This document shows, piece after piece, positions 1-64,000 of a stretch of DNA of 64,000 nucleotides. The stretch comes from an uncultured bacterium (GTDB lineage: Bacteria > Babelota > Babeliae > Babelales > Babelaceae). Each line of letters starts with the position of its first letter. Positions within the stretch are counted from its first letter, which is position 1. The notes beneath the pieces were generated by a model. It did no database searches, had not been told where the DNA came from, and saw only the letters and a list, made by a program, of their open reading frames with translations. A program made the position numbers and the translations under genes. Location: contig OY969428.1 of assembly GCA_963699275.1 (NCBI GenBank), forward strand, positions 629,110 through 693,109, in the 5' to 3' direction.

Positions 1-153
1 AAAGAAAAAAGGGATTTAACAGTATTTGATGATGGGCCTGGATATTATATTATCTCTCTCAGTATTCCAGGCGGCAGAGTTATAACAACCCAGCAAAATG
101 TTACTTTGGCTGCTAATGCACAACTCACAGCACTTCAGCAACCAAAAAAATGA
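1..153 (+). CDS. C-terminal end of a small exported-protein paralog (5' part outside window)
   Basis: Frame is open from base 1 to TGA at 151-153. The tail ...DDGPGYYIISLSIPGG... shares the GPG-aromatic-Y-hydrophobic motif with the 451..870 product (GPGLYVLRLERNF) and the split copy (GPGFYLLRLELTF). Confidence 0.4.
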   Translation, partial: KEKRDLTVFDDGPGYYIISLSIPGGRVITTQQNVTLAANAQLTALQQPKK

Positions 154-450
154 GCCAAGGCTCACAGCAAAGTTTCTCGTCATACCATGGGGTGTGCGCG
201 TTGCTACGGCAGTAGCTGCCGCCCAACAAGGTTCTGCGGCTGCACAACAAGGCTCAACTTTACCAATAGCCTAAATTAACCTGTAACTTAATTGGCCTCG
301 TATGTTCGTAAATACGAGGCCTGAGGATTACAAGAAGAAAAATCAAAGTGGCAAAGGAAATTGGATTAGGCATCAAATGAAAGGATGCTTTTCATTTTAT
401 CCTCGAGTTTGACGCGGGAAAGTACAGCTCAATAATTAAAGGAGTATATT

Positions 451-870
451 ATGAACAACATATCGATATCGGTATTAGTAAGTGCAGTTTTATTTGCGAT
501 GGCAGGATGCCAAGCATTTAGTTTGGTGAACTCGACCAATATTCCCGTTAAATTCTCATACATGAAAGCCACGAGAATGCTTCTTGTTGGGGAAGGGGGA
601 CCAATGCGCACCTATCCGGTTGGCCCACATGACGTAAGGAACGTAGGTCGACTTCAAGATGGTCCCGGGTTGTATGTATTACGTCTCGAGCGTAACTTTA
701 CGGTAGCCGATGTGATTACTGCCGATATAAATGATCAAACAGAACTTGAAGCCATTCAACCAATCCCTCAAATTCCTACTGCTATGAAGCTCAGGGTAAT
801 TGAGCATATCCCATTAGCAAGTTCCTCTATTTTTATGGCGCCACATTCTAGAAAGGAGAACTGTGAATAA
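451..870 (+). CDS. small putative lipoprotein, unknown function (intact family member)
   Basis: 139-aa ORF with RBS aaaggag at 438-444. N-terminus MNNISISVLVSAVLFAMAGC has a hydrophobic leader ending in a lipobox-like AMAGC. Confidence 0.6.
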   Translation: MNNISISVLVSAVLFAMAGCQAFSLVNSTNIPVKFSYMKATRMLLVGEGGPMRTYPVGPHDVRNVGRLQDGPGLYVLRLERNFTVADVITADINDQTELEAIQPIPQIPTAMKLRVIEHIPLASSSIFMAPHSRKENCE

Positions 871-971
871 AATATTGATATCCGTCCTAATAAGTGCAGT
901 TTTATTTGTGATAGGTGGATGCCAAGCATTTAGCTTGGCGAACTCAACAAATAGTCTCCTTAAATTCTCAT
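863..971 (+). pseudogene. 5' fragment of a paralog of the 451..870 gene, truncated by the IS insertion
   Basis: GTG at 863 with aggag at 854-858. It encodes VNKILISVLISAVLFVIGGCQAFSLANSTNSLLKFS, collinear with MNNISISVLVSAVLFAMAGCQAFSLVNSTNIPVKFS. Nucleotide homology stops after ttaaattctcat (about 971). Confidence 0.75.
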
Positions 972-1070
972 CGCAACCTCTGCTGCGGAGACCCCTTGCT
1001 TGAGCGATGGGGAGGAAGCACCTTTTTTTAATTTAACAAACATATCAAATAATGATATAGTTTGCGTATT

Positions 1071-2253
1071 ATGGAAAGAACAATAATAGTAGAACTAAAT
1101 GTTACTAGTGAACAGCCAGCTGCATTGAGCGAGACACTCAGAGAGCATACTGAGTGCTTTAATTTCAATGCAAAGGTTGGTTTTGAATCAAAATGCAGCA
1201 ACAGTGTTGAACTACATAAAAAAACATATCGTCGATTGCGTAGTCTCTATAATTTACCTTCTCAGCTTCAGATTGCAGCTCGAGAAAGCTGCCGAAGCAG
1301 TTAAAAGCGCGCTCACCTGGGAAATGAAACAGGCTTTATATATAGAACGGGCAAAAAAGAATGGAAAGCCTCTACCAAAACCTATTACTGCGCCATATTC
1401 TAAGTGTGCTCTCATTCGTTATGATCAACGGTCATATTGGGTTAATTGGGACTCAATGACCGCCAGTCTCTTAACAGTAAATGGGCGCATTAAGGTTCCC
1501 TTTACAGCCAATAAGCATGCTGCTCAATATATTTGTTATGAAACTAGGTCTGCTGATCTTTGCTTTCGCAATGGTCACTTCTATTTACATATTGTTGTAT
1601 CTATACCAGCTCCTGTTGTTGAACCAACTCAGGAGGTAATCGGTGTTGATCTTGGCATTACGCGTCCAGCGGTTACATCAAATTATTTTTTCTTAGGTGA
1701 ACGTAAAACGAAAGAAGGTGAACAACGTATATTTAGACTTCGTCGCAAACTACAAGCCAAAGGCACCCTCTCTGCCAAAAGACATCTTAATAAGTTGAGG
1801 GGGAAACTGTTTCGGAAAAGAGAGAATGACGACCATGTTCTTAGCAAAAGATTGAGTCAAAGTGCCTCCGCAGGAGGTACAATCGTCTTTGAAGATATTG
1901 CTGGTATTCGTGGAAATGCGAGCCGTAAAAAAGGTAAGGGTAAGCGCCAGTTGCACTCTTGGAGCTATAACCAACTTTACAGATTTACTGAATACAAGGC
2001 GGAAGCTCGTGGTATCAAAGTTGTAAAGGTTGACCCGCGACATACGAGCCAGAGGTGTTCTCGATGCGGACATACAGAACGAGCTAATCGAAAATCTCAA
2101 AGTCTATTTCTTTGCAAGAAATGTGGGTACTGTCTCAATGCTGACTTGAATGCATCAAAAAATATTCGAGACAGGTATATATCGTCTCTCGCCGACCTTG
2201 GTATATCCTCGGTCGGTGGCCCGCAGATCACACGGGCTATTGTCTCAACATGA
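1071..2253 (+). pseudogene. tnpB: TnpB (IS605 OrfB) RNA-guided nuclease with an apparent +1 frame break near 1285-1300
   Basis: The N-terminal 78 aa (MERTIIVELNVT...LPSQLQIAARE) are in the frame of ORF 1062..1304. The rest (EKAAEAVKSAL... to 2253) is in the frame of ORF 1168..2253. RuvC-I is VIGVDLGITRP, RuvC-II is IVFEDIAGIRG, the Zn finger is CSRCGH...CKKCGY, and RuvC-III is LNADLNASKNI. Confidence 0.85.
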
Positions 2254-2349
2254 GTTAGAGACAAGCCCCTTGAATTTATTCATGGGGTATGTGACACGTG
2301 AAATCTGTAAGAACCCCTCTTATAGGCCCGAAAGGCTTCGTACCTACCT
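2100..2349 (+). ncRNA. predicted position of a TnpB-associated omega-RNA (right-end RNA); not shown directly
   Basis: In characterised TnpB elements the guide RNA scaffold overlaps the 3' end of tnpB and runs to the right element end. This region holds the right-end hairpin ccccttgaatttattcatgggg (about 2265-2286). Placement rests on positional analogy only. Confidence 0.25.
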
Positions 2350-2610
2350 ATAAAGGACCATACCTATGCTGTTGAACCATATGAAACAAGGAATTTTCCG
2401 CTTCCGGAGGGTCCAGGGTTCTATTTATTGCGTCTCGAACTTACGTTTGGCTTATTCGGCCAGATTCTTGAAGATATAGATGATCGAACAAGACTTGAAG
2501 CTTTTCAACCACTCCCTGGATATCCCACTGAGCTCAAAGTAATTTAGCCAATGGAATTAGCAAGTTCCTCTATTTTTGTTGCAGATCAATTACTTGCTTT
2601 TTTTTGCTAA
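2350..2610 (+). pseudogene. 3' fragment of the interrupted paralog, with an additional in-frame TAG at 2545-2547
   Basis: It translates to IKDHTYAVEPYETRNFPLPEGPGFYLLRLELTFGLFGQILEDIDDRTRLEAFQPLPGYPTELKVI*PMELASSSIFVADQ.., collinear with residues about 54-130 of the 451..870 product. The TAG aligns with a Glu codon in the intact copy. Confidence 0.75.
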
Positions 2611-2848
2611 GCGTTTTGCCTTTGCAAATAAAAAGGCATGTTAAACTAGGATAGATGCACAAGCAAATGTACATTAAATAGTTGGATGAAGTTAGGGCAT
2701 TTATTTTAGTAATTATCGAGCGACTTCTAATGATTTTTTCAAATTGCGCTGATTTACCTGTTTCGTAATATGACTGTAGGCGTTTAATTGAGGTAACGGC
2801 GCAGCATCGTTTTTTTGAGTAAGAATCGATTTTTACTTATAGTATGAA

Positions 2849-4744
2849 TCAGGATTGAGGTATTAGGAGGCTAATACCATTAGGATCATCAGGACTGCAG
2901 AGCATACCTGTCATTGCATGAACGTTGATTTCCATGAGACTTGGATCAAATGTAAAATGTTTTATCTCGTTAGTAATTTTGCGATTAAATTCCTTCCAAA
3001 TTGGAAGAGCAGTTTGGGCAGCGAAGACATCATCCCCTAACGCTTTATTGTCATCAAATCCAACATATACTCCAGTACAGTAGCGAGGAGTTGCCCCGAC
3101 AAACCAACAGGTACGTGCATCATTTGTGGTTCCTGTTTTGCCAAGCGCATCAAAATCAAACCATCGTTCAGGACTACGTTTTTTTGCCTCTTCGATTTTT
3201 AGCATGAGAATTCTCCCCACTTGGCTGCTGATACGTGGGTTGAGCACCTGTTTCTTTTCAGGCTTGGCTTTCCATAATTTTGTTCCCCACTCATCTTTAA
3301 TCCATAGCACAGAATGAGGTTCAACCAGAGTACCTTGTTGTGCAAACATGTTCATGAAACAGGCCGCCTCACTGACGGTAACGTCAAGACATCCTAAAGC
3401 AAGAGAAGGATAAGGGTTGGTAGCCTCAAGACCACATTCACGTGCAAGGTTTACGAGAGATTGGGGATTTGATGATAACAGTGTTTTAATCGCTATAATA
3501 TTATTTGATGTTGAAAGAGCATGGCCGAGGGTCATTTGGCCGTCGAATCTATCAGTTGCATTTTTGGGACTCCATTCTTGATTGTAACAAGTGAGAGTAA
3601 TAGGCTCATCTATTTCTGTTTCTGAAAAAGATCTACCAAGCGAAAGAGCATGAGCAAAGACTAGTGGTTTAAATGCCGATCCCATTTGTCTACGTGCTTT
3701 AAGAGCTCGATTGAATTGCGACACCTGGAAGCTGCAGCCTCCGATGAGTGCCTTTATCGCGCCTGTGGTTCCTTCAATGCAAAGCAGAGCTCCTTCAAGT
3801 TGTGGCGAGAATTTTTTATGGAGTTTTTCAAACTGCTTGGCAAATACTGTCTCGGCAGCTTCTTGCATTTTCTTATTAAGAGTGGTTTGGATGATAAGGC
3901 CACCTGTATAGAGTTTTTGTTTGCCTACGGTCTCTTCTAAAAATATACGAATCGATTCCTTAAGGTGTGGTGCAAGAGATTTTGAATCTCTTTTTAAAAC
4001 GGTGATAGGTTTTTCGCGAGCGGCTTCATAATCCGGCTTAGTGATGAAGCCGAGCGTATGCATATTTTTTAAAATAAGGTTGCGCCGTTTTTTTGTAGAG
4101 GTGGGGTTATAAAGAGGGCAATATTCTTGTGGGCAGCGCACAATTGAAGCAAGAACTGCAGCCTCATCGATTGAAACCTCTTGGATATGTTTTGACCAGA
4201 AGCGCTGACTTGCTGCTTCTACGCCATAGATGCCAGATCCAAGATAGATATGATTAAGATAGGTTTCAAGAATCTGTTCTTTAGTAAATTGATGCTCTAC
4301 CACAAGTGAAATGATCTGTTCTTTTACTTTCCGCTTAAAACTTTTCTCCGTTTCAAAAAAAAGCAGCCGAACAAGCTGTTGAGTAATCGTACTCGCTCCT
4401 TGTGCTTTGCGTAGCTGAGTTGTATTTACAAGGATTGAGCGCGCGATACCTTTGAGCGAAAGACCGGAGTGTCGGAAAAATGACCAGTCTTCTGCGGCGA
4501 TAAAGGCTTTGATGACGTGCTGAGGGATCTCACTTAATTTAATGACATCTCGCTTATCAAGCTGAAACCGGCCCCACTCATTTCCTTCATCATCTAAGAG
4601 AATTGATGGCTTGCCGGGATTATAATGTTCAAGAACCGAAAAATCTACCCACGGCTGCTCGGTCACATAAAAGAGTACTCCTAAGCAGGTGCAAAAGAAG
4701 AGGATAATAACACAGAGGAGTCCAAAAAAAATACGTTTTATCAT
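2849..4744 (-). CDS. mrcA: bifunctional class A penicillin-binding protein (glycosyltransferase + transpeptidase), PBP1A type
   Basis: N-terminal TM segment. GT51 motifs EDWSFFRHSGLS, GASTITQQLVR and RKVKE. Transpeptidase motifs SAFKP (SxxK), STSNN (SxN) and KTGTTND (KTG). Confidence 0.9.
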   Translation of the reverse strand: MIKRIFFGLLCVIILFFCTCLGVLFYVTEQPWVDFSVLEHYNPGKPSILLDDEGNEWGRFQLDKRDVIKLSEIPQHVIKAFIAAEDWSFFRHSGLSLKGIARSILVNTTQLRKAQGASTITQQLVRLLFFETEKSFKRKVKEQIISLVVEHQFTKEQILETYLNHIYLGSGIYGVEAASQRFWSKHIQEVSIDEAAVLASIVRCPQEYCPLYNPTSTKKRRNLILKNMHTLGFITKPDYEAAREKPITVLKRDSKSLAPHLKESIRIFLEETVGKQKLYTGGLIIQTTLNKKMQEAAETVFAKQFEKLHKKFSPQLEGALLCIEGTTGAIKALIGGCSFQVSQFNRALKARRQMGSAFKPLVFAHALSLGRSFSETEIDEPITLTCYNQEWSPKNATDRFDGQMTLGHALSTSNNIIAIKTLLSSNPQSLVNLARECGLEATNPYPSLALGCLDVTVSEAACFMNMFAQQGTLVEPHSVLWIKDEWGTKLWKAKPEKKQVLNPRISSQVGRILMLKIEEAKKRSPERWFDFDALGKTGTTNDARTCWFVGATPRYCTGVYVGFDDNKALGDDVFAAQTALPIWKEFNRKITNEIKHFTFDPSLMEINVHAMTGMLCSPDDPNGISLLIPQS

Positions 4745-4798
4745 AACACGGCTTATAAAAAGGAGCGATTTCTAGTACGCTGTCAATATAAGGATATC

Positions 4799-5284
4799 AT
4801 GCATTTGGCTCCTCTCAAAGGGGCAGCGGGAGGCAGAATGATAAAGACCTGGCAAACGGTTTTCTTGTCAGCACTATGCTTTATAATTGATATGACTATT
4901 TTCTCTTACACGGGAAGACCGCGGGTATTTTTCGCATCCTCTTTATTTTATGCTCTGTGTCCTCAGGGCTCTTTTACTCAGATAATAATAGCCGGATGCT
5001 ATGTGTTGCTTGAGTCCTTTGCACTATCACACGTCATGGGAGCTGATCTTGTAGTGATGGTTCCATTGGGCCTTTTTCTTTCGAAAGTTGCTCAGCTAGC
5101 AGATATGAACATGGTGACACAGATGTTTGCTGTTGCTCTGTGCGGAATAATTCACTATTTAGTCATGGATTATTGGTGGCTCGGCCTTGGTATCAGCGTA
5201 CCGCTCCTCTTTACTTATTTAATAAATGCGATAATTGTGGTATACTTAGTACAAGGTAGTCGAGGCAATCGCTCAGTAATATGA
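4799..5284 (+). CDS. polytopic small membrane protein, unknown function
   Basis: 161-aa ORF (alternative start ATG 4838) with 4-5 hydrophobic segments. Its last 30 nt or so overlap the predicted 5' end of rnpB. No diagnostic motif was recognised. Confidence 0.45.
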   Translation: MHLAPLKGAAGGRMIKTWQTVFLSALCFIIDMTIFSYTGRPRVFFASSLFYALCPQGSFTQIIIAGCYVLLESFALSHVMGADLVVMVPLGLFLSKVAQLADMNMVTQMFAVALCGIIHYLVMDYWWLGLGISVPLLFTYLINAIIVVYLVQGSRGNRSVI

Positions 5285-5585
5285 GAGGAAAGTCCGGACT
5301 CCAAACGAACAAGGCACCTTAGGAAAACTAAGGAAGGCGTAAGCCTCTGGAAAGTGCCACAGAAAATAACCGCCCGAGGAAGCAATTCCTCTGGTAAGGG
5401 TGAAAACGGGTGGTAAGAGCACCCGGTTCATGCTCGTAAGAGTATGAAGGGGCAAACCCTGCCTGGAGCAAGACAAAGTAGGCATGGACGGCGTTCGTTA
5501 CGGTTTGAACATGCGGGTATGTCGCCTAGATAGATGGTTGCCAACCTTTATAGGTACAGAATCCGGCTTAACGGCTACCTTATCA
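5250..5585 (+). ncRNA. rnpB: RNase P RNA, bacterial type A
   Basis: Conserved blocks are GAGAGGAAAGTCCGGACTCC (5283-), AAAGTGCCACAGAAAA, GGTAAGGGTGAAAA, GGTAAGAGCAC and ACAGAATCCGGCTTA (5557-5571). P1 pairing joins aaggtagtcg (5253-5262) with cggctacctt (5572-5581). Confidence 0.92.
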
Positions 5586-5603
5586 TTCAATAAAAGGCTT
5601 AGT

Positions 5604-6308
5604 ATGTCCTCTCTTAGGCACTTTATACGTTCAACGTCTGTATCATTTCTGTGGATCCTTCCATTTATAGCTTTTTTACTGGGATATCAGCTTTTACGCA
5701 TTTTTACGCATACTCAGACAATTGCGGTTCCTTCAGTTGTTGGTCTTCATATGAATGATGCGATAAAGCTTCTTTCAGCAAACCGCCTTAATGTGCGTAT
5801 CCTCTCAGAAAAAGAGGAGGCTGATCTTCCTGAAGGCGTCATCTTAATGCAAACTCCAAGCCAAGGGACGGTAGTAAAGCCTCATCAGTCGATTTTTTTA
5901 GTGGTAACCCGCAGACCTCCGAAACCTCGGGCTCCTGAAGTCTATGGCCTTTCTAAGGCCGAAGCACTTTCAAAAGCTGAGCAGCTAGATATACGGCTTA
6001 AGATGTATGAGATTGAAAGTATCTATCCAGAAGGGATTTCCATTGCACAAAATGTCCAACCGGGCCATGAGCTTTCTGATAAGACTCTTTCGCTCTATCT
6101 CTCTTCAGGGACTACACCTCTCAGGATATTTCCCGACCTTAAGGGAAAGAAAGTTGACGAGGTAACTACTTTTTTTAAACCATATGGCATACAAGTTGAG
6201 GTAGTACCCAGCGATGTTATAGATGGCCAAATAATTGATCAGCGGCCATTATCAGGTACCCTTATAGATCTCAAAAAAACACCTTCGGTAACCGTTACAG
6301 TGCGTTAA
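5604..6308 (+). CDS. membrane-anchored protein with three PASTA domains and no kinase or PBP domain
   Basis: Start moved to ATG 5604 because the upstream part of ORF 5484..6308 lies inside rnpB. One TM segment (VSFLWILPFIAFLLGYQLL) is followed by three repeats of about 65 aa of PASTA type (VPSVVGLHMNDAIKLL...; APEVYGLSKAEALSKA...; IFPDLKGKKVDEVTTFF...). Confidence 0.75.
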   Translation: MSSLRHFIRSTSVSFLWILPFIAFLLGYQLLRIFTHTQTIAVPSVVGLHMNDAIKLLSANRLNVRILSEKEEADLPEGVILMQTPSQGTVVKPHQSIFLVVTRRPPKPRAPEVYGLSKAEALSKAEQLDIRLKMYEIESIYPEGISIAQNVQPGHELSDKTLSLYLSSGTTPLRIFPDLKGKKVDEVTTFFKPYGIQVEVVPSDVIDGQIIDQRPLSGTLIDLKKTPSVTVTVR

Positions 6309-6449
6309 TGCTCTGATCAGCACAAAATTATATAGCTTTCTAAAAAAGGATATGCTATTCTTACCCATTGACAGGGCCTTGCCTTAGTCAGGCGGGCGGG
6401 AATAGTTTCAAATAACTGGCGGAATGCCACAATCTCTGAAGGGTTTTTT

Positions 6450-6797
6450 ATGAAACACATACTTGTATTAGGTGTTTTACTTGCTGCTGTCTCAACAGCG
6501 AATGCTAATTTTGTTGCAGATTTTAAAGAACCAAGCAAAAATCAAGCGGTTTCGGCAGGAAAAGCAATACTTGCTGCTGCTGTAGGGATTTATGGGGCTT
6601 GGGCTGTGTGGGAAATGGCAAAGCCTGATGCAGAACTTTGGAATCAAGTGAGACATTTTAATGATCCTGGAACAGATAAATTGGCGAGGGTTAATAGGAT
6701 TGCAAAGCTTCTTGTAGCAAGTGGTGCTACTGCTTACGCGGTGTATTTCGCATTGTTTGAATGCCTAGTTCCTAATGCAAAAGCAGCAATTAAATAA
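6450..6797 (+). CDS. small exported/membrane protein, unknown function
   Basis: 115-aa ORF with signal-like N-terminus MKHILVLGVLLAAVSTANA, two further hydrophobic helices, and a hairpin plus T-tract downstream. Confidence 0.5.
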   Translation: MKHILVLGVLLAAVSTANANFVADFKEPSKNQAVSAGKAILAAAVGIYGAWAVWEMAKPDAELWNQVRHFNDPGTDKLARVNRIAKLLVASGATAYAVYFALFECLVPNAKAAIK

Positions 6798-6816
6798 GCG
6801 TCTATTTAATTGATAA

Positions 6817-6850
6817 GGGCTCCGAGCAGATTTTGTTCGGGGCTCTTTTT
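6817..6850 (+). terminator. rho-independent terminator-like hairpin
   Basis: gggctccga-(loop)-tcggggctc followed by ttttt. It sits between convergent genes 6450..6797 (+) and uppS (-) and overlaps the uppS stop codon. Confidence 0.5.
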
Positions 6851-7643
6851 ATTTGCCAAAGTTCCGCTTACGTTGAGTATATTCTTTTAAAGCATCGTCA
6901 AGATCTTTGGCCGTGAGTTCTGGCCAGAGACGGTCAGTGAAATACAGTTCACTATAGGTAGTTTGATAGGTCAAGAAGTTACTTAATCGCTTAACTCCGC
7001 CTGTACGGATGATAAGATCAGGGTCGGGCAGTCTGTTCGTCCACAGATATTTTTTAAAAGTTTCTTCATCAATGTCATTGATTTTTCCATCTTTGACGTC
7101 TTTGACAATCGCTTTCACTGCTGAAAGAATTTCTTGGCGACCCCCATAACAGAAGAGTACATTCAGTAGTAATTTAGATCCTTCTGCAGTTTCTCGCTCT
7201 ACTCGGGCAATCGTGTCTCGAATCGTCTCAGGGAATTTTGTAGTATCACCAATAAAGCGTACCTGAACCCCATTTTTTATAAGATCAGGAAGGGCCTTCT
7301 GAGCTTCTTCAATCATGATCGAGAATATTGCACTGATTTCTTCTGGGCTGCGCTGGAAATTCTCAAGAGAAAAGGCATATACGGAGACGATTTCAATGTT
7401 ATGTTCGAGACAATAGTGCACTACTCTGCGCACAGTCTCAGCGCCACGACGATGGCCCATTTGCTTGACCAAATTTCGCTTTTCAGCCCAGCGACGATTG
7501 CCATCCATAATAATTGCAAGATGCTTAAGTGGGGGACGTATATCGAGCGCTGAATCAGTGGGCGTATTGCTGAAAAATTTAATAAACCGGTGAGCAAGAG
7601 GTAAACAGAGGATAAGTGAAAAAAGAATAAGCGGTCGTGACAT
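6849..7643 (-). CDS. uppS: undecaprenyl-diphosphate synthase (cis-isoprenyl transferase) with a hydrophobic N-terminal extension
   Basis: HLAIIMDGNRRWA, VSVYAFSLENFQRS and DLIIRTGGVKRLSNFLTYQTTYSELYF. The first 20 aa or so (MSRPLILFSLILCLPLAHRF) are hydrophobic. Confidence 0.9.
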   Translation of the reverse strand: MSRPLILFSLILCLPLAHRFIKFFSNTPTDSALDIRPPLKHLAIIMDGNRRWAEKRNLVKQMGHRRGAETVRRVVHYCLEHNIEIVSVYAFSLENFQRSPEEISAIFSIMIEEAQKALPDLIKNGVQVRFIGDTTKFPETIRDTIARVERETAEGSKLLLNVLFCYGGRQEILSAVKAIVKDVKDGKINDIDEETFKKYLWTNRLPDPDLIIRTGGVKRLSNFLTYQTTYSELYFTDRLWPELTAKDLDDALKEYTQRKRNFGK

Positions 7644-8281
7644 TATACCCTCCGTTTCGTATCTCGTGCGAGCAGGTTTTTTACAAGAGACATTATGCTT
7701 ACTGTTCCGTAATAGGCTGCTGTCATAAGAAGTGCGAACATAAGTCGTTCAATCCACACAAGCGACATAAGGGATTTCCAAAAGAGAGGATTAGTCTCGT
7801 GGGTATATAGCCAAAGTACTGAACCAATGGCATGAGTCGTTAACGTACTTGCACAGGCCCGCATGAATATAGAGCGTACCGATACAATGCTTAATACTAA
7901 TGGCGGTAACCAATAGAGGGTGTAATACCAGCTTGAAAACCCAACAGGATGAAGTAAAAATGAGGTAATACAACTCAAAACCAGGCTTGCTTTAAAGAGC
8001 TGGGAATGTGCCGAGAGATAGAGCGAGCCTCCCAAGGTCGGTAAAAAATGGACCCACGTAAATAGTGAATGGGTAAGCGCAAAGGCGGTGAGGCACCGTG
8101 CAAAGTACACAATTAAGCCGGCTAGATTGCCGCCAAAAAAACCAGCAACTGGTGTAAGACCTGTTGCAAGGCTGAATGAGGCAAATGGGGTACCGATTAT
8201 TGCCGTGAGCGGAATGCGCGCGATACCTTGTATGAACGCCCCGTAAAGACCTGAAAAAATTATTTTTTTAACGTTTGTCAT
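7643..8281 (-). CDS. integral membrane protein (about 6 TM), unknown function
   Basis: 212-aa hydrophobic ORF whose stop overlaps the uppS start (TAATG). No diagnostic motif, and not CdsA-like. Confidence 0.5.
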   Translation of the reverse strand: MTNVKKIIFSGLYGAFIQGIARIPLTAIIGTPFASFSLATGLTPVAGFFGGNLAGLIVYFARCLTAFALTHSLFTWVHFLPTLGGSLYLSAHSQLFKASLVLSCITSFLLHPVGFSSWYYTLYWLPPLVLSIVSVRSIFMRACASTLTTHAIGSVLWLYTHETNPLFWKSLMSLVWIERLMFALLMTAAYYGTVSIMSLVKNLLARDTKRRV

Positions 8282-8478
8282 ACTGAAGAAACCTTTCTTA
8301 TCTAAAAGTATAGCAAATTTTCAATATATTTCACGGAAAAGTTCCCTTTGTCCTCCCTTTTTCCATAAGCTTGCAAACCCATTTCATAGTGTGAGATAAA
8401 TTGAAAAGGATAAGTTTTTTTTAAATATTTGCTTTGCGTTGTACCGGTACATTCTTACATGTGTAAGAGGAAAGTATT

Positions 8479-8808
8479 ATGAGTAAAAAAATAAAAACGA
8501 CATATGATGAATTGATGGAGTCCATGACACCTCAAGAAAGGAATGGGTATGAAAAGGAACTTAAAGATTTCATCATTTCAGAACTTGTTTTAGCAGCCAT
8601 GGAGGAAGATAATATCTCGGTTAGAAGACTTGCAAAACTCGCGGGTGTATCCCCTACGATTGTTCAAGAAATGCGATCAGGTTCAAAAAAAAGTTATAAT
8701 ACCAAAAGCTTTTTTAAGGTGCTAAAGAGTCTCGGTTATAACTTTCTCCTCGAACGTAAGGGACATATTACACTCTTAGGTTTTACGCATGTTAGTAAAA
8801 AAGGGTGA
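8479..8808 (+). CDS. XRE-type helix-turn-helix DNA-binding protein
   Basis: ISVRRLAKLAGVSPTIVQEMRSG is a typical HTH_XRE helix-turn-helix. RBS gaggaaag lies upstream of ATG 8479. Confidence 0.6.
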   Translation: MSKKIKTTYDELMESMTPQERNGYEKELKDFIISELVLAAMEEDNISVRRLAKLAGVSPTIVQEMRSGSKKSYNTKSFFKVLKSLGYNFLLERKGHITLLGFTHVSKKG

Positions 8809-8973
8809 AAAATCTTTAATGTCCAGTTTCGCAGGAGCTAAGACAATTACTCCTCGAAAATATAGGCAAAAATATCTGGTAGACAAGATAACTAGGCTGA
8901 TTCACAATCAACAACATTAAAAATATTAAAGTAATTAGACCGACAGCTAAAACTAGTTGGATTGATTAATCAT

Positions 8974-9290
8974 GATTTCACCACTGATAATGCAGTCCCA
9001 ATCTTGTTTTTCAGATAATCATGCAAAATTTCCCGTTGGATGGTAAAATTTAACTAGAAAATTATTTGACGACTGATAAGCCGTACAAATGGGGTTTTTC
9101 ACACGTCTTGCAAAATTTCACCACTGGATGGTAAAATGTATCTTCGAATGTGAGAAATTCTTTCCCCTCGGATAATATCAGCCCAATGAAGTTTTTCAGG
9201 TTCTCTTACAGAATTTCCCGTTAAGTGGTAAAATTTCACCTATCAATGTTAGAAAAGTTTTCATCTCTGATACATATTTGTCTCATCTTA
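8974..9290 (+). repeat. three imperfect tandem repeats (period about 90-98 bp) in a 568-bp non-coding gap
   Basis: Recurrent blocks CTGATAA(t/g)..(c)CAAT..GTTTTTCA(g/c) at 8983-9014, 9073-9102 and 9170-9199. Recurrent blocks (g)CA(a/g)AATTTC(a/c)CC..T(g/a)(g/a)..GGTAAAAT at 9023-9049, 9110-9137 and 9208-9234. Confidence 0.8.
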
Positions 9291-9376
9291 AAAACTAGCA
9301 GAATTTACATGATCCGCTTGCATAAACCGCTCTCTTGCCTGTAAACTAAATAAGCAGAGAGGATTCAAGGTGCGGT

Positions 9377-10042
9377 ATGTATAAAAATAATCTCCATATA
9401 CTATCTGATGACGTCTCACCTGAAACGACGGTGATTGTGTTTGATTTGCATAACGTAGTGTTCAAAAAACAGACTCGCAAAATAGTTGCTTCCTGTTTGA
9501 AGCTTATGCGCAAAGGCACCTGGCGCTATATGTTCCATCCTGTCGTGTGGTACCGTGCATATAGAATTCGTACAAAATCGAACGTAGCAGAAGACATTTT
9601 CCACAAAATGACCTCGTACTATCCCGGCCTTGCACCATTTAGGGGTGAATTTATTAGGCTGACGAATATTCAAAAACCGATCCGTAGGACTGTCGAACTC
9701 ATTAAGGAGCTAAAAGGACGAGGTTACAAGCTTTACGTCTTATCAAATATTGGCCGAGATACGTACACTGAACTCTGCCACAATTATCCAGATATTGCCG
9801 CTTACTTTGATGGTGCATTTACAGCATGTGCCGAAAAAAATTATCTCCATAAACCTCACAAGGGATTTTATGAGGGGTTTAAGGAGTTTCTTAAAAGCGA
9901 AGGTCACGGCGACAAGCAAATTCTCTTTATTGATGATTTAAAAAAGAATCTCATTGCGGCTGCGCATTGCAATATTGCAGGTGTCCATTACACCTCTTCT
10001 CGACGTTTAGCTTCGACCCTAAAAAATCTTGACGTTTTGTAA
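9377..10042 (+). CDS. HAD-superfamily-like hydrolase (tentative)
   Basis: VIVFDLHNVVF (motif I-like, second Asp replaced), VLSNIG (motif II) and ILFIDDLKKN (motif IV). Confidence 0.45.
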   Translation: MYKNNLHILSDDVSPETTVIVFDLHNVVFKKQTRKIVASCLKLMRKGTWRYMFHPVVWYRAYRIRTKSNVAEDIFHKMTSYYPGLAPFRGEFIRLTNIQKPIRRTVELIKELKGRGYKLYVLSNIGRDTYTELCHNYPDIAAYFDGAFTACAEKNYLHKPHKGFYEGFKEFLKSEGHGDKQILFIDDLKKNLIAAAHCNIAGVHYTSSRRLASTLKNLDVL

Positions 10043-10205
10043 TAATAAGCAAATTTTTCCTTTGGTGACGCATAAAAAAAATGCGCAAAATACTTTTTGA
10101 TTTTTGTTTTTTCTTGAGGTAGACTTAGGAAGTCGGTAAGTCTTGATAACCTCCATTTCCCCTGTCCGTGACACCTCTGTCTGGATAGGGGTATTGTTTA
10201 TAACA

Positions 10206-11216
10206 ATGCCTATAAAGAACCACCATTACCGTGAACCACATCGGCATAAAGGCCGCTATTTTAATCATAGTGATGAAAAATATCACTCATTCTTAGTTCC
10301 CTCACTTACAATGTTGGTTGAATGCTATTGGAATAGTTTCAAAAAGAAAGAAGAAAATATTGATGCATGGTTTAATCCGACGAAGCCAATTATGCGCAGT
10401 GAAGAGCTCGCATTTACCTGGATAGGTCATTCGACCTTTCTTATTCAAGCTGGTCAGCTCAATATCTTAACTGATCCTATATTTTCGCATTTGCCTCTTT
10501 TTAACCGTCAGACGAAACCTGGCCTTGAAATGGCTGAGGTTCCGGAGATCGATTATGTAATTATTTCACATAATCATCGAGATCATATGGATGAAAATGC
10601 GCTCACTTTTTTTAAAAATCATAAGCAGACCCATTTTCTTGTGCCACAGGGTAACAAAAGGTGGTTTGAAAAAAGAGGATTTGAACGCGTAAGCGAATAT
10701 AGCTGGTGGGACCGTGCTTCATTTAAAGGAGTGACATTTACTTTTTTGCCGGCGCACCACTGGGCACAGCGGAGTCTTTTTGATTTTAATGCGTCATTGT
10801 GGGGCAGCTGGATGATCTCTTTTAATAACAAGAATTTGTATTTTGCCGGAGATACAGCATATGCTCCTCATTTTTCACTAATACAGGAAGCATTTCCCAC
10901 TATTCATTATGCATTTCTGCCTATCGGACCGTGTGAGCCGCGTAGATGGATGAGCTATACTCATGTGAGTGCAGAAGAGGCTGGGCAGGCATTTTTAGAT
11001 CTTAATGCTCACTGTTTTGTGCCTATGCATTGGGGTACCTACAGCTTTGGTACAGATACACATGCAGGACCCTATGATCGACTTGTTGCCTGGTGGCAGC
11101 AGCAGAGTCTTACTCAAAAACTGATTACGCTGAAAATCGGCGAGCGGCATAGTGAGCAACCTCAGATCATAGCTCACCTTGAATCGGGAATCCAGATCGA
11201 ACAGGTCCTCAGATAG
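10206..11216 (+). CDS. metallo-beta-lactamase-fold hydrolase, NAPE-PLD/COG2220-like
   Basis: TWIGHSTFLIQAGQLNILTDP, the HxHxDH motif ISHNHRDHMD, and later HW...PMHWGT. The start is taken at MPIKNHH, but the ORF is open from 10143. Confidence 0.7.
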   Translation: MPIKNHHYREPHRHKGRYFNHSDEKYHSFLVPSLTMLVECYWNSFKKKEENIDAWFNPTKPIMRSEELAFTWIGHSTFLIQAGQLNILTDPIFSHLPLFNRQTKPGLEMAEVPEIDYVIISHNHRDHMDENALTFFKNHKQTHFLVPQGNKRWFEKRGFERVSEYSWWDRASFKGVTFTFLPAHHWAQRSLFDFNASLWGSWMISFNNKNLYFAGDTAYAPHFSLIQEAFPTIHYAFLPIGPCEPRRWMSYTHVSAEEAGQAFLDLNAHCFVPMHWGTYSFGTDTHAGPYDRLVAWWQQQSLTQKLITLKIGERHSEQPQIIAHLESGIQIEQVLR

Positions 11217-11286
11217 CTCTTCTCTAGCAAACTCATTTCCTTCTATAGTAGTGTAATGGTGGAGATCATTTTTTATTAGGAGAGAG

Positions 11287-12048
11287 ATGAATCGAGATTT
11301 CTTACTGATTGTATTGCAGGTTATTTACCTCGCATGCATGGTCTGTATTGTCCAGGTAAAGCGAGATACGAGTATCGCTAACTTTACCTGGGGTGGTGGC
11401 GTTATGCTCACCGCTCTTTACACATTACTCACCGGAGGAACGTTTTTTGCTCGCCAGATTCTTCTCACGGTCATGACACTTATCTGGGGAAGCCGTTTAG
11501 CGTTCTATGTATATTTACGCTATAGAGGAAATGATCCTCGTTTTGAGAAGTGGAAACATGAGGGAGGAGCGAAAGCGCTTATTATCAATCTTGGCTATAT
11601 TTTTGGATTACAAGCAGTCCTGTTGGCTATCATGTCAGTACCGGTATTTATAGTAAATAGGTACAGCGATCCCGGCCTCGCTGTATTTGATTTTATCGGT
11701 CTTGCTCTCTGGTTGGTAGGATTTTATTGGGAATCAGTTAGTGATTATCAGTTATATACCTTTATGAAAGATCCGTCTCATAAAGGCAAGATCATGAAAT
11801 ACGGTCTCTGGCATTATTCGAGACATCCTAATTATTTTGGGGAGGTAACGATGTGGTGGGGAGTTTTCCTGATAGCACTTTCAGTGCCACATGGGCTGTT
11901 AGCGGTTATTGCACCCATCACAATTACATTTTTATTGTGTTTTGTAACTGGAGTTCCATGGGTTGAAAAAGTATTTGAATCGAATCCTGAGTATCAGGAA
12001 TATAAAAGAAAAACGAGCGTGTTTATCCCGTGGTTTCCCAAACAGTGA
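11287..12048 (+). CDS. DUF1295 / steroid-5-alpha-reductase-like membrane protein
   Basis: Polytopic, with the characteristic GLWHYSRHPNYFGEVTMWWGVF block. Confidence 0.7.
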   Translation: MNRDFLLIVLQVIYLACMVCIVQVKRDTSIANFTWGGGVMLTALYTLLTGGTFFARQILLTVMTLIWGSRLAFYVYLRYRGNDPRFEKWKHEGGAKALIINLGYIFGLQAVLLAIMSVPVFIVNRYSDPGLAVFDFIGLALWLVGFYWESVSDYQLYTFMKDPSHKGKIMKYGLWHYSRHPNYFGEVTMWWGVFLIALSVPHGLLAVIAPITITFLLCFVTGVPWVEKVFESNPEYQEYKRKTSVFIPWFPKQ

Positions 12049-12049
12049 A

Positions 12050-12985
12050 TTAATCGTAAAACCCTTTGGTAAGATAAGCTCGTCCTGAGTCACCAAAGAC
12101 CATGACACCGATATCTTCAGGCTTCATTGTTTTTGCATAGTCATTAACGGCCGCCGCTACAGCTCCACTGCTCAACCCAACAAGAAAGCCGTGTTTACTT
12201 GCAAGCGGTTTTAAAATACCTAAAGCATCTTCGTCAGAAACACAGAGATAATCATCGATAACAGCAGTATTGAGAACAGGCGTTACAAAATCGATGCCAA
12301 CTCCTTCGAGCTTATAGGGCAGAGGATTGCCCTTAGTGGCCCTAAATGAGTTAATGGAATCGACTGCCAGCACTTTAATAGCGGGATTTTTCTCCTTAAG
12401 GAATTTACCGACACCGCTTATTGTTCCACACGTTCCAGCTGCTGCAAAAAAGTGAGTAAGCTTTCCATTGGTTTGCTTCCAAATCTCAGGTCCGAGCATA
12501 CTGTAGTGCGCATCCGCATTGGACGTATTAAAATATTGATTCAAAAAAAGTGAATTGGGAATCTTTTTAGCAAGTGCTGCTGCTTGGCTATGATAGCTTA
12601 AGGGATCTTCAATAAAGCGTGTTGCAGGACATTTAACGACTTCAGCTCCATACGCTTGTATCGTCTGATACTTTTCTTGGCTTATCTTTTCAAAGACACA
12701 GATAATCACCTTATATCCTTTGCTCGCCCCAATCATTGCCATTGATATGCCGTTATTGCCTGATGATGCGTCTATAAGCGTACCACCCGGTTTTATGAGC
12801 CCTTTTCTTTCTGCTTGCTCAATAAGATAGAGAGCGGAGCGATCTTTGAGGCTACCGCTTGGATTGAGGTATTCAAGTTTTGCGTAGAGTTGTGCAGGTG
12901 AATCAAAATTGATTTTTACGAGCGGCGTGTTACCGATCGCGCTAATGAGATTATTGTGAAGCATAGTGAGCTTTCTTAAGAACAT
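12050..12985 (-). CDS. cysK: PLP-dependent cysteine synthase / CBS-family enzyme
   Basis: IGNTPLVKI, KLEYLNPSGSLKDR (PLP Lys), SSGNNG, GTCGTISG and GLSSGA. Confidence 0.85.
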   Translation of the reverse strand: MFLRKLTMLHNNLISAIGNTPLVKINFDSPAQLYAKLEYLNPSGSLKDRSALYLIEQAERKGLIKPGGTLIDASSGNNGISMAMIGASKGYKVIICVFEKISQEKYQTIQAYGAEVVKCPATRFIEDPLSYHSQAAALAKKIPNSLFLNQYFNTSNADAHYSMLGPEIWKQTNGKLTHFFAAAGTCGTISGVGKFLKEKNPAIKVLAVDSINSFRATKGNPLPYKLEGVGIDFVTPVLNTAVIDDYLCVSDEDALGILKPLASKHGFLVGLSSGAVAAAVNDYAKTMKPEDIGVMVFGDSGRAYLTKGFYD

Positions 12986-13027
12986 ATGAAATTATGCCTT
13001 AAGTATAACGCAAAGAAAGGGCTTAAT

Positions 13028-13059
13028 CAAAAGCAAAAAAGGGTGCATTTGCACCCTTA
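13028..13059 (-). terminator. rho-independent terminator after csaA
   Basis: The minus strand reads aagggtgca-aa-tgcaccctt followed by ttttttgctttt. The stem overlaps the csaA stop codon. Confidence 0.6.
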
Positions 13060-13392
13060 AAAAAGCCGGGCTCCGTTAGCAACTTCCTTTTCAGGTCTTA
13101 CCAGCACTATATCACCTTTAGTATCAGCGACTCCCAATGTAAGCACTTCTGAGATAAAAGGGCCAATCTGCTTGGGAGCAAAATTAACCACCGCTAATAC
13201 CTGGCTGCCGATAAGGTGCTCTTTTGTGTAATGATGGGTAATTTGAGCCGATGACTTTTTGATTCCTATGTCCGGTCCAAAGTCTATCGTGAGCTTATAT
13301 GCAGGCTTTCTCGCCTCCGGAAAATCTTCAACGGCAGTGATAGTACCGACTTTGATAATAACTTTTTCAAAGTCTTGGTATGAGATATTCAT
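13057..13392 (-). CDS. csaA: tRNA-binding domain protein (CsaA/YgjH type)
   Basis: FEKVIIKVGTITAVEDFPEARKPAYKLTIDFG...SSAQIT...LIGSQVLAVVNFAPKQIGPFISEVL is the characteristic CsaA OB-fold pattern. Confidence 0.8.
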   Translation of the reverse strand: MNISYQDFEKVIIKVGTITAVEDFPEARKPAYKLTIDFGPDIGIKKSSAQITHHYTKEHLIGSQVLAVVNFAPKQIGPFISEVLTLGVADTKGDIVLVRPEKEVANGARLF

Positions 13393-14801
13393 GCTTTTAC
13401 CTTTCGTGTACAGCGAGAAACAGTCAGCAGCACAATCATCGAAAGTGCAAATCCTGGAAGAAGAGGCATAAAGCCAAATTTAAAATAAGGCCAGAGAAGG
13501 CCGAGTATCCCACCAAAGAACATGCTTGCTCTGATTCCATAGCGATTTGCCCACGGAATATAGAGTGCAGCAATGACGGATGGGGCGAATGAAAGGCCGA
13601 GCCCTGACCAGGCGTAACTTACTAAGCTATTAACGCTGCTCGTGTTATTGTAGCTAATTGCATACGCTAATAGAGGAAGGGCAATAATACAGCCTCGCAA
13701 GAGAGTAAGCGAATCTTTATCGCTCATTCCCTTTTTGTGAAGTCTTTTAATAAAATCTTCAGCAATGATGGAAGATGTAGCAAATATCTGTGCAGTCATA
13801 ACCGACATTGTTGCTGCAAGCACAGCACATAAAATAAAGCCTGCAAAGAGAGCAGGAAAGAGCTGTTTTACCATCTCGATAAAGACAAGCTCTCTATTTG
13901 CAAGAGGCGTTGCAAAAAAATAGCTCCCTACAAGGCCGACACAGGTAGCTGCGGCAAGGACTATTGTCTGCCATGATATACCGACCCATTTTGCTTTGTG
14001 CATTTGTTTGACATCTTTGATCGACATAAAGTTCATAAGAATATGTGGTGACCCAAAATAGCCTAAGCCCCAGCCTGTAGAAAGGAGGAGAATGCTGCTT
14101 ATTGTTGGCCACGAAAAATCAGGAAAGAGTCCCTTAGTTAAGCCTGAAAAACTCATCTGCGCAAGAAGGCCAGACGTATCTGTGATATGATTAAATGCTA
14201 CAATCGGTACCATAAGGATCATAGCAAGAAGAAAGATTCCTCTAAACATGTCACTCCATGCAAGTGCCACGAATCCTCCAATGAGAATATTAAGAACGAC
14301 CAGTAAAATGCTCAGAGCAATACCGAGATTATAATTGATGCCAAACGTTGTCTGGAATAATCTCCCTAATCCAATGAGTTCAGCTGCTATATAAAACACA
14401 ATGAAAAAGAACGTGAAAAAAACTGCCAGTAATCGAATCATACCTGAAGTATCATCAAATCTCTTTTCCAAGAAAGAGGCAAGCGTGAGACTTTGGTACT
14501 GCTCTGTACTTGTGCGTAAGCGTGGAGCAATGAACTGCCAGTTAAGGAACATGAAGATAATGAGGCCGAGAGCGACCCACACATTAAAAATTCCAAACCC
14601 GTAAATGAGGCCAGGATATCCCATAAATAGCCAGTCGCTCATATCGCTTGCTTGGGTAGAAAGGGCGGTTACCCAGTAATTCATTGAACGGTTACCAAGG
14701 ATAAATGAGCTTGTAGAGGTATTCTTTCGATAAAAGTAGAGACTGAGTCCCAGAAAAAATGCAAAGTAAGCGATAAACGCAATAAGATAGTACATGTTCA
14801 T
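13389..14801 (-). CDS. sodium:solute symporter family (SSF) transporter, PutP/PanF-like
   Basis: 470 aa with about 12-13 TM segments and typical SSF topology and composition. Its stop overlaps the csaA start (ATGA). The substrate cannot be assigned. Confidence 0.7.
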   Translation of the reverse strand: MNMYYLIAFIAYFAFFLGLSLYFYRKNTSTSSFILGNRSMNYWVTALSTQASDMSDWLFMGYPGLIYGFGIFNVWVALGLIIFMFLNWQFIAPRLRTSTEQYQSLTLASFLEKRFDDTSGMIRLLAVFFTFFFIVFYIAAELIGLGRLFQTTFGINYNLGIALSILLVVLNILIGGFVALAWSDMFRGIFLLAMILMVPIVAFNHITDTSGLLAQMSFSGLTKGLFPDFSWPTISSILLLSTGWGLGYFGSPHILMNFMSIKDVKQMHKAKWVGISWQTIVLAAATCVGLVGSYFFATPLANRELVFIEMVKQLFPALFAGFILCAVLAATMSVMTAQIFATSSIIAEDFIKRLHKKGMSDKDSLTLLRGCIIALPLLAYAISYNNTSSVNSLVSYAWSGLGLSFAPSVIAALYIPWANRYGIRASMFFGGILGLLWPYFKFGFMPLLPGFALSMIVLLTVSRCTRKVKA

Positions 14802-15179
14802 GATAAAAATCCTTTTTTAGTACGAGTGCTTACGCACGCGTAAAGCTAGGATACATATTTATTCACTAAGGCGTAAAGATGAGAAGGGACAAAAAAGATA
14901 CCCGTTAGGGAAGTGGCAAGGTAAAAAGGCGATGAGAAAAAATAAAAAGATACATATAACTGTCCATTTCAAAAAACTTTATCTACTTATTAGTATATCA
15001 CAGGGATACATAAAAAGCGAGAGTGCCCTCATTAAGAAGACTGTTATCTTACTAAGCAGAGAATTCGATTAAACAAGTACACTCGTCGTCAATGGTAAAT
15101 TATTCCGGATTCTTTTTAAAGGACCAGAATCGGTTGGGATTTTCTAAGGTGATGTGAGGATAAATAGTGAACAAAGCGC

Positions 15180-15208
15180 TTGCATGGCTTGTTAAGATCA
15201 CCTATAAT
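15180..15208 (+). promoter_or_regulatory. sigma70-like promoter
   Basis: TTGCAT (15180-15185), a 17-nt spacer, then TATAAT (15203-15208), directly upstream of the 15217/15244 start. Confidence 0.45.
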
Positions 15209-15216
15209 ACTAACGA

Positions 15217-16923
15217 ATGCAACAAACTCATCGAAAGCATGCAATGAAAAAATTGGTTCCCATAGGCATTTCAGATTTTAAAGAGCTCAAAAGCGGTAAC
15301 TACTATTATGTAGACAAAACGATGCTTATTAAAGATATTTTTGAAAGCGGAAAAGCAGTTTTGGTTACTCGTCCTCGTCGCTTTGGTAAAACGTTAAACC
15401 TTTCTATGCTGCATTATTATTTTACATTAGAGAGTAATAATTCGGACCTTTTTGTTGATACTCAGATCTGGGCACATGAATCTTACAAAAATTTGCAGGG
15501 ACAATTTCCTGTAATTTTTATCACCTTTAGAGATATTACTCAGACAAATTACAATGACATGTTAAAAAAAATTGCATATACAGTTTCGATTGAATTTGAG
15601 AGATTTTTTTATATTCTTGAAGGTGAAACTCTTAAAACTCATGAAAAAGAAATGTTCAATCGCATAAATTCAAGGCATGCGGATTTAGTAGATTTGGCAA
15701 GCAGTCTAGAATTCTTAGTAAGAATGCTTCATAAGTTTCACAAAAAAAAGGTTATTGTGCTTTTGGATGAATATGATGTTCCTTTGCAGACCGCGTACCT
15801 CCATGGATTTTATGACGAACTTATTCCCGTGATGAGGGACCTTTTGACGGGTATTTTCAAAGATCAAGTAATGCTTGAAAAAGGCGTCATTACGGGGAAT
15901 TTGACACTCGCAAAAGCGGGGATTTTTTCGGGCCTTAATAATCTTGATGTGTATAATGTAACACATACTCGCATGGCAGATAAATTTGGTTTTACAACTG
16001 AGGAGGCATACGGCTTACTTGATTATTACGAGTGTAAAAATATCATTGAGGAAATCAAAAACTGGTATGATGGTTATACTTTTGGAGAAGTGAAAGGCAT
16101 ATTTAATCCGTGGTCAATGCTTAAATGCATATCAGAAAACGGTGTTCGTTACACCTATTGGGTAAATACGAGTCATAATTCTCTCCTTAAAAAACTTATT
16201 GGCTCAGCTGATGAAGGAACAAAAAGCGATCTTGTGAACCTTCTTAATGGTCAATCAGTGCAACATACTATTCGTGAATCAATTATCTTTAAAGATCTTG
16301 ATACTCAATTCGATCTTATTTGGAGCTTATTATTGTTTACTGGATACTTAACCTACACATCTTGTCACGTAAGGGACGGGAAAAAAGAATGCACACTCAT
16401 CATTCCTAATAATGAAATAAAATATTTATACGAAGAGCTCATAAGAGACATTTTTACACAGATTTTGCCAGGCAAAGGACAAGAACTCCTCTCTGCTATC
16501 ATTCGTGGCGACACAGCAACTTTTACGACACTTCTTCAAGATTTTGTTTTAAAAAGCATGAGTACTTTTGATGTGCCGAGTTCTGATCCTGAAAGAAGCT
16601 ATCATCTCTTTGTACTCGGTTTACTGGTTATGCTGAGCGAAGACTATGAAGTTTCATCAAATCGAGAAGGAGGATTAGGCAGGTATGATATTGCGCTCAT
16701 TCCGAAAGTTCCAGGGAAAGTGGGAATTGTTATCGAATTTAAAAAAGTGTGGGGTGAGAATGAAAGCTTGGAGGTATCTGCCCAAAAAGCGCTCGATCAA
16801 ATAGTTGAGAAGAAATACGCGATATCCTTATTTTCCAAAAATGTGTCTTCTGTCTTTGCTTACGGAATTGCCTTCAAGGGTAAGACACTCTTTGTGAAAT
16901 CTGCATCTCTTGCTAACAATTAA
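15217..16923 (+). CDS. predicted AAA-ATPase-like N-domain fused to a PD-(D/E)XK nuclease domain (PF09820 + PF08011 architecture)
   Basis: N-terminus IGISDFKELKSGNYYYVDKTMLIKDI...VLVTRPRRFGKTLNLSML. C-terminus SYHLFVLGLL...GRYDIALIPK...GIVIEFKK has the D..E.K nuclease core. An alternative start is at 15244. Confidence 0.75.
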   Translation: MQQTHRKHAMKKLVPIGISDFKELKSGNYYYVDKTMLIKDIFESGKAVLVTRPRRFGKTLNLSMLHYYFTLESNNSDLFVDTQIWAHESYKNLQGQFPVIFITFRDITQTNYNDMLKKIAYTVSIEFERFFYILEGETLKTHEKEMFNRINSRHADLVDLASSLEFLVRMLHKFHKKKVIVLLDEYDVPLQTAYLHGFYDELIPVMRDLLTGIFKDQVMLEKGVITGNLTLAKAGIFSGLNNLDVYNVTHTRMADKFGFTTEEAYGLLDYYECKNIIEEIKNWYDGYTFGEVKGIFNPWSMLKCISENGVRYTYWVNTSHNSLLKKLIGSADEGTKSDLVNLLNGQSVQHTIRESIIFKDLDTQFDLIWSLLLFTGYLTYTSCHVRDGKKECTLIIPNNEIKYLYEELIRDIFTQILPGKGQELLSAIIRGDTATFTTLLQDFVLKSMSTFDVPSSDPERSYHLFVLGLLVMLSEDYEVSSNREGGLGRYDIALIPKVPGKVGIVIEFKKVWGENESLEVSAQKALDQIVEKKYAISLFSKNVSSVFAYGIAFKGKTLFVKSASLANN

Positions 16924-17019
16924 GAATCAATAAACCGTTTATTTGTCGATACCGCTTAATTTTAATATCTCATCTTACTTCACACAGAGATTTTTTGGAA
17001 AAATTGAGCAAAATTACCC

Positions 17020-17979
17020 CTATACCAGTGGCGTGATGACGAGCCAGAGGGCGATGATGAAAGCATACACGGCGCAAGTGTCTATAAGTCCCTGAGCTAA
17101 CATACTTGCTCGAGAGATAAAGTTATATGATTGCGGATTGTAGGCAATTTGAAGTGCACCGGCGGCAGCTGATCTGCCGGAGCTTATGCCAGCGCCAAAC
17201 GTGCCAAAGCCAATAGTTGCCCCAAAGGCCAGATAAGCTAATCCATACAGCCAGTGGTCAGGAACATATGTATATCGCGTGGTTAATAAAAATGAGATGA
17301 TCGATGCAAAAATGACCGGGGTTTCGATAATTGCCTGGCTAATGAATGTAAAAGTGAAGAGTCTGCTAAAGGCAAGACGGTTAAGTCCAATACTTTTGGT
17401 GGTTACCTTTGCTAAAAGGCCGCCTCCGAGCGCCGGCCCTACACAGCCAAAGCCGATGGCCACACCAGCGCCTACAAGGGCAAGTGCCTGGCTCACTGTT
17501 GTTACTGAGGAAAGCTTGTTACGTATGATAAGCGCAATAATAAATCCGAAAATGAGTGGGGTTTGACTGAGCGACTGAGCAAGCAACATAAAGTTACTTA
17601 TTTGTCGCGAAAGAAATGGTTGCCGAGCGATTGCAATAAAGGCCTCATATGGAGGTTGTGAGGCGGCCCAGCCGATGACCAGCCCAGGAATTCCGATCGC
17701 TATGGCCATCCCAATTTCCCCAACTGCTGCTGGCAATGTAGTTGGCTGCTTGAAAAAAAGCAGAAATGAGATGAGGAGGCCAAGGATAGCCGCAGTCTCG
17801 ATAAGAGCGAGCCCAAATATGACCGTACGTGTGATAGCTGGCTGCCCCGCAGGTTGACGATTTATTGCATCGAATGCCTGCTGCGTGGCAATTCCTTGCC
17901 CCAAACTGACACCAAATGCTGCACAGACAGTGCTAAACGCGATACTAATAAAGTGAATGAGCGCTATTGGCGATGTCAT
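17020..17979 (-). CDS. atpE: ATP synthase Fo c subunit, four c-type hairpins fused in one polypeptide (8 predicted TM helices)
   Basis: A continuous 319-aa ORF holds four units of about 80 aa, each Gly/Ala-rich helix, polar loop, second helix. Loops are RQPAGQ, RQPFLS, LNRLAF and YNPQSY. The ion-site position reads LIETAA (E), LSQTPL (Q), IIETPV (E) and LIDTCA (D). The start overlaps the atpB stop (ATGA). Confidence 0.8.
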   Translation of the reverse strand: MTSPIALIHFISIAFSTVCAAFGVSLGQGIATQQAFDAINRQPAGQPAITRTVIFGLALIETAAILGLLISFLLFFKQPTTLPAAVGEIGMAIAIGIPGLVIGWAASQPPYEAFIAIARQPFLSRQISNFMLLAQSLSQTPLIFGFIIALIIRNKLSSVTTVSQALALVGAGVAIGFGCVGPALGGGLLAKVTTKSIGLNRLAFSRLFTFTFISQAIIETPVIFASIISFLLTTRYTYVPDHWLYGLAYLAFGATIGFGTFGAGISSGRSAAAGALQIAYNPQSYNFISRASMLAQGLIDTCAVYAFIIALWLVITPLV

Positions 17980-18749
17980 AGATGCTGCTCCGATTGCTCA
18001 ATAGATGTAGCCATGCTGATATTGGTAAGCGTGAGGATCGAAAACACAAATGCCTGAAGGAAGCCCTCAAAAAGGATAAAGAACCCAGTAAGACCAAGAT
18101 TGATACCAAGCAGAATTCCTAGACTACTTTTCAGAATCGAGTTTGACATAAATGAATGCCAGATCTGGATGATAATTGCCCCTCCAAAAATGTTGCCAAA
18201 AAGACGGAAGGAAAGCGAGATGATGCCTGCGACTTCGCCCAAGACCTTGAGAGGAAGCATAATAATTCCCGCAATAAGGCTGAGTGGGAAGAAAATATTA
18301 AGCGGCATAAAGTAATCTTTTAAGTACGCTCCGAGTCCGTGCACATTAATCACCTCTTTTTGTATATAGAGGAATGCGATTATTCCTAAAGCCAAGGTCG
18401 TATTGAGATCCTTGGTTGGCTCTTCGACGTAAGGAAGGAGAGCAATCCAGTTACATGCAAGAATAAAAATAAAGAGAGGAGCGACAAAGGAATAGTAGCT
18501 ATATACAAAAGTACCTGCTGACTGCTCAACGAGTTGTATAAAGCTTTTGATAATCATTTTTACGATCCACGCTCCGGCAGAATCCTTTCTGCGTAAAAAG
18601 AAGCGGGCAATCACAATTAAGAAAATGAGAGCAGCGAGTGCTATCCAGGTATTTATGATGGTTGATGCAGTAAGTGCGGCGTAAGGACTTGTGATTCCCA
18701 AGGGAGCCAGGGGATACCACATTTGTTCATGTTCAAAGCCGCCTTCCAT
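17976..18749 (-). CDS. atpB: ATP synthase Fo a subunit
   Basis: PTKDLNTTLALGIIAF, ISLSFRLFGNIFGGAII (essential Arg) and FLQAFVFSILTLT. Confidence 0.88.
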   Translation of the reverse strand: MEGGFEHEQMWYPLAPLGITSPYAALTASTIINTWIALAALIFLIVIARFFLRRKDSAGAWIVKMIIKSFIQLVEQSAGTFVYSYYSFVAPLFIFILACNWIALLPYVEEPTKDLNTTLALGIIAFLYIQKEVINVHGLGAYLKDYFMPLNIFFPLSLIAGIIMLPLKVLGEVAGIISLSFRLFGNIFGGAIIIQIWHSFMSNSILKSSLGILLGINLGLTGFFILFEGFLQAFVFSILTLTNISMATSIEQSEQHL

Positions 18750-18765
18750 AGTCTTGCCTTGGTTT

Positions 18766-19017
18766 TTATCGTGTCTTTGTCAAAATAACAATCCACAGCG
18801 TTGTTATTAAGCTTCCTCCAAAGAGTATAAAAGGAATTATGCCCCATTGCAAGAAATAGAGCGCTGCTCCTGAAAAGGCAATGATTCGTAAAAGGGGAAT
18901 ATAGGGTTGAGAAAACGTCAGGGCTTTCCCTTGCTGAACAAGGGAAAGCCCATAGTAATAACCCGAAAGGAAACCTATGATGAGCGGGGGAACACCATGA
19001 ATAGTATGCTCAATCAT
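18766..19017 (-). CDS. small 2-3 TM membrane protein in the AtpI/AtpZ position (tentative)
   Basis: 83-aa hydrophobic ORF immediately upstream of atpB on the same strand. The call is positional only. Confidence 0.3.
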   Translation of the reverse strand: MIEHTIHGVPPLIIGFLSGYYYGLSLVQQGKALTFSQPYIPLLRIIAFSGAALYFLQWGIIPFILFGGSLITTLWIVILTKTR

Positions 19018-19029
19018 AGCTCTTTGGCG

Positions 19030-20451
19030 TTAAAACTTTTTGACACCTTTATAACGCCAATAACTGTTCACAACGGAACGAGAACCGGTAACGACGATAA
19101 GACCATTGCGTTCGTCGACAGGTTTTTTAGCAAGCTCCATAGCTTCTGCGAAAGACTTGCACATACGAGTTTTAATTTTCATGCTTTTAAGATCATTGGT
19201 AACTTTTTCAGTGTCCCATGATTCTTCTTCATTAACCCCAATAAGCGGTTCTTCAAGAGGCACAATATAGAGGGTTCCAGAGGTTTTTTTAAAGAAATAT
19301 CGTACTAACTTCAGGAACTCTTCACAGTGCATAGTTCCTCTTGCAGCTGCCATAATAATAGAAAGTCCTTTTAAGGGGCGCGCATAGTGAAGCAACCGGA
19401 CGCCAAGCAGAACATTCTGGAATGCATCCAAGTTTGAGGCTGTATCGAGAAGTACTGGTGGTTTATCTTTATCGAGGGTTTGGAATCGTCCTGGAAGTTC
19501 AATGACTTCCTCTTTCCAATATTGATCGAGAGTTTTTTTCGGTTGTTGTTCAGATTTGCGCTTGTCTTCACGTGTTGGTCGGCCACGTTTGCCTTTTTGT
19601 TTGCTTAGTAAGCTGTCAGCGGTTATGGTAACATTTTTATTGTAGTATCGTTCCATAAATGTTTGAGCTAATCGCTCTGCAAGAGCGGCACAACGACCAT
19701 GCAGCTGTTCAAAGGGGTAATTTAAGGGAGCAAGTTTTCGGATGGGCATGGCCCACTGACCACCTTGCGTATCGGTTAGGTCATTCATTAATTGGAGATT
19801 ATTTTTGCTTTGGTCACCGGAGACCAGATAGGTACCTTTTTTGATGATCCCCATCGTTTCTTTAATAATAGGGGCCAATTCAGATTCAGTAGTATCTACG
19901 TCAGTAGGAGTAATTCGTGTGATAGTAGCGGCAAAGGGATGGCAGATATTAACGGCATCAAATGCGCCACCTTGGCTTACCTCGAGGACTGCAACATCGA
20001 TTTTTTGATCAACAAAATAGAGGAGAGCCATTAGGGTAAGAAGCTCATTACTATATGCGTCGATGCCCAAAGATTCGGCCATATTAATTACATCGTTGCC
20101 GATATCGGTAAATGCTTTATTAGGAATTGCTTCAAGGTTAATTGCTAAACGTTCATTATAGGTGAGTAAATGAGGAGATGAGAACGTCCCGACTTTGAGT
20201 CCTTCCGCTTTTAAAAGTTTTGTGGTCAAATAGGCCGTCAAACTTTTCCCATTGGTTCCTGCGACAAACAAGGTACTGAGCTTACGCGATGGGTGCTCAA
20301 AAGCAGCATCAAGTTGCTTGATTCTGTCAAGGGTTTTGCTGTCTTTGTTCACAGACCAGTGAGCGTCCAGATACTCAGTGACTTCAGTATAGTTCCGCAG
20401 CTTAGTCTGGGGGGAAGTCTTAGATGGGGTTTGTTTTCGAATGTCCATCAT
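19030..20451 (-). CDS. folC: folylpolyglutamate synthase / dihydrofolate synthase (Mur-ligase family)
   Basis: FVAGTNGKSLTAYL (P-loop), GTFSSPHLLTYNERLAIN and VLEVSQGGAFDAVN. It contains a basic insertion of about 30 aa, KQKGKRGRPTREDKRKSEQQPKKT. Confidence 0.8.
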   Translation of the reverse strand: MMDIRKQTPSKTSPQTKLRNYTEVTEYLDAHWSVNKDSKTLDRIKQLDAAFEHPSRKLSTLFVAGTNGKSLTAYLTTKLLKAEGLKVGTFSSPHLLTYNERLAINLEAIPNKAFTDIGNDVINMAESLGIDAYSNELLTLMALLYFVDQKIDVAVLEVSQGGAFDAVNICHPFAATITRITPTDVDTTESELAPIIKETMGIIKKGTYLVSGDQSKNNLQLMNDLTDTQGGQWAMPIRKLAPLNYPFEQLHGRCAALAERLAQTFMERYYNKNVTITADSLLSKQKGKRGRPTREDKRKSEQQPKKTLDQYWKEEVIELPGRFQTLDKDKPPVLLDTASNLDAFQNVLLGVRLLHYARPLKGLSIIMAAARGTMHCEEFLKLVRYFFKKTSGTLYIVPLEEPLIGVNEEESWDTEKVTNDLKSMKIKTRMCKSFAEAMELAKKPVDERNGLIVVTGSRSVVNSYWRYKGVKKF

Positions 20452-20633
20452 AAATTACTCCGTAAATAAAATGTTTCACAATTTTTCAACTGTCACAATT
20501 TCCTGTTGATGTTCATAATAGTAACCCAAAATTTTATTTATGTCAAAATATAAATTCCACATTTTGAAATCTAACGTTAAATTGACAAAAAAATAAAAAG
20601 GAAATGAACTCCGAAATTAATGATCAGATCGTG

Positions 20634-20663
20634 TTGACGAGAATTTAAGAGTGTGCTTATAAT
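20634..20663 (+). promoter_or_regulatory. sigma70-like promoter upstream of the pilin gene
   Basis: TTGACG (20634-20639), an 18-nt spacer, then TATAAT (20658-20663). Confidence 0.35.
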
Positions 20664-20810
20664 GAGACGGGAAAAGAGATTGATTTTTTTTTCCTAATAC
20701 TAGTTTAAACTGAAAAAATGTGATGCCTAGGAAATTTTTTTGAAGTAAGCAAATTTTCTCTTAGTTAAGCATAAAATAAAAGTTAGTTCAAATCAGAAAA
20801 AAGGACCCTC

Positions 20811-21269
20811 GTGCACAACAATTGCGGCTTTACGCTTATTGAACTTATGATCATCGTCGCCATCATCGCCTTTCTTTCAATGCTTTCCGTACCGAGTCTC
20901 TTAAGAGTGTTAGCAAAGGCTAAGCGGGCTGAGGCATATCTCTATTTACATACTCTTGCTCAGGCTCAAAAAGCTTATCATGCTGAACATGGGAGTTACA
21001 CAAAAAAGATAGGCAAAAAAGGCTCTGATTCATTGCAGTGGGAGCCTGAAGGAAACTATAATTATACCTACGGTTTTCCTGAAGGAGCTGAAGGCGACGG
21101 TCATTTCACTGGTCAACTTAACACCCCTCCGTCTCTGCTTTCAGGAGCTACTATCTCAAAAAATGGTTTTATACTCTATGCGGCAGGATACATCTATGGG
21201 GACAAGCCGGACATCATCTCTATAGACCATCACCATGTTATACGAATTGTTAATGATGCATTAGGATAA
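20811..21269 (+). CDS. type IV pilin / pseudopilin with prepilin cleavage-methylation motif
   Basis: GTG start preceded by aagga. Leader MHNNCG then FTLIELMIIVAIIAFLSMLSVPS (G/FTLIE class III signal). Confidence 0.85.
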   Translation: MHNNCGFTLIELMIIVAIIAFLSMLSVPSLLRVLAKAKRAEAYLYLHTLAQAQKAYHAEHGSYTKKIGKKGSDSLQWEPEGNYNYTYGFPEGAEGDGHFTGQLNTPPSLLSGATISKNGFILYAAGYIYGDKPDIISIDHHHVIRIVNDALG

Positions 21270-21999
21270 ATTTTAGATAGTCCTGCAAAAAGACATACAT
21301 GATAGCGGCAATAGCGAGCCAAGGCCCGAAAGCGAGCTTGATAGAGTGCATTTTCTTGTATTTAAAAATGAGCGCTATTCCTGCAAGTGACCCTAAGAAT
21401 GCTCCTATAAAGAGAGTAAGCCAGGCTCCCCAAAGTCCGGTAAATGCGCCAATCATGGCAAGTAGATCAAGATCTCCTTCACCGAGTGCTTCTATCCTTC
21501 TTACCAGATAAAAGAGCCGAGCAATGAGCCATAGTAAGAGGTAGCCAAGAACAGCTCCTAGAACGCTATCGGTAATAGTTAAAGGGAGGGCATGAAAAAG
21601 AGTCAGTACAATGCCTACGGGGATCATTCCGAGTGTCATATAGTCAGAGATAAGCATGCTCTCAAAATCCGTTCTTATAGTTACAATGAGCGCGGAAAAA
21701 AAGAGACCATAGCTGAAGAAATACTGTGGAATAAAGATAGCCAGTAGTGTAAGCACAATTGCTGTAAACAGTTCTATAAAAGGATACAAAAATGAGATAA
21801 GAGCACGACAGTTGCGGCACCGTCCCCAGAGGATGATCCAAGAAACTATCGGGATTAAATCGTACCAGGCAAGGTGGATCTTGCAATTGGTACAAAATGA
21901 GCGACCCAGAATACTATGTCCCTTAATAAGACGATATCCTAGGCAATTTAAGAAGGATCCCCAGCACAGAAATATTAAAAAGAGTAAGACAATCCAGAT
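21250..21999 (-). CDS. pilD: prepilin peptidase (A24 family); 5' end uncertain, no canonical start codon in the conserved N-terminal part
   Basis: The ORF track starts at TTG 21789, but the same frame is open to 22024. There it encodes the expected Cys-rich N-domain (IWIVLLFLIFLCWGSFLNCLGYRLIKGHSILGRSFCTNCKIHLAWYDLIPIVSWIILWGRCRNCRALIS). Downstream lies GEGDLDLLAMIGAFTG. AAGGAG sits 5 nt before ATC 21999. Confidence 0.75.
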   Translation of the reverse strand: MWIVLLFLIFLCWGSFLNCLGYRLIKGHSILGRSFCTNCKIHLAWYDLIPIVSWIILWGRCRNCRALISFLYPFIELFTAIVLTLLAIFIPQYFFSYGLFFSALIVTIRTDFESMLISDYMTLGMIPVGIVLTLFHALPLTITDSVLGAVLGYLLLWLIARLFYLVRRIEALGEGDLDLLAMIGAFTGLWGAWLTLFIGAFLGSLAGIALIFKYKKMHSIKLAFGPWLAIAAIMYVFLQDYLKFILMHH

Positions 22000-22001
22000 G
22001 G

Positions 22002-22364
22002 CTACTCCTTTGTTTTTACACTTTCAATAAGCTGCTCAATGCGCTGAGTTTTTTCAAACTGTTTGTCAAACTTAAAAACTAATTCGGGAGTGTAACGAGA
22101 CTTGACGGTACTTGCTAATGCTTTTCTTAAAGAAGGTTTATAGAGGGTAAGCTGTCTCAGAATTTGATTAAAATGTTCCTCTCCTTGCGCAGTATAAAAG
22201 AAGACGGTACAGACACCTTTGTCAGGAGAGAGTTGGACGCGATTAACGGTAATGCCTTGTAGCCTGCTATCATCGAGTGAGGCTTGTAAGAAAAGCTGTG
22301 ATATTTCTCGAAAAAGGAGGGACTCTTTTTGTGCTCGTTTAACGTTTGATACTGAAGATACCAT
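22002..22364 (-). CDS. rbfA: ribosome-binding factor A
   Basis: RAQKESLLFREISQLFLQASLDDSRLQGITVNRVQLSPDKGVCTVFFY is the typical RbfA pattern. Confidence 0.8.
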   Translation of the reverse strand: MVSSVSNVKRAQKESLLFREISQLFLQASLDDSRLQGITVNRVQLSPDKGVCTVFFYTAQGEEHFNQILRQLTLYKPSLRKALASTVKSRYTPELVFKFDKQFEKTQRIEQLIESVKTKE

Positions 22365-22365
22365 A

Positions 22366-22572
22366 TTAGAATCGCTGAGACGCCATTCTTATCCAATTTT
22401 GTTTAATTGCGCGAAGTAGTTTTTTGCGTCGTTTTTGGGTAGGGGGTTCATAGTAGACGATGCGCTTCATGTCACGTACTATACCCTCACGTTCAATTTT
22501 TTTCTTTAGCTGTTTCAATGCACGATCAACATTATCATGCACATTGATAGAAATATTTGCTCTTCGACTCAT
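22366..22572 (-). CDS. rpsU: 30S ribosomal protein S21
   Basis: INVHDNVDRALKQLKKKIEREGIVRDMKRIVYYEPPTQKRRKK. Confidence 0.85.
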   Translation of the reverse strand: MSRRANISINVHDNVDRALKQLKKKIEREGIVRDMKRIVYYEPPTQKRRKKLLRAIKQNWIRMASQRF

Positions 22573-22765
22573 AAGATCAGCTTGTCCTTTCGTTTGCGGA
22601 ATTTTTTAATTGTATACCTTAGTATAGCGGATTTTATGAAATTGTCCATCGTTTATCAAATACGTGTGTTAGAGCAAAGTGATAAGTTCCCTCTGTACGG
22701 CAAATTGAAAAAAGTTGCCTCATTAATCAAAAAAGAGCTCCGGTTTTGGGTTATTCTAGTTTTCA

Positions 22766-23767
22766 CTAAGAAGCTGTATTAAGAATATAGGCATCAAATG
22801 CAACAAGCCATTGAAGAATCTCGCTGTTCTCCGGCTTCTTGCAGGCAAGATCGAGAGCTCTTTCTCCGCGCATGTCTGTTATCATAACATTAATACCCTG
22901 TTTATTGAGAAGTAGTTTAACTATTTCAGTGTGACCGTAAGCAACCGCAAACATCAGAGCTGTTGTGCCAGAATGATCTTGGGAATTAACATCAACACCC
23001 TCTTTTTCAAGGAGCAACCTCACTGTTTCAGGGTGGTTTTCTATAACGGCAAGTGTGAGAGCGGTTGCGCCCGAAATTTCTTGCGCATTCAAACCTATAC
23101 GAGGGATATCAAGAAGTAACTTTGTAATTTTGGCATGACCATTGTAGGCAGCGAACATAAGAGCCGTCTCGCCACCGACATTTCCCGCATTGAAATCAAT
23201 TCCAGGTTGAGCGAGCAGTACTTCAACAACATCCGTATGTCCTTTTTCAGAGGCAATCATGAGAGGAGTGTCACCATCTAAATTTCGGGCGTTGATATCG
23301 GTAGCAGGTTGGGCGAGGAGAAATCGCACAAATTCCACCGGAGCGCCACGTGCTGCGAGCAAGAGAGGTGTTAATTTGTTTAGAATATTGCACTTGGATT
23401 GTAGTGCTTGGAGTATCGTTATATATTGCACTTCTATACTCTCAGGAGAGATAAATCCAGGAAGTGGCACAATGGGAGCTTGAGCATGTTCAGCGACTTG
23501 AGGTGAAAATTCTGAGGAGGCAACATGGACGCTTACCGTGCTTGACCCCGAGCTGCTTGCCTGTGCAGCAGGAATAAATTGTTGATTGTCTGTTGCCATG
23601 TTTTCAGGAATTAATTCTTGTTGATCAGTTTGGTAAAAGCGAGTTTTTTTAAACTCTTGTTCAGTCGGCTCATTGATGTCATCTATTAGATGTCTTTTTT
23701 TTTCCATGGTGAAGAGAGAATGAGTCGCGAGCAAACATGAGATAATGAGAAAAATGTTAAGTTTCAT
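22766..23767 (-). CDS. ankyrin-repeat protein with N-terminal secretion leader
   Basis: Leader MKLNIFLIISCLLATHSLFT then MEKK. There are at least 6 ANK units (G.TPLM.A...GH...V..LL..PGID.NA). Confidence 0.9.
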   Translation of the reverse strand: MKLNIFLIISCLLATHSLFTMEKKRHLIDDINEPTEQEFKKTRFYQTDQQELIPENMATDNQQFIPAAQASSSGSSTVSVHVASSEFSPQVAEHAQAPIVPLPGFISPESIEVQYITILQALQSKCNILNKLTPLLLAARGAPVEFVRFLLAQPATDINARNLDGDTPLMIASEKGHTDVVEVLLAQPGIDFNAGNVGGETALMFAAYNGHAKITKLLLDIPRIGLNAQEISGATALTLAVIENHPETVRLLLEKEGVDVNSQDHSGTTALMFAVAYGHTEIVKLLLNKQGINVMITDMRGERALDLACKKPENSEILQWLVAFDAYILNTAS

Positions 23768-24004
23768 TGAAATTCCTTTTAGATGTTTTTTATCTCACTA
23801 CAGGAGTGCTGTGAGGGGTTAAATGCATATAAAGTCGTGTTATTTAATTAAGACTTGTCTTTTTCATTCTGCGGATTAATAGTATTTTTTAAATTTAGCG
23901 ATTTGATTTGTAATTTCGAAAGTGGTTTCATTATTTTTCAATGCATAATAATGTTAATGCTACGTTTGCTGAAAATCAAATCACCATAAAACAAAAAGCG
24001 CAGT

Positions 24005-25477
24005 TCAAGCATTAGATGCAAAGCCACTGATTAAAATGCCCGGTTTATTAAGAAGGAGTTCTATAATTTCCGTAAAGCCGCCCCATATTGCAAGCGTTAA
24101 CGCCGTCTCTCCAGATCTACTGCGAGCATTGACCTCGATTTCTTCTTTTTCAAGGAGTAGCTCAACGACTTTTTTATGTCCACAATTGGCGGCTAGCATG
24201 AGTGCGGTCCAACCATCTTCTTCGCGTGCATTTACGGTAACTTCGGGTCTGTCGAGAAGCATCTGTATTGTTTCTGAATCGCCCTTTTCAGCAGCAACCA
24301 TGAGAGGCGTACACCCATCGAGAGACTGAGCATTTACATCAATATGAGGATCTCTAAGAAGTATTCGAACGATCTCTTTGTGTTTTTTGCTAGCGGCAAT
24401 CAAGAGGGCCGTCTCTCCTCGACTATTTTGCGCATTGATGGCGATGCTTGGATGGTTGATGAGGAGTTTAGTAATACCTTTATAACCTTTCTCCGCGGCA
24501 AGTCTCAAAGGAGTAGTTCTCAAGAAGTTTTGAGCATTGACAATAATATCAGGATGAGTAAGCAAAAGTTTAACGAGGTCTGTACGTCCCTTGAGGACAG
24601 CGATTAAGAGAGCATTCCATCCTTTGCTATCTTGAATATTAACATCAATGGTAGTTTGATTAAGGAGTATGCGGGCGCTTTCTATTTGCTCAATGTTTGC
24701 AGCGATCATGAGAGCGGTCCAGCCCTCGTAATTTTGGTCATTAATGTCGATGCGAGGTTTACTCAGAAGTATTTTCATGATTGCGCTATTGCCATATTCG
24801 GCAGCTAGCATAAGAGCACTTCTGCCTCCGGGGCCTTTAGCATTGATATCTGGCATAGATAATTTATCAAGCAATTTAACAATTGCTGCTTGCCCGGTTT
24901 TTGTAGCAATCATGAGAGCGGTATTGCCAATGATATCCCTCATGTAGGGTTTAATACCAGGATCGGTGAGCAGTAACTGCACGATTTCTTCGTGACCACT
25001 GTCCGCAGCCAACATGAGAGGAGTCCAGCCATGTTCATTCTGGACATTGACATTCACGTGTTGAGAAAGAAGCGACCGAACGATCGGTGTATGTCCCTTG
25101 TGCGCAGCAATCATGAGTTGCAGTGTTCCTCCCTTTTTTTCGTGAGCGTGAGTGAACTGTTGCAATTGTAATGGCTTCATTGCGCTTTCTGGCGCATTTC
25201 CAATTAAGAACTGTTCATTACTTGGTTGCTCGATAGTGGGATGAACGCGGCTAGCACGTAAGGATGTCGTAGCTGGCATAGTATTGTGTGGAACTATATT
25301 TTTATCTGTCATTTTCGGAGTCGTAGCATTTTCTGTGCGAGCTTTTTTACACTCAATCTTTTCTTTTGTTTTACTGTCAACGTGCTGCCTTTTTTCCATG
25401 GTAAAGACACTTTGATTTGTCAATAAGAACGAAGTAAGAAGAAAAATTTTGACTTTCATGGACATTCCGAATTTCAT
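24005..25477 (-). CDS. ankyrin-repeat protein with N-terminal secretion leader
   Basis: Probable start is MKVKIFLLTSFLLTNQSVFT-MEKR (25459). About 11 ANK units follow. Confidence 0.9.
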   Translation of the reverse strand: MKFGMSMKVKIFLLTSFLLTNQSVFTMEKRQHVDSKTKEKIECKKARTENATTPKMTDKNIVPHNTMPATTSLRASRVHPTIEQPSNEQFLIGNAPESAMKPLQLQQFTHAHEKKGGTLQLMIAAHKGHTPIVRSLLSQHVNVNVQNEHGWTPLMLAADSGHEEIVQLLLTDPGIKPYMRDIIGNTALMIATKTGQAAIVKLLDKLSMPDINAKGPGGRSALMLAAEYGNSAIMKILLSKPRIDINDQNYEGWTALMIAANIEQIESARILLNQTTIDVNIQDSKGWNALLIAVLKGRTDLVKLLLTHPDIIVNAQNFLRTTPLRLAAEKGYKGITKLLINHPSIAINAQNSRGETALLIAASKKHKEIVRILLRDPHIDVNAQSLDGCTPLMVAAEKGDSETIQMLLDRPEVTVNAREEDGWTALMLAANCGHKKVVELLLEKEEIEVNARSRSGETALTLAIWGGFTEIIELLLNKPGILISGFASNA

Positions 25478-25582
25478 CTAGCACACATCCTTATTATGAT
25501 TAGCAAAGACCAGAGTAAAATTATCAAATTATATCAAACCAAGACTTCTTAATTAAGCGTCTATTTTTATTCATCATTAGTA

Positions 25583-25610
25583 AATATATAGACCGCACAA
25601 ATTTTGTCAA
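25583..25610 (-). promoter_or_regulatory. sigma70-like promoter for the 24005..25477 ankyrin gene
   Basis: The minus strand reads TTGACA (25610-25605), a 16-nt spacer, then TATATT (25588-25583). Confidence 0.35.
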
Positions 25611-25800
25611 ATTCATATAGGGTGCTGATAATTTGGAAAGGTCTTAGAATTAAGCATAAAATACTGATTTCTTCATGTTGGGTTACAGGATTGGCGCATT
25701 CAGACTTACGTATATGGTACATTGCCTATTGAGTATTTTCGCTGATTGTTAATGGTATCGGCTAATGATTATGGTTTGTATAGGATGTTTTTTGATCTTG

Positions 25801-27446
25801 CTAATTTAAAACTTTGCGGTGAGAACGAATCAATTCAGCAGTTTCGGTTTCATCCTCTTCGATAGCTATTTCTAAGGCAGTATTTCCTTCATCATTTTTA
25901 TCATCGAGATTAATACCAGGCTTGGCAAGCAACATTTGCACAACATTCTTATGGCCATAGAAAGCAGCAAGCATAAGCGCGGTCCAACCCGAATGATCTC
26001 TTGTATTGATATTTACTTGAAATTTGTCGATTAATAGCTGAACGACTTGCTTTTTCTCAGTAATGCTTCCTGCTGCGCACATGAGAGCATTCCAACCGTC
26101 AGAATTTTGAGCATTGATATTTATGCCAGGCATCTCAAGTAACAAGAGTGCTATATTTTCGAGATCCTGGATTTTGTCAACTTCGCGATCGTTGTTAAGT
26201 GAAATTGTGAGGGCTGTATCAAGACTTTCGTCTTGCATATTAACATCTATCTGTGGTTGAGCAAGCAACATTTGCACAACATTCTTATGGCCATAGAAAG
26301 CAGCAAGCATAAGCGCGGTCCAACCCGAATGATCTCTTGTATTGATATTTACTTGAAATTTGTCGATTAATAGCTGAACGACTTGCTTTTTCTCAGTAAT
26401 GCTTCCTGCTGCGCACATGAGAGCATTCCAACCGTCAGAATTTTGAGCATTGACATTTATGCCAGGCATCTCAAGTAACAAGAGTGCTATATTTTCGAGA
26501 TCCTGGATTTTGTCAACTTCGCGATCGTTGTTAAGTGAAATTGTGAGGGCTGTATCAAGACTTTCTTCTTGCCTATTAACATCTATCTGTGGTTGAGCAA
26601 GCAACATTTGCACAACATTCTTATGGCCATAGAAAGCAGCAAGCATAAGCGCGGTCCAACCCGAATGATCTCTTGTATTGATATTTACTTGAAATTTGTC
26701 GATTAATAGCTGAACGACTTGCTTTTTCTCAGTAATGCTACCCGCTGCGCACATGAGAGCATCCCAACAGTCAGCATTTCTGGCCTTGACATTTATGCCG
26801 GGCATCTCAAGTAACAAGAGTGCTATATCTTCACGATCATTGCTAAGTGAAATTGTGAGGGCTGTATCAAGATCTTCGTCTTGTATTTTAACATCTATCT
26901 GTGGTTGAGCAAGCAACAATTTTACAATTTCTATGTATCCTTGTTCAGTGGCAGCAATAAGCGCAGTCCAAACGGGATCATGTTCACCATGCGTGTTGTT
27001 GATATCAATGCCAGGCTGTGTAAGTAATAGTTGCACGATGTCTTTGTGGCCGTTCATAGCGGCCAGTATGAGAGCAGTCATGCAGCAATTACGAGCATTG
27101 ATATCGATGCCAGGTTGTTTCAGGAGGACGCGAACGATTTCCACATGACCATTGTTAGCTGCGCACATGAGAGGAGAGTTTCCTTCTTCGTTTTGTGCAT
27201 TGATGGCAATATATGGTTTGCCAAGGAGTGCATTGACGATTTCTAATTGACCACTTTCAGCGGCAAGTATGAGGGCTTTTGCATAGTCGTGGGCTTCAAC
27301 AACGTCTGATCTTGATCCCGAGTTACGCGAGTTTTCTTGGAACCTTGCTCAGTTACAACATCATTGAGAATTCTCCTTTTTTCCATCGTAAAAAGAGAAT
27401 GATATGTTGTGAAACATGAAATAATGATAAATACTTTAATGCGCAT
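25801..27446 (-). pseudogene. ankyrin-repeat gene with a frame break between the leader and the repeat region
   Basis: The leader ORF 27243..27446 (MRIKVFIIISCFTTYHSLFT-MEKR...) and the ANK ORF are in different frames. The ANK ORF is open upstream of the M at 27168, to about 27350, and the two overlap at about 27245-27350. One indel would fuse them. Confidence 0.7.
25925..26915 (-). repeat. three tandem 336-bp (112-aa) near-identical intragenic repeats
   Basis: The unit beginning gcaagcaacatttgcacaacattcttatgg recurs at 25925, 26261 and 26597. Copies 1 and 2 are almost identical. Copy 3 is more diverged and has a short deletion. Confidence 0.9.
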
Positions 27447-27642
27447 GACTTACCTTTTTTTAATGAAGTGCTTTCTCTTATTCTTCATCGGTAAATAGCC
27501 TAAAAAAGAAATTGTCACTTGGTGATAGCATCATTTATGTGGCACGGTTTTGCTTAATTAATCGGAAAAATACTTTCTCCACAGAAATAACAATGACTTA
27601 TACTATCCAAAGGCTCAATATTGCCTTTGATTTCTTTTGTTA

Positions 27643-28995
27643 TTAACGCGTGATCTTTCCAAAACTCTTAATCAAATTAACGATAGCGGCATGTCCACGT
27701 TGCCTCGCTATTTCAAGAGCAGTTTCTTTATCCGTATTTTGAGCATTCAGATCAATTGCAGGTACTTTAAGCAGGAGTTGAACAATTTCTGTATGTCCCA
27801 TATCAGCAGCACACATGAGAGGAGTCCATCGATCATTGTCCTGCTGATTAACGTCAATGCTCACTTTTTTAAGTAGGAGTCGAACCATTTCAGTGTGACC
27901 ATGTTTACACGCTATCATAAGAGCAGTAGCACCATCTTCATTTTGTGCATTAATATGGATATGAGCCTTACTAAGAAGGCATTCGGCACTGGCTGTATTT
28001 CCATACTCAGCAGCAATCATTAAAGCACTGATGTCTTGTTCTTCATGAGCATTAATATCGACATCAGGATGATCTATGAGTAATTGTACTATCTCTGAGA
28101 AATCATTTTCGCATGCGAGCATGAGTGCTGTTTGGCCGACATCTTGTTGAACGTTGACATCAATGTCCGGTTCATCAAGAAGCAATTTCACAATTTCTAT
28201 GTGACCTTTTTCGGCAGCGAGCATAAGAGCGGTGTAACCATAGGACTCAACCGCATTAATCTCGATGTCATCCCTGTCAAGAAGTAACTGTACAATTTCT
28301 TGATTGCCCTTTTCAACAGCAACTATGAGTGGCGGTTCTGAGCCTATATTTACATCAATACTGGGCATTGCAAGGAGCAATCGAACGATGTTTATATGTC
28401 CGCCATACAAAGCACAGCTCAGTGCAGATACGCCGGCTCTTTCATCATTGATGTTGATTTTTGGTTGCTTAAGCAGTATTTGAACGATTTCGTAATGACC
28501 ATTCTTGGCAGCTGATATAAGAGCAGTTGTAGTGTCGGGTAGATGGGGAGCATTAACATCAATATCTGGAATGCCAAAAAGCGAATTTACCATTTCTGTA
28601 CGTCCACATTCAGCAGCTATTAAAAGGGCCCTGCAGCAGAGTTGTTGTATGGTTGTATTACCCGATTGTTGCTCAAGTAATTTTTTGATGTCTTGCGCGA
28701 TAGAAATAAAAAATGGTCTCCAATCGGAACTATGACTTGTCTTTTCAAATATAATAGCTTCAAGTATTCGTAACATATACAAGCAAAGTTGCTGATCTTC
28801 CGCCGAAAGTGAGATGAGCTGTTGCGTGAGTGATGATTGACACCTATCGATTTCGGTACTTACCGGTGAAGAATTAACGGTACTTCCAGACTCATTGTGG
28901 TTAGTGTTGCCGAGGGCCTTACGTGTTTGCTCCATGGTTAAAAGGGATGTACTTGCAAACAAACTAGATGTAATAAAAAAAATTTTGAGTTTCAT
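27643..28995 (-). CDS. ankyrin-repeat protein with N-terminal secretion leader
   Basis: Leader MKLKIFFITSSLFASTSLLT then MEQT. About 9 ANK units. Confidence 0.9.
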   Translation of the reverse strand: MKLKIFFITSSLFASTSLLTMEQTRKALGNTNHNESGSTVNSSPVSTEIDRCQSSLTQQLISLSAEDQQLCLYMLRILEAIIFEKTSHSSDWRPFFISIAQDIKKLLEQQSGNTTIQQLCCRALLIAAECGRTEMVNSLFGIPDIDVNAPHLPDTTTALISAAKNGHYEIVQILLKQPKININDERAGVSALSCALYGGHINIVRLLLAMPSIDVNIGSEPPLIVAVEKGNQEIVQLLLDRDDIEINAVESYGYTALMLAAEKGHIEIVKLLLDEPDIDVNVQQDVGQTALMLACENDFSEIVQLLIDHPDVDINAHEEQDISALMIAAEYGNTASAECLLSKAHIHINAQNEDGATALMIACKHGHTEMVRLLLKKVSIDVNQQDNDRWTPLMCAADMGHTEIVQLLLKVPAIDLNAQNTDKETALEIARQRGHAAIVNLIKSFGKITR

Positions 28996-29102
28996 AAGAA
29001 ATCCAAGAGCTGCTCCAATTTTTATTTTACATTAGTAATGATATAAAATTTATAAAAATTGTCAAAGGATGCTGTGCTTGTCCATTTTGATATGACTCGA
29101 AA

Positions 29103-29570
29103 TCAAGCTGACTTTGCAAGATCTTTTGACCAGCCATATTCAACCAATGGTATTCCATTGAGCGATGCTTCTATGCCTTTTTTTACAAATGGGATGATTG
29201 GATCAGGCAAATTTTTAAGAGGGTAGAAAGCGAGATCGAAATGCTTATCAGGTTCCTGGTTAACAATCTCGTTTTCCCACTTATGGCTCACAAAAAAGAA
29301 ATCTACCGCTTCATGAGTGGGGCCTCTTTCGTTCATAGTATTGTACCCGACGCTCCCTAATCTTAACCATTCAGGTTTGATAAGAATATTTGCCTCTTCT
29401 TGAGCTTCGCGAATGATTGCTTGTGTTGCTGACTCATCTGGGTCGATGCAACCGGCAATCACGGAATAAAATCCATTAGCAAATTTCGAACGGCGACGGA
29501 GCATAAGGAGCTGATCGTCGTGGATAAGGAGAAGGCTCACGGTGACGTGAACCATGTGTCTTTTTTGCAT
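29103..29570 (-). CDS. NUDIX hydrolase
   Basis: Nudix box AGCIDPDESATQAIIREAQEEANI (G.5E.7REUxEExGU pattern). Confidence 0.8.
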   Translation of the reverse strand: MQKRHMVHVTVSLLLIHDDQLLMLRRRSKFANGFYSVIAGCIDPDESATQAIIREAQEEANILIKPEWLRLGSVGYNTMNERGPTHEAVDFFFVSHKWENEIVNQEPDKHFDLAFYPLKNLPDPIIPFVKKGIEASLNGIPLVEYGWSKDLAKSA

Positions 29571-29649
29571 ATTTCTACCTTTTCTTTTAATATCATTATT
29601 TATTATATAATAGGGTGTGAAAAAGTAAAGGTTAGGCTATGAAAAGTTA

Positions 29650-31263
29650 TTACCAGGTAAATGTCACGCTGCCCATGTAGGTACCAGATTTGTAGGCATT
29701 GCGTTGGCGCACGGGACCCTGCCAGAGGATACCGATAGCGAGACAATCAAAAAGATCGTAATTGAATGCGACATTGGCAACATCAGCTTCCCACTTGCTA
29801 AAGCATTCCGTACGCTCCACATCGAATCCTGTAGCATAGTAACTGGAATTTTCTGGGATAAATGAACGACAGACCGTGATCTTATCTTGAGCGTGACTTG
29901 TAATACAGTATTCTGCCCAGAATGACAGATTATCTAAAAAGTGGTAAGCGTGTAACCCAAAATTAAAATGCCAGGTAGGTCCTGGACGAATGCTCACATC
30001 TGCAGCATAAGGAAAAATACCACTTTCTGCATAGTTAGTAGGCATGCGGAAATTACAGAAATCCTGTCTAAAAAAGTACGAGAAACCGCCGGCAAAGGTC
30101 AAATCCAGTGTATCAAGAAAATCGATCGTAAACCCGGCTATACCGCCTACATACGTGTGGCCGTTGTTTCCTATAGGTACGGCAAACGGTTTGTTAGCAT
30201 TTATTTCTTTAGAAAGCGGAATTCCCACACCCGCTTCAGCAAATGGCATGAAAACAAGACGGGGATACCGCTCATCATCTTCATTGATAAGAAAGAGGTG
30301 CCGCCAAAAGAGTGAAAGTCGCAAATCATCAAGTCCGACCTTGTGATAATTACAGATATCAAGTCCCAAAATGTCAGCAATCGGGTAAAGATTGTCCATA
30401 ATATTAGTAATTACTGCCTGCTTGCAATCAGCCGTATATCCAAGATTGAGTACTGCGTCGTCGATTGGCATGAAGGGCTGTTTTGGTACGATGCAATCGG
30501 TGGCTCCTGTTGGACTGCACGATGGTTGTGGGCAGGGAGGCACTGTTGTTGGATCAACATAAGGTGGCGCAATTCCAGGTACTGGGGTAAAGGGCAGCGG
30601 GGTTGTTGTTGTGCCGGATAGAGGGCCAACCATAGCGCTTGCAGGGCATGCAGTACCGAGCGCTTGGCACGTAAAATCATTAAATGCATGGACAGTTTGC
30701 CGAACGTCAGAAATTCCCCATCGTGCTCTTAGACCGACAGCATACCAGCATCGATCGATGAGCAAGCATTCACTTTCAAAGCGAACGCCATATTTTTTAT
30801 ATACTGTCGGAATCGAAAAAAAACCGAATTCTTGGTTTTTATCTACATACTGGGGACTGGTGACGTTTAGCAGACAATTAGAATCATCTGAAACTGTAAA
30901 GTCTGCATCGGTAAGACCCAATGCCGTAAACAGAACGGTTTTCAGGGCTGGGTCATAAAAAAGACCGCACATGTTCCAGCGTCCATTAAGGTCACCAATA
31001 TTGACGGCATCGCGTTCACTATTTGAAGCGCAGTTAGCAAATTGATGGTAAGGGCTTACGCTGATTTGGAGGCGATTTAATGCATAGGTATAATCAAAGC
31101 GCATTAAGTTTGCTTTTTGACGGGTAGCCAAATATGAATAGGGATAAACGGTACTGTAAGGCGGTAATTGATCATTGCGTGTAAGGTTTGGAAATCCATT
31201 AAGAGAACTGCTGAGACAAATAACTATTATGCCCTTATAAATCCCCTTCAGTCCCTTACGCAT
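29650..31263 (-). CDS. putative outer-membrane beta-barrel protein, cysteine-rich
   Basis: Signal-like N-terminus, alternating aromatic/hydrophobic beta-strand patterns, and a C-terminus ...GSVTFTW ending in an aromatic residue. About 20 Cys, including a PPCPQPSCSPTGATDC loop. Confidence 0.55.
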   Translation of the reverse strand: MRKGLKGIYKGIIVICLSSSLNGFPNLTRNDQLPPYSTVYPYSYLATRQKANLMRFDYTYALNRLQISVSPYHQFANCASNSERDAVNIGDLNGRWNMCGLFYDPALKTVLFTALGLTDADFTVSDDSNCLLNVTSPQYVDKNQEFGFFSIPTVYKKYGVRFESECLLIDRCWYAVGLRARWGISDVRQTVHAFNDFTCQALGTACPASAMVGPLSGTTTTPLPFTPVPGIAPPYVDPTTVPPCPQPSCSPTGATDCIVPKQPFMPIDDAVLNLGYTADCKQAVITNIMDNLYPIADILGLDICNYHKVGLDDLRLSLFWRHLFLINEDDERYPRLVFMPFAEAGVGIPLSKEINANKPFAVPIGNNGHTYVGGIAGFTIDFLDTLDLTFAGGFSYFFRQDFCNFRMPTNYAESGIFPYAADVSIRPGPTWHFNFGLHAYHFLDNLSFWAEYCITSHAQDKITVCRSFIPENSSYYATGFDVERTECFSKWEADVANVAFNYDLFDCLAIGILWQGPVRQRNAYKSGTYMGSVTFTW

Positions 31264-31402
31264 GATGCTACTATCCTTTCAATATTCTTAGCTATTCTGG
31301 TGCTCATCTATTAGAGCGATTGGTCTATGTTATAGCATTGATACTGCATTTCGTCAAATTATGCTACACTGAAACTCGCATTCATTATTGAGGAAGTTTC
31401 AT

Positions 31403-31654
31403 ATGTACTGTTCATATTACCAGGCTCGAGTCACCGAAAAGGAATCATGGTTTTTGGTTGCACTTTTGCGCAGCTTTGAACATCTTGCTTTTGATCGCAC
31501 ATATGACAAATCTACTGCGACATTTGAATTTTTTGTGCCGCATGACAATGAACGGATATTTTTGGAGCTGCTTGAGTATCTGAAAAAGCAGGGCGTGATT
31601 TTGAGTGTAACAGCGTTATCTAATAGACTCACTGATCCGAATGCTCTTGTCTAA
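31403..31654 (+). CDS. small hypothetical protein
   Basis: 83 aa from ATG 31403 with gaggaag RBS (the ORF track starts at TTG 31388). No recognised motif. Confidence 0.4.
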   Translation: MYCSYYQARVTEKESWFLVALLRSFEHLAFDRTYDKSTATFEFFVPHDNERIFLELLEYLKKQGVILSVTALSNRLTDPNALV

Positions 31655-31655
31655 G

Positions 31656-33086
31656 TCATTGCGTTAAGACTGCAAGGCGTGCTTTGACTTCATCCGAGGG
31701 CAGCATAGAGAAGAGATCTTTGATGCTTGGTCCCTGAGGCTTGCCAGTAAGCGCGATGCGGACGAGAGAAAAAATATCTTTGACTGGAACAGACTGTTCT
31801 TTACACAAAGCCTGTAAATGTGTTGCTGCATCATGGGGCTGCATTTCTTCGATAGCGCTCAGCGCAGTTTTTAAAAATGACTGATAAGTTTGAAGGTGGT
31901 AGACATTGAGAAGCTCAATGCTGATCTTGGGTCTTTCAATAATGAAACTCAGCGCTTCCGGGGTATCTTTCAGCGTTACGAGCTCTTGTTGGACGTAGGC
32001 AATGAGCATGGCAAGTTTGTCATCGGGTATGTTTTCAAAGTTCGGATCTACAGCTGTTAAAAAAGGTTTGCACAGCTGTGTTAGTGCTATGGTATCATAA
32101 TGCATAATCCAGTGATGATTTACCCAGCGCAATTTTTCAAGGTCATAACGAATTTGGCCTGTTGCAGAAAGATGATCAAAATTAAACGTTTCTATAAGTT
32201 TTTTCTTATCCATGATTTCTTCTTTGACAGAATGACCAATGATAGAAAGATAATTAACTATTGCCTCAGGCAGATATCCGCTATTTTTTAGATCAGTTAA
32301 TGAAAAACCGAAATCTCGCTTTGACAGCTTTTTTCCTTCGGCATTTCCAATAATAGGCAGATGCCAGAAAACGGGTGTTTCTGCAAGAAATGCCTCATAA
32401 AGGGCAACCTGAGATGCGGTATTTGTCAAATGATCTTCTCCGCGAAATACATGAGTAATTTTCATTTCAACGTCATCAACAAAATTTGCAAATAAGAACG
32501 TGAAGCTGCCATCCTGACGCGTAAGCGGTATGTCAGAAAAGTGCCTCAGTTCAAAATGCATCGCATGATGAGCGAGGTCATAAAAAGAGACGGTTTTTGT
32601 ATCATCGAGGTGAAAACGCCAAATAAAAGGGATAGCTGCAGCCAGCTTTTCCTCAATTTGAGCATCCGTTAGCTTGAGACACGTTCTATCGTACCGCGGT
32701 GGCTGTTTCATCGCCAACTGGCGTTGTCTTCTTTTTTCAAGCTCTTCTGGCGTACAAAAGCAGCGATACACAAGGTGCTTGTCTTGGCAGATCTGTAGGT
32801 ACTTTTTGTAAAATTCAGTTCTTTGCGACTGATAATACGGTGCGTATGGACCGCCTTTAACAGGGCCTTCATCGTAATCAAGACCGAGCCAGGCAAGGTC
32901 TTGCATGATTTGATGACCCTCAGGATCTACCAATCTTTGCTGATCAGTATCTTCAATGCGCAGAATAAAGGTCCCGCTTTTTTGGCGGGCAAACAAAAAA
33001 TTTATAAGGGCTGATCGTACATTGCCTAAGTGCATGAACCCTGTTGGCGAAGGGGCAAAACGTACACGAGGCGCTGGTTTAGTCAT
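31656..33086 (-). CDS. gltX: glutamyl-tRNA synthetase
   Basis: RVRFAPSPTGFMHLGNVRSAL (HIGH), ILRIEDTD and KKLSKRD (KMSKS). Confidence 0.9.
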   Translation of the reverse strand: MTKPAPRVRFAPSPTGFMHLGNVRSALINFLFARQKSGTFILRIEDTDQQRLVDPEGHQIMQDLAWLGLDYDEGPVKGGPYAPYYQSQRTEFYKKYLQICQDKHLVYRCFCTPEELEKRRQRQLAMKQPPRYDRTCLKLTDAQIEEKLAAAIPFIWRFHLDDTKTVSFYDLAHHAMHFELRHFSDIPLTRQDGSFTFLFANFVDDVEMKITHVFRGEDHLTNTASQVALYEAFLAETPVFWHLPIIGNAEGKKLSKRDFGFSLTDLKNSGYLPEAIVNYLSIIGHSVKEEIMDKKKLIETFNFDHLSATGQIRYDLEKLRWVNHHWIMHYDTIALTQLCKPFLTAVDPNFENIPDDKLAMLIAYVQQELVTLKDTPEALSFIIERPKISIELLNVYHLQTYQSFLKTALSAIEEMQPHDAATHLQALCKEQSVPVKDIFSLVRIALTGKPQGPSIKDLFSMLPSDEVKARLAVLTQ

Positions 33087-33226
33087 AGCGGGTCTCTAGT
33101 TGTCTTTCTTGCAAATTTCAGTTTGTTTCCATTATATCATAAAAGGAAAAAAATGTACCATTTGACGAAATAGACATCAAAAAATATCTTAAGATATAAC
33201 ACTAACCATATCGTGCGAGGAACATC

Positions 33227-33727
33227 ATGAAAAAAATTCTCATTCTCGGATTATTGGCTTTTTCTTGGGGCATATACGCTGAAAACAAAGAAGAGCTTTA
33301 TAAAGAAGAACTTATGGGAGCCATAAAAGAGGGTAATGTCGAAAGCGTTACGAGAATTTTAAAGGCAGGTGACGTGCAGAAAAATCATCTGATAGAAGCT
33401 GCTCTCTTTGCTTTGGATAAAACAAGAAACGAATGTTTAATAAAAGTTCAAAATGAAGCCCAGAAGAGTGGTACTGCCCTGATGGCAGCTATGCTAGGAA
33501 TTTCAGTATATATTTTTGGAATTTGCTATGCGAATAAGATTAATTTTTATGAAAGCTTAGCGTTAGCTTTGATGCCGTCTGTGGGAACTCTATTCGCAGC
33601 GGCAATGGTTAATATATTAGAGTTAAATAAGATAACTACTCCTGACCCACATATTAATGCACTCGAGATTGCTCGACTTGTGGCACATTCAGCTCACAAA
33701 CCTGAAGAACCGTCTGAAAATAAATAA
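33227..33727 (+). CDS. P-family member 1: leader + short helical motif + 2 TM + charged tail, unknown function
   Basis: MKKILILGLLAFSWGIYA-ENKEELYKEELMGAIKEGNVESVTRILKAG..., two hydrophobic helices, then ..LEIARLVAHSAHKPEEPSENK. Confidence 0.7.
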   Translation: MKKILILGLLAFSWGIYAENKEELYKEELMGAIKEGNVESVTRILKAGDVQKNHLIEAALFALDKTRNECLIKVQNEAQKSGTALMAAMLGISVYIFGICYANKINFYESLALALMPSVGTLFAAAMVNILELNKITTPDPHINALEIARLVAHSAHKPEEPSENK

Positions 33728-33844
33728 AACATGAGTTCGATATGAGCAGATTTATTAGGAAGATTTTTCAAGATTCTTTTTTGATGAAATAGGGATCAAA
33801 AAATATCTTAGATATAACGCTAACCATATCATACGAGGAACATC

Positions 33845-34351
33845 ATGAAGAAACTTCTCATTCTTGGATTATTGGCTTTTTCTTCCAGCTTATACGCTGA
33901 AAACAACGAAGAGCTTTCTAAAGAAGAACTTATGAGAGCCATAAAAGAGGGTAATGTCGAAAGCGTTACGAGAATTTTAAAGGCGGGGATACAGAAAAGT
34001 GATCTCACCGATGCCGCACATTTTGCTCTTGATAAAATAAAAAACGAAATTGCACTAAGGGCTGCTAACGAAGAGTATAGGCTCGGATCGACCATGTTGT
34101 CGCTCATCTACATATATGGTTCTTATATGTTTTTCATTTGCCGGGCCAATCACATGCAACTGCACGAGAGCTTAGTGATGTCATTTATTCCTGCCGTTGC
34201 TGTCCCATGTCTAGGCCTTTTAGTAAAATGGTTTGGTCTAGATCAACCTACAATAGCTGATCCTCAAGTTAATACGATAGAAATTGCTCGGCTTGTGGCC
34301 CTTTCAGCGTATTCTGCGAAATCATCTGAAAAGCAAGCAGAGCAAAAATAG
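33845..34351 (+). CDS. P-family member 2
   Basis: MKKLLILGLLAFSSSLYA-ENNEELSKEELMRAIKEGNVESVTRILKAG.... The upstream 110 bp or so also duplicates the region upstream of member 1. Confidence 0.7.
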   Translation: MKKLLILGLLAFSSSLYAENNEELSKEELMRAIKEGNVESVTRILKAGIQKSDLTDAAHFALDKIKNEIALRAANEEYRLGSTMLSLIYIYGSYMFFICRANHMQLHESLVMSFIPAVAVPCLGLLVKWFGLDQPTIADPQVNTIEIARLVALSAYSAKSSEKQAEQK

Positions 34352-34474
34352 ATTACATCAAACTCTTTTTTTACCTGGCATGAAATGTTATTATAACCCA
34401 CTAAAAGATGCCGTTTGACGGAAGAGGTCGCAAAAAGTATGATACCATTAGCACTGATCTGTAAGAGGAACAAC

Positions 34475-35002
34475 GTGAAGAACTATATTATCATCGCTTT
34501 TCTAGTCCCCATTTTCACGGGTATCCTGTTTGCTGATCAAAAGCAAGAGCTTATGGATGCAATAAAAAAACGCGACATTAATCAACTTGCAAGGATTTTA
34601 TTGAAAGCAGATCTCATGCAAAAAAGTGATCTAGAGGACGCGCAGCAGTATGCTTTTGATAGACTAAAACATCCGTCAGTAGAGAGAACTCCTTTTGAAT
34701 GGTGCCAAGTTATAGGAGGCCCTACCGTGGGTTTCTGGAGTCTCTATTGGATTTTGACGAAAATGGGACGTTCAAATGGCCCGCTTGTTTGGTTACACCT
34801 GGGTGCTTTGGTTGTATCACCCTTTGTTATGCTTAATGGTTTTTTGGCGCCAATTATACGCTCGACTGCGTCAGAAGTAATTGCTGAATATGTATCAAAA
34901 GCAGCTGATATTGTACGAGAACATCCTGAAAAAGGGAAACAAAGGCTTTTGCTTGAAAAGCTTATATTTGAAGGGACCACTTTTATTAGAGGAACACCAT
35001 GA
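34475..35002 (+). CDS. P-family member 3
   Basis: GTG 34475 is preceded by aagaggaacaac, the same RBS context as members 4 and 5. VKNYIIIAFLVPIFTGILFA-DQKQELMDAIKKRDINQLARILLKAD... Confidence 0.6.
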   Translation: MKNYIIIAFLVPIFTGILFADQKQELMDAIKKRDINQLARILLKADLMQKSDLEDAQQYAFDRLKHPSVERTPFEWCQVIGGPTVGFWSLYWILTKMGRSNGPLVWLHLGALVVSPFVMLNGFLAPIIRSTASEVIAEYVSKAADIVREHPEKGKQRLLLEKLIFEGTTFIRGTP

Positions 35003-35526
35003 ACAACTATCTTCTTATTGTGTCTTTTGCTTGTGTTTTTACAAGTGCTCTGTTTGCGGATAAGAGAGATGAACTTATCAGTTCAATAAAACGGGGCGAT
35101 GTAGAAAAAGTAACAAGAATTTTAAGAAAGGCTGATCAAATTCAGAAAAATGACCTCGAGGAAGCAGCTGAATATGCTCTCGACCGAACAAAATCGCCAT
35201 CCTTATCTCGGACTGGATGGGAATGGACGAAGGCTATTGCTGGTGGTTTGTTCTTACCAACCAGTCTGCTTAGTTGGCACTGGTTCACCGGGGGACCATT
35301 TAGAGATGATTCTCCTAATTGGTTTGATGTGGGACATGCTATGTTTGCGGCTTTATGTGCGTATCTGCTTTACTCCGGGATAAGCACACCAATCAAGCGC
35401 TATGCTGGTGCGAAAGAAATTGCTCACCTGGTAGGAAATGCAGCTGAAAAAACTGGAGAAAAATCTGAAAATGCAGGCGAGCAATCAGCTCCGCGAAAAA
35501 GATTAATAATCGATGACGAAGATTGA
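34999..35526 (+). CDS. P-family member 4
   Basis: MNNYLLIVSFACVFTSALFA-DKRDELISSIKRGDVEKVTRILRKAD.... ATGA overlap with member 3. Confidence 0.7.
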   Translation: MNNYLLIVSFACVFTSALFADKRDELISSIKRGDVEKVTRILRKADQIQKNDLEEAAEYALDRTKSPSLSRTGWEWTKAIAGGLFLPTSLLSWHWFTGGPFRDDSPNWFDVGHAMFAALCAYLLYSGISTPIKRYAGAKEIAHLVGNAAEKTGEKSENAGEQSAPRKRLIIDDED

Positions 35527-35549
35527 GTCTTTATTAAAGAGGAACAACC

Positions 35550-36077
35550 ATGAATAAATATTTTCTTATTGGGTCTTTTGCTTTCACAAGTATTTTGTTT
35601 GCGGATAAGCGAGATGAACTTATCAGTGGAATAAAAAAAGGTGACGTAGAAAAAGTCACAAGAATATTAAGAAAGGCCGATCAAATCCAGAAAAATGACC
35701 TCGAGGAAGCAGCTGAATATGCTCTCGATCGAACAAAATCGCCATCCTTATCTCGGACTGGATGGGAATGGACGAAGACTATTGCTGGTGGGTTGTTCTT
35801 ATCAACCAATTTGATTAGTTGGTACGTGAGGTTCACCCACGAAGAATTCAGAAATGTCCCTTTTCCTAATTTGCATGATGGGGTGCATATTGTCTGGACA
35901 TCTTTATGGGCGTATCTGCTTTACTCCGGGATAAGTGAACCATACAAGCGCTATGCTGGTGCGAAAGAAATTGCACGCCTGGTAGGAAATGTAGCTAAAA
36001 AAACTGATCAAAAATCCCAAAATGCAGGTGAGCAACCAGCTCCACGAAAAAGATTAATAATCGATGACGAGGATTGA
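35550..36077 (+). CDS. P-family member 5 (recent duplicate of member 4)
   Basis: The first 80 aa or so and the last 45 aa or so are nearly identical to member 4 (...KNDLEEAAEYALDRTKSPSLSRTGWEWTK...; ...RKRLIIDDED). Confidence 0.7.
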   Translation: MNKYFLIGSFAFTSILFADKRDELISGIKKGDVEKVTRILRKADQIQKNDLEEAAEYALDRTKSPSLSRTGWEWTKTIAGGLFLSTNLISWYVRFTHEEFRNVPFPNLHDGVHIVWTSLWAYLLYSGISEPYKRYAGAKEIARLVGNVAKKTDQKSQNAGEQPAPRKRLIIDDED

Positions 36078-36229
36078 TTTTCATTTTATTTAAAAGAATG
36101 AAAAGCATAGCGAATACGCTTTTCAGCCCTTTTTTTATTTTAAATTTCGAAAAGATTAGTTGTATGATTTGATGAGAGAAATAACAAAAATAGTATAACG
36201 ATATATTTCTTCAAGGCATTTAAAGGAGC

Positions 36230-36682
36230 ATGATGATTAATCGTTTATTTATTGGTTTACTAGTTTTCATCTCTACAGGCTGCATTTTTGCTGATCAAGA
36301 GGATCGGCATGTGGGAGGTATAGACAAAAATGAAGACCTAATGACTGCCATAAAAAAAAGGGATGTTCGAGAAGTTAAAAGAATTTTGGCGGATGTCGAT
36401 GCTATGCAGACAAAGGATTTAGAAACTGCTTTTGAGTATGCTTCTTCCCGCATGAAACAAAGTTCACAACGTAAGTGGTGGGAATGGTTTTTGATTATAT
36501 ATTGTGGTGTACACTTATTTAAAAGAGATGGTGCTAACTACTGGCATATTTTGAATACTATTTTTGCGACGCTAGGAATGTGTTACGGGATAATCGGTCC
36601 TTTTAATCGGCAGGCAGCAGCAGAAAAAATTACTCGGCTTTTGCTGACAAAGTGCCGCGAGAAAAATGTGGAAATCCAGTAA
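36230..36682 (+). CDS. P-family member 6 (divergent)
   Basis: Leader ...FISTGCIFA-DQEDR.., DLMTAIKKRDVREVKRILADVDAMQTKDLETAFEYA, one or two TM segments, AEKITRLLL tail. Confidence 0.6.
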   Translation: MMINRLFIGLLVFISTGCIFADQEDRHVGGIDKNEDLMTAIKKRDVREVKRILADVDAMQTKDLETAFEYASSRMKQSSQRKWWEWFLIIYCGVHLFKRDGANYWHILNTIFATLGMCYGIIGPFNRQAAAEKITRLLLTKCREKNVEIQ

Positions 36683-36716
36683 AATAGTACTTCCCATAAA
36701 GAAAAATAATTCATCG

Positions 36717-37307
36717 ATGAGGAAAGATTTGAAAACCCTAACGATAATACCTATGTACTTGGTTATTTTTGGAAGTGTTAGTTTGCATGCTGACAAAGCA
36801 CAGAATGCACTCATGCGAGATGCTATTGAGACGTCTGATGTGTTAGCAGTCAGGGGACTTCTGAAAAAAGTAGAGCCTCTTAAAACCGCAGATAAGACTT
36901 CCTGGATCAAATTTGCAGATGATGTCATTGGGGAAAAAAGAGAGTTAACATCTCTTCTTAAGAGCCCACGTGATCTTATACGGTTTCTGTTTGGAGCAAC
37001 CGTTACCGTAAGCTGCACAGGACTTGCCGGCTTTTTTTTCAGACGCTACCTTAGGTGCCCGCTAAACTCGGGGGTGGACCCTGAAGAAAGAAGAACAAAT
37101 TTAGTCTATAGTGGTCTTTCTGCAGGTGTAGTAATACTGGGTGTTATCGCAATGGTCAAGGGTTGGTATTGTGATACTGCATATGCCAATGTAAAACTTG
37201 CTCGCCTAGCGAAAGAAGCTATCGAAAAAGCTCTTGTGGAAGGAGCTACTGGTACTCCTCAGTTAGCACAAAAAGATATTCGATCTTCAGACAAAAAAGA
37301 TCAGTGA
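36717..37307 (+). CDS. P-family member 7 (most divergent)
   Basis: MRKDLKTLTIIPMYLVIFGSVSLHA-DKAQNALMRDAIETSDVLAVRGLLKK.., two TM segments, VKLARLAKEAIEKAL tail. Confidence 0.55.
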   Translation: MRKDLKTLTIIPMYLVIFGSVSLHADKAQNALMRDAIETSDVLAVRGLLKKVEPLKTADKTSWIKFADDVIGEKRELTSLLKSPRDLIRFLFGATVTVSCTGLAGFFFRRYLRCPLNSGVDPEERRTNLVYSGLSAGVVILGVIAMVKGWYCDTAYANVKLARLAKEAIEKALVEGATGTPQLAQKDIRSSDKKDQ

Positions 37308-37412
37308 TTTTTTTTCTTATTGACAAATTGCTCAATTAGAATATGCTAGGAGCCTAGGTACCTATGTGGTCCTGTTTTGTTATATATCAGTAGTTATACA
37401 TTCGAGGTTTTC

Positions 37413-38302
37413 ATGAAAAACATTATAGTAAAGATTTTGTTTTCTGCTCTCGTGTTACTTCCCTCAGTGAAGGCGATGCAGCAGTCACAAACTTCAGCAA
37501 ATAGTCGCAGACAACGGCGCAATCGTCTGATCAGCAAAACAATGCAGTATTGCAGCAAATGCTTGTTGCTTCTATGGATCAGTCCCACATGCAAGCTATT
37601 TTAACGAGTATGGCTGAGATATCGAAGGCGATTCTTGCTCGTATTGAGAAAGAAAAACAGGAAGAATTGGCAAAGGCCAATGAAAAATATCAAGCGGCAT
37701 TTGTGTGCGCGTTTCAGAACAGTGAGTCGACGCAAGAGGAAAAAGAGATTGCCTTGGAATATATAGCATTTTCCGCTCGCTTAATACCGGCAATAGCTGA
37801 TTATTATGCGAAGAAAGCTACTTTAGAGAAAGTGGCTGAAGAAGTACAATGGCGTGCTATTTCTGCCTTACAATGGCAGATTTCAAAAGTTGATCTGCCT
37901 GGGGAATGTTGTGTAGCTCCGTATCGTGAAATGACCCATGAAGACTATCTCAAAGAGCGTATAAGATGTGAGAAAATTTTGGCTTCTCGACCGACTGCTG
38001 ATGACGTTGGAATAGCGGCACTGTGTTGGATTGCGAATGAAGGAAATTGGGCAACTCAGCAAAAAAAGGATGCCGCTACAAACCTGCAGGCCGCAAATGC
38101 GACGATCGAAGCGACAGTTCTCTCGCCTCAAATGGCAGCTCTGAAAGCACAATATACAAAAAGAAAGCGCATGTTAACTTCCTATTTAGGCAGTTATTTC
38201 TTTTCTCAAGAAACGCGTTCGCAAGCAGCTTTAGAGTTTTACGAAATAAGTAAGGCAGAAAAAAAGCTCGCCCAATCACAGAGTCAGCCGGCTGCTCAAT
38301 AA
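37413..38302 (+). pseudogene. Q-family member 1 (exported coiled-coil protein) with a frame break after the leader
   Basis: The leader MKNIIVKILFSALVLLPSVKA-MQQSQTSAN.. (frame of ORF 37377..37604) runs into a stop. The homologous body (..NNAVLQQMLVASMDQSHMQAILTSMAEISKAILARIEKEK..) is in the -1 frame (ORF 37550..38302), which is closed by TAG just upstream of about 37505. Confidence 0.65.
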
Positions 38303-38367
38303 CTAATTTGTATTTACAAAGAATTCTTAATCAAATGACAAAAATACTCAGATACTATGAGGTTCTT

Positions 38368-39498
38368 ATGAAAAACATTTCAATCAAGATCATCTTGCTT
38401 GGTCTTGCATTCAGTACTTCAACAAAAGCAATGCAATCATCATCACAAGCTTCAGCTGACTCCATGACTGCGGAGCATACGACAACTACTGAAAACTTAG
38501 TTGGAGCATTTAATGCTCAAATAAACGCACTAACAGAACGATTTCATTCGGAAAAAAGATTCTTGGAAGCTGCGCAAGGGGACGAACGTGTGGCACGATT
38601 GGCCTTTATTCAAACTTTACAAACGGAGCTTAGTGATCTTGTCGATAGACGTGATGCACAACGAGCGGCTGGCGCAGGTCTGCGGCCTTCAAATGGACAG
38701 GCAGCGCAATCTTCTACCCAGCCTCAAGAAACGGTACAAAACGCTCTCTTAGCTTCTATGCAAAAATCACAGGTGCATGGAAGAATTTTAGAATGTATGG
38801 CTGAGTTAGCTAAGAAAATTGTTGCTCGCTTTTCGAAAGAAAGGGATGCAGAAATGGAAAAGGCTAGAATGCAAAATGAACAAGCTCTGCAAGTTCTTAA
38901 AAACAGTGAGTCGACGCCAGAGCAAAAAGAACTTGCTATTGAGCAGATAGAGTTTTTAGGGCGTTTGATGCCTGCGATAGCTGATTACTATGCAAAAGCT
39001 GCAGCCTTAGATAATATATTTACTGAAGTTCGCTGGCGAACGATTTCAGGTCTCCAGCGCGCAGCAGCTGAGGCTGGTCAGCCACCGAAACAATGTGTGG
39101 GTGGTTCTGAAACAGTTATGACCCATGAGGATTATTTAAGTTCACGTGCTAGATATGAAAAAATTCTTGATGATCTTCAGGCATCTGATCTACTTAAACA
39201 GGACACCATTTTATCCTGGTATTGGACTGAAAAGAGATGGGAAGGGCAGCAAAGAAAAAATGCTGCTAACGAAGTGAAAGCCAATAATGCTGCAACCGAG
39301 AAAACAGAAACACCGGTTCTTACTCAAGTAGCAAGCCAAAAAGCTGAATATATGAAGAAGCAGCATACTCTAGCTCTTTATATAGGCTGTTATTTCTTTA
39401 CTGAGGAAGTACGTGTGAAAGCGGCTTTGGATTTCTATCAGATTGAAAAAGAAATAAGACGACTTGTGCATCCAAGTACTCAGTCAGCTTCGCATTAA
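38368..39498 (+). CDS. Q-family member 2
   Basis: MKNISIKIILLGLAFSTSTKA-MQSSS... Shared blocks ILECMAELAKKIVARFSKERDAEMEKA, NSESTPEQKELAIEQIEFLGRLMPAIADYYAK and AALDFYQIEKE. Confidence 0.7.
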   Translation: MKNISIKIILLGLAFSTSTKAMQSSSQASADSMTAEHTTTTENLVGAFNAQINALTERFHSEKRFLEAAQGDERVARLAFIQTLQTELSDLVDRRDAQRAAGAGLRPSNGQAAQSSTQPQETVQNALLASMQKSQVHGRILECMAELAKKIVARFSKERDAEMEKARMQNEQALQVLKNSESTPEQKELAIEQIEFLGRLMPAIADYYAKAAALDNIFTEVRWRTISGLQRAAAEAGQPPKQCVGGSETVMTHEDYLSSRARYEKILDDLQASDLLKQDTILSWYWTEKRWEGQQRKNAANEVKANNAATEKTETPVLTQVASQKAEYMKKQHTLALYIGCYFFTEEVRVKAALDFYQIEKEIRRLVHPSTQSASH

Positions 39499-39513
39499 TT
39501 AATTTTTTAGAGG

Positions 39514-39558
39514 GCTCTCTTGGATATTATCAAGATATTTCCAAGAGAGCTCTTTTTT
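39514..39558 (+). terminator. rho-independent terminator
   Basis: An 11-bp perfect stem gctctcttgga / tccaagagagc (39514-39524 / 39540-39550), then tctttttt. Confidence 0.7.
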
Positions 39559-39624
39559 GTTTAAATTAGTTTTGAATCTTAGAGGATTCCATCTTTAGAA
39601 GGCTTTTATAAAACGGAGGTTTTT

Positions 39625-40473
39625 ATGAATATTTCGCAGAGAGCAGTAGTTATGTGCTTGCTTGTTACTTTATTTTCTTCGGTAATGGCGATGCAGCAAG
39701 AGGAACGTAATATTCAGTGCTATGAACAAATTCTAACCAGACTGCCTCCTTCTCAAAAAATGTTACACATTATGGCGCGTATAGCCGAAGCGATTTTTGC
39801 TCGCGCTGAGAAAGAAAGGCGAGCAGAGATGCTTAAAGTGCGAACAGAGTTGGACAGTGCTTTGAAGGTTCTTCGAAGCAGCCTATCATCACAACAGGAA
39901 AAAGAACAGGCAAGCGAGACGGTTGAATTTTTAAATAGACTTTCAGGTGAGATCTCGGTCCATTTTGCAAAAAAGACCGCAACTCAGGCTGTGCTTGAAG
40001 AGGCTTCGGGCAGGGCTCTTTTTGCCCTAAATGATGCCGTTGAAAGAGTAAGTGCTGATGAGCCTCATGACGACACCCCGCGGGAAGAATTTAAATTAGG
40101 ACATTATCAAGATGATCTGAATCGAGCGCTTAGTATTCTTAATGATGCAGAGAGTCCTCTTAAAGAAAAACGGAATGTTGCGAGGGTATGGTATTTCAAT
40201 GAGCTTCGTTGGGCAGAGCAACAAAGCAAGAAGAACACAGAAAAAGCACAGCAAGATGCGCCAGTAGCTCAGATAGACAATAAAAAAGTTCCGATCCTCT
40301 CGCCAGAACAAGCAGCGCAGAAAGCCGAATATGAAAAAACAAAGCGTATCGCAGTGAAGTATATACACTGTAATTATTTTAGTGAAGACGTGCGCTATCA
40401 AGCAGCGCTTGATTTCTATCTTGCAGACAAAGCCGAAAAAGATCTTACAGCTTTTCAGTCCACCACATCCTAA
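39625..40473 (+). CDS. Q-family member 3
   Basis: MNISQRAVVMCLLVTLFSSVMA-MQQEE... Shared blocks MARIAEAIFARAEKERRAEMLK, SSQQEKEQASETVEFLNRL and AALDFYLADKAEKDL. Confidence 0.7.
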   Translation: MNISQRAVVMCLLVTLFSSVMAMQQEERNIQCYEQILTRLPPSQKMLHIMARIAEAIFARAEKERRAEMLKVRTELDSALKVLRSSLSSQQEKEQASETVEFLNRLSGEISVHFAKKTATQAVLEEASGRALFALNDAVERVSADEPHDDTPREEFKLGHYQDDLNRALSILNDAESPLKEKRNVARVWYFNELRWAEQQSKKNTEKAQQDAPVAQIDNKKVPILSPEQAAQKAEYEKTKRIAVKYIHCNYFSEDVRYQAALDFYLADKAEKDLTAFQSTTS

Positions 40474-40498
40474 TTTTATTAAAACCAATCTGTGGAGA

Positions 40499-40531
40499 GC
40501 TTCTTGGAATATCCAAGAGGCTTTCTCTTTT
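40499..40531 (+). terminator. rho-independent terminator (homologous to the one at 39514)
   Basis: Stem gcttcttgga / tccaagaggc with one G-U pair, followed by tttctctttt. Confidence 0.55.
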
Positions 40532-40625
40532 GGCACCATTTGCGCTTACCTGTAATAGAGAGTAATCTAGTACTATCTCTTTTTTTAAGAGTACACTATT
40601 TGGGAATGTGATTCGGGGGAACACC

Positions 40626-42137
40626 ATGAATATAAGTCAGAAATCAGTTCTGGCTTTCGTAACGTTTATGCCACTTCTGCTCAATGCAGCAGGAGAGGCA
40701 TTCTTGGAAGGCCGCATTCGTACGGCAATTGCGGAACGTCAATCGAGAATTAATAGTCCAATTTCAGGCGAGCGGGTTGCGCAAAGAGCCATTGAACAGC
40801 GACTGAGATCTCCAGAAGAGTGCATACGTGAAGCTGTCGAATTGCGCGAGACAATCAGGTTTGCCCATGAAATTGCTCATGATCCTGCAAACAATCCACA
40901 AGCTCTTATCGCCTCAGTGAATGCTGAGCAGGCAGAATATGAGCGCAGAGAGCGTGAGGAACTTGAAGCATCAATTAAATGGAGAAATACCCTTCTTACC
41001 CCATTCGAAATTAATGGCTATACGGTGCCTGTTGGATTTTATAAGAGAGATCTTATAGAATTACCCATTTATGGGGTCCAATTGTATGCACGTAAGCTTC
41101 TTAGAACATCGCTTAAACAACGCCGTGAAGAAACTATCATTAAGCATATTACTGAAGGCGCATATAATTCGCTCATCGAAATTCTCGAATCGGTAAAGAA
41201 AGCCGAAGAAAAATATGAGCTTGAGTATGAAGAAAAAAGTGCGCTTGGAAAGTTATTTACTGTTGATTCACGCGCACGAGATGTTCTTTTGAATCCTATA
41301 CGTGAGTACCTTTACGAGAACCACTATCTTATCGGTTATCTGCCCATTAATACCATGGTTTTATTTCCGTTACTCTCATGCTGGCTTTTTGATAAGACGA
41401 GCTCCTGGCTTGAATCGACGCTCTTAGAGAAGGATTATGATGAGATTTTTCGCAGGGGTGGGGTTCAAGCTTTGAACATGGAATATCTTGAAGCCTTTCA
41501 ACCAAATGCTGAAGGGCAACTAATAAAGGCTGAAAAGACGCCATTTACACTAACAACGAGCTTGCGATTTTGCGAATGGCTGTTATCTTTTTCGTATTTT
41601 CATAAGCTGCCAAGCACCATGAATTTACGAGTATTTTTATTATGGCTTTGGGGTATTCCAGCGCCTCTTTTTAATGACGCAAAAATTTTCAAGACTATGA
41701 GTCAGCTCGCAGGAGTAAAGTTACCTGATGCATTCTACTCGAAGCCGGTTGAGTTGGCTATCGAATATTTAGGTTATGGATTTTCCGCGAAACTTTTTGA
41801 TAGACAATGCGGTGAAACGTGGACGAAATACGTTTTGGAGAACCGTGAAAAATTTCTCACACGCTTAAAAAATTATAAACGTGCAGTAGAGCAACTTGAT
41901 AATGCTGAGGTCGCTGTTAAAGAAGCTGAGCGAAAATTGAGAAAATTTGTGGAAAATGGCCACCGCATGAATTCATGGTTGCCGGGTGCTGAGGCAAGGC
42001 AGTGGTGGAAGTCGGAATCTCGTGGATCCACTACAATAACGAATGCGGTCAGCCTTGGCTTGACGGGTATAATGGCATATAAGTTGGCCCGATGGTATTG
42101 GAATATAACGCATCCGCGAGCTGAGCATCCAGCTTAA
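40626..42137 (+). CDS. large exported/membrane protein, unknown function
   Basis: Start is taken at MNISQKSVLAFVTFMPLLLNA (same MNISQ leader type as Q3). A charged helical region is followed by several hydrophobic segments and a C-terminal TM segment (AVSLGLTGIMAYKLARWYW). Confidence 0.6.
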   Translation: MNISQKSVLAFVTFMPLLLNAAGEAFLEGRIRTAIAERQSRINSPISGERVAQRAIEQRLRSPEECIREAVELRETIRFAHEIAHDPANNPQALIASVNAEQAEYERREREELEASIKWRNTLLTPFEINGYTVPVGFYKRDLIELPIYGVQLYARKLLRTSLKQRREETIIKHITEGAYNSLIEILESVKKAEEKYELEYEEKSALGKLFTVDSRARDVLLNPIREYLYENHYLIGYLPINTMVLFPLLSCWLFDKTSSWLESTLLEKDYDEIFRRGGVQALNMEYLEAFQPNAEGQLIKAEKTPFTLTTSLRFCEWLLSFSYFHKLPSTMNLRVFLLWLWGIPAPLFNDAKIFKTMSQLAGVKLPDAFYSKPVELAIEYLGYGFSAKLFDRQCGETWTKYVLENREKFLTRLKNYKRAVEQLDNAEVAVKEAERKLRKFVENGHRMNSWLPGAEARQWWKSESRGSTTITNAVSLGLTGIMAYKLARWYWNITHPRAEHPA

Positions 42138-42169
42138 TGTCAAGACAAAAACCTTAGAGGAGAACCTAT

Positions 42170-43840
42170 ATGATGGATAAAATAGTTACAAGAGGTCTAA
42201 AGGCGGTATTCTATCTATCCTTTTTACAGGGGGCTGTGCAGCTTTACTCTATGGAGGCGGCTCGAGGAGCACTTCCAGGAGCAGCTAACCCGAATGATCC
42301 TAATCGACCGCAGGTTGGGGAACACATTGCACAAGTTTATAACGTAGTCGAGCCAGCCATTCGGAACAACATAAATGCGATGGTTCTTGGTGAGCGTGAA
42401 GCATTGCAAAATGCACTTGATGCTGTGAATATCTCCTTAGCTAATGCTCGTGGAGTGGAACGAGAGAGATTATTAGCACGACGTGCTCAATTGGAAGATC
42501 AGCTTTTTGCCGTTGCAAGGCGACACGGAGGTCTTTTGGAGAATGCCCATCAAGCTGCTGTAAATATCGGAGCAGAATATGCTAGGTTCATTTTGGATAG
42601 AGGGAGAGAAGAATTTTCACGGCAAACGCAGTTTGGTAATACAGCTATTAACGCTCGTGAAAATCGTGCTGGAATGGTGCAAGCAAGCAGAGATCGTTTT
42701 GCCGATATTACTAATTGGGTTCGAGGTAATCCGAAATATATTTTGGGCATGACTGCAGGACTGACCATAGCAAGCTATGGTACCTATAAAGGGCTGCAGA
42801 TTGCGGCACATCGTTTTGAAAAGGAAACCCCACGTCTTGCGCAAGAAACATCGCTCCTTTCTACTAAAGAACAGATGCTTAATTGGTTAACGGGTAAACC
42901 ACAAAAAGAAGCAAATATAAAAGATGTGATTTTGCCTGAGGAAGATGAAAGGCGCGTGGAGGAGATCGTTGCAGCAATGCAATACTCCGTTCAAAATGGT
43001 GCCTATCTTAAAAATGGACTTTTCTGGGGACCTCCAGGAACTGGTAAAACTTTCTTGCTTGAAAGAATTGCTCGTAGTAGTGGCATGGATTATCTCTTAG
43101 TTGCAGGTCCCGATGCATTTGCCTATAGTGTGGAAGAAGGAATTATAGAGTGGAATAAAGTATTTGATCGAGCTGAAAACCATCCTAGACCAGTTATGAT
43201 TGTTATCGACGAATGCGAAGTTATCTTAGGTGACAGAAAAGACCCTGCCAATCAATCTGATAAGAAGCAGGCTTACCTCAATTTAATTTTAACGCGTTTT
43301 GGAACAGAAAATCGTAAACGCTGCGTGTTTGCTATCTGTAACCTTCCTGAGCGCCTTGATGAAGCATTTTTAAGCCGGTGCGATATTCAGATGTATGTAG
43401 GAGTCCCAGCGGTTCCTCAGCGTAAGCAGTTAATTAAGAAATATTTCACGAAATATCTTATTAAAGCAGAACACTTGGTGCATGAGGTTGTGGCCACAGT
43501 TACTGGATTCTTTAACAATCTTTTCTCATCGCCACCACCGCCTCCTACGCCACTTAAGTTCGAACAAGGCTTACTCAAAGATAATGAGATGAGTCCTCAG
43601 TTGATTGATGAAATCAGCGACAAACTTGAAGGACATGACTTTGTGGGACGTGATATTTCAAAGATGATGTTAATGATAGAAAGTACCGCGCACTCAACGA
43701 AGGACTCGATGGTTACTCGAGCTATTATTGATCGCGTGATAAAGACCAAGATTCACGAGAAACGTGTTGCTCGAGAAGGCTTTAAACGGGCACCATCGCA
43801 GGCAGATAAGAAGCCAACGCAGACATCTGCCGCAGCATAA
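42170..43840 (+). CDS. membrane-anchored AAA+ ATPase with ATAD3-like architecture
   Basis: N-terminal leader ..AVQLYS-MEAARG, then a helical region and a TM segment (YILGMTAGLTIASYGTY). Next come ETPRLAQETS, Walker A GLFWGPPGTGKTF, SGMDYLLVAGPD, Walker B VMIVIDECE, and the ..ICNLPERLDEAFLSRCD.. block. Confidence 0.75.
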   Translation: MMDKIVTRGLKAVFYLSFLQGAVQLYSMEAARGALPGAANPNDPNRPQVGEHIAQVYNVVEPAIRNNINAMVLGEREALQNALDAVNISLANARGVERERLLARRAQLEDQLFAVARRHGGLLENAHQAAVNIGAEYARFILDRGREEFSRQTQFGNTAINARENRAGMVQASRDRFADITNWVRGNPKYILGMTAGLTIASYGTYKGLQIAAHRFEKETPRLAQETSLLSTKEQMLNWLTGKPQKEANIKDVILPEEDERRVEEIVAAMQYSVQNGAYLKNGLFWGPPGTGKTFLLERIARSSGMDYLLVAGPDAFAYSVEEGIIEWNKVFDRAENHPRPVMIVIDECEVILGDRKDPANQSDKKQAYLNLILTRFGTENRKRCVFAICNLPERLDEAFLSRCDIQMYVGVPAVPQRKQLIKKYFTKYLIKAEHLVHEVVATVTGFFNNLFSSPPPPPTPLKFEQGLLKDNEMSPQLIDEISDKLEGHDFVGRDISKMMLMIESTAHSTKDSMVTRAIIDRVIKTKIHEKRVAREGFKRAPSQADKKPTQTSAAA

Positions 43841-43870
43841 CAATGTTCTCTGTAGTAGAGTGAGCATCCA

Positions 43871-43910
43871 GAACATGCCGTTCCCAAGAAGGAGCGGCAT
43901 GTTCTTCTCT
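43871..43910 (+). terminator. rho-independent terminator closing the 33.2-43.8 kb cluster
   Basis: A 10-bp perfect stem gaacatgccg / cggcatgttc (43871-43880 / 43895-43904), followed by ttctctt. Confidence 0.6.
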
Positions 43911-44123
43911 TAAAAAGCTGCTTCCTTTCAAAAATTCACAATCTCTTCTAACTCTTGTTTATTTATTTTTAAACTCTGTATTCTAACATAAAAGACCTCT
44001 GCTTATCGGAGCTGGAGATCTGCTAATCGTTCCAGAAGAATCTTCTGGGGCTTGGAATTTGACAGGAAAAAGGCAAGTTGGTATGGTAGGTGGCTTGGGT
44101 GTAATGAAAAAAGGACGAGAGGA

Positions 44124-44402
44124 ATGAATAAGTGTTTAAAAATTACGCTTACTATCGAGATTAAAGAGGGCTTTTTGCAGAATATTATTCAGCAACAAGC
44201 ACGCAAGAATAATCTTGAAGGTATAGTGCAGCCACTTGGTTCTGATAAAGTCAAAATTATTGTCTGTGGAGAAAAAGAGCAGGTCGATTCTTTTGTCGAC
44301 TCGATTCATCGCGAGGCAACAGGCTCTGCAATTAAAGAAATCGAAATTGAACCGCATGTCAGAGATAAGGACTATCGCGGTGTCTTCCGTGTCATTGAAT
44401 AA
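44124..44402 (+). CDS. acylphosphatase-fold protein with degenerate active-site motifs
   Basis: The 92 aa from ATG 44124 are collinear by eye with acylphosphatases (VKIIVCGEKEQVDSFVDSI; AIKEIEIEP; FRVIE). IKEGFLQNI replaces the GRVQGVGFR phosphate loop. Confidence 0.45.
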   Translation: MNKCLKITLTIEIKEGFLQNIIQQQARKNNLEGIVQPLGSDKVKIIVCGEKEQVDSFVDSIHREATGSAIKEIEIEPHVRDKDYRGVFRVIE

Positions 44403-44477
44403 ATTCTTGATATTCGTACTACCATTTTTTGTGTATACTAGGACGTGAAAATAAAATAACTTTAACGCGTTCTGACT

Positions 44478-47042
44478 ATGCATATTCTTAGTAAATTAAC
44501 TCTTATTTTAACGCTTTTTTCGTGCGGACTTTATGCGGATGTCCCGTGGACCTTTACTAAAATACGGGGCAAGGGATCATTTTTTTCTAAAGAACGCTAT
44601 CTCCAGCACTATCTTATTGAGCCTGGGGATCGTTTTGATCTTTCTAAGCATAAGCTTTCTTTAACCAAAATGGTGGATGTGATGAAAGCAGAAGGGTACC
44701 TCAAAGCACGCATTACCGATGAAATAAATTATGATAAGGCGAGCAAAACTGTTTCTGTCGCGGTTAGATTTGAGCCTGGGTCACGTTATATTATTGATTC
44801 AGTTCAAGTTAAACTAGATCAGTATCCTGAACTACGTAATGAGCTGCAGAAAAAAGCAGAGAAGACGCTCGCGCATGCCATTGCAGAAAAGGATCGCATT
44901 GCTGCTGCAACAGATGAGATGACAAAGTATCTTGCTAAAAAGGGATATGCTGGTGCAACGATACAGTCGCATCTGGCGATTATAGAAGATAAGAAAAATC
45001 GAGCAACTCTTTCTTTTGTAGTGACACTAGTCGAGAAAAAGGAATATCTCTTTACCGGAAATTCTTTTTTTACGAGTGATCAACTGCTTGATGAAATTCT
45101 TTTAGTGCAAGAACAGGGACTTTCTTTGCCGGACTCATTGATTGCAGAAGATATTGAAGCTCTGTATAGGGCAAAAGGATTTTTAGCTGCTCATGTGGAT
45201 GTGAATGAAAAACCGGGTATAGTTACCTTTCTCATTCATGAGGGTGAGCGATATAAAGTCGGAACCGTAAGCAAAGCACTAACGGGAGATCACCCTGCAG
45301 ATCTATCGGTAAAAGAGATTGTAAAAAAATTGAAGCATGATCTTGAAAGCCTTCCGGTTTTTGATCAGGAGCAGATCGATGAGCGGCGTTTTCAAGCAGC
45401 CCAGGAGCTTACTCGCCTGGGGTACTGGGATGCTCATATTGAGGTGCAGATGAAGCCGATTAGAGCTAAAAAACAAGATATCGTGCTTGATATTCATCTG
45501 GGTAATAAACGAATGATACAAAATATCATCATTGTGGATCATCCAGAATTTCTCAAAGAAGGGCTCTTTAAGCGATGGGTCTGTTTAAAAGTTCCCCAAT
45601 CTATCAGTCCTCAAGAGATTGACGAGCAGAGGCGATGGCTTCAAAAAACATTTGCTAAGCGTGGATACCTCAATGCGAAAATTGCCTACGACATTCAGAT
45701 ACTCCCCTCAGGCTCGACTTTAGAATGGAAGATCGATATATCACAAGGGCCAGTTCGATTTGGCCGAACGGTTATTGCTGGCCTTAAAAAAATGAAACCC
45801 TATATTGTTGAACGAGAGCTTCGGTACCACGAAGGCGAAGTCTGGAGTAGGGAGAAAATAGACGAAAGCATAAAGCGGTTGCGCGATTTATGCATGTTTG
45901 AAACGATTTCCATTACACCGCTGTCTGAAGAGCCGGCAAATAGTCAGTTTCAGCCCGTGCTTATTAAATGCATAGAGGATGATCCGTTTGAAATAAGAAC
46001 ACGACTTGGATTTCAGTTTGTGAGCAAGAGTTTTACGCATGTATCGTGGTCAACCTTTCGACTTGGTGGATCTTTTCTTTGGAAGAATCCGGCCGGTATT
46101 GCCGATCGTCTGACCCTTGATGCAGATTTAAGCTGGTATACCCGTAATCTTGCCATCGGTTATGAAGTACCGTGGATTGGATCGTTACCGGTGAGGACAC
46201 TGTTCAGAGTGTATAGTGATCAGTATGATCAGCCGCTTATTTCGAGTAAGCAGCGGCTTTATAAAGAATCGCATGATGGTGTTAGTGTCTCTTTCAAACA
46301 CAGTCATCCCTGGTGGCATGGCTGCTTTAAATTTGGTATAGAGCTTGATAAGCTCTCATGTATTGCTCCCGAGCTTGCTCATGTGATCGATTTTGAGCCG
46401 ACATTGGTAAATCATCGGACTCCCTATCTCTATTTTGAGCCGATCGTCACGTTTGAACATTTTGATAATAAGGTTGATCCGTGCAAAGGATTTTCAACGA
46501 TTATTGCATTGAAAGCGATGGTCCCACCTGGGGTCAGAGATGGGTGGTTTATTAAAGCAGTTTTTGAACAGTCTTTTTATTATCCTCTCTATCGCTCATT
46601 GATTGGTGCGGTGCGCTGGAGAGTGGGACATATATTCAATCCGCAGTTTAATACCATCTTGCCAACTGAGCGGTTTTATTTGGGTGGCTGTTCTACCTTG
46701 CGTGGTTATGAGCCAAATATGGTTCCACCGCTTAATGATCTTGTCTGTGATAACTGCCGCATTTTCGTGCCTGTTGGTGGTAAATCGATGGCTAATATTA
46801 ATACTGAGTTACGGTTCCCTTTGTATCAACGACTGAGCGGGGTAGTATTTACTGATATGGGCGCACTTGCCCAAGATAAATTTGCAGATATTAAAGCACG
46901 GTGGGTGGGCGCAACTGGATTTGGGGTACGCTTTGCTACGCCGGTCGGACCTGTCCGTTTTGATATTGGGTGGAAATGGAAAAAGCGTAATCCTGAAGAT
47001 AAGAGATATGCATGGTTCCTTACGCTCGGTCATGCCTTTTAA
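44478..47042 (+). CDS. bamA: Omp85-family outer-membrane protein assembly factor
   Basis: Signal peptide and repeated POTRA-like modules. The C-terminal barrel has GGCSTLRGYE, NTELRFPL and GATGFGVRFATPVGPVRFDIGWKW, and ends ..LTLGHAF. Confidence 0.88.
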   Translation: MHILSKLTLILTLFSCGLYADVPWTFTKIRGKGSFFSKERYLQHYLIEPGDRFDLSKHKLSLTKMVDVMKAEGYLKARITDEINYDKASKTVSVAVRFEPGSRYIIDSVQVKLDQYPELRNELQKKAEKTLAHAIAEKDRIAAATDEMTKYLAKKGYAGATIQSHLAIIEDKKNRATLSFVVTLVEKKEYLFTGNSFFTSDQLLDEILLVQEQGLSLPDSLIAEDIEALYRAKGFLAAHVDVNEKPGIVTFLIHEGERYKVGTVSKALTGDHPADLSVKEIVKKLKHDLESLPVFDQEQIDERRFQAAQELTRLGYWDAHIEVQMKPIRAKKQDIVLDIHLGNKRMIQNIIIVDHPEFLKEGLFKRWVCLKVPQSISPQEIDEQRRWLQKTFAKRGYLNAKIAYDIQILPSGSTLEWKIDISQGPVRFGRTVIAGLKKMKPYIVERELRYHEGEVWSREKIDESIKRLRDLCMFETISITPLSEEPANSQFQPVLIKCIEDDPFEIRTRLGFQFVSKSFTHVSWSTFRLGGSFLWKNPAGIADRLTLDADLSWYTRNLAIGYEVPWIGSLPVRTLFRVYSDQYDQPLISSKQRLYKESHDGVSVSFKHSHPWWHGCFKFGIELDKLSCIAPELAHVIDFEPTLVNHRTPYLYFEPIVTFEHFDNKVDPCKGFSTIIALKAMVPPGVRDGWFIKAVFEQSFYYPLYRSLIGAVRWRVGHIFNPQFNTILPTERFYLGGCSTLRGYEPNMVPPLNDLVCDNCRIFVPVGGKSMANINTELRFPLYQRLSGVVFTDMGALAQDKFADIKARWVGATGFGVRFATPVGPVRFDIGWKWKKRNPEDKRYAWFLTLGHAF

Positions 47043-48811
47043 AATTCTTGAGCCTGTTCCTGCCAGAGATGTGCATAAAGACCACCTTGTGAAAGAAGTT
47101 CCTCATGAGTGCCTCTTTCAGCAATTCGGCCATGATCAAATACTAATATTTTGTCAGCATCAACAATTGTTGAAAGGCGATGCGCTATGATGAGCGCAGT
47201 AGTTGATGCAGATATCTCTTTTACATTTTGTTGAATCTCTTTTTCAGTTCTTGTATCCAATGCAGACGTTGCTTCATCAAATACGTATACTGCTGGTTTT
47301 TTAATAATTGCACGCGCAATAGCGATACGCTGTTTTTCGCCACCGCTAATTTTGAGTCCTCTTTCACCTACAATTGTTTCATACCCATCAGGAATCTTTG
47401 CAATAAACGTATCAAGATGCGCAAGCCGCGCCGCTTCAAAGACCTGTTCTTTCGTGGCACTCGGTTTTCCGTACGCAATATTGTAAAAGAGGGTGTTATT
47501 AAAAAGAACGGTATCCTGGGGTACAAAAGCCATCAGGTCATGGAGAGATTTCTGAGTTACGGTGCGGACATCATGACCATTTATTAAAATAGCTCCTCCC
47601 GTTACATCATAGAGCCTAAAAAGCAGACGACTGATCGTCGATTTTCCTGATCCAGTGGGTCCTACAAGAGCAATGGTTTTTCCTGCAGGAACTGAAAAAC
47701 TTATTTCATGAAGGATTTCTCGCTTTGCATCATAGCTAAATGAAACCTGTTCAAAGGTAATACTCGCAGTCTCAGCCGCAAGGGCGATCGCATTTGGTGC
47801 ATCTACTACTTCAGGTTTTCTTTCTAAAAGGGCAATTGAATCGCTAATGTCTACAAAGCCCTTACGAATTTGTTGGAGAATATAGCCGAAATAACTTAGG
47901 GGCACGACAAACTGAAGGATGTAGGCATTAATGAGTACAAAATCACTCGTTTGTAATGTGTGATTGAGAACTGCCTTTCCCGCATACCAGGTAATAAGTG
48001 AGAGTCCCGTGCCAATAATAAGAGACTGCAGGAGATGCATAAACATTGTCTCTTTGTTTAGCCAGTGAGCAGACTGTGTTTGATCGTCGAGATGTTTTCT
48101 ACATTGCGCTTTTTCAAATGCCTGATTGGTGAAATATTTTACGGTCTCAAAATTAATGAGGCTATCAATAATAAATGCCTTTGTACCCGATCTTTTTTCA
48201 TTATAGATTTCATGGGTTTTATGAGAGCGCTCAAGTCCGATGATGCTTGCGGCGATATAGAGAAGAAGCATGCAAGCAACTGCAGTTGAATAGAGAGCTC
48301 CGTATAAAAAGAAAATAACAATGATTGCTCCAATGATTTCTGCAATAGTGGGGATCATAAAAAGAAAGAGGCCCCAAAAAAGATTTTCTATGCCATGGTG
48401 AGCACGGGTAATTGCACTTGAAATAGCCCCTGTTCTTCGTTCAAGGTGAAAGCGGAGAGAGAGCGTATGGAGGTGATCAAAGAGTTCCAAACTAAAACGA
48501 TTGGTTACCTGCTCTAAAATCTCTGTGACTAGATATGAGCGAATATGCGCAACTATTTGGCTTACTGTCCATGCTATGCCATACAGCATGAGCATGAGGC
48601 TTACAACTGCAGGTACGTTCTGTGTAGAAAAAAGAGCTATTACCTTTCTAAAAATGAGAGGCACGCCAACATTCATCATGATGGTAATAATCATCACAAA
48701 GACGGCGAGGACGATCTTTAGCATCCATGATCTGTCACCTTTCCACAGATAATGGGTGACCATTGAAAGCGTTTTAATAAGATTGGTGGTAGCCTTTTTT
48801 TGTGCTGTCAT
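47039..48811 (-). CDS. ABC exporter (fused permease + ATPase), Atm1/ABCB7-like
   Basis: The start is taken at MTAQKK (48811). FHLERRTGAISSAITRAHHGIENLF lies in the TMD. Walker A is GPTGSGKST, the signature is LSGGEKQRIAIARA, and Walker B is VYVFDEATSALD. Confidence 0.85.
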   Translation of the reverse strand: MTAQKKATTNLIKTLSMVTHYLWKGDRSWMLKIVLAVFVMIITIMMNVGVPLIFRKVIALFSTQNVPAVVSLMLMLYGIAWTVSQIVAHIRSYLVTEILEQVTNRFSLELFDHLHTLSLRFHLERRTGAISSAITRAHHGIENLFWGLFLFMIPTIAEIIGAIIVIFFLYGALYSTAVACMLLLYIAASIIGLERSHKTHEIYNEKRSGTKAFIIDSLINFETVKYFTNQAFEKAQCRKHLDDQTQSAHWLNKETMFMHLLQSLIIGTGLSLITWYAGKAVLNHTLQTSDFVLINAYILQFVVPLSYFGYILQQIRKGFVDISDSIALLERKPEVVDAPNAIALAAETASITFEQVSFSYDAKREILHEISFSVPAGKTIALVGPTGSGKSTISRLLFRLYDVTGGAILINGHDVRTVTQKSLHDLMAFVPQDTVLFNNTLFYNIAYGKPSATKEQVFEAARLAHLDTFIAKIPDGYETIVGERGLKISGGEKQRIAIARAIIKKPAVYVFDEATSALDTRTEKEIQQNVKEISASTTALIIAHRLSTIVDADKILVFDHGRIAERGTHEELLSQGGLYAHLWQEQAQEF

Positions 48812-48889
48812 CTCTTTTTTCCCCTTTTGCTTTCCTTCTAAAAAGCTATATATTGGGTAATGCTTATAGTTTAACATAAATCTCAACCA

Positions 48890-49618
48890 ATGGATTTTAT
48901 GGGGCATCAGAATAATAATGTGTCACCGGAACATGTCCATATTCATGACGACCACCATCATCATGACCCAACTTTTAAAACCGAGCTGATGCATCACCTT
49001 CCTTATGCTATCTTTTCAGTAGCATTGGGCATGATTATCTTAAGTTTCCTTGATTATGCGTCTGTTCTTCATTCGATAGGACATGAGGCACGTCGCATTG
49101 CCTGTGGCGGCTATCATATGCTGTTTCACAGTTTCCACTTTTTGCATATACTTTTTGCAGCGACGGGAACAATTATTACGTTTTCCCGTTTTTCTCAAAA
49201 TATCGTCAAGATGCTCATTATCGGCACGATTTCTCCGGCATTTTTCTGTATGCTTTCTGACGTGCTCCTGCCATATTTAGCAGGAAGATTGCTGGGCGTT
49301 GATATGGAACTGCATATCTGCTTTCATCGAGAGCTTCAGAACGTGCTTCCATTCTTGGCAGTTGGGGTGATTAATGGCCTTGTGTTACGTATGCATCATT
49401 CTTCAATGCTTCCCGTCTTTTCGTTAGGTTCACACGTCATGCACATACTCATTAGCTCACTTGCAGCGCTCTTTTATATGGTCGCTCATGGCTTTGATAA
49501 TTGGTACCCACGGATGGGATGGGTCTTTTTATTTTTGGTAATTGCTGTGGTCATTCCCTGCACGCTTTCTGATATTCTAGTGCCTATGTACTGGGCTGGA
49601 GTGAAAACTAAAAAATGA
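48890..49618 (+). CDS. His-rich polytopic membrane protein, possible metal transporter
   Basis: N-terminus ..PEHVHIHDDHHHHDP, then about 6-7 TM segments with conserved His residues. The stop overlaps the potA start (ATGA). Confidence 0.5.
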   Translation: MDFMGHQNNNVSPEHVHIHDDHHHHDPTFKTELMHHLPYAIFSVALGMIILSFLDYASVLHSIGHEARRIACGGYHMLFHSFHFLHILFAATGTIITFSRFSQNIVKMLIIGTISPAFFCMLSDVLLPYLAGRLLGVDMELHICFHRELQNVLPFLAVGVINGLVLRMHHSSMLPVFSLGSHVMHILISSLAALFYMVAHGFDNWYPRMGWVFLFLVIAVVIPCTLSDILVPMYWAGVKTKK

Positions 49619-50703
49619 AAAGTGTTAGGCTGGAACATGTAACGAAATCCTTTCACGGAGAACTGATCGTACAAGACATCAATCTCACTATTCCTTCAGG
49701 AAAGATTTTTGTGCTTCTCGGGCCAAGTGGTAGTGGTAAAACGACCTTGCTCCGCTTAATCGGAGGATTTGAGCGTGTTGATAGCGGTAAGATTTTTTTG
49801 GGAAACGAGGATGTCACTAAACTCCCCATCAATGAACGTCCTATTAATACCGTCTTTCAAAATTATGCACTCTTTCCTCATCTTACCGTTTTTGAAAATG
49901 TTGCTTATAGTCTGATGATCTCGAAGTTATCCCGTCATACGATTAAAGAAAAAGTCGATAAAATGCTTAAAATGGTTCGTCTTGAAGCTCATGCTAATAA
50001 AGCGATTAGAACACTTTCGGGAGGTCAACAACAACGTGTTGCACTTGCACGAGCAATTATAAATGAGCCTGATGTGCTCTTGCTTGATGAGCCTCTGGCG
50101 GCGCTTGATTTTACGCTGCGGGAACGCGTGCTTGTCAATCTTATTGCATTACAAGATACATTAAAAACGACGTTTATTTATGTGACGCATGATCAGCTCG
50201 AAGCGTTGACGGTAGCTGATAAGATGGCAATTCTCAATCATGATGGAGATATAGAACAACAGGGAACTCCCAAAGAAATTTATGAGTTCCCTGTTTCTTC
50301 ATTTGTTGCACAGTTTGTAGGGACGAGTAATATTTTTCAGGGCACATTTAAAAAAGAGCCGACACCACTTCTAGAAGTTCCTGGGTTAGGTGATTTGATT
50401 GTCCAAATTCCTTCGGAAAAGCATTGGATGGTTGAAAAATCTGAGCTGCTGTTGAGTGTAAGGCCTGAAAAGATACTTATTGCACGCAGTGAACGTCCAG
50501 GATTTGCTAATATGCTTACAGGGGTTGTTGAGGCCATTGTGTATCACGGACGATCAACCCAATATAATGTCCGTTTAAAAAATGGCAAGATTGTTCAGGT
50601 ATTTGAGCAGAATGAAGAACATTTCCCGCATGAGATCATAGATTACGATAACATCGTCTATTTGCACTGGCAAAAAGAAAATGCCGTTTTATTGGAAAGG
50701 TAG
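49615..50703 (+). CDS. potA: polyamine ABC transporter ATP-binding protein
   Basis: GPSGSGKTTLLRLIGGFE, LSGGQQQRVALARA and LLLDEPLAALD, plus a C-terminal TOBE-like domain. Confidence 0.85.
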   Translation: MKSVRLEHVTKSFHGELIVQDINLTIPSGKIFVLLGPSGSGKTTLLRLIGGFERVDSGKIFLGNEDVTKLPINERPINTVFQNYALFPHLTVFENVAYSLMISKLSRHTIKEKVDKMLKMVRLEAHANKAIRTLSGGQQQRVALARAIINEPDVLLLDEPLAALDFTLRERVLVNLIALQDTLKTTFIYVTHDQLEALTVADKMAILNHDGDIEQQGTPKEIYEFPVSSFVAQFVGTSNIFQGTFKKEPTPLLEVPGLGDLIVQIPSEKHWMVEKSELLLSVRPEKILIARSERPGFANMLTGVVEAIVYHGRSTQYNVRLKNGKIVQVFEQNEEHFPHEIIDYDNIVYLHWQKENAVLLER

Positions 50704-50706
50704 CCT

Positions 50707-51579
50707 ATGCAAGAATTTCTGAGCAAATTGAAGCGTGAGTTTCCCTTCTTTTTTATTGTTCCCAGCTTTGTATGGCAAATACTCTTTTTCTATGTGCCGC
50801 TTGCTTTCATGTTTTTTATGAGTCTAATCATTATTTGTCCAGAACGAGCGGTGCCCATTTTCTCTGTCTGCAGGTATATTCCTTTTTTGAACCATGCCTA
50901 TATATATATTATTATTAAATCGGTTATTTTAGCCGCGGTTACAGGAATTCTCTGTTTTTTAATTGGCTATCCACTTGCTTCTTTTTTGGTTTTTCGGGCG
51001 GGACGATTCAAGCCCATATTTATTTTTTTGTTAATTTTACCGTTCTTTACTAATTTTCTTCTGCATGTCTATTCTTGGTTTTTTGTTCTTGATAGAAGTG
51101 GCATACTCAATAATACTCTTTTGTACCTAAGGCTTATCGGGGAACCCCTCCCTTTTTTAAATTCTATCGGGGCGATTATGGTATTAATGGTCTACTGCTA
51201 CTTGCCCTTTATGGTGCTCGGAATCTATACTGCGCTTGAACGTTTTGATACAACGCTTATTGAAGCTTCAGAAGATTTGGGCGCATCGGGATTCGAGACG
51301 TGGTTTCACATTATTTGGCCACTTTCAATGTCAGGGATCATTACAGGATTTTTCTTAGTGTTTGTTCCATCATTCGGTGAATTTGCAATTCCAGGATTGA
51401 TGGGTGGTGAAAAATATCTTTTTGTGGGATCTGTTATCGCCCAGTACGCACTTGGCGGCAAGACGCTTGCTTATGGGACAGCATTTACCGTTACGAGCTT
51501 TTGTTGCTTAGTTATTCTTATGATTATTGGTTATCAGCTCCAAAAAGTAATCTATGCTTATTTTATGGGTGAAAGATGA
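50707..51579 (+). CDS. potB: polyamine ABC transporter permease
   Basis: Six-TM binding-protein-dependent permease with the EAA-type loop IEASEDLGAS.... Confidence 0.8.
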   Translation: MQEFLSKLKREFPFFFIVPSFVWQILFFYVPLAFMFFMSLIIICPERAVPIFSVCRYIPFLNHAYIYIIIKSVILAAVTGILCFLIGYPLASFLVFRAGRFKPIFIFLLILPFFTNFLLHVYSWFFVLDRSGILNNTLLYLRLIGEPLPFLNSIGAIMVLMVYCYLPFMVLGIYTALERFDTTLIEASEDLGASGFETWFHIIWPLSMSGIITGFFLVFVPSFGEFAIPGLMGGEKYLFVGSVIAQYALGGKTLAYGTAFTVTSFCCLVILMIIGYQLQKVIYAYFMGER

Positions 51580-52358
51580 CACTCCTTGGAAGGCTCAGTT
51601 TTATTTTATTAATCGCGACATCGTATCTTTTTTTATATGTTCCTATTGCGGTTCTTATTCTTTTTTCTTTCAATGATGGACCATTTCCATCACCGTGGGT
51701 AGGATTTTCTTTAAAATGGTACCATGAGCTCTTTCATTCTTCTGTTATTTGGTCGGCTTTTTATAATTCACTTATCCTTGCTCTTTCGGCGATGATCTTG
51801 AGCGTAACGTTTAGCCTCGGTCTGGTTTACTTTGCGTGCACAAAAAGACCGATTAGAAAATTTACCTTTCTGTTTTATGGAAATACGGTTGTTCCCGAAG
51901 TCGTGCTTGCCATAGGCTTATTGAGCTTTTTTTCACTCCTTGCCATTCCGTTAGGGCTTATTGCATTGATAGCGGGGCACACGGTGTTAGGACTGGGGTA
52001 TGCGGTGCCCATTATTTATACAAGTTATCTTTCACGAGATAAAAGGATTTACGAGGCGTCACTTGATCTTGGTGCAACAAAAAGCCAGACATTTTGGAAG
52101 ATTGAGCTACCGCTCTTGAGACCCGCTATCCTTTCGGCGGCTCTTTTGGTGTTTATTATGTCCTTTGATGATTTTATTATCTCCTACTTTTGCTCAGGCA
52201 GTGAGGCCCAGACGCTTTCGCTCTATATTTACAGCATGATTCGTTCGGGAATATCACCGGTGGTTAATGCGCTATCAACGATTCTGTTAGCGTTGAGCAG
52301 CCTTTTGGTAATAATACTGTGTTATATAATGATGCGCTCGAAACTGATACGGATATGA
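51576..52358 (+). CDS. potC: polyamine ABC transporter permease
   Basis: Six-TM permease with the EAA loop YEASLDLGATKSQTFWKIELP. ATGA overlap with potB. Confidence 0.8.
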   Translation: MTLLGRLSFILLIATSYLFLYVPIAVLILFSFNDGPFPSPWVGFSLKWYHELFHSSVIWSAFYNSLILALSAMILSVTFSLGLVYFACTKRPIRKFTFLFYGNTVVPEVVLAIGLLSFFSLLAIPLGLIALIAGHTVLGLGYAVPIIYTSYLSRDKRIYEASLDLGATKSQTFWKIELPLLRPAILSAALLVFIMSFDDFIISYFCSGSEAQTLSLYIYSMIRSGISPVVNALSTILLALSSLLVIILCYIMMRSKLIRI

Positions 52359-53452
52359 CGACCAGACTTTTTATTTTTCGTACTGTAATTGTTGTGTTCT
52401 GGTTTGCTGTAATTATGGGATTTGCGTACTGTCCTAATTTTTCGATGTTCTCAAGCACGAGAAAATCTATCAATGTGTGTACCTGGTCGGGGATGTTCGA
52501 TTTGCAGCTTATTTCAGAGTTTGAGAAACAGACGGGCATTCACGTAAATCTGAGTTACTACGAAAGTAATGAGGAGCTCTTTCTTAAATTAGGGACCTCT
52601 CAAATGCATGGCTATGATCTTATTCTTCCATCAGACTATGCAATTGATCACCTTAAAACGAGAGGAATGCTCAAAAAAATTGATAAGACGAAGCTTGTCT
52701 TTTATCAGCACCTGAATCCTGTCTTGCTCGGTCATTATTTTGATGAACAGAATAACTACTCAGTGCCGTTTGAATGGTCAATTTATGTGATTGGTATTAA
52801 CGACGAGTGCTATGAAAACCGGAAAAAATCGCTCCCCGAGACCTGGGCGCTTATTTTTGATAAAGAGTGGCTCAAGACACATCGCATCATTATGACAAAT
52901 GACCCATTAGTTGCCATTCCGCTTGCATCATTTTATCTCTATCATTCTTTTGAAGAACTCTCTAAAAATCAAATACAAGCAATCAAGGCGCTACTTACAA
53001 GCCAATATAAATGGGTAGCCGCCTATAGAGATTTTAGAGCGAGCAACTATCTTGCGAGTAATAATGCATGTCTTGCCGTTTCGTCAAGCTCCTACATGCT
53101 ACAAAGTATGAAAGAATCCCCTTCGCTTGATTTCGTTATACCAAAAGAAGGAACACTCGTTACCATTGAAAGTTTTGCTATTCCAAGTTCAAGCAATAAA
53201 GAAGATCTCGTGTATTCATTTATGAATTTTATGATGCGTCCTGAGAATGTTGCACATAACTATGCTCATCTTGGCTTTTTCCCCGCCACTCTTGATGCTT
53301 TACCTCTGCTAAGTCTTCATCCAAAAGCTCGTGAGCTCATTACGCTTTCAAAAAAAGAATTTGAGCGCTTTCATCTCTTGCGCTACGATATTATCAAAAA
53401 TGCGCTCAGTGAAGCAGAATTGCAGGATTTGTGGATTAGAATAAAAGTATAA
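52355..53452 (+). CDS. potD: polyamine-binding periplasmic protein (PotD/PotF family)
   Basis: The start is taken at MTTRLF (overlaps the potC stop). Leader plus INVCTWSGMF....YYESNEELFLKL...GYDLILPSDY. Confidence 0.75.
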   Translation: MTTRLFIFRTVIVVFWFAVIMGFAYCPNFSMFSSTRKSINVCTWSGMFDLQLISEFEKQTGIHVNLSYYESNEELFLKLGTSQMHGYDLILPSDYAIDHLKTRGMLKKIDKTKLVFYQHLNPVLLGHYFDEQNNYSVPFEWSIYVIGINDECYENRKKSLPETWALIFDKEWLKTHRIIMTNDPLVAIPLASFYLYHSFEELSKNQIQAIKALLTSQYKWVAAYRDFRASNYLASNNACLAVSSSSYMLQSMKESPSLDFVIPKEGTLVTIESFAIPSSSNKEDLVYSFMNFMMRPENVAHNYAHLGFFPATLDALPLLSLHPKARELITLSKKEFERFHLLRYDIIKNALSEAELQDLWIRIKV

Positions 53453-53627
53453 AGCCTTTTGCCGCTTATTTATCATTATGAACAAGAATTTGAAAAATTT
53501 TTAGGGGTCACGGTTCCTTATTTATGGTTATCTCTTAGAGGTGCTCCGGCAACGGCATTTGATGTTTTTTGCATTTAAGATAGTTTGCTAATATAACGGT
53601 AGCACCTTATAACACGGACAATTCTCT

Positions 53628-55859
53628 ATGAACATTAAAAATTTCTTAATTTCTTTACTCTTTATTTCTTATCCTCTGTGTGCGATGTCCTCAAAACAAT
53701 TAGCCAAACAAAGGAATAAAATTACCAGACAGCATCTTGAAAATCTAAACGAAGAATTAAAAGAGTTCTTGCTGCTTTTGAAGAAGCCGGGAAATATTAA
53801 CGCTCGTGATGCGCATGGAAATACTCCACTTATAAGGGCTATCGAGCAAAGCAACAGTAAAATGACTCAACTGATCCTTAAACTACCAGCCACAGATATC
53901 AATGCCAAAAATCAAGAAGGCGTAACCGCTCTTATGTGCGCTGCCAAAATATCTCGATTCAAAGAAATTGTTCAGTTATTGCTCGCTAAAAAAGCTATTG
54001 ATGTTAATGCCCAAGATGTAAGAGGAGAAACAGCTCTGATGATCGCCACAAAATTTGGTAACAAAGAAGTTGTTGAGTTGCTCTTTAAAGCACCCAATAT
54101 AAATGTAAATGCTCAAGATAAAGATGGCAAAACAGCTCTTATGTTTGCTGCGCAATTTGATCAAAAAGAAATCGCTCAACTGCTTATTGCACAACCTGGA
54201 ATTGCTATCAATGCCCAAACGAAATCCGGTTGGACGGCTTTAACGTATGCTATTCGATCTGAGGGCGCTGAAATAACAGCACTCCTTCTAAATCAACCTT
54301 GCATCGATGTTTCGAAAGTGCTTTTTGATGCGGTCACGTTTGGTAGAAAAGAAGTTGTCGAACAGCTTCTTGCCAGACCTGATGTCGATGTCAATGCTGT
54401 CACAGAAGCGGGATTGAGTGCTTTGAGATTAGCATTTGATTATCAACAGAAAGATATAATTATCTTACTGCTTAATAAAAAAGGAATAGATATCAAACAA
54501 GCGCTTTTTCATGCCGTTCGTAAAAATAATAAAGAAGCGGTCCAACTGTTTCTTGCTCAATCTTGTATTGACATAAATATCGTGTATCAAAAACACACGG
54601 TTCTCGGTATTGCTGCCGAAAATGGTCACAAGGAGATAGTGGAGCTTCTCCTTCAACAACGTGGTGTCGATGTTAATCGAAAAGACGAATTTGGTCATAC
54701 CGCTCTCATATGCGCTTGCAAAGAAAATTTTACGGAAATTGTTGAACTGCTTCTTAAGCATCCAGGTATCGATATTTGTGCGCGCGATCAAGCGAGGTGG
54801 TCTGCTATGACATTCGCTATCCGCTGTGGTCACAAAAAAATAGTAGCCTTACTACTTGATAATCCTCACATTGATCTTACAGCAGCTCTTATGGAAATAA
54901 TTTCAGCGGGCAATGTAGAGATGATGCGATTGCTTCTTGCCCGAACAAATATCAGTATTAATCTTGCAGATGAATCTGGCGATACACCACTTGTGAAAGC
55001 TATCATTTGTGGGCGAAAAGAAATGGTTCAGTTCCTTCTCCAACAACCTGGCGGTAATATAAATGGCGAAAACAAGTACGGGTGGTCACTTCTTAGGTGT
55101 GCGCTCAAATTTGGTCACCCGGAAATAGCGCTACTTTTGGCTAATGACCCTAACATAGATAGAAATAAAGCTCTTCTAGACGCTGTTCGCGAAGGAAACA
55201 AAGAAATCTTTCAAGTGCTTTTGACTAAACCTGGCGTAGATATAAATGCACACAATGAACATGGTGAGACAGCCCTTATTGTTGCTGCTCAAAAAGGTCA
55301 AACAGAACTGGCAGGGCTACTTCTTGCAATGCCTCATGTCGCTCTTAATGCTGGTGACGATGATGGCCAAACGGCTCTCATGATTGCTGCTTATAATGGT
55401 CACGAGGAAATTGTTGGGCTGCTTCTTGCTCAACTTACTATAGCTGTTAATGTTCAAGACGAGACAGGCAGGACAGCTCTGATGGCTGCTGCTCATGAGG
55501 GTCACAGAGAAATTGTTCAATTACTTCTTGCTCACCCTGATATAGCCATTAATGTTCAAGATAATGAACAGGTAACGGCTCTCATGTACGCTACGGAAAA
55601 CGGTCATACTGAAGCAGCTCAGTGCTTTCTCAGTGCTCCTGACATAGCGGTCAATGTTCAAGATAGTGATGGTCGGACTGCTCTTATGCTTGCTGTTGAA
55701 AACGGTCATCTTGAAACTGTTCAATTGCTACTTCATCAATATGATTTAGAGATGAATATCAAGGATCACGAAGATTTGACAGCTGAGCAGATAGCTGAAC
55801 AAAGCGGGTATGCCACTATTGCACAGTTAATTCGAAGTGCTTATAGAGTCACTCGCTAA
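53628..55859 (+). CDS. large ankyrin-repeat protein (about 20 units) with N-terminal secretion leader
   Basis: Leader MNIKNFLISLLFISYPLCA then MSSK, followed by continuous ANK units. Confidence 0.9.
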   Translation: MNIKNFLISLLFISYPLCAMSSKQLAKQRNKITRQHLENLNEELKEFLLLLKKPGNINARDAHGNTPLIRAIEQSNSKMTQLILKLPATDINAKNQEGVTALMCAAKISRFKEIVQLLLAKKAIDVNAQDVRGETALMIATKFGNKEVVELLFKAPNINVNAQDKDGKTALMFAAQFDQKEIAQLLIAQPGIAINAQTKSGWTALTYAIRSEGAEITALLLNQPCIDVSKVLFDAVTFGRKEVVEQLLARPDVDVNAVTEAGLSALRLAFDYQQKDIIILLLNKKGIDIKQALFHAVRKNNKEAVQLFLAQSCIDINIVYQKHTVLGIAAENGHKEIVELLLQQRGVDVNRKDEFGHTALICACKENFTEIVELLLKHPGIDICARDQARWSAMTFAIRCGHKKIVALLLDNPHIDLTAALMEIISAGNVEMMRLLLARTNISINLADESGDTPLVKAIICGRKEMVQFLLQQPGGNINGENKYGWSLLRCALKFGHPEIALLLANDPNIDRNKALLDAVREGNKEIFQVLLTKPGVDINAHNEHGETALIVAAQKGQTELAGLLLAMPHVALNAGDDDGQTALMIAAYNGHEEIVGLLLAQLTIAVNVQDETGRTALMAAAHEGHREIVQLLLAHPDIAINVQDNEQVTALMYATENGHTEAAQCFLSAPDIAVNVQDSDGRTALMLAVENGHLETVQLLLHQYDLEMNIKDHEDLTAEQIAEQSGYATIAQLIRSAYRVTR

Positions 55860-56061
55860 GCGCTGATAACCCGATGAATGCGTTATCTCAAAATAATAAT
55901 ATCTCTGAAATATACTCGGTACTACTTAATAAGATAAATACAAAATCTTGTATGAAGCCTCTGGGTGGATCTTTGAGTTTTATTGATTTATACTGAAATT
56001 ACTAGCTTATTTGATTACTAAAAACTGATATCAGTGCAATTTTTTTAAAAGAGTTCGAAGT

Positions 56062-57972
56062 ATGAATGATCACCAACGCAAATTTTATGTGACTACTCCT
56101 ATTTATTATGTTACAGCTCGTCCGCATTTAGGCTCATTATATTCAACACTTTTAGCGGATGTTGCTGCACGGTGGCATAAGCTCAGAGGATATAAAACCT
56201 TTTTTCTCACGGGTACTGATGAGCATGGTCAAAAGATAGCAGAAGCTGCTCAGAAGGCGAATATGCCCCCGCAAGCTTTTGTAGATAGTTTTATTGATGC
56301 TTTTAAAGAAACCTGGGATAAGTACGAAATAGTCTACGATTATTTTATTCGAACGACTGATGAAAGTCATATTAAAGCGGTGCAACGCTGGATACGAGAT
56401 TTACAGCAATCAGGTGATATCTATAAATCCTTTTATAGTGGCTTTTACTGCACACCGTGTGAAACCTATGTGACTGAGTCACAAACGCCTGAAGCCGAAG
56501 CACCCTTGTGCCTTTCTTGTGAGAGAGGGACCCGGTTTATTTCTGAGGAATCTTATTTTTTTAGATTATCGGCTTATCAAGATCGGTTACTCGCATTGTA
56601 TGCTGAGAATCCTGATTTTATTGTGCCACGAGAGCGCCTTAATGAGGCGGTAAGCTTTGTTGAATCAGGACTTAAAGATCTCAGTATTTCAAGAACGACC
56701 GTCAAATGGGGTATTCCCTTTCCCGATGATGTGAAGCATACAACCTATGTGTGGGCGGATGCTCTTAATAATTATATAACAGCAGTTGGCTATGGAAATG
56801 AAGCTCGGCAAGAAGAGTTTAAGTTCTGGTGGCCTGCTGATATGCAGGTAATGGGAAAAGATATCGTCAGATTCCATGCTGTTTACTGGCCAGCATTTCT
56901 TATGGCGACCGGGTTAGCGTTGCCGAAACATCTGCTTGTGCATGGCTGGATCAAAATAAACAATCAAAAAATGTCTAAATCATTTGGCAATATAGTTGAT
57001 CCTCTTGCTCTTCTGGAGGCCTACGGAGCTGAACAGGTACGGTATTACCTTGTTCGGCAGTTGGCGATAACGCATGATGCTGAATTTAGTACACTTGATT
57101 TAGAGCAGCGTATTAATGCTGATCTTGCAAATGATCTTGGTAATCTACTCAACAGAGTTTCTACACTTGCTCATAAGCATGAGCTGTTTGAAATAAAACA
57201 TCCACAAAATTGGGGAGCTCGAGAGCTTGATTTGCGTGATTCTTTCTGGAGCATGCTTGAGCTCTACTCAGTTGATATGGAGGATGGATATTTTCATCGA
57301 GCACTCAATAGCTTGTGGAAGTTTATTGGCGAAGTGAATGCTTACTTCCATGCATCAGAGCCATGGAAGATTACTGATAAGGCACGCTTTGAAGAGGTTA
57401 TTTCGGCAACGTGTCACAGCCTCCATGCTATAGGCATTCTTCTTTTACCTGTTATGCCTTCTAAAATGGAAGCATTGCTTAATAGCTTAGGTGTGAGTGT
57501 TCAACCGAATCAAACGACCGATTTTGTTCAGGAGCTCAATGATAATCCATGGACTAAGACATTTTTGCTTACGAAAATTCCGATGCTCTTTGAAAAATAT
57601 GAAGCACAACCTGCGCAAGTCCCAGGAAAGACCGCCCCGGAATTACCAGTTGTTACCTATGATGAGTTTACCAAAGTTGCTTTGGTCGTAGGTACGATCG
57701 AAGCGTGCGAAGATATCGCCGGCTCAGACAAACTCTACAAACTCAAAGTCAATTGTGGCGAGTTTGGTATAAGACAGATTCTTGCCGGGGTGAGAAAGAG
57801 CCTAGCACCTATCGAGTTGTTAGGGAGGCAGGCAGTTTTTGTCTTGAATTTGCCGCCACGTAAAATGATGGGTCTTGATTCAGAAGGAATGATGTTAGTT
57901 GCTAAAGATGGCGAAGCATTGAGAATTATTAGCCCAGTTAATCCGGTAGCTAACGGAACGCGTCTGAGTTAG
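56062..57972 (+). CDS. metG: methionyl-tRNA synthetase with C-terminal tRNA-binding (EMAP-like) domain
   Basis: YVTTPIYYVTARPHLGSLYS (HIGH), a CxxC...CxxC knuckle, NNQKMSKSFGN (KMSKS), and the C-terminus VGTIEACEDIAGSDKLYKLKVNCGE. Confidence 0.92.
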   Translation: MNDHQRKFYVTTPIYYVTARPHLGSLYSTLLADVAARWHKLRGYKTFFLTGTDEHGQKIAEAAQKANMPPQAFVDSFIDAFKETWDKYEIVYDYFIRTTDESHIKAVQRWIRDLQQSGDIYKSFYSGFYCTPCETYVTESQTPEAEAPLCLSCERGTRFISEESYFFRLSAYQDRLLALYAENPDFIVPRERLNEAVSFVESGLKDLSISRTTVKWGIPFPDDVKHTTYVWADALNNYITAVGYGNEARQEEFKFWWPADMQVMGKDIVRFHAVYWPAFLMATGLALPKHLLVHGWIKINNQKMSKSFGNIVDPLALLEAYGAEQVRYYLVRQLAITHDAEFSTLDLEQRINADLANDLGNLLNRVSTLAHKHELFEIKHPQNWGARELDLRDSFWSMLELYSVDMEDGYFHRALNSLWKFIGEVNAYFHASEPWKITDKARFEEVISATCHSLHAIGILLLPVMPSKMEALLNSLGVSVQPNQTTDFVQELNDNPWTKTFLLTKIPMLFEKYEAQPAQVPGKTAPELPVVTYDEFTKVALVVGTIEACEDIAGSDKLYKLKVNCGEFGIRQILAGVRKSLAPIELLGRQAVFVLNLPPRKMMGLDSEGMMLVAKDGEALRIISPVNPVANGTRLS

Positions 57973-60239
57973 TGCTCAGTAGTTCCGCCTTCAACGAGAG
58001 CGCGCTTAAATCCGCAGACTTTATTGTTACAGATGAGTGTTATGTTACCTGCCTTATCAACGCGCCTGAGCAGGTAGGGTGCTTTGCATTTACTGCACGG
58101 CGTTTCTTCGATTTCCCCAGATATTGAGAAATTACATTCAGGGTATGTGCTGCATCCCCAGAACTTTTTCCCTTTCCAGATTTTTTGAACGACATCTCCT
58201 TTGCCGCACTGTGTGCATTTAAAGCCAGCTTTTACCTGCTTTATATACTTGCATCCAGGATACCCCGTACATGCGACGAATGGTCCGAAGCGGCCACGCA
58301 TTTGTCGCAATGGTTTTTCACACACAGGACAGGCCTCTGCAAGAATTTTTGGCTGCTCGGCTGCAATGAGTTTTATCGTGCCGTCAGGGAGTCGCTCAAA
58401 ATTACTTGTGAAGGTACATTGAGGATAACGATCACATCCTGCAAATGGCCCCGCTTTTCCAAAACGGATGAGAATATGACCAATTTTGCATTCAGGGCAG
58501 ACGATATCAGTAGTTTCGATATGCTTTTTAGCACCACCTCTAAATTGTTCAAGGTCTTTTTCAAAGGAGGTATAAAAATCTTTTATGAGAGTATCTCGTT
58601 TGAGTGTTCCGCCCGCAACCTTATCAAGATCCTCTTCCATCTTTGCCGTAAATCCAAGATCCATGATTTTTGGAAGATTTTCGTTAAGCATCTTAGTGAC
58701 GACAAAACCGAGTTCACTTGGCACAAATCGCTTTTTATCATCAAGAGAGGTATATGAACGAGCTTGAATTGTTTTTATAATTGTCTGATACGTGCTTGGT
58801 CGTCCGATTCGTTCTTTTTCAAGATCTTTTACCAAAGTAGCCTCAGTATACCGAGGGGGTGGCTGCGTAAAATGTTGCTTAGGGTTTATCTTTTTTATCT
58901 CGAGTGCTTCTTTTTCTTTAAGATTCTTAGGAATGACTGTTTTTCCTTCCTCTTCTTCTTTTTCTGCTTCCTCACCACCATACACTTTTAAAAAACCATC
59001 GAATATAAGTGTTGATCCGGTTGCTTTAAATGTGAAAGCACCTCCTTGAACCGTAACCTGTCGTTGCGCATATTGTGCAGGCTTTACCTGACAGGCTACG
59101 AAGCGGCGCCAAATGAGATCATAGAGTTTTACTGCATCAGCAGGAAGATATTTTTTTGCGATCTCAGGCGTCAATTCTACGTCAATAGGTCTAATCGCTT
59201 CGTGCGCATCTTGCGCTTTTGATTTGGAATAGAGCTGGGCAGATGCAGGTAAATAGTCTTTTCCATATTTTTTTTCTATAAACGAACGTGCTTGCTTAAG
59301 CGCGATATCAGAGATCCTCAAAGAATCGGTACGCATGTAGGTAATAAGCGCAACTGGTGTCGAAGGATCATCGAGAGGAATCCCTTCATAAAGTTTTTGG
59401 GCAACCTGCATTGTTTTTTGGACTGAGAATCCTAATTGATTATAGGAGCTCTGTTGCATGGTACTCGTCATAAATGGAGCATTTGGGTTCTTTAATCTCT
59501 TGGTATCTTTGATTGATTCTACTGCGTAAGAAGTCCCTTTAATCTTATCGACAAGCGTTTGAGCTTCTTTCTCGTTATGAATCTCAGCTTTTTTCTTATT
59601 GATATGGGTAAGAGGGGCAGTAAACGATCCACTTGCGCCAGAAAAAAGAGCATCGATTGACCAGTATTCTTCTTGCTTAAAGTTTCTGATTGCTTCTTCG
59701 CGATCTACGATGAGTTTAAGTGCAACTGACTGTACCCGTCCCGCTGAAAGGCCTTTTGCAACCTTTTTCCACAGGACGGGAGATACCTGATACCCTACTA
59801 AACGATCAAGAATTCTACGTGCTTGCTGTGCGGACACTTTATTAAGGTCCACATCTGAAGGATGAGAGATAGCCTCTTCAATAGCAGGCTTGGTAATTTC
59901 ATTGTACGTGATACGCTTGATTTTACTCTTATCTTTAACGACCTTTTCTACCTCTTGTTCAACATGCCATGCAATGATCTCACCTTCTCGATCAGGGTCA
60001 GTTGCAAGATAGATATGATCGGCAGTACGTGCTTCCTTGGCAATATCGGCAAGGGTCTTTTCCTTGCCCTCAAGGGTCACATAGTGGATATCAACGGTAT
60101 CATTAATAGAAACCCCGATCTCCTTTTGAGGGAGATCCTTTACATGTCCCACTGTGGACATGATCTTAAAGTCCTTTCCCAAGAACTTTGAAATCGTTTT
60201 GATTTTTGCGGGGGATTCTACGATTAATAAATTTTTCAT
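57969..60239 (-). CDS. topA: DNA topoisomerase I
   Basis: Toprim LLIVESPAKIKTISKFLG, DPDREGE, active-site region ITYMRTDS, and several C-terminal CxxC...CxxC zinc ribbons. Confidence 0.92.
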   Translation of the reverse strand: MKNLLIVESPAKIKTISKFLGKDFKIMSTVGHVKDLPQKEIGVSINDTVDIHYVTLEGKEKTLADIAKEARTADHIYLATDPDREGEIIAWHVEQEVEKVVKDKSKIKRITYNEITKPAIEEAISHPSDVDLNKVSAQQARRILDRLVGYQVSPVLWKKVAKGLSAGRVQSVALKLIVDREEAIRNFKQEEYWSIDALFSGASGSFTAPLTHINKKKAEIHNEKEAQTLVDKIKGTSYAVESIKDTKRLKNPNAPFMTSTMQQSSYNQLGFSVQKTMQVAQKLYEGIPLDDPSTPVALITYMRTDSLRISDIALKQARSFIEKKYGKDYLPASAQLYSKSKAQDAHEAIRPIDVELTPEIAKKYLPADAVKLYDLIWRRFVACQVKPAQYAQRQVTVQGGAFTFKATGSTLIFDGFLKVYGGEEAEKEEEEGKTVIPKNLKEKEALEIKKINPKQHFTQPPPRYTEATLVKDLEKERIGRPSTYQTIIKTIQARSYTSLDDKKRFVPSELGFVVTKMLNENLPKIMDLGFTAKMEEDLDKVAGGTLKRDTLIKDFYTSFEKDLEQFRGGAKKHIETTDIVCPECKIGHILIRFGKAGPFAGCDRYPQCTFTSNFERLPDGTIKLIAAEQPKILAEACPVCEKPLRQMRGRFGPFVACTGYPGCKYIKQVKAGFKCTQCGKGDVVQKIWKGKKFWGCSTYPECNFSISGEIEETPCSKCKAPYLLRRVDKAGNITLICNNKVCGFKRALVEGGTTEH

Positions 60240-60389
60240 AACCTCAATATAATGTTCTTTTTTTTGTAAACTGTGTACCTTAAGATACCATACTTTTTTT
60301 ATAATGCATAACTGGGTACAACTGTAGCAGTGTTCTTGCCGTTTTTAAAGACTTTTAACTTTTTAACGAAATGTGATGAGGAGATTTTT

Positions 60390-60417
60390 CAAAAAAAGTG
60401 AGCTGCTTTAGCTCACA
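60390..60417 (-). terminator. rho-independent terminator, about 260 nt downstream of the ANK-RING gene
   Basis: The minus strand reads gtgagct-aaagc-agctcac followed by ttttttt. Confidence 0.5.
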
Positions 60418-60680
60418 AAAATCTTCAAGGCTATAATAGCGAAAGTTACAATGCTTTGTGCCATGAAAAATTGCCTAGTACCTTATTGTGTTCCTAAAGA
60501 ACCTTTCTTCAAATGTGTTGGCAAGATATTTTTTAACCGGCTTTGCTGTGGTTAATCGGCTTTGCAATCGCCCAGGTTTGAACCATGGCTTACTTGACTT
60601 TCTGAGCGGTCTAAAAGCCTTGGCTTTGTTGCAAGCACAGTTAACGCAAGCAGATTTAATGTGCTTACACAGCTCCGAAG

Positions 60681-62507
60681 TTATTGTTGGACATTCTGGT
60701 TACCAGGCACAGTAGGGTAAGTCGTATTTCCGACTGGTCCTGGCTGCAGTCGTCGTGCAGGGGCAGCTGGTACCGGAGAATGAATATAAGCTGGAGCGCG
60801 TGGTGGAGCTATAGTGACTGCTGCAGGTTGAGTAGGCATAGGAGCTGGTACGTGCCTAGCAATCCGTAATGGAGCATAGGTAGGAAGGGGTGGTTGAGCT
60901 CCAAATGGGGCAGCAGAAGCTAGAGGATTAGTAGGTCTGGCGATAGGAGCTAAAACGGGATTTGGTATTTGGGCATGTTCTACAGGGCGGAGTCGTAGTC
61001 TAACTCTATGAGCAAGAAATTCCGCGATGACCGGGTGTGGTTGAGCATTTTGGTTTCTTTCTCTATGAGCAAGAAATTCCGCGATGACTGGGTGTGGTTG
61101 AGCATTTTGGTTTCTTTCATGCCCAGGTAATGCGGGATGAGCATTTGCTGCACCGGCCGCATTTTGTGCCGGTAAACCATTTAATGAGCGTTCGGCCGCC
61201 ATCCGAGCAGTTTCTGGAAGTTCAGGTACTTCCGGACGCTCAAATTCAGGATCAATGCGTTGTGGAACAGGTACTGAGCGCACTGGCCTGTTGGTCGGAC
61301 TGATTTCAACATTATTCAGTGAGCGTAATTTTTGAATATTGGCTAATTCTTGGGTGGTAAGTGTCCGATTGCATCCAATAAGACCTATGTTGTTGTTTTC
61401 ACGGTATTCAATTGGGTCAAAAATAACTATATTACGTCTACAAACTGGGCATGTTTTCCGTTCATTTCCCTGTCGTTCGACATGAGGCAATAAGCACTCA
61501 AGGTGGAAGTTGTGCTTACATGTGCATCGAATGCCAATTTCTTTGTCTTCATCATCATGGCCTATGTGTGTCATACAAACGGGGCAGTCTTTAAAATTTT
61601 CCGGAAGGTGTACTGAAGCCTCTAAAAGGCGTGCGATTTGTGCAAAGCCGAACTGGACGGCATAGTCGCGTGCTGTTCTTCGAGCATTATCTTGCACATT
61701 GCGATCAAATCCCAGAACAAGAAGTATTTCTACAAGTTCAGGGATTCCTGTGATCACTGCCTTATAAAGGAAGCTTCTTCCATTAACATCTCTATAATTG
61801 TGTATATTCGGAATATGCTGGGCAAGACATTTTAGAATTCTCTTTGTTTTTTCAAGTGCCCGCGGCCAGTTGTCAGGAGTGCGGAAACGAGGTTCAGTAA
61901 GATTTAATAGTGCCAATTCAAAATCAGTAACTGTAGGTTGTTCATTTTGTGCGAATTTTTCAACAAGATCTGGGTAAAGTCTTTGTATCGCTTCATGCAA
62001 CGTCCTTACACTTCTTTTTTTGGCAAGCTTATGCTCCAGCATTCTATCAGCGAAGATCTCTTGTATCGCAAAGATTTCTGCATCAGTAAATCGTTCGGTA
62101 TTTCTTAAAATAGCGACAACTTCTTGGTGTTCATTATCAGCTAGGAAGTTCTGCTGTTCTGCAGTGAGATTTAATTTGTTCTGATCGGCACCGAGCTGTA
62201 AAAGTAGTTGTGTGGTACGTGATTTTTTTGCTAGTACTGCAAAAAACAAAGGAGTTCTTTCACTTACCCTCGTGCCATCATTATTACTAGTAATTTTTAA
62301 GGTATCTACATCGACACCTCTCATTAACACTAAGAAACTGATCTTTTCAAGTGCACGTTCCGTAAGGATCGGGTTTCTAGAGTCTTCTAAGAGACATAGT
62401 TTATGAATGTCATTGCTGCCTAGAGCTATTTCATCATAATTTGGTTGCATTGCGATTGCTGATGCGTTGATAAACAGGATAAGAATGGCAAAAAATTTGA
62501 GATTCAT
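60681..62507 (-). CDS. exported ankyrin-repeat + RING-H2 zinc-finger protein with proline-rich C-terminus (candidate E3 ubiquitin ligase mimic)
   Basis: Leader MNLKFFAILILFINASAIA then MQPN. ANK units are TPLFFAVLAKKSRTTQLLLQLGADQN and GRSFLYKAVITGIPELVEILLVLGFDRN... The RING-H2 pattern is C-PV-C-x16-C-K-H-NF-H-LE-C-x14-C-PV-C (about 61440-61590). Confidence 0.85.
   Translation of the reverse strand: MNLKFFAILILFINASAIAMQPNYDEIALGSNDIHKLCLLEDSRNPILTERALEKISFLVLMRGVDVDTLKITSNNDGTRVSERTPLFFAVLAKKSRTTQLLLQLGADQNKLNLTAEQQNFLADNEHQEVVAILRNTERFTDAEIFAIQEIFADRMLEHKLAKKRSVRTLHEAIQRLYPDLVEKFAQNEQPTVTDFELALLNLTEPRFRTPDNWPRALEKTKRILKCLAQHIPNIHNYRDVNGRSFLYKAVITGIPELVEILLVLGFDRNVQDNARRTARDYAVQFGFAQIARLLEASVHLPENFKDCPVCMTHIGHDDEDKEIGIRCTCKHNFHLECLLPHVERQGNERKTCPVCRRNIVIFDPIEYRENNNIGLIGCNRTLTTQELANIQKLRSLNNVEISPTNRPVRSVPVPQRIDPEFERPEVPELPETARMAAERSLNGLPAQNAAGAANAHPALPGHERNQNAQPHPVIAEFLAHRERNQNAQPHPVIAEFLAHRVRLRLRPVEHAQIPNPVLAPIARPTNPLASAAPFGAQPPLPTYAPLRIARHVPAPMPTQPAAVTIAPPRAPAYIHSPVPAAPARRLQPGPVGNTTYPTVPGNQNVQQ
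61004..61117 (-). repeat. 2 x 57-bp direct repeat inside the Pro-rich tail (19-aa unit ERNQNAQPHPVIAEFLAHR)
   Basis: 61004-61060 and 61061-61117 differ at a single position (c/t). Confidence 0.9.
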
Positions 62508-62550
62508 GGTTTTCCTTAATTTTTATTTTAACATTATTCTATTTGAAATA

Positions 62551-62579
62551 AATTTAGCAAAAAAAATTGATTTTGTCAA
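62551..62579 (-). promoter_or_regulatory. sigma70-like promoter for the ANK-RING gene
   Basis: The minus strand reads TTGACA (62579-62574), a 17-nt spacer, then TAAATT (62556-62551). Confidence 0.35.
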
Positions 62580-62742
62580 AAAATTTACCAAAGATACCTG
62601 AACCCTTAACAAATCGCTGCAGTTGGATGGCTACTTTCTTCTTTTAAAGACTTTTAAGAAAACGGATTTTTGAGAGTAACAAAAGAGATATGAGGTTACT
62701 TATAGGAAAGTGAGCGGCTTTTTAAGCCGCCCACATCAGTAA

Positions 62743-64000
62743 TTAATGAACCAAATGCCAAAATCCATTCTTTCGTATGAATTTCTTGCGTGCTGGCTGC
62801 ATTTTTGAAGAAGGCTTCGTCGGTTTTATTCGTGAAACAAGCTTCTTAATTGGCTTCTTGCTCACTTGTCTTTTTAGTTTGGCGACGGGCTTAGTCGGCC
62901 GCTTTCCGATTTTCTTAACCGGCCTTTTAAGTGCCGGCTTTCCTTTAACAATTTTAACAATTTTCCTAGCTTTAGGTTTTGCCGCACGTATAGGCGATAA
63001 AGCAGGCTTTATCGGTGCAATCGGCGCTATTGGGCTAACCATGGGCGCTGGCACCGGGAGTACCGGCCAAATTGGAAATATCGGGCTAGTTGGTCCACCA
63101 GCTGGGCTTGGTGATATTGGAGGAACGGGCCCACCAATTGGACCTGGTAATGGTGGTATTGGGCCACCGATTGGACCTGGCGCCGCTGGAGCACTTGGTG
63201 CAGCAGGGCCGGCCGGAGCTGGAATTCGTGGTCTTGGTGCTGGTGCTGGAGCAACAGCTGGAGCAGCAGGAACCGCAGGGACAGGTACAGGTAACCTTAC
63301 AGCCACAGGAATTGGTCCTAGAGCTGGAACAGGAGCTAAAGCCGGATTTGGTACTGGAGCATGAACAGGAACTCGAGCAGCAGGTACTACAGGATTAGCG
63401 GGTCTTGCAGCTGGAGCCGGAACAGGAGCTAAAACTGGATTTGGTGCTTGAGGCTGAACAGGGGGTTGAGCAGCCGGCATTCCAGGATTAGCGGGTCTTG
63501 CAGCTGGAACTGGGACAGGAGCTAAAGCCGGATTTGGTGCTTGAGGCTGAACAGGAACTTGAGCAGCAGGCACTACGGGATTACCAGGTCTTGCAGCAGC
63601 TGGAGCTGGAACAGGAGCTAAAGGCGGATTTGGTGCTTGAGGCTGAATAGGAGCTCGAGCAGCAGGTACTACCACAGGATCAGCGGGTCTTGCAACTGGG
63701 GCTGGAACAGGAACTAAAACCGGATTTGGTGCTTGAGCATTAGCGGGGGCCGGAACTGGTTCTACGGGTCCGGGTCCGAGTCGCCTAACTCGAAATGCAT
63801 CTGCTGGGGCAATTGGGTTGCCTGCTGGAACAATAGCATCTGGTTGTGCTATTGGCGGCCGTTGCCGGTGCACAGGTATGACCGGTTGTTGTGCCCACCA
63901 CAATCTTCTTTGCTCTCTTACTCTTCTAATCTCGCCTGCCATTTGAGGAAATATATTTAATATGCGTTCGGTATTTTCGGCCCAGACCTCATAAGGGAGC
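62743..64000 (-). CDS. Pro/Ala-rich repeat protein with lysine-rich C-terminal tail (5' end outside window)
   Basis: The frame stays open upstream of the M at 63942 to the window edge. It holds units of about 31-32 aa, PNP(V/A)LAPVPAPAARPANPVVPAA(R/Q)VPVQPQA. The tail is KPKARKIVKIVKGKPALKRPVKKIGKRPTKPVAKLKRQVSKKPIKKLV... Confidence 0.7.
   Translation of the reverse strand, partial: LPYEVWAENTERILNIFPQMAGEIRRVREQRRLWWAQQPVIPVHRQRPPIAQPDAIVPAGNPIAPADAFRVRRLGPGPVEPVPAPANAQAPNPVLVPVPAPVARPADPVVVPAARAPIQPQAPNPPLAPVPAPAAARPGNPVVPAAQVPVQPQAPNPALAPVPVPAARPANPGMPAAQPPVQPQAPNPVLAPVPAPAARPANPVVPAARVPVHAPVPNPALAPVPALGPIPVAVRLPVPVPAVPAAPAVAPAPAPRPRIPAPAGPAAPSAPAAPGPIGGPIPPLPGPIGGPVPPISPSPAGGPTSPIFPIWPVLPVPAPMVSPIAPIAPIKPALSPIRAAKPKARKIVKIVKGKPALKRPVKKIGKRPTKPVAKLKRQVSKKPIKKLVSRIKPTKPSSKMQPARKKFIRKNGFWHLVH
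63300..63760 (-). repeat. five tandem 93-96-bp coding repeats
   Basis: The anchor ggatttggt(g/a)ct recurs at 63344, 63437, 63530, 63626 and 63722. Confidence 0.85.

Follow-up and report, generated by a model that had tools for sequence, protein, structure and literature searches.

A four-hairpin F-type c subunit with one replaced ion-binding carboxylate in the Dependentiae

Bacteria of the phylum Dependentiae (TM6) carry, directly after the gene for the a subunit of an F-type ATPase, a gene that fuses four c-subunit hairpins in one polypeptide. To judge from the aligned proteins, one ion-binding carboxylate of the four is lost, that of hairpin 2 alone, and three of the four sites survive across the Dependentiae. 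The gene, which we call atpE4, was analysed in a stretch of 64,000 nucleotides of DNA from an uncultured member of the phylum (the window), where it belongs to a group of three genes:

18766..19017, minus strand: AtpI-like candidate, 83 aa, hydrophobic, about 3 TM helices, conserved directly upstream of atpB
17976..18749, minus strand: atpB, the 257-aa F-type a subunit (stator/ion channel), PF00119, E=1.7e-34
17020..17979, minus strand: atpE4, the 319-aa four-hairpin (8-TM) F-type c subunit, PF00137 in four stretches

We regard it as likely that these genes encode the ion-translocating Fo sector of a complete F1Fo ATPase whose remaining genes are scattered and which works mainly as an ATP-driven pump. 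For the F1 and b parts, this reading draws on a gamma gene for the window genome and on alpha, beta, delta, epsilon and b from a relative. The apparently sole c gene of this entire phylum, whose members are obligate intracellular energy parasites, is a four-hairpin fusion of the fixed pattern active, dead, active, active, with the fused c coupled to an otherwise ordinary a subunit and the atp operon dispersed round the chromosome. In rotary ATPases the carboxylates of the c ring set, by their number, the ratio of ions to ATP, a central bioenergetic variable; the design of the Dependentiae rotor should reduce this ratio.

The fused gene and its neighbourhood

The first-pass annotation of this DNA, made from the sequence alone, had proposed a continuous 319-aa reading frame with four c-subunit hairpins, and this description holds. 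The frame is uninterrupted, and a Pfam search found PF00137 in the expected four stretches (E=2.3e-30; 105 bits against a cut-off of 24). The top NCBIfam matches were F-type c models, likewise in four stretches. The eight helices that had been anticipated are present in an AlphaFold2 model built on a 48-sequence alignment (pLDDT 95.3, pTM 0.90), in which eight long helices form four hairpins. Each unit is laid out like a c subunit: helix 1 is rich in Gly, the loop is polar, and a carboxylate or Gln sits midway along helix 2. The loops of units 1 and 2 contain the RQP motif. The four units are homologous to one another by hhalign (probability 96.6-99.2%, E 5e-10 to 1.4e-19). We considered an origin by two-step duplication, in which hairpins 1 and 3 and hairpins 2 and 4 would pair, and found it unsupported: the closest pairs by hhalign were 3 and 4, 1 and 4, and 2 and 3.

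In all of the 87 Dependentiae loci, which come from species-level genomes, isolates included and Vermiphilus, Noda2021 and Babela among them, a gene of about 320 aa with this architecture stands next after atpB, and the orthologues range from 315 to 351 aa. The comparison with related genomes thus did not return the ordinary single-hairpin genes that would have spoken against the fusion. The same observations leave a negligible probability that atpE4 is a pseudogene or an assembly artefact, that is, mis-assembled tandem copies of one c gene. We found no point in favour of such an origin. A search for a tandem repeat at the DNA level in atpE4 found none, the consensus hairpins are just 25-40% identical in pairwise comparison, positions within the protein are strongly conserved, and the frame recurs in 87 independent assemblies that include closed isolate genomes and long-read chromosomes. 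The artefact is already refuted by this conservation across genomes. A scan of IMG/VR for mis-binned Dependentiae contigs returned none.

The a subunit encoded by atpB is normal-looking, as had been claimed. Its top PDB matches are bacterial F-type a subunits, and its essential arginine is R182 (codon 18206..18204), which lies within LSFRLFGNIFGG and is shared by all 77 of the Dependentiae a subunits compared. The stop codon of atpB overlaps the start codon of atpE4 in the sequence ATGA, read directly. Upstream of atpB, a hydrophobic frame of 80-110 aa is found in most of the 87 loci; its equivalent in Babela has 84 aa and is listed with 3 TM helices. The ATP-synt_I model PF03899 gave weak matches in 6 of 30 orthologues of the window's 83-aa frame (best E=0.0013), and the frame in the window itself had no Pfam or NCBIfam match; it is probably an AtpI-like assembly factor. 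On its downstream side atpE4 faces the unrelated plus-strand gene that had been described there, a convergent neighbour at 15217..16923 (+) with AAA-ATPase_like and PDDEXK_9 domains. A promoter and terminator scan found nothing beyond shuffled expectation, and a search of a plasmid collection gave no match.

Three ion-binding sites in four hairpins

The four units and their key residues are as follows:

17740..17979, minus strand: hairpin 1 (aa 1-80), active site E61 (codon 17799..17797), with T62 and Q28 of helix 1
17500..17739, minus strand: hairpin 2 (aa 81-160), Q139 (codon 17565..17563) in the place of the carboxylate
17260..17499, minus strand: hairpin 3 (aa 161-240), active site E219 (codon 17325..17323), motif I-I-E-T-P
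17020..17259, minus strand: hairpin 4 (aa 241-319 and the stop codon), active site D300 (codon 17082..17080), with T301, Y305, S267 and Q296

The residues E61 (LIETAA), Q139, E219 (IIETPV) and D300 are those that the first-pass annotation had read, unit by unit. It had counted the Asp of unit 4 as a departure alongside the Gln of unit 2, and there our reading differs. Of the 81 Dependentiae atpE4 sequences that were aligned, 59 have Asp and 22 have Glu at position 300, a carboxylate in every case, and the ratio of sites to hairpins is 3 of 4 and not 2 of 4. Glu is retained in hairpins 1 and 3 and either Asp or Glu in hairpin 4, and hairpin 2 alone has lost its carboxylate; hairpins 1, 3 and 4 carry one in 81 of 81 sequences.

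Position 61 is Glu in 77 sequences and Asp in the other 4, T62 is present in 76 of the 81, and position 28 is Gln in 42 and Glu in 28. The replacement in hairpin 2 is itself conserved (Q139 in 79 of 81). E219 is found in every sequence (81/81), followed by T220 in 76, with Ser in 4 more, and by P221 in 80. In hairpin 4, Y305 (at +5 from D300), S267 and Q296 are each invariant (81/81).

Loops of the RQP(F) kind on the cytoplasmic side, which in E. coli couple c to gamma and epsilon, hardly vary in hairpins 1 and 2 of atpE4. The loop of hairpin 1 reads N-R-Q-P, with Q42 and P43 nearly invariant in the 81 sequences. The most conserved loop of the four is that of the hairpin without a site, A-R-Q-P-F (R119-F122), where R119 is present in 80, Q120 in 79, P121 in 81 and F122 in 76 of the 81 sequences. 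The layout of each unit is that of the single-hairpin F-type c subunits of Ilyobacter tartaricus, spinach and E. coli; unlike them, atpE4 places four non-identical units with chemically distinct sites on one polypeptide.

Partner subunits, the composition of the ring and related rotors

The genes for b, delta, alpha, gamma, beta and epsilon adjoin atpB-atpE4 neither in the window nor in any of the 87 loci, so the earlier statement that none lies nearby is true of the neighbourhood; it does not mean that they are missing from the genome. Searches with a P-loop motif and with phmmer using E. coli AtpD found no alpha/beta-type P-loop and no F1 or V1 gene in the 64-kb window, and no such gene in 1.6 Mb of flanks around the 87 loci. 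With the gamma subunit of Babela as a query we retrieved a gamma of 271 aa (P0310, PF00231). The longest contig for this protein and for the c protein of the window (P0001) is in both cases one of 1,733,188 bp, and both proteins occur in the Logan sample ERR11596056; by the matching contig size and sample, this gamma is assigned to the same genome as the atpE4 of the window. Gammas also lie on the same large contigs as five further four-hairpin c genes. In Babela massiliensis all eight subunit types, including alpha, beta, gamma, delta, epsilon and b, are encoded at other loci; Additional file 11 of Pagnier 2015 records AtpA, AtpD, AtpG, AtpC and AtpH for both Babela and TM6SC1, and AtpF for the former.

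Across the Dependentiae the atp genes are dispersed, and atpG is always solitary. It stands alone in Babela, in a short contig of the window genome and in the ENA contig contig_12845, where it is about 73 kb from atpB-atpE4. The flanks fetched around 80 metagenome gamma loci contained no alpha or beta gene, and the sole alpha/beta matches in that scan came from a non-Dependentiae operon (L091).

The bare neighbourhood of atpB-atpE4, in the window as in the 87 loci, is what would be expected of an orphan Fo, an a subunit and a four-hairpin c without F1 that formed a passive channel for ions or belonged to some other machine. We consider this extremely improbable. Gamma is encoded in the same genomes, and we know of no role for gamma outside F1; the eight subunit types are present in Babela, and the loops that couple the rotor to F1 are nearly invariant. 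Moreover, an Fo that is uncoupled from F1 is a deleterious leak, as was established by the expression of Fo in E. coli.

In the complete F1Fo enzyme that we favour, the ring would consist of a few copies of the four-hairpin protein, and 2, 3 or 4 copies would give 8, 12 or 16 hairpins, numbers within the known range of F-type rings. The carboxylates would load and unload at the interface with Arg182 of the a subunit, and one hairpin in four would pass that interface ion-free. As every fourth hairpin would carry no ion, one turn, at a cost of 3 ATP, would move 25% fewer ions than a ring of equal size made of single hairpins, for example 9 in place of 12, or 3 ions per ATP. A more specific version is possible, if on the unlikely side: three copies of atpE4 as the only c subunit would form a 12-hairpin ring with nine carboxylates, exact three-fold symmetry and an integer ratio of 3 ions (probably Na+) per ATP, in which the RQPF loop of the site-less hairpin would be the docking point for gamma and epsilon, and the enzyme would serve the energy parasite solely as an ATP-driven pump. 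If this were true, the symmetry of the rotor would equal that of the three catalytic sites of F1, and the enzyme would be a natural test of whether rotary coupling needs a symmetry mismatch.

The analogy drawn when the gene was first noticed was with the c1 subunit of Acetobacterium woodii. The top PDB matches of atpE4 by sequence and by fold are the F-type c1 and c2/3 of A. woodii, with c1 of its F/V-hybrid rotor (PDB 4BEM, chain J) in first place (sequence E=1.4e-9; fold TM 0.78 over 161 columns), so the analogy was well chosen. Like atpE4, c1 is an F-type c protein of more than one hairpin in which Gln has replaced Glu at the lost site, within an (E/Q)T motif, and an AtpI-type gene, in the Dependentiae a candidate one, lies upstream in both organisms. 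The A. woodii protein has 2 hairpins and 1 site, whereas atpE4 has 4 hairpins and 3 sites; according to a 2022 review (PMC9171764), c1 is a minor part of its ring, with one copy to nine single-hairpin c2/c3 subunits. Of the two marks of such a hybrid, a site-less hairpin in a multi-hairpin F-type c is found in atpE4 (Q139), and a co-encoded single-hairpin c is absent within 10 kb on either side in the 87 loci. The Dependentiae differ from A. woodii in lacking this adjacent gene and in that their atp genes are not gathered in one operon.

Closer relatives outside the phylum are found in the Desulfobacterota (Thermodesulfobacteriota), where sequence databases hold thousands of F-type c proteins of about 324, 404 and 485 aa with 4, 5 and 6 hairpins, encoded directly after atpB as in the Dependentiae and inside complete atp operons (AtpZ-AtpI-a-c-c-b'-b-delta-alpha-gamma-beta-epsilon). 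Their alignment with the atpE4 of the window is collinear (29% identity over 291 aa, E=4e-31), and a QTP.IF motif in the site-less hairpins is common to both. The Desulfobacterota proteins keep Glu in hairpin 1 only and have Gln in all the others, and their gene is always followed by that for an 82-83-aa single-hairpin c; in both respects they are unlike the Dependentiae. We found no papers on these proteins. The suggestion that a four-fold fusion in an F-type context would be unusual is therefore accurate for the literature that we searched, in which the single c1 copy of A. woodii was the only bacterial F-type case of fused hairpins to be named, but not for sequence space; because four- to six-hairpin F-type c proteins abound in the Desulfobacterota, the fusion itself is not unique. 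The accessible part of the same review (PMC9171764) gives hairpin numbers of 1, 2, 3 or 13, and not 4. What is new here is the pattern of three sites in four hairpins without an adjacent single-hairpin c. The published literature that we searched, the TM6/Dependentiae genome papers included, makes generic statements about an "ATP synthase" without discussing a fused c subunit, and the four-hairpin rotor with one replaced carboxylate seems to be undiscussed in print. Together, the Dependentiae with 3 of 4 sites and the Desulfobacterota with 1 of 4, 1 of 5 and 1 of 6 form a natural series of F-type rotors that could probe the coupling ratio as a function of site deletion, the step size at the a/c interface and the need for a symmetry mismatch between rotor and stator.

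These relatives also speak for a hybrid rotor in the Dependentiae, in which the four-hairpin protein, present once or a few times, would be a minor part of a ring made mostly of a single-hairpin c encoded elsewhere. The closest solved structure comes from a hybrid ring, and the closest proteins outside the phylum are those that a small c gene always follows. The COG0636 count of 2 in Babela points the same way, ambiguously, and with the atp genes so dispersed the gene for a small c might lie anywhere. Nevertheless, we judge the hybrid unlikely. Neither a second PF00137-like frame nor any other c-like frame was found within 10 kb of atpB in the 87 loci, and no protein of about 80 aa was among the best 150 matches of an exhaustive HMMER search. 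The Dependentiae protein keeps three of its four carboxylates under strict selection where known or presumed minor components of hybrids keep one, and atpE4 is translationally coupled to atpB, as is expected of a main c gene.

The first reading had also placed atpE4 in an F-type rather than a V-type context, and this assignment stands. The protein scores far below the cut-offs of the V-type K models (NF011483, 57.9 against 188 bits; NF005124, 41 against 127), and its neighbour is an F-type a subunit (PF00119), whereas the partner of V/A-type proteolipids is a V-type a/I subunit. An N-ATPase was rejected as well (TIGR03322 for c, 89.4 against 130.85; TIGR03306 for a, 75.7 against 302.1), with F1, atpQ and atpR not adjacent. 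The principle of fewer carboxylates than hairpins is nonetheless shared with the V/A-type proteolipids, namely NtpK of Enterococcus hirae, the eukaryotic c, c' and c'' and the archaeal K proteins with 2, 3 and 13 hairpins, and half of the atpE4 model superposes on NtpK (2BL2) and on yeast c.

Probable working direction and possible coupling ion

Textbooks explain the evolution of V-ATPases into pumps by the fusion of hairpins and the deletion of sites. The expectation that multiplied c subunits favour ATP-driven pumping keeps its classical basis in the multiplied-hairpin V/A-type proteolipids, as the review has it (PMC9171764), but it cannot be taken as exclusive. The same review reports ATP synthesis at 90-150 mV by an A1AO enzyme whose c subunit is of the V type, so a lower ion/ATP ratio is no proof of a function restricted to pumping. 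The TM6 bacteria have no electron transport chain, possess ATP/ADP translocases, and have an ATP synthase that has been described as running in reverse (PMC4776705, PMC6561590). With no respiratory chain of their own and with host ATP entering through the translocases, they would use the enzyme mainly to pump ions at the expense of ATP and thereby energise the membrane for secondary transport, and its lower ion/ATP ratio would yield a larger ion-motive force per ATP.

It is very unlikely that the enzyme is primarily an ATP synthase, driven by an ion gradient that a membrane pyrophosphatase makes or that derives from the host, and that its fewer sites are an adaptation unrelated to pumping. A membrane pyrophosphatase is indeed present in all TM6 genomes (PMC4776705), rotary enzymes are reversible, and the A1AO example cited above shows synthesis with a V-type c. 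Against this, the TM6 bacteria have no respiratory chain or other major generator of a gradient, and they obtain ATP from the host. In addition, by the equation given in PMC9171764, fewer ions per ATP mean that synthesis requires a higher ion-motive force, the wrong direction for an organism whose source of the gradient is weak. The pumping role that we prefer suggests a refinement of metabolic models of the Dependentiae, in which the "ATP synthase" would be one built as a pump.

To judge by the chemistry of its sites, this enzyme may plausibly use Na+ as the coupling ion, because a Thr directly after the key residue in all four hairpins and the Gln or Glu in helix 1 of hairpin 1 resemble the Na+-binding c subunits. 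The Na+ ligands are present in part, as Gln/Glu at position 28 in hairpin 1 and Tyr305 in hairpin 4, and no single hairpin holds the complete set of the I. tartaricus and A. woodii type (the equivalents of Gln/Glu32, Glu65, Ser/Thr66, Thr67 and Tyr70). From hairpin 1 to hairpin 4 the sites read Q/E+E+T, S+Q+T+P, L+E+T+P and S+D/E+T+Y; in hairpin 1 the equivalents of Thr67 and Tyr70 are Ala and Leu, and in hairpin 3 that of Gln32 is Leu. A Na+ symporter of the SSF type is encoded nearby, at 13389..14801 of the window, and Na+ symporters are found across the phylum, with COG0591 and COG1115 in Babela.

A four-hairpin c subunit encoded beside atpB

The gene for the c subunit, atpE4, and its neighbours are arranged in the window as follows.

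17976..18749 (-), atpB, F-type a subunit (PF00119, E=1.7e-34)
17020..17979 (-), atpE4, four-hairpin F-type c subunit (c4) of 319 aa; continuous ORF, PF00137 in four stretches
18766..19017, hydrophobic ORF of 83 aa upstream of atpB, weakly AtpI-like
15217-16923 (+), AAA-ATPase_like and PDDEXK_9 gene, next downstream of atpE4, convergent and unrelated
13057-14801 (-), sodium:solute symporter (SSF) of 470 aa (13389..14801), then an ORF of 111 aa

The c4 protein is genuine and conserved. It is a variation, apparently undescribed so far, on a known principle rather than a system of a new kind, and specialists in rotary ATPases should find it clearly interesting. A Pfam search gave c4 four separate matches to PF00137 (ATP-synt_C; E=2.3e-30, 105 bits; cut-off 24), its top NCBIfam matches are F-type c models with four stretches each, and its AlphaFold2 model, built from a 48-sequence alignment, has eight long helices in four hairpins (mean pLDDT 95.3, pTM 0.90). 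The first-pass annotation had expected both the four matches and the eight helices, and its description of a continuous four-unit ORF, coupled through ATGA to a normal a subunit, is right in all particulars. NCBIfam scores were far too low for identity as V-type K (57.9 bits; cut-off 188) or N-ATPase c (89.4 bits; cut-off 130.85). The four units are mutually homologous by hhalign (probability 96.6-99.2%, E 5e-10 to 1.4e-19), and the hairpins are now 25-40% identical. No DNA-level tandem repeat was found in atpE4 and the hairpin duplications are therefore ancient.

The start of atpE4 overlaps the atpB stop codon as ATGA, so c4 is translationally coupled to an a subunit that is ordinary: in the PDB it comes closest to F-type a subunits of bacteria, and it has the essential Arg, R182, in LSFRLFGNIFGG. 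This stator Arg is the same in 77/77 sequences. The small ORF upstream of atpB resembles AtpI only weakly at the sequence level, PF03899 being matched by 6/30 of its orthologues (best E=0.0013), and a folC-like gene lies upstream of it.

About 330 relatives of c4 were found in a collection of 5.8 billion proteins; of the best 120, almost all measure 309-325 aa, with identity down to 44%, and the named entries among them belong to Candidatus Dependentiae or Babeliales. A scan of GTDB with one genome for each species yielded 86 c4 loci. The 80 that were fetched all come from Dependentiae, either MAGs or isolates; Vermiphilus pyriformis (CP074345) and strain Noda2021 (AP025250) are among them. 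The first-pass annotation had allowed that the orthologues might be ordinary single-hairpin genes; instead, one c gene of 315-351 aa lies directly 3' of atpB in 87/87 loci, with an overlap of 4 nt at 33 loci and of 1 nt at 14, and the order folC-like gene, small hydrophobic ORF, atpB, atpE4 is kept across loci. The supplementary annotation of Babela massiliensis has the same arrangement, listing without comment an AtpE (BAB00271.1) that is 320 aa long and predicted to have 8 TM helices. The presence of the same gene after atpB in all 87 loci and in Babela rules out an assembly error or a pseudogene. Some GTDB representative MAGs with the Dependentiae-type atpB-atpE4 pair are titled 'uncultured Pseudomonadota bacterium' (loci L020, L033, L035, L037, L038, L043, L053, L063, L065, L066, L072, L074 and L085), which is probably a wrong taxonomy label.

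At most Dependentiae loci an ORF of ~380 aa follows atpE4 by ~20-40 bp on the same strand (e.g. L004:10976-12124), and it is a GT4 glycosyltransferase in loci with gene calls. The convergent AAA-ATPase_like / PD-(D/E)XK gene takes its place in the window; expansion of this gene family has been reported in Babela. The SSF gene and the 111-aa ORF, two genes downstream of atpE4, form a pair that is syntenic in a relative (L002), where the counterpart of the ORF encodes a protein with a tRNA-binding domain (PF01588). Large ankyrin-repeat proteins number at least five in the 64 kb (22766-23767, 24005-25477, 25801-27168, 27643-28995 and 53628-55859), multiple proteins of this kind being typical of amoeba-associated Dependentiae effectors.

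Ion-binding sites and loops

Key positions of the four c4 hairpins, as counts over 81 distinct c4 sequences
Hairpin 1, position 61: Glu 77, Asp 4; Thr62 in 76
Hairpin 2, position 139: Gln 79, Glu 1, Val 1; Thr140 in 73 (Ser in 6), Pro141 in 75
Hairpin 3, position 219: Glu 81; Thr220 in 76 (Ser in 4), Pro221 in 80
Hairpin 4, position 300: Asp 59, Glu 22; Tyr305, Ser267 and Gln296 in 81/81, Thr301 in 73

The pattern is fixed as site, no site, site, site. Position 300 has a carboxylate in every sequence; strict selection therefore maintains three sites, and the site of hairpin 2 alone is dead. The first-pass annotation noted Gln in unit 2 and Asp in unit 4 and spoke of lost carboxylates: this holds for unit 2, with Gln in 79/81, but overstates the loss for unit 4, with Asp or Glu in 81/81. 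Thr, or rarely Ser, directly follows the key position in all four hairpins. At the place of I. tartaricus Gln32, hairpin 1 carries Gln in 42 of the sequences and Glu in another 28, as is seen in Na+-type c subunits and in the two-carboxylate variant. A complete set of Na+ ligands was found in none of the four hairpins, and Na+ is a plausible rather than a demonstrated coupling ion.

The cytoplasmic loops are also conserved. Q42-P43 is nearly invariant in hairpin 1, the A-R-Q-P-F loop of hairpin 2 is more conserved still (R119 in 80/81, P121 in 81/81), and hairpins 3 and 4 have other conserved loops, with N200 and P282, respectively. The c-ring of E. coli couples to gamma and epsilon through the RQP loop, and conservation of this loop in c4 argues for an F1 partner.

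The location of F1

Neither the 64-kb window nor the 10 kb flanking the c gene on each side at 87 loci contained an alpha or beta homologue or an F1-type P-loop. The first-pass statement that F1 genes are not nearby thus stands. Using the Babela gamma subunit as query we found Dependentiae gamma subunits, among them one of 271 aa (P0310, PF00231) that shares with P0001, an entry identical to the window c4, both a longest contig of 1,733,188 bp and Logan sample ERR11596056, a match that places a gamma subunit in the window genome. Gammas also lie on contigs of 1,496,855, 1,758,355, 1,417,897, 1,746,605 and 1,194,016 bp that carry other c4 genes. In Babela, atpG stands alone ~190 kb from atpB-atpE, and on ENA contig_12845 it is ~73 kb from atpB-atpE4, beside yacP/tsaE and ankyrin genes. 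A gamma alignment was also used to fetch 80 metagenome loci, and in none of them did alpha or beta adjoin gamma. The solitary atpG (L088:278-1093; L089:10001-10843; L093-L172) has yacP/tsaE on one side and ankyrin or F-box genes on the other, never atpA or atpD. A solitary and distant atpG indicates an atp operon scattered along the chromosome in Dependentiae, so a lack of nearby F1 genes does not imply an orphan Fo.

An ATP synthase is stated to be encoded in every TM6 genome (PMC4776705), and that of Chromulinavorax appears to run in reverse (PMC6561590). For relatives, the F1 question is settled by the COG assignments in the supplement to Pagnier et al. 2015 (PMC4378268): AtpA, AtpD, AtpG, AtpC, AtpH and AtpB occur in both Babela and TM6SC1, with AtpF also in Babela, which gives one relative a full subunit set. 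Additional file 11 of that paper counts 2 COG0636 (c family) proteins in Babela and 0 in TM6SC1; the Babela count is ambiguous and could reflect either two domain footprints on the single protein of 320 aa or another c gene. An exhaustive HMMER search revealed no short c-like protein among its 150 best matches.

Mechanism and multi-hairpin relatives

The top PDB match of c4, in sequence (E=1.4e-9) as well as in fold (161 columns, TM 0.78, rmsd 2.0 A), is A. woodii c1, which has two hairpins where c4 has four and is part of an F/V-hybrid ring; E. hirae NtpK and then eukaryotic V-type c follow. No solved structure spanning more than half of the c4 model was found. Archaeal c subunits have 1, 2, 3 or 13 hairpins, and the A. 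woodii hybrid is the sole bacterial F-type case named by Litty and Muller 2022 (PMC9171764). We found no discussion of a four-hairpin F-type c or of the Dependentiae protein in full-text literature, a source in which subscription journals are largely uncovered.

Copies of c4 would oligomerise into a rotor ring, two, three or four of them giving 8, 12 or 16 hairpins; 8-17 per ring is the range in PMC9171764. If the Gln hairpin moves past Arg182 without an ion, as by analogy with A. woodii c1, a turn would carry 6, 9 or 12 ions rather than 8, 12 or 16, or 2, 3 or 4 per ATP, and by the relation in PMC9171764 a smaller number would raise the ion-motive force reachable per ATP. Dependentiae have no respiratory chain and import ATP (PMC4776705, PMC6561590), so hydrolysis-driven ion export may be expected, which would power Na+- or H+-coupled uptake; the SSF symporter encoded at 13389..14801 might draw on a Na+ gradient. 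An enzyme that has a V-type c subunit still makes ATP (PMC9171764), and a pump-only function of the c4 enzyme is thus not proven. The first-pass observation is confirmed and its interpretation, an A. woodii-like pump running in reverse, is in part supported.

The HMMER search also found further multi-hairpin c proteins. A follow-up search gave at least 2,410 relatives that carry the names Deltaproteobacteria, Desulfobacterales or Thermodesulfobacteriota and measure ~324, 404 and 485 aa, corresponding to 4, 5 and 6 hairpins, so multi-hairpin F-type c is a broader and seemingly unremarked phenomenon; a literature search found no paper on these proteins in Desulfobacterota/Thermodesulfobacteriota. 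One of them is collinear with c4 (29% identity over 291 aa), and the "QTP.IF" motif is common to the dead hairpin of c4 and the Desulfobacterota proteins. The latter have Glu in hairpin 1 only and Gln in all others, and an ordinary c gene of 82-83 aa directly follows in a complete operon, whereas Dependentiae c4 keeps three of four sites, has no adjacent single-hairpin partner and belongs to scattered atp genes. The Desulfobacterota order, in MAGs, is AtpZ-AtpI-a-c-c-b'-b-delta-alpha-gamma-beta-epsilon (L091:8001-9497, L173:7001-8249).

Giant single-chain c proteins were seen too: P0260 (1139 aa, 15 hairpins), P0263 (524 aa, 7 hairpins) and P0265 (968 aa, roughly 13 hairpins estimated from length, 9 matched by the motif regex), with Glu in every matched hairpin. 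A whole rotor ring in one polypeptide is known for Methanopyrus kandleri, and by analogy these three may be such rings.

Follow-up and report, generated by a model that had tools for sequence, protein, structure and literature searches.

A Met-first rule at the signal peptide junctions of accessory exported proteins in a Dependentiae genome

Several genes in the 64,000-nucleotide stretch of DNA analyzed here (the window) begin with a hydrophobic leader that runs directly into an internal methionine, which raises the question of whether this residue marks a signal peptidase cleavage site, a second translational start or the seam of a grafted leader. These three readings were offered in an earlier note on this DNA, and all of the junctions quoted there were found in the window sequence (10 of 10 genes). 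Four ankyrin genes are clustered on the minus strand. In particular, ank1 (22766-23767) encodes a 333-residue ankyrin-repeat protein (Pfam Ank_2, E 2e-42) with a 20-residue Sec leader, MKLNIFLIISCLLATHSLFT-MEKK (...SLFT/MEKK; Met21, codon 23705-23707), and its leader ATG is preceded by an AAGGA Shine-Dalgarno sequence. The early mature region of ank1 also contains an NLS-like KKTR. The others are ank2 (24005-25477; 490 residues, ankyrin repeats; ...NQSVFT-MEKR; Met codon 25397-25399), ank3 (25801-27446; MRIKVFIIISCFTTYHSLFT-MEKR; Met21, codon 27384-27386) and ank4 (27643-28995; 450 residues, ankyrin repeats; ...STSLLT-MEQT; Met21, codon 28933-28935). The ank3 gene has one frameshift, with the leader frame (27446-27243) overlapping an ankyrin frame that is open from 27348 to 25801. 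The Met had been placed at residue 21 in all four proteins; this was correct for ank1, ank3 and ank4, whereas ank2 has a 26-residue leader (Met27) from its first ATG (25477) and a 20-residue leader (Met21) only from the ATG at 25459.

Outside the cluster, the junction was found in ank5 (53628-55859, plus strand; 743 residues, ankyrin repeats; ...SYPLCA-MSSK; Met20, codon 53685-53687), a RING/ankyrin gene (60681-62507, minus strand; 608 residues; Pfam zf-RING_2 and Ank_2; ...NASAIA-MQPN; Met20, codon 62448-62450) and a gene for a predicted exported AAA+ ATPase (42170-43840, plus strand; 556 residues; PF00004; ...AVQLYS-MEAA; Met28, codon 42251-42253). Three plus-strand orphan genes for predicted exported proteins, none of which gave a match in a Pfam search, also carry it: Q1 (37413-38302; ...LLPSVKA-MQQS; Met22, codon 37476-37478), Q2 (38368-39498; MKNISIKIILLGLAFSTSTKA-MQSS, ending ...TSTKA-MQSS; Met22, codon 38431-38433) and Q3 (39625-40473; 282 residues; ...LFSSVMA-MQQE; Met23, codon 39691-39693). 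Q1 contains one frameshift, its leader frame (37413-37604) overlapping a body frame open from 37505, and GGAGG lies upstream of the Q3 leader ATG. Two plus-strand loci served as comparators without the Met. An 854-residue outer-membrane protein (44478-47042), which we read as BamA-like by size and N-terminus alone, has a leader of the same kind (...FSCGLYA/DVPW), and seven small membrane proteins encoded in tandem (33227-37307; ...YA/ENKE, ...FA/DKRD) have the c-region of the Met leaders followed by Asp or Glu at +1.

The earlier note had staked its claim on the genome-wide frequency of Met after predicted cleavage sites, and we found this frequency to be enriched. In the 1.73 Mb genome, sites were predicted by an in-house -3/-1 heuristic that is blind to +1, on reading frames from a crude caller that always takes the first ATG; Met occupied +1 at 144 of 514 predicted signal peptidase I sites (28% versus a background of 1.9%; 15-fold, binomial p ~1e-120). 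A genome-wide motif search, also proposed in the note, recovered about 200 reading frames with S-[LAI]-x-[ASGT]/M-[QED], belonging to 78 unrelated sequence clusters. With a start-codon-independent pattern, 209 reading frames had Met at the junction versus 24-109 for each of eleven other residues (normalized values, 7.8 versus 0.4-1.1). Among 540 signal-peptide-like reading frames, Met counts peaked at positions 20-23 (39, 71, 30 and 36, versus about 10 elsewhere). Met is the P1' residue in roughly a third of predicted leaders, usually as Met-Gln/Glu/Asp, in this genome and in several related Dependentiae.

Could such a peak be produced by the gene calls, or by a single large paralogous family? 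The caller's preference for the first ATG and the weight of one ankyrin cluster, which holds 87 of the 196 Met-junction cases, both lean that way. However, the position counts were flat, with no peak, in 900 other reading frames lacking a signal-peptide-like start, and three relatives used as negative controls (G016, G014 and G010) showed no Met excess under the same pipeline. The junction also occurs in 77 further clusters, and in the AAA+ family the leaders are part of the public gene models. These controls largely refute an artefact, which we consider extremely unlikely. Fifty-one of the 78 BLAST clusters with at least one Met-junction protein are singletons, and no fewer than 78 unrelated families have each gained or kept the junction independently.

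The leaders themselves are canonical Sec/signal peptidase I signal peptides. The junction logo reads S-[L/A/I]-[F/S/L/Y]-[A/S/G/T]/M-[Q/E/D]-[K/Q]; the n-region is rich in Lys and Asn, the hydrophobic core lacks charge, L, A or I stands at -3 and A, S, G or T at -1, and the c-region is the same as that of leaders without Met. The leaders had been described as fixed in length, which turned out to be no special feature, as Met-junction leaders have a genome-wide median of 20 residues (interquartile range 19-22), compared with 21 (18-23) in the other leaders. On these features, a predicted signal peptidase cut after the small residue, yielding a mature protein that would begin with Met, is the best-fitting of the three readings. 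Under the -3/-1 rule, Met, Gln, Glu and Asp are unable to serve at -1, and a bulky P1' Met followed by Gln, Glu or Asp might do nothing more than set the register or rate of signal peptidase I in this lineage, with the identity of the mature N-terminus playing no further role. The shared c-region and the two signal peptidase I genes of this genome, which are tandem duplicates, agree with such a role in precision. Against it, the same cell's housekeeping proteins manage without Met, the Asp or Glu that their leaders use at +1 would fix the register just as well, and the number of signal peptidase I genes does not predict the rule, which is strong in G011 and G012 (one copy each) and missing from G014 (two copies). 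We therefore regard precision alone as improbable.

The junction AUG might instead be a second start that yields a leaderless cytoplasmic isoform alongside the exported protein. An in-frame ATG sits exactly where the mature part begins, and initiation free of a Shine-Dalgarno sequence must exist in this genome because only about half of its genes have a recognizable one. The Shine-Dalgarno core 4-mer, however, was found upstream of only 0.5% of junction ATGs (1/196), the corresponding figures being 57% for leader ATGs and 10.6% for random internal ATGs (p 1e-41), and the sequence upstream of the junction is T/C-rich coding sequence rather than A-rich. GTG and TTG were not enriched at +1, the junction Met is followed by Gln, Glu or Asp whereas the true second codons of the genome encode Lys, Ile or Asn, and cytoplasmic copies of some 200 host-directed proteins would have no evident use. 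Dual initiation, as the earlier note had also envisaged, is thus unsupported and very unlikely.

We also observed that the Met is under selection. In Met-anchored alignments, which make the +1 conservation figures partly circular, identity between paralogues was 0.51-0.61 at +1 versus 0.06-0.08 at +5 to +13, and in the AAA+ family, where the Met is kept in 16 of 21 public homologues, it was 0.58 at +1 versus 0.05-0.23 elsewhere. About 12 of 17 AAA+ homologues in the relatives likewise keep the Met; the flanks diverge and the junction Met stays. In some AAA+ homologues, the residue at -1 is Pro (...TLP/MA...), and Pro at this position makes a poor signal peptidase I site. The junction Met is the best-conserved position of the N-terminal region. 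At +2, Asp, Glu, Asn or Gln was present in 61% of Met junctions versus 23% of true second codons, and Leu, Phe, Tyr, Trp or Ile in 6.6% versus 20-24% in controls. The third positions of the -1 codon and the codon usage at +2 track genome usage, with mild avoidance of T before the ATG; the constraint acts at the protein level and not the DNA level. One orthologue pair differs by V/M at the junction, which hints that the Met was gained by point mutation where a leader was already present.

This conservation bears on whether the Met is a relic, that is, the original initiator of possibly acquired reading frames to which a leader was later added by 5' extension or grafting, inherited within expanded families and now without function. 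Eukaryote-like domains, probably acquired, make up most of the set; T-rich upstream DNA could easily encode hydrophobic peptides; and the junction reads ACC-ATG-G in three members of the four-gene ankyrin cluster. This context is not general among the Met junctions of the genome, however, and a neutral relic would be expected to decay, whereas the Met is the best-conserved column amid randomized neighbors and is carried in 78 unrelated clusters. Different families do not share leaders (at least 55% identity in only 3 of 15,293 between-family pairs), leaderless paralogues beginning at the equivalent Met are almost absent, and the +2 residues do not resemble true second codons. A grafted leader module, as previously proposed, found no support, and a relic origin is an unlikely explanation.

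We compared the proteins that carry the Met with the other predicted exported proteins. At least two ankyrin repeats were present in 72 of 196 Met-junction proteins versus 9 of 239 others (p 2e-19), and a RING pattern in eight versus none. A Pfam sample of the Met set contained a SET domain, a DXD glycosyltransferase, Sel1/TPR repeats and 6 orphans out of 10, while the sample of the others contained FKBP, an M15 peptidase, Skp/OmpH and hemerythrin. The few ankyrin proteins with a leader but no Met have D, E, K, I or Q at +1. In the sampled relatives, proteins of the Met set had reciprocal-best orthologues in 7% of cases, compared with 26% for the remaining exported proteins and 43% for leaderless proteins. 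The rule therefore marks an accessory, fast-evolving, eukaryote-like secretome (ankyrin, RING, SET and orphan proteins) and not resident envelope or housekeeping proteins. The cofactors that RING, SET and AAA+ domains require (ubiquitin, SAM or ATP) are missing from the periplasm.

Among the relatives, the enrichment was patchy, ranging from 20-fold to none, and no dedicated enzyme or transporter tracked it when signal peptidase I copies, secretins and M24 peptidases were compared across genomes. Like classical Sec/signal peptidase I leaders, those described here run to about 20 residues in n-, h- and c-regions, with -1 small and -3 either small or aliphatic. In well-studied bacteria, +1 is mostly Ala and Met is rare; here, Met at +1 is enriched 15-20-fold. 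The lipobox (L-[A/S]-[G/A]-C) is similar in its frequent Leu at -3, small -1 and single invariant +1 residue, but +1 here is Met rather than acylated Cys, and -2 carries a bulky residue (F/Y/L) like that of signal peptidase I sites. Genuine lipoboxes are a separate set in this genome; one, ...FAMAGC, lies at window position 451. Nearest to the Met rule is the Q-rule of Bacteroidetes, in which substrates of signal peptidase I have Gln at +1 and this Gln is cyclized to pyroglutamate (PMC5837995, PMC10653852). Both are lineage-specific, proteome-wide preferences for a single P1' residue on ordinary leaders, found as a statistical excess and missing from related lineages. In contrast, +1 here is Met, with Gln common at +2; the Met rule extends to roughly one leader in three, with an accessory, effector-like bias, rather than to most signal peptidase I substrates, is patchy inside its order and has no known modifying enzyme, glutaminyl cyclase being absent from 21 of 21 genomes in a search for its type I form. 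The signal-peptide ankyrin proteins of Chromulinavorax destructans (PMC6561590) and Babela massiliensis represent the same organisms and protein class. In Chromulinavorax, where secretion is Sec-dependent, signal peptides were reported for 44% of CDS, a share that rises to 78% among ankyrin proteins, and the residue following the cleavage site goes unmentioned (PMC6561590). Literature searches returned no account of a Met-first rule, 'methionine' not co-occurring with these topics, which agrees with the earlier note's remark that no such junction had been described.

Position-specific rules of an analogous kind apply after the lipoprotein Cys, and the type II secretion signals known so far depend on conformation and not on the N-terminus. 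Both facts bear on whether the Met-[Q/E/D] terminus, once exposed, is a sorting tag recognized in the periplasm for a second export step, through a type II-like, secretin-based pathway or by loading into vesicles, which would split host-directed cargo from resident envelope proteins. Such a tag would suit the clear-cut division by which effector-like proteins carry Met and housekeeping proteins lack it, the secretin matches in 21 of 21 genomes (two to five each) and, beside the lipoprotein case, the rule of like kind in PEXEL-type maturation (PMC10900883). However, secretins are equally present in the rule-less G010, G014 and G016, no receptor candidate was found, and the +1 residue of the Q-rule, the nearest analogue, was shown to have no generic sorting role (PMC5837995). 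We hold a sorting tag to be possible but doubtful. The likeness to Plasmodium PEXEL proteins is functional only: there, an export leader is followed by processing that leaves host-directed proteins with a defined N-terminus, frequently x-E/Q/D (PMC10900883), but PEXEL has its own RxLxE/Q/D motif, plasmepsin V and parasite ER in another kingdom, and no RxL motif is present here.

Our preferred reading, to which we assign a probability of roughly 0.5, is that the P1' Met is selected on host-directed effectors and probably gives them a defined, stable, eukaryote-like N-terminus. The precursor would be exported by Sec and cleaved by signal peptidase I between [A/S/G/T] and Met, in a single register because Met and the following Gln, Glu or Asp cannot fit the S1 pocket. 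The mature protein would then leave the cell, probably by a secretin-based route or in vesicles, and act in the protist host. For bacterial proteins delivered to the cytosol, activity depends on which N-terminal residue is exposed (PMC3755998, PMC2518864). Inside the host, a Met-[Q/E/D/N] terminus would pass for a native eukaryotic terminus: being of the Met-retaining class and having no Met-hydrophobic degron, it would escape N-degron recognition, whereas the Asp, Glu, Lys or Gln termini of this genome's housekeeping leaders would be destabilizing in a eukaryotic cytosol. N-degron shielding alone does not account for the preference for Met over Ala, Ser, Gly or Thr at +1; these N-termini are likewise largely stabilizing. 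Three observations given above also weigh against the preferred reading: the other +1 residues of the few leader-bearing ankyrin proteins that lack Met, the Pro at -1 of some AAA+ homologues and the failure of any dedicated enzyme or transporter compared to track the rule. The existence, selection and distribution of the Met-first rule are well supported. It is a lineage-specific feature of Dependentiae, in a bacterium of the protist-parasite type, and evasion of host N-degron recognition is our most likely guess as to the purpose that it may serve.

The genome is a single contig (C1) of 1.73 Mb with 41% G+C, and the window spans C1:629110-693109. Its topoisomerase I is most closely related to those of metagenome-assembled genomes labelled candidate division TM6 or Babeliales, which places the bacterium in the phylum Dependentiae. 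ORFs were called with a crude caller of our own (first ATG, at least 80 aa, overlaps resolved), and 540 (37%) of the 1440 ORFs obtained begin with a signal-peptide-like segment. This proportion agrees with the 44% of proteins with signal peptides reported for Chromulinavorax destructans (PMC6561590). Met counts in the signal-peptide-like ORFs were 39, 71, 30 and 36 at positions 20-23 and about 10 elsewhere, and counts by position were flat in ORFs without such a start. When cleavage sites were set by the -3/-1 rule blind to +1, Met directly followed the predicted signal peptidase I cut at 144 of 514 sites (28% versus a background of 1.9%, p about 1e-120), which bears out the enrichment that the earlier note had put forward for testing. 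The genome-wide motif search proposed there, run with a start-independent pattern, revealed 209 ORFs with Met at the junction versus 24-109 for eleven other residues; the normalized values were 7.8 for Met and 0.4-1.1 for the other eleven. The gene calls and cleavage sites are our own heuristics; an artefact is unlikely, as ORFs without a signal-peptide-like start have no Met peak and the pipeline finds no Met excess in the relatives G016, G014 and G010. The logo of the 196 proteins with a Met junction (the Met set), aligned on Met, reads S-[L/A/I]-[F/S/L/Y]-[A/S/G/T]-M-[Q/E/D]-[K/Q] with the cut before M, and the filters overlook further cases, such as those with non-ATG starts or with leaders that lack Lys/Arg. 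When the mature parts were clustered with BLAST, the junction fell in 78 clusters, of which 51 were singletons, and one ankyrin-rich cluster accounted for 87 cases.

The leaders themselves were canonical. Each has an MK/MN...K n-region followed by a hydrophobic core of 10-15 residues, as in Sec/signal peptidase I substrates, with a charged n-region and an uncharged h-region of about 8-15 residues being part of the selection heuristic itself. The c-region also fits signal peptidase I, with A (45%), S (19%), G (17%) and T (15%) at -1 and L (47%), A (14%) and I (11%) at -3, and two tandem PF10502 genes for this enzyme are present at C1:846599-848202 of the genome contig. The c-region and length of the non-ankyrin Met-junction leaders equal those of the Met-less leaders. 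Judged from these features, signal peptidase I would cut before the junction Met and leave mature proteins that begin Met-[Q/E/D]. By eye, no RR motif of a Tat signal was found in the ten window-gene leaders or in a further list of leaders, and the logo of the 196 proteins was flat beyond +3, with no RxL of a PEXEL/RxLR-type signal. The +1 residue is Met and not the Cys of a signal peptidase II lipobox; lipoboxes of the Cys type are a separate and less numerous class in the genome. A lipoprotein-type leader of this other class was observed at window 451-870 (...VLFAMAGC), with Met at lipobox -3 and paralogues immediately upstream of the window. Such leaders represent another signal, which a loose Met-junction search can catch wrongly. 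We also recognized by eye a type IV pilin-like gene (...FTLIELMIIVAIIA...) that adjoins a prepilin-peptidase-like ORF at window 20811-21789.

All ten junctions quoted in the earlier note were found in the window sequence. The fixed leader length claimed for them did not hold, as window leaders range from 19 to 27 residues and the genome-wide interquartile range is 19-22 versus 18-23 for other leaders; the leader of ank2, one of four clustered ankyrin genes (ank1-ank4), has 26 residues if the first ATG is used. Pfam supported six ankyrin proteins in the window, one of them with an additional RING finger, and an AAA domain in the exported ATPase, and the Pfam search gave no match for the three orphan exported proteins Q1-Q3. 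Single frameshifts split the leader frame from the body frame in ank3 (zone at window 27243-27348) and in Q1 (zone at window 37505-37604), so that either members of expanded families have become pseudogenes or the long-read assembly contains indel errors. A tandem exported ankyrin/RING-finger family lies at window 60681-62507 and 62743-64000, the latter running off the window end, and shares the signature ...-MQPN/MQPS/MQLA...NDIHKLCLLED. Asp or Glu at +1 behind an identical c-region also occurs in window leaders: the BamA-like protein at window 44478 has the Met-less junction ...GLYA-DVPW, and the leaders of a seven-gene array at window 33227-37307 carry Asp or Glu at +1. Additionally, Q3 (39625-40473) and the next gene (40608-42137) share the leader start MNISQ[R/K] and have different junctions (...VMA-MQQE and ...NAAG-EAFLEG, respectively), possibly through Met gain or loss inside one family.

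The Met junction is biased to accessory, eukaryote-like proteins. Two or more ankyrin repeats were found in 72 of the 196 Met-set proteins versus 9 of the 239 other exported proteins, and a RING pattern in 8 versus 0, so that all eight RING-pattern exported proteins of the genome have the junction. Of the non-ankyrin Met-set proteins sampled with Pfam, six were orphans and others had a SET domain, Sel1/TPR repeats or a DXD glycosyltransferase domain, and the sampled Met-less proteins contained FKBP, M15 D-Ala-D-Ala peptidase, Skp/OmpH, hemerythrin and other domains. The SET-domain protein (C1:1259024-1259752) and the DXD-motif glycosyltransferase-domain protein (C1:614627-615601), both encoded outside the window and both with a Sec leader and Met junction, are eukaryote-like enzyme types. 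Reciprocal-best orthologues in four sampled relatives were found for 7% of the Met set, 26% of other exported proteins and 43% of leaderless proteins. RING, SET and AAA+ proteins require ubiquitin machinery, SAM or ATP, and the periplasm is without these, which suggests that they act within the host. Fifteen of the 72 Met-junction ankyrin proteins, including ank1-3 (window 22766-27446), have a basic motif of the KK[A/T]R type 11-29 residues past the junction Met (21% versus 2% of background windows); it is often followed by IKxE motifs with acidic tails, e.g., ...QKKARGNGPKVEIKQEEND... in an ankyrin subfamily. These motifs resemble a monopartite nuclear-localization signal and SUMO-consensus sites, respectively, and suggest possible nuclear targeting in the host.

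Reciprocal-best matches for Met-set proteins were few, even in the same-genus sample; therefore, conservation was assessed in paralogue pairs and in the AAA+ family. With homology taken from the region beyond +30 and junctions placed blind to +1, paralogue-pair identity at +1 was 0.51-0.61, the highest of all columns, as compared with 0.11-0.36 at leader positions and 0.06-0.08 at +5 to +13. The AAA+ ATPase of the window is an independent case: about 12 of 17 homologues in related genomes and 16 of 21 public homologues keep the junction Met. Leaders and early mature parts of this family were unalignable, and identity was 0.58 at +1 and 0.05-0.23 elsewhere, values that are partly circular as the alignment was anchored on Met. 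These columns show that the junction Met is under selection. The AAA+ family (window 42170-43840) is conserved across most relatives of the same genus, at two or three copies in each genome. The combination of ATP dependence and a Sec leader implies that the enzyme acts in the host. One public homologue is annotated by JGI as 'ATPase family AAA domain-containing protein 3A/B' (ATAD3, a eukaryotic mitochondrial protein).

The earlier note had also considered the internal AUG as a second initiation site giving a leaderless isoform. Shine-Dalgarno sequences are in use in this genome, and the core 4-mer was found before 57% of the leader ATGs of the Met set and 42% of first ATGs overall, versus 1 of 196 junction ATGs (0.5%); at random internal Met codons the frequency was 10.6%. 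Genome-wide predicted junctions showed no enrichment of GTG/TTG at +1, and the +2 residues (Q 26%, E 22%, D 9%) were unlike the true second codons of the genome (K 13%, I 10%, N 9%). On these three results, dual initiation is unsupported and unlikely. Third codon positions flanking the ATG match genome usage, with T before ATG mildly avoided, and the constraint acts at the protein level. A DNA-level junction motif was rejected as well, since the choice of -1 and +2 codons follows genome usage except for fewer T-ending codons before ATG. The Kozak-like ACC-ATG-G, in which ACC encodes Thr at -1, occurs at three of the four clustered ankyrin junctions (window 23705-23710, 25397-25402 and 28933-28938). 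It is not a general feature of the Met set and was discarded as a common signal.

The further suggestion that the Met marks where a leader module was grafted onto pre-existing ORFs found no support in the leaders, with 3 of 15,293 between-cluster pairs reaching 0.55 (55%) identity and a mean between-family identity of 0.14 versus 0.10 in a shifted control. A neutral relic start codon would likewise place a Met at this point, and is unlikely: a separate leader and Met are present in nearly every intact ankyrin protein, almost no leaderless paralogues beginning at the equivalent Met were found among the ankyrin proteins of the genome, and +1 is the most conserved column of the paralogue pairs.

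The identical pipeline was applied to samples of 90-400 kb from nine related genomes. Junction Met enrichment was 19.6 in the genome studied here and 13.5 in the same-genus G006; it was 20.9, 11.9 and 5.3 in G012, G011 and G010 of the same family and 8.4, 8.0, 7.3, 3.6 and 2.4 in G015, G017, G013, G016 and G014 of other families. G016, G014 and G010 were used as controls of the pipeline, and eight other junction residues had a mean enrichment of 2.1-3.6 in every genome. The spread of these values indicates that the Met rule is patchy within the order, and it peaks in larger genomes with expanded effector families. Almost no ankyrin genes were present in the samples of G016, G010, G014, G013, G015 and G017, and small orphan proteins of G013 with an ...A-M-[D/E] junction reveal that the rule is independent of ankyrin repeats. 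A dedicated second signal peptidase was rejected, as copies of signal peptidase I (one to three, often tandem) do not track the strength of the rule. Secretin matches (two to five per genome), Met aminopeptidase-type M24 genes (two per genome) and type I glutaminyl cyclase (PF05096, 0 of 21) were uniform across 21 genomes and thus uninformative as co-varying machinery.

Of known systems, the Bacteroidetes Q-rule comes closest, as it also concerns a lineage-specific P1' residue in Sec/signal peptidase I substrates. It places Gln at P1' of most substrates, with a known cyclase (PMC5837995, PMC10653852). In the present genome, Gln occupies +1 at 5% of sites versus 28% for Met and is the +2 residue of 26% of Met-set proteins, and the cyclase search, which covered type I only (PF05096), was negative in all 21 genomes. 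The Q-rule paper makes no mention of Met or TM6. The Dependentiae literature searched describes signal peptides as abundant on ankyrin proteins and does not report the +1 Met, in keeping with the earlier note, whose author was aware of no described signal with this junction.

Taken together, the proteins have canonical leaders with a selected, protein-level Met at P1'. The residue after this Met was D, E, N or Q in 61% of cases versus 23% at true second codons, and the Met-hydrophobic class made up 6.6% versus 20-24% in controls; by composition, these N-termini would belong to a Met-retaining class that avoids the Met-hydrophobic one. Housekeeping leaders of the genome expose mostly D, E, K, Q or N at +1, termini that are destabilizing in the eukaryotic cytosol under the N-degron rules. 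In our preferred reading, Met would give putative host-directed proteins a defined, stable, eukaryote-like N-terminus. Since Met, Gln, Glu and Asp are excluded as -1 residues, Met would also lock the cleavage register. For bacterial proteins that act in a host cytosol, the identity of the exposed N-terminal residue is important (PMC3755998, PMC2518864). Weaknesses of this reading are that Ala, Ser, Gly and Thr would also be stabilizing yet are unused, and that some homologues have Pro at -1.

Worded broadly, the proposal is a mature-N-terminus code of Dependentiae in which signal peptidase I may expose Met-[Gln/Glu/Asp/Asn] on host-destined proteins for N-degron-proofing or routing, and we hold it tentatively, at a probability of roughly 0.4. 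In the first form, Sec-exported effectors would enter the protist cytosol or nucleus with a native-looking, N-degron-proof and possibly NatB-type, acetylatable terminus. In the second, which is the main rival to the stable-terminus reading, the Met would be a sorting tag that routes proteins out of the periplasm. To our knowledge, the phylum is without type III, IV and VI secretion, and secretins are candidates for the route by which Sec-exported proteins cross the outer membrane, with three secretin-family genes close together at C1:254882-264525, outside the window.

Dependentiae are widespread, almost wholly uncultured protist parasites that export at least a third of their proteome via Sec alone. 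If the N-terminus code is true, a one-residue cleavage-site rule would be a simple computational marker with which to list the effector repertoire of this uncultured phylum, a set of about 200 proteins in this genome that includes ankyrin, RING, SET and AAA+ proteins. Predictors trained on model bacteria may misplace cleavage sites in Dependentiae. Only one lineage-specific P1' rule, that of Bacteroidetes, is known so far, and this one would be the second; it would also connect signal-peptide processing in bacteria, in a way that can be tested, with the pathways of N-terminal protein stability in eukaryotes.

Follow-up and report, generated by a model that had tools for sequence, protein, structure and literature searches.

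Between the glutamyl-tRNA synthetase gene gltX and an acylphosphatase-bamA gene pair, the analyzed DNA (a stretch of 64 kb, hereafter the window) carries twelve open reading frames, all on the plus strand: seven P genes, three Q genes, the gene for a 503-aa protein (M509), and the gene for an AAA+ ATPase. The locus raises the question of whether these genes belong together and what they might do. A sequence-only reading had proposed that they could represent an export, membrane-remodeling, or host-interaction module and had labeled any functional link among them as speculation. The ORFs were present as that reading had described them, and the two genes it named as flanks, gltX and bamA, were confirmed, but an acylphosphatase gene intervenes before bamA (Table 1). 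Because the paralogues exhibited dN/dS values of 0.23-0.51 and GAGG-type ribosome-binding sites preceded the starts (the exception being the P7 ATG at 36717), the ORFs look like real genes. TopA of the window shared 65-69% identity with proteins whose names carry "Candidatus Babeliaceae" or "Candidatus Dependentiae" bacterium, which places the DNA in a protist-associated bacterium of the Dependentiae (TM6)/Babeliales. The window is also rich in eukaryote-like proteins of the ankyrin and RING types.

Table 1. Genes and terminators of the cluster and its flanks (positions within the window)
Feature	Position	Strand	Description	Evidence
gltX	31656-33086	-	Glutamyl-tRNA synthetase, left flank	PF00749, E 1e-79
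P1	33227-33727	+	166 aa; N-terminal leader, helical head, two hydrophobic segments	ORF, P alignment
P2	33845-34351	+	168 aa; 52% identity to P1; dN/dS versus P1 0.39	
P3	34475-35002	+	175 aa; probable GTG start after AGAGGAACA	4-nt overlap with P4 start
P4	34999-35526	+	175 aa	ORF, P alignment
P5	35550-36077	+	175 aa; recent tandem duplicate of P4	
P6	36230-36682	+	150 aa	ORF, P alignment and profile
P7	36666-37307	+	213 aa (ATG 36666) or 196 aa (leader ATG 36717)	
Q1	37413-38302	+	Leader ATG 37413 with its own GAGG site; body from 37505 in another frame	
Q2	38368-39498	+	376 aa from leader ATG; leader-bearing helical protein	No Pfam or NCBIfam match
Terminator after Q2	39509-39555	+	Intrinsic hairpin followed by U-run	-25.5 kcal/mol, z -5.7
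Q3	39625-40473	+	282 aa; leader-bearing helical protein	No Pfam match
Terminator after Q3	40494-40526	+	Hairpin followed by UUUU	-23.5 kcal/mol, z -3.6
M509	40608/40626-42137	+	Partner protein; 503 aa from ATG 40626 (509 aa from 40608)	ORF
ATPase	42170-43840	+	ATAD3-like AAA+ ATPase, 556 aa	Pfam PF00004, E 1e-20
Terminator after ATPase gene	43870-43905	+	Strong hairpin, weak U tract	-27.0 kcal/mol, z -6.8
Acylphosphatase gene	44127-44402	+	Right flank, between ATPase and bamA	
bamA/Omp85	44478-47042	+	Right flank	Omp85/POTRA

Three hairpin terminators had been placed at 39514, 40499, and 43871-43904, and all were recovered there by folding energy and z score. A promoter-like region had been claimed upstream of 33227; with 24 sigma-70-like sites versus 25.5 expected from shuffled sequences, this claim lacked statistical support. 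Intergenic gaps of 105-152 nt were present at five junctions of the cluster, and tight spacing was confined to P3-P4-P5, P6-P7, Q1-Q2, and M509-AAA, where the gap measured 32 nt. The twelve genes thus exhibited neither the freedom from internal terminators nor the uniformly short gaps of a single operon. Two strong internal terminators and several long gaps instead divide them into several transcripts, in agreement with what had been suspected from the first two hairpins. M509 and the ATPase gene form a two-gene operon of their own. As terminators or long gaps separate the P genes, the Q genes, and this pair, co-regulation is not implied.

The ATPase consists of a leader, a helical N-terminal region, a Gly-rich membrane segment (residues ~189-212), the sequence PRLAQETS (221-228), and a single AAA domain of the classic clade in which Walker A (287-294), Walker B (D347/E348), sensor-1 Asn (N391), and Arg finger (R403) are all intact. 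In a 20-member family alignment, G287-T294, D347/E348, N391, and R403 were invariant. The family profile matched proteins harboring both the Pfam domain ATAD3_N and an AAA domain with E values of 1e-79 to 1e-74 over profile positions 39-516; two of these matched proteins are from plants (Solanum and Macleaya). Comparison of the family with a confirmed ATAD3 set by hhalign gave a probability of 100% and an E value of 6e-72 over 356 columns. The alignment starts ~40 residues ahead of the membrane segment and extends to the C terminus, i.e. beyond the AAA domain. In both the ATPase family and ATAD3, a PxL[A/V]xETS motif precedes Walker A by ~66-70 residues, and this spacing was held across the family and in the ATAD3_N-positive proteins P0127, P0140, and P0160. 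Two family members are labeled ATAD3A/B by JGI. As judged from these profile comparisons, the ATPase is an ATAD3-like bacterial homologue of eukaryotic ATAD3, and its leader and membrane segment suggest anchoring in the inner membrane.

At E values up to 5, ATAD3_N itself (PF12037) was neither among the matches of the window ATPase nor among the 25 families that the 20 family members hit most frequently, and it was also absent from their precomputed Pfam annotation. Since the N-terminal region does not match ATAD3_N, the mode of action of the presumed periplasmic part may differ from that in ATAD3. The best PDB sequence matches of the ATPase were CDC48, AFG2, and FtsH. Pfam scans of the ATPase detected neither the M41 zinc-protease domain PF01434 nor Bcs1_N. 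According to our own reading of the alignment, the equivalent of pore loop 1 does not have the canonical aromatic-hydrophobic-Gly motif. No bacterial ATAD3 homologue was described in the full-text literature pairing ATAD3 with "Dependentiae" or "Chlamydia." ATAD3 is known from animals, plants, and protists and is absent from yeast (PMC3790746); it places coiled coils in the intermembrane space, an anchor in the inner membrane, and the ATPase in the matrix (PMC10419812).

M509 is a mostly helical protein with a leader at its N terminus and a conserved hydrophobic C-terminal segment. Profile searches against Pfam, NCBIfam, and PDB sequences yielded nothing significant for M509, and hhalign showed no relation of it to the AAA ATPase. 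A single-sequence AF2 model of M509 reached a pLDDT of 38, which is not a confident structure. An M509 homologue was found immediately upstream of the ATPase gene in 11 of 11 loci, which represent at least three genomic contexts. P-like genes, in 1 to 7 copies, directly adjoined the M509-ATPase pair in nine of these loci and were not next to it in the remaining two (L002 and L090). The window, L002-L005, L087, and L088 have in common the gltX left flank and the acylphosphatase-bamA right flank; in this context the P-like genes lie upstream of the pair. In L001, L006, and L089 the context is ruvB/ftsW...uvrA/mutS, and the P-like genes adjoin the other, downstream side. That P-like genes accompany the pair in different genomic neighborhoods argues for a real functional link among P, M509, and the ATPase. 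It had been suggested that synteny be used to ask whether the pair is always linked to P or Q arrays. This comparison upheld the linkage for M509 and largely for P but not for Q, which was seen in the window only; from these frequencies, the conserved unit is P plus M509 plus the ATAD3-like ATPase.

Copies P2-P6 of the P family, which belong with P1 to the first six, shared 25-52% identity with P1, and P7 shared 16%. P4 and P5 are 79% identical, with a dN/dS of 0.51. The two hydrophobic segments of P1 span residues 81-103 and 110-133; the middle segments of P4-P6 are weakly hydrophobic. The AF2 model of P1 was all-helical with a moderate pLDDT of 65.8, and Foldseek returned no PDB match for it at E ≤ 0.001. 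Nothing significant was obtained by profile searches against Pfam (all copies), NCBIfam (P1, P4, and P7), and PDB sequences. Sub-threshold ankyrin-like hints were noticed in the P head (Ank_5, E 0.09; ankyrin proteins, E 0.05-0.5). The P profile detected no further copies in the 64-kb window, and a word-indexed search with it recovered self matches and one copy from L005, nothing else. Against the P-like genes of L004 and L005, the window P profile scored a probability of 98.6% and an E value of 6e-16. P7 is the copy closest to the P-like genes of the related loci, with which it has the motif GWYCDTAY..VKLAR in common. The amplification of P is lineage-specific, tandem duplication having led to seven copies in this genome.

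The three Q proteins are 36-45% identical to each other. No Q relatives were found in metagenome scans or among the 11 loci beyond this window; hhalign showed no relation of Q to M509 or to the N terminus of the AAA protein, and profile searches against Pfam (all copies), NCBIfam (Q2 and Q3), and PDB sequences gave nothing significant. The Q array is an orphan, lineage-specific insertion between the P array and the M509-AAA pair. In Q1, a TAG at 37502-37504 interrupts the frame of the body. Because leader and body are in different frames, Q1 is either a frameshifted pseudogene or the result of a sequencing error. Leaders were judged from hydropathy and by eye, and on this reading 11 of the 12 products are consistent with a signal peptide (positive charge, hydrophobic core, small-residue cleavage site). 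The statement that all twelve carry a hydrophobic leader thus holds in frame for every product except Q1.

If the locus encoded an export or host-interaction module, the P and Q proteins would be delivered to a protist host as cargo or effectors, and the ATPase with M509 would power their export or unfolding. Several observations fit. In-frame leaders are present on 11 of the 12 products; P and Q are multi-copy, fast-diverging, and lineage-variable, as is typical of host-interaction genes; the window abounds in ankyrin and RING proteins; the host lineage consists of obligate intracellular parasites of protists; and AAA+ ATPases of the classic clade often act as protein translocases. Neither Pfam (twelve proteins) nor NCBIfam (P1, P4, P7, Q2, Q3, M509, and AAA) revealed, however, any known secretion-system component in the cluster: there was no secretin, channel, pilin, or type III, IV, or VI core protein, and the AAA domain was the sole Pfam or NCBIfam family above threshold. 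With their internal hydrophobic hairpins, the P proteins resemble residents of the membrane more than soluble cargo, Q is nowhere conserved with the ATPase and lies beyond terminators from it, and the noncanonical pore loop 1, as we read it, also counts against export. To our knowledge, the closest relatives of the ATPase, the ATAD3 proteins, are not exporters. We consider export improbable. Membrane-protein quality control or insertion in the manner of FtsH, Msp1/ATAD1, or Bcs1, with M509 as an adaptor and P as substrates or regulators, would be consistent with the classic-clade domain and its CDC48, AFG2, and FtsH matches, with the predicted membrane anchor and cytoplasmic ring, and with tight linkage to small membrane proteins. 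The ATPase nevertheless has neither a protease domain nor Bcs1_N, the pore-loop motif is degenerate by our own reading, and the similarity to ATAD3 is far stronger and reaches outside the AAA domain, so that such a role appears unlikely.

It is also conceivable that the genes are functionally unrelated, with P and Q arrays that simply occupy a permissive site between gltX and an unrelated M509-AAA operon in a gene order of shared ancestry. This would agree with the separate transcripts of the arrays, with the absence of P beside the pair in L002 and L090, with the varying copy number and position of P, and with the origin of all loci from one phylum in which synteny is partly conserved. Inherited gene order alone does not predict, however, that P-like genes would adjoin the opposite side of the pair in the unrelated ruvB/ftsW...uvrA/mutS context, and we assign this explanation a low probability. 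The proposal of an export, membrane-remodeling, or host-interaction module is supported for the linkage of P, M509, and the AAA protein and not supported for Q or for a single unit; assignment of the ATPase to the ATAD3-like family favors membrane remodeling or organization over export.

With moderate confidence, we regard the locus as one conserved three-part module (ATPase, M509, and P), a putative envelope complex, accompanied by two lineage-specific arrays. The complex would be anchored in the inner membrane, face the periplasm, and be nearer to membrane organization than to export. All components would enter the Sec pathway via their N-terminal leaders. The ATPase would expose its helical N-terminal region of ~170 residues to the periplasm, use the single Gly-rich helix as inner-membrane anchor, and hold the AAA ring in the cytoplasm, a bacterial equivalent of the ATAD3 topology. 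M509, probably its obligate, co-transcribed upstream partner, may form a large periplasmic helical domain with a C-terminal anchor, and the P proteins may be membrane-embedded hairpins with a small periplasmic head that serve as interchangeable adaptors or clients. ATP hydrolysis on the cytoplasmic side would drive the remodeling or upkeep of a scaffold that spans the periplasm and takes part in envelope or membrane organization; it would not power a dedicated secretion channel. As the molecular mechanism of ATAD3 has yet to be settled, the analogy predicts location better than activity.

More tentatively, the module might be an envelope-spanning prokaryotic ATAD3 machine of the Dependentiae that either gave rise to eukaryotic ATAD3 or was itself acquired long ago from protist hosts, a scenario that we find possible but doubtful. 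In the case of acquisition from a protist, exchange of the N terminus for a Sec leader would have redirected the ATPase to the inner membrane of the bacterium. If the scenario is true, an ATAD3-type ATPase would for the first time have a set of genetically linked partners, and the locus would offer a simpler system for studying ATAD3 at double-membrane contact sites. Animals require ATAD3, and it is mutated in severe neurological and mitochondrial disease. An ATAD3-like family in bacteria that retains membrane anchor, juxtamembrane motif, and ATPase could help to explain how ATAD3 works, and the genome-context partners M509 and P offer information that eukaryotic genomes cannot give. The family also raises the question of whether genes have passed between obligate intracellular bacteria and the protists in which they live, and for the biology of the Dependentiae it points to a conserved, wholly unannotated envelope module near bamA.

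Among known systems, the chlamydial Inc proteins with their bilobed hydrophobic domain resemble P in being small, in coming from an intracellular bacterium, in having two close hydrophobic segments, and in forming paralogous arrays. P differs from them in its putative Sec-type leader, its non-chlamydial host, the lack of similarity to any Pfam family, and a cluster without type III secretion context. An assignment of P as Inc-like proteins of a chlamydial host was dropped when TopA pointed to Dependentiae/Babeliales. FtsH, Bcs1, and Msp1/ATAD1 are, like the window ATPase, membrane-anchored single-ring AAA+ proteins with a cytoplasmic or matrix ATPase domain, but the similarity to them is confined to the AAA domain (E 1e-14 to 1e-28), and the window ATPase has neither the M41 protease nor Bcs1_N. 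A second ATAD3-like subfamily of Dependentiae/Babeliales, of the "LVRESS" type (for example P0122, "AAA family ATPase [Candidatus Babeliales bacterium]," and L007), comes from the same phylum, is similar in length (~500-540 aa), and carries the motif at the same position. Its score with the family profile was much lower, at 305 bits compared with 580-755. Other bacterial matches occur as well, such as P0164 from a Campylobacterota MAG. A scan of genome contigs with Walker-A-type patterns from the AAA alignment gave, among the matches listed, mostly generic AAA proteins; L007 and L008 (Babeliales/Dependentiae) were informative, and neither has M509 or P-like neighbors. ATAD3 itself (PF12037 plus PF00004; mitochondrial inner membrane) differs from the window ATPase, which is bacterial (Dependentiae), has a putative Sec-type leader in place of the ATAD3 N terminus, reads LAQETS where ATAD3 reads LVRETS, shares 27% identity over 291 residues with plant ATAD3, and has its gene beside those of dedicated partners, M509 and P, neither of which was detected in the libraries searched. 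The two nevertheless agree in the order of a helical N-terminal region, a Gly-rich membrane segment, PxL[V/A]xETS, one classic AAA domain, and a C-terminal helical lid and probably also in their topology relative to a double-membrane envelope.

The region between 33227 and 43840 holds twelve ORFs, all on the plus strand. ORF search and alignments agreed with the sequence-only reading on their identity: seven small membrane-protein paralogues (P), three leader-bearing helical paralogues (Q), the partner protein M509 and an AAA ATPase. The flanking genes that it had named, gltX and bamA, are both present. Because the paralogue dN/dS values were 0.23-0.51 and GAGG-type ribosome-binding sites lie at the expected spacing 5' of every start except the P7 ATG at 36717, the twelve ORFs behave as real genes. 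P was amplified in tandem in this genome (P4 and P5 are 79% identical), and an orphan Q array was inserted after the P array, ahead of the M509-ATPase pair. Profiles of the window P proteins and of Q revealed no additional copies in the 64-kb window.

Features of the window (window positions; energies in kcal/mol)
Feature	Position	Strand	Remarks
RNase P RNA	5252-5586	+	class A bacterial, 236 bits
Ankyrin-type genes	24005-28995	-	
Ankyrin-type genes	53628-55859	+	
Ankyrin-type genes	60681-62507	-	
537-aa protein gene	29650-31263	-	no family match
88-aa ORF	31388-31654	+	adjoins 537-aa protein gene and gltX
gltX			left flank
P family		+	7 paralogues, 150-213 aa; P2-P6 25-52% identical to P1, P7 16%
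Hairpin 3' of P5	36099-36135	+	-10.9, z -2.3
Q family		+	3 paralogues, 36-45% identical
Q1, leader ORF	37413-37604	+	frame differs from body
Q1, body	37505-38302	+	
Hairpin	39509-39555		-25.5, z -5.7
Hairpin	40494-40526		-23.5, z -3.6
M509	ATG 40626	+	503 aa; 3' of P and Q genes
AAA ATPase		+	556 aa; Pfam PF00004, E 1e-20
Hairpin	43870-43905		-27.0, z -6.8
Acylphosphatase gene, then bamA			right flank

A leader had been proposed for all twelve products. Hydropathy and direct reading revealed a putative N-terminal leader (K/R followed by a hydrophobic stretch) on every one except Q1, whose leader is out of frame. The Q1 leader ATG has its own GAGG site, and a TAG at 37502-37504 closes the frame of the body. 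These differing frames point either to a recent frameshift or to faulty sequencing; no homopolymer was found at the junction. As dN/dS between Q1 and Q2 is still 0.29, Q1 either became a pseudogene very recently or was misassembled.

The three hairpins cited previously proved real and strong (z -3.6 to -6.8). The region is broken up by terminators and long gaps, in line with the proposal that it is probably read as several transcripts rather than one. The promoter-like region was not upheld: sigma-70-like matches were no commoner than in shuffled sequence. M509 and the ATPase gene form a tight pair (gap 32 nt). The AT-rich hairpin 3' of P5, which is weak and followed by a U-run, may be a leaky terminator splitting the P array.

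Ten further loci with ATPase family members were retrieved, making 11 with the window, and HMMs of P, Q, M509 and the ATPase were run over them. An M509 homologue lay directly 5' of the ATPase gene in 11 of 11 loci (pairwise identity 23-26%, E 1e-18). P-like genes directly adjoined the pair in nine: upstream in the window (seven), L005 (five and one broken copy), L004 (three), L087 and L088 (one each), and downstream in L001, L003, L089 and, weakly, L006. None was found beside the pair in L002 and L090, and Q occurred in the window only. Linkage of the pair to P or Q arrays was thus borne out for most loci with regard to P and not for Q. The window P profile matched the L004 and L005 copies with a probability of 98.6% (E 6e-16). 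The order gltX / ... / M509-AAA / acylphosphatase / bamA was repeated in L002-L005, L087 and L088. In L001, L006 and L089 the pair lies in a ruvB/ftsW...uvrA/mutS neighbourhood with a P-like gene still adjoining, and L090 provides a third context. P, M509 and the ATAD3-like ATPase form a conserved module.

Other genes of these loci were also inspected. At positions equivalent to the two ORFs beyond gltX, L002-L005 and L088 carry similar-sized ORFs without family match (522-612 and 83-84 aa), and L087 has an 83-aa ORF and an ORF truncated by the contig end. This suggests that conservation extends to a larger neighbourhood of envelope genes of unknown function; the C-terminal end of the 537-aa protein (...VTFTW) looks like an outer-membrane beta-signal. 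In L005, a 201-aa ORF between the M509 and ATPase genes (9277-9882) closely resembles, by eye, the N-terminal leader and helical stretch of ATPase P0010 next to it, suggesting a tandem partial duplication that made this part of the ATPase into a gene of its own. In L002, a mitochondrial-carrier-family (Mito_carr) gene (12541-13602, minus strand) separates the acylphosphatase gene from the Omp85 gene; it encodes one more membrane protein of eukaryote type from this lineage.

Dependentiae are intracellular parasites of protists. For the window TopA, identity was 65-69% to proteins that bear the names 'Candidatus Babeliaceae' or 'Candidatus Dependentiae' bacterium and 69-80% to TopA from the contigs carrying L002-L005. 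A chlamydial host was rejected on this evidence. The window also encodes three ankyrin-repeat proteins in tandem (450-490 aa), another ankyrin protein of 743 aa, and one that combines ankyrin with a RING finger and resembles a eukaryote-type E3 ligase, effector-like content typical of an intracellular bacterium. These proteins, the contig size (1.73 Mb) and the G+C content (window ~41%) fit Dependentiae.

The ATPase has about 20 relatives of 500-570 aa (31-40% identity in best local alignments), none informatively named except for a JGI automatic 'ATAD3A/B' label. When 1.84 billion representative proteins were searched with a 20-sequence profile, the family itself was recovered first, followed by proteins with Pfam ATAD3_N + AAA (E 1e-79 to 1e-74), two of them from plants (Solanum, Macleaya), aligned over nearly the whole profile. 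Comparison with a six-member ATAD3 set by hhalign gave a probability of 100% (E 6e-72, 356 columns); the aligned part takes in some 40 residues ahead of the Gly-rich membrane segment, that segment itself, the juxtamembrane linker, the AAA domain and the C-terminal helical domain. A PxL[A/V]xETS motif precedes Walker A by about 66-70 residues in ATAD3 and in the window family alike; in the window protein it reads PRLAQETS, at 221, with Walker A at 287. All family members keep Walker A and Walker B, and the sensor-1 Asn and one Arg finger are likewise invariant. On these profile matches, motif spacing and catalytic residues, the window ATPase is homologous to ATAD3 and probably works like it. 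A second, more distant ATAD3-like subfamily occurs in Babeliales (MAG loci L007, Babeliales, and L008, Dependentiae; proteins P0117-P0177). Its PTLVRESS-type motif is nearer to the eukaryotic LVRETS, and its genes have no M509 or P neighbours there. A related 657-aa protein (P0164) is annotated in a Campylobacterota MAG.

We favor, somewhat above even chance, an envelope or membrane-organising complex. The N-terminal parts would be exported in a Sec-dependent manner; the ATPase would have a helical region in the periplasm, an anchor in the inner membrane and its AAA ring in the cytoplasm, M509 would be a partner on the periplasmic side, anchored by its C-terminus, and the P proteins may be hairpins in the membrane that carry a small helical head. 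The AF2 model of P1 was all-helical (pLDDT 65.8), ankyrin-like hints in P stayed sub-threshold, and no confident structure was obtained, a single-sequence model of M509 being unsuccessful. The ATPase contains neither a protease domain nor a Bcs1_N domain; a membrane-protein quality-control enzyme appears unlikely, and an export machine, as the cluster might also be read, equally so. We give the same low weight to functionally unlinked genes.

ATAD3 occurs in animals, plants and protists and is absent from yeast according to the accessible literature (PMC3790746). Full-text literature searches pairing ATAD3 with 'Dependentiae' or 'Chlamydia' turned up no description of a bacterial homologue. 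The N-terminal region of every family member went unrecognised by the ATAD3_N model, so the window ATPase differs from ATAD3 in this Pfam-defined feature. Its predicted topology would mirror that of ATAD3, whose coiled coils lie in the intermembrane space, whose anchor is in the inner membrane and whose ATPase domain is in the matrix (PMC10419812). The window ATPase is of a known type, from which it is set apart by its bacterial setting, putative Sec-type N-terminus and conserved partner genes.
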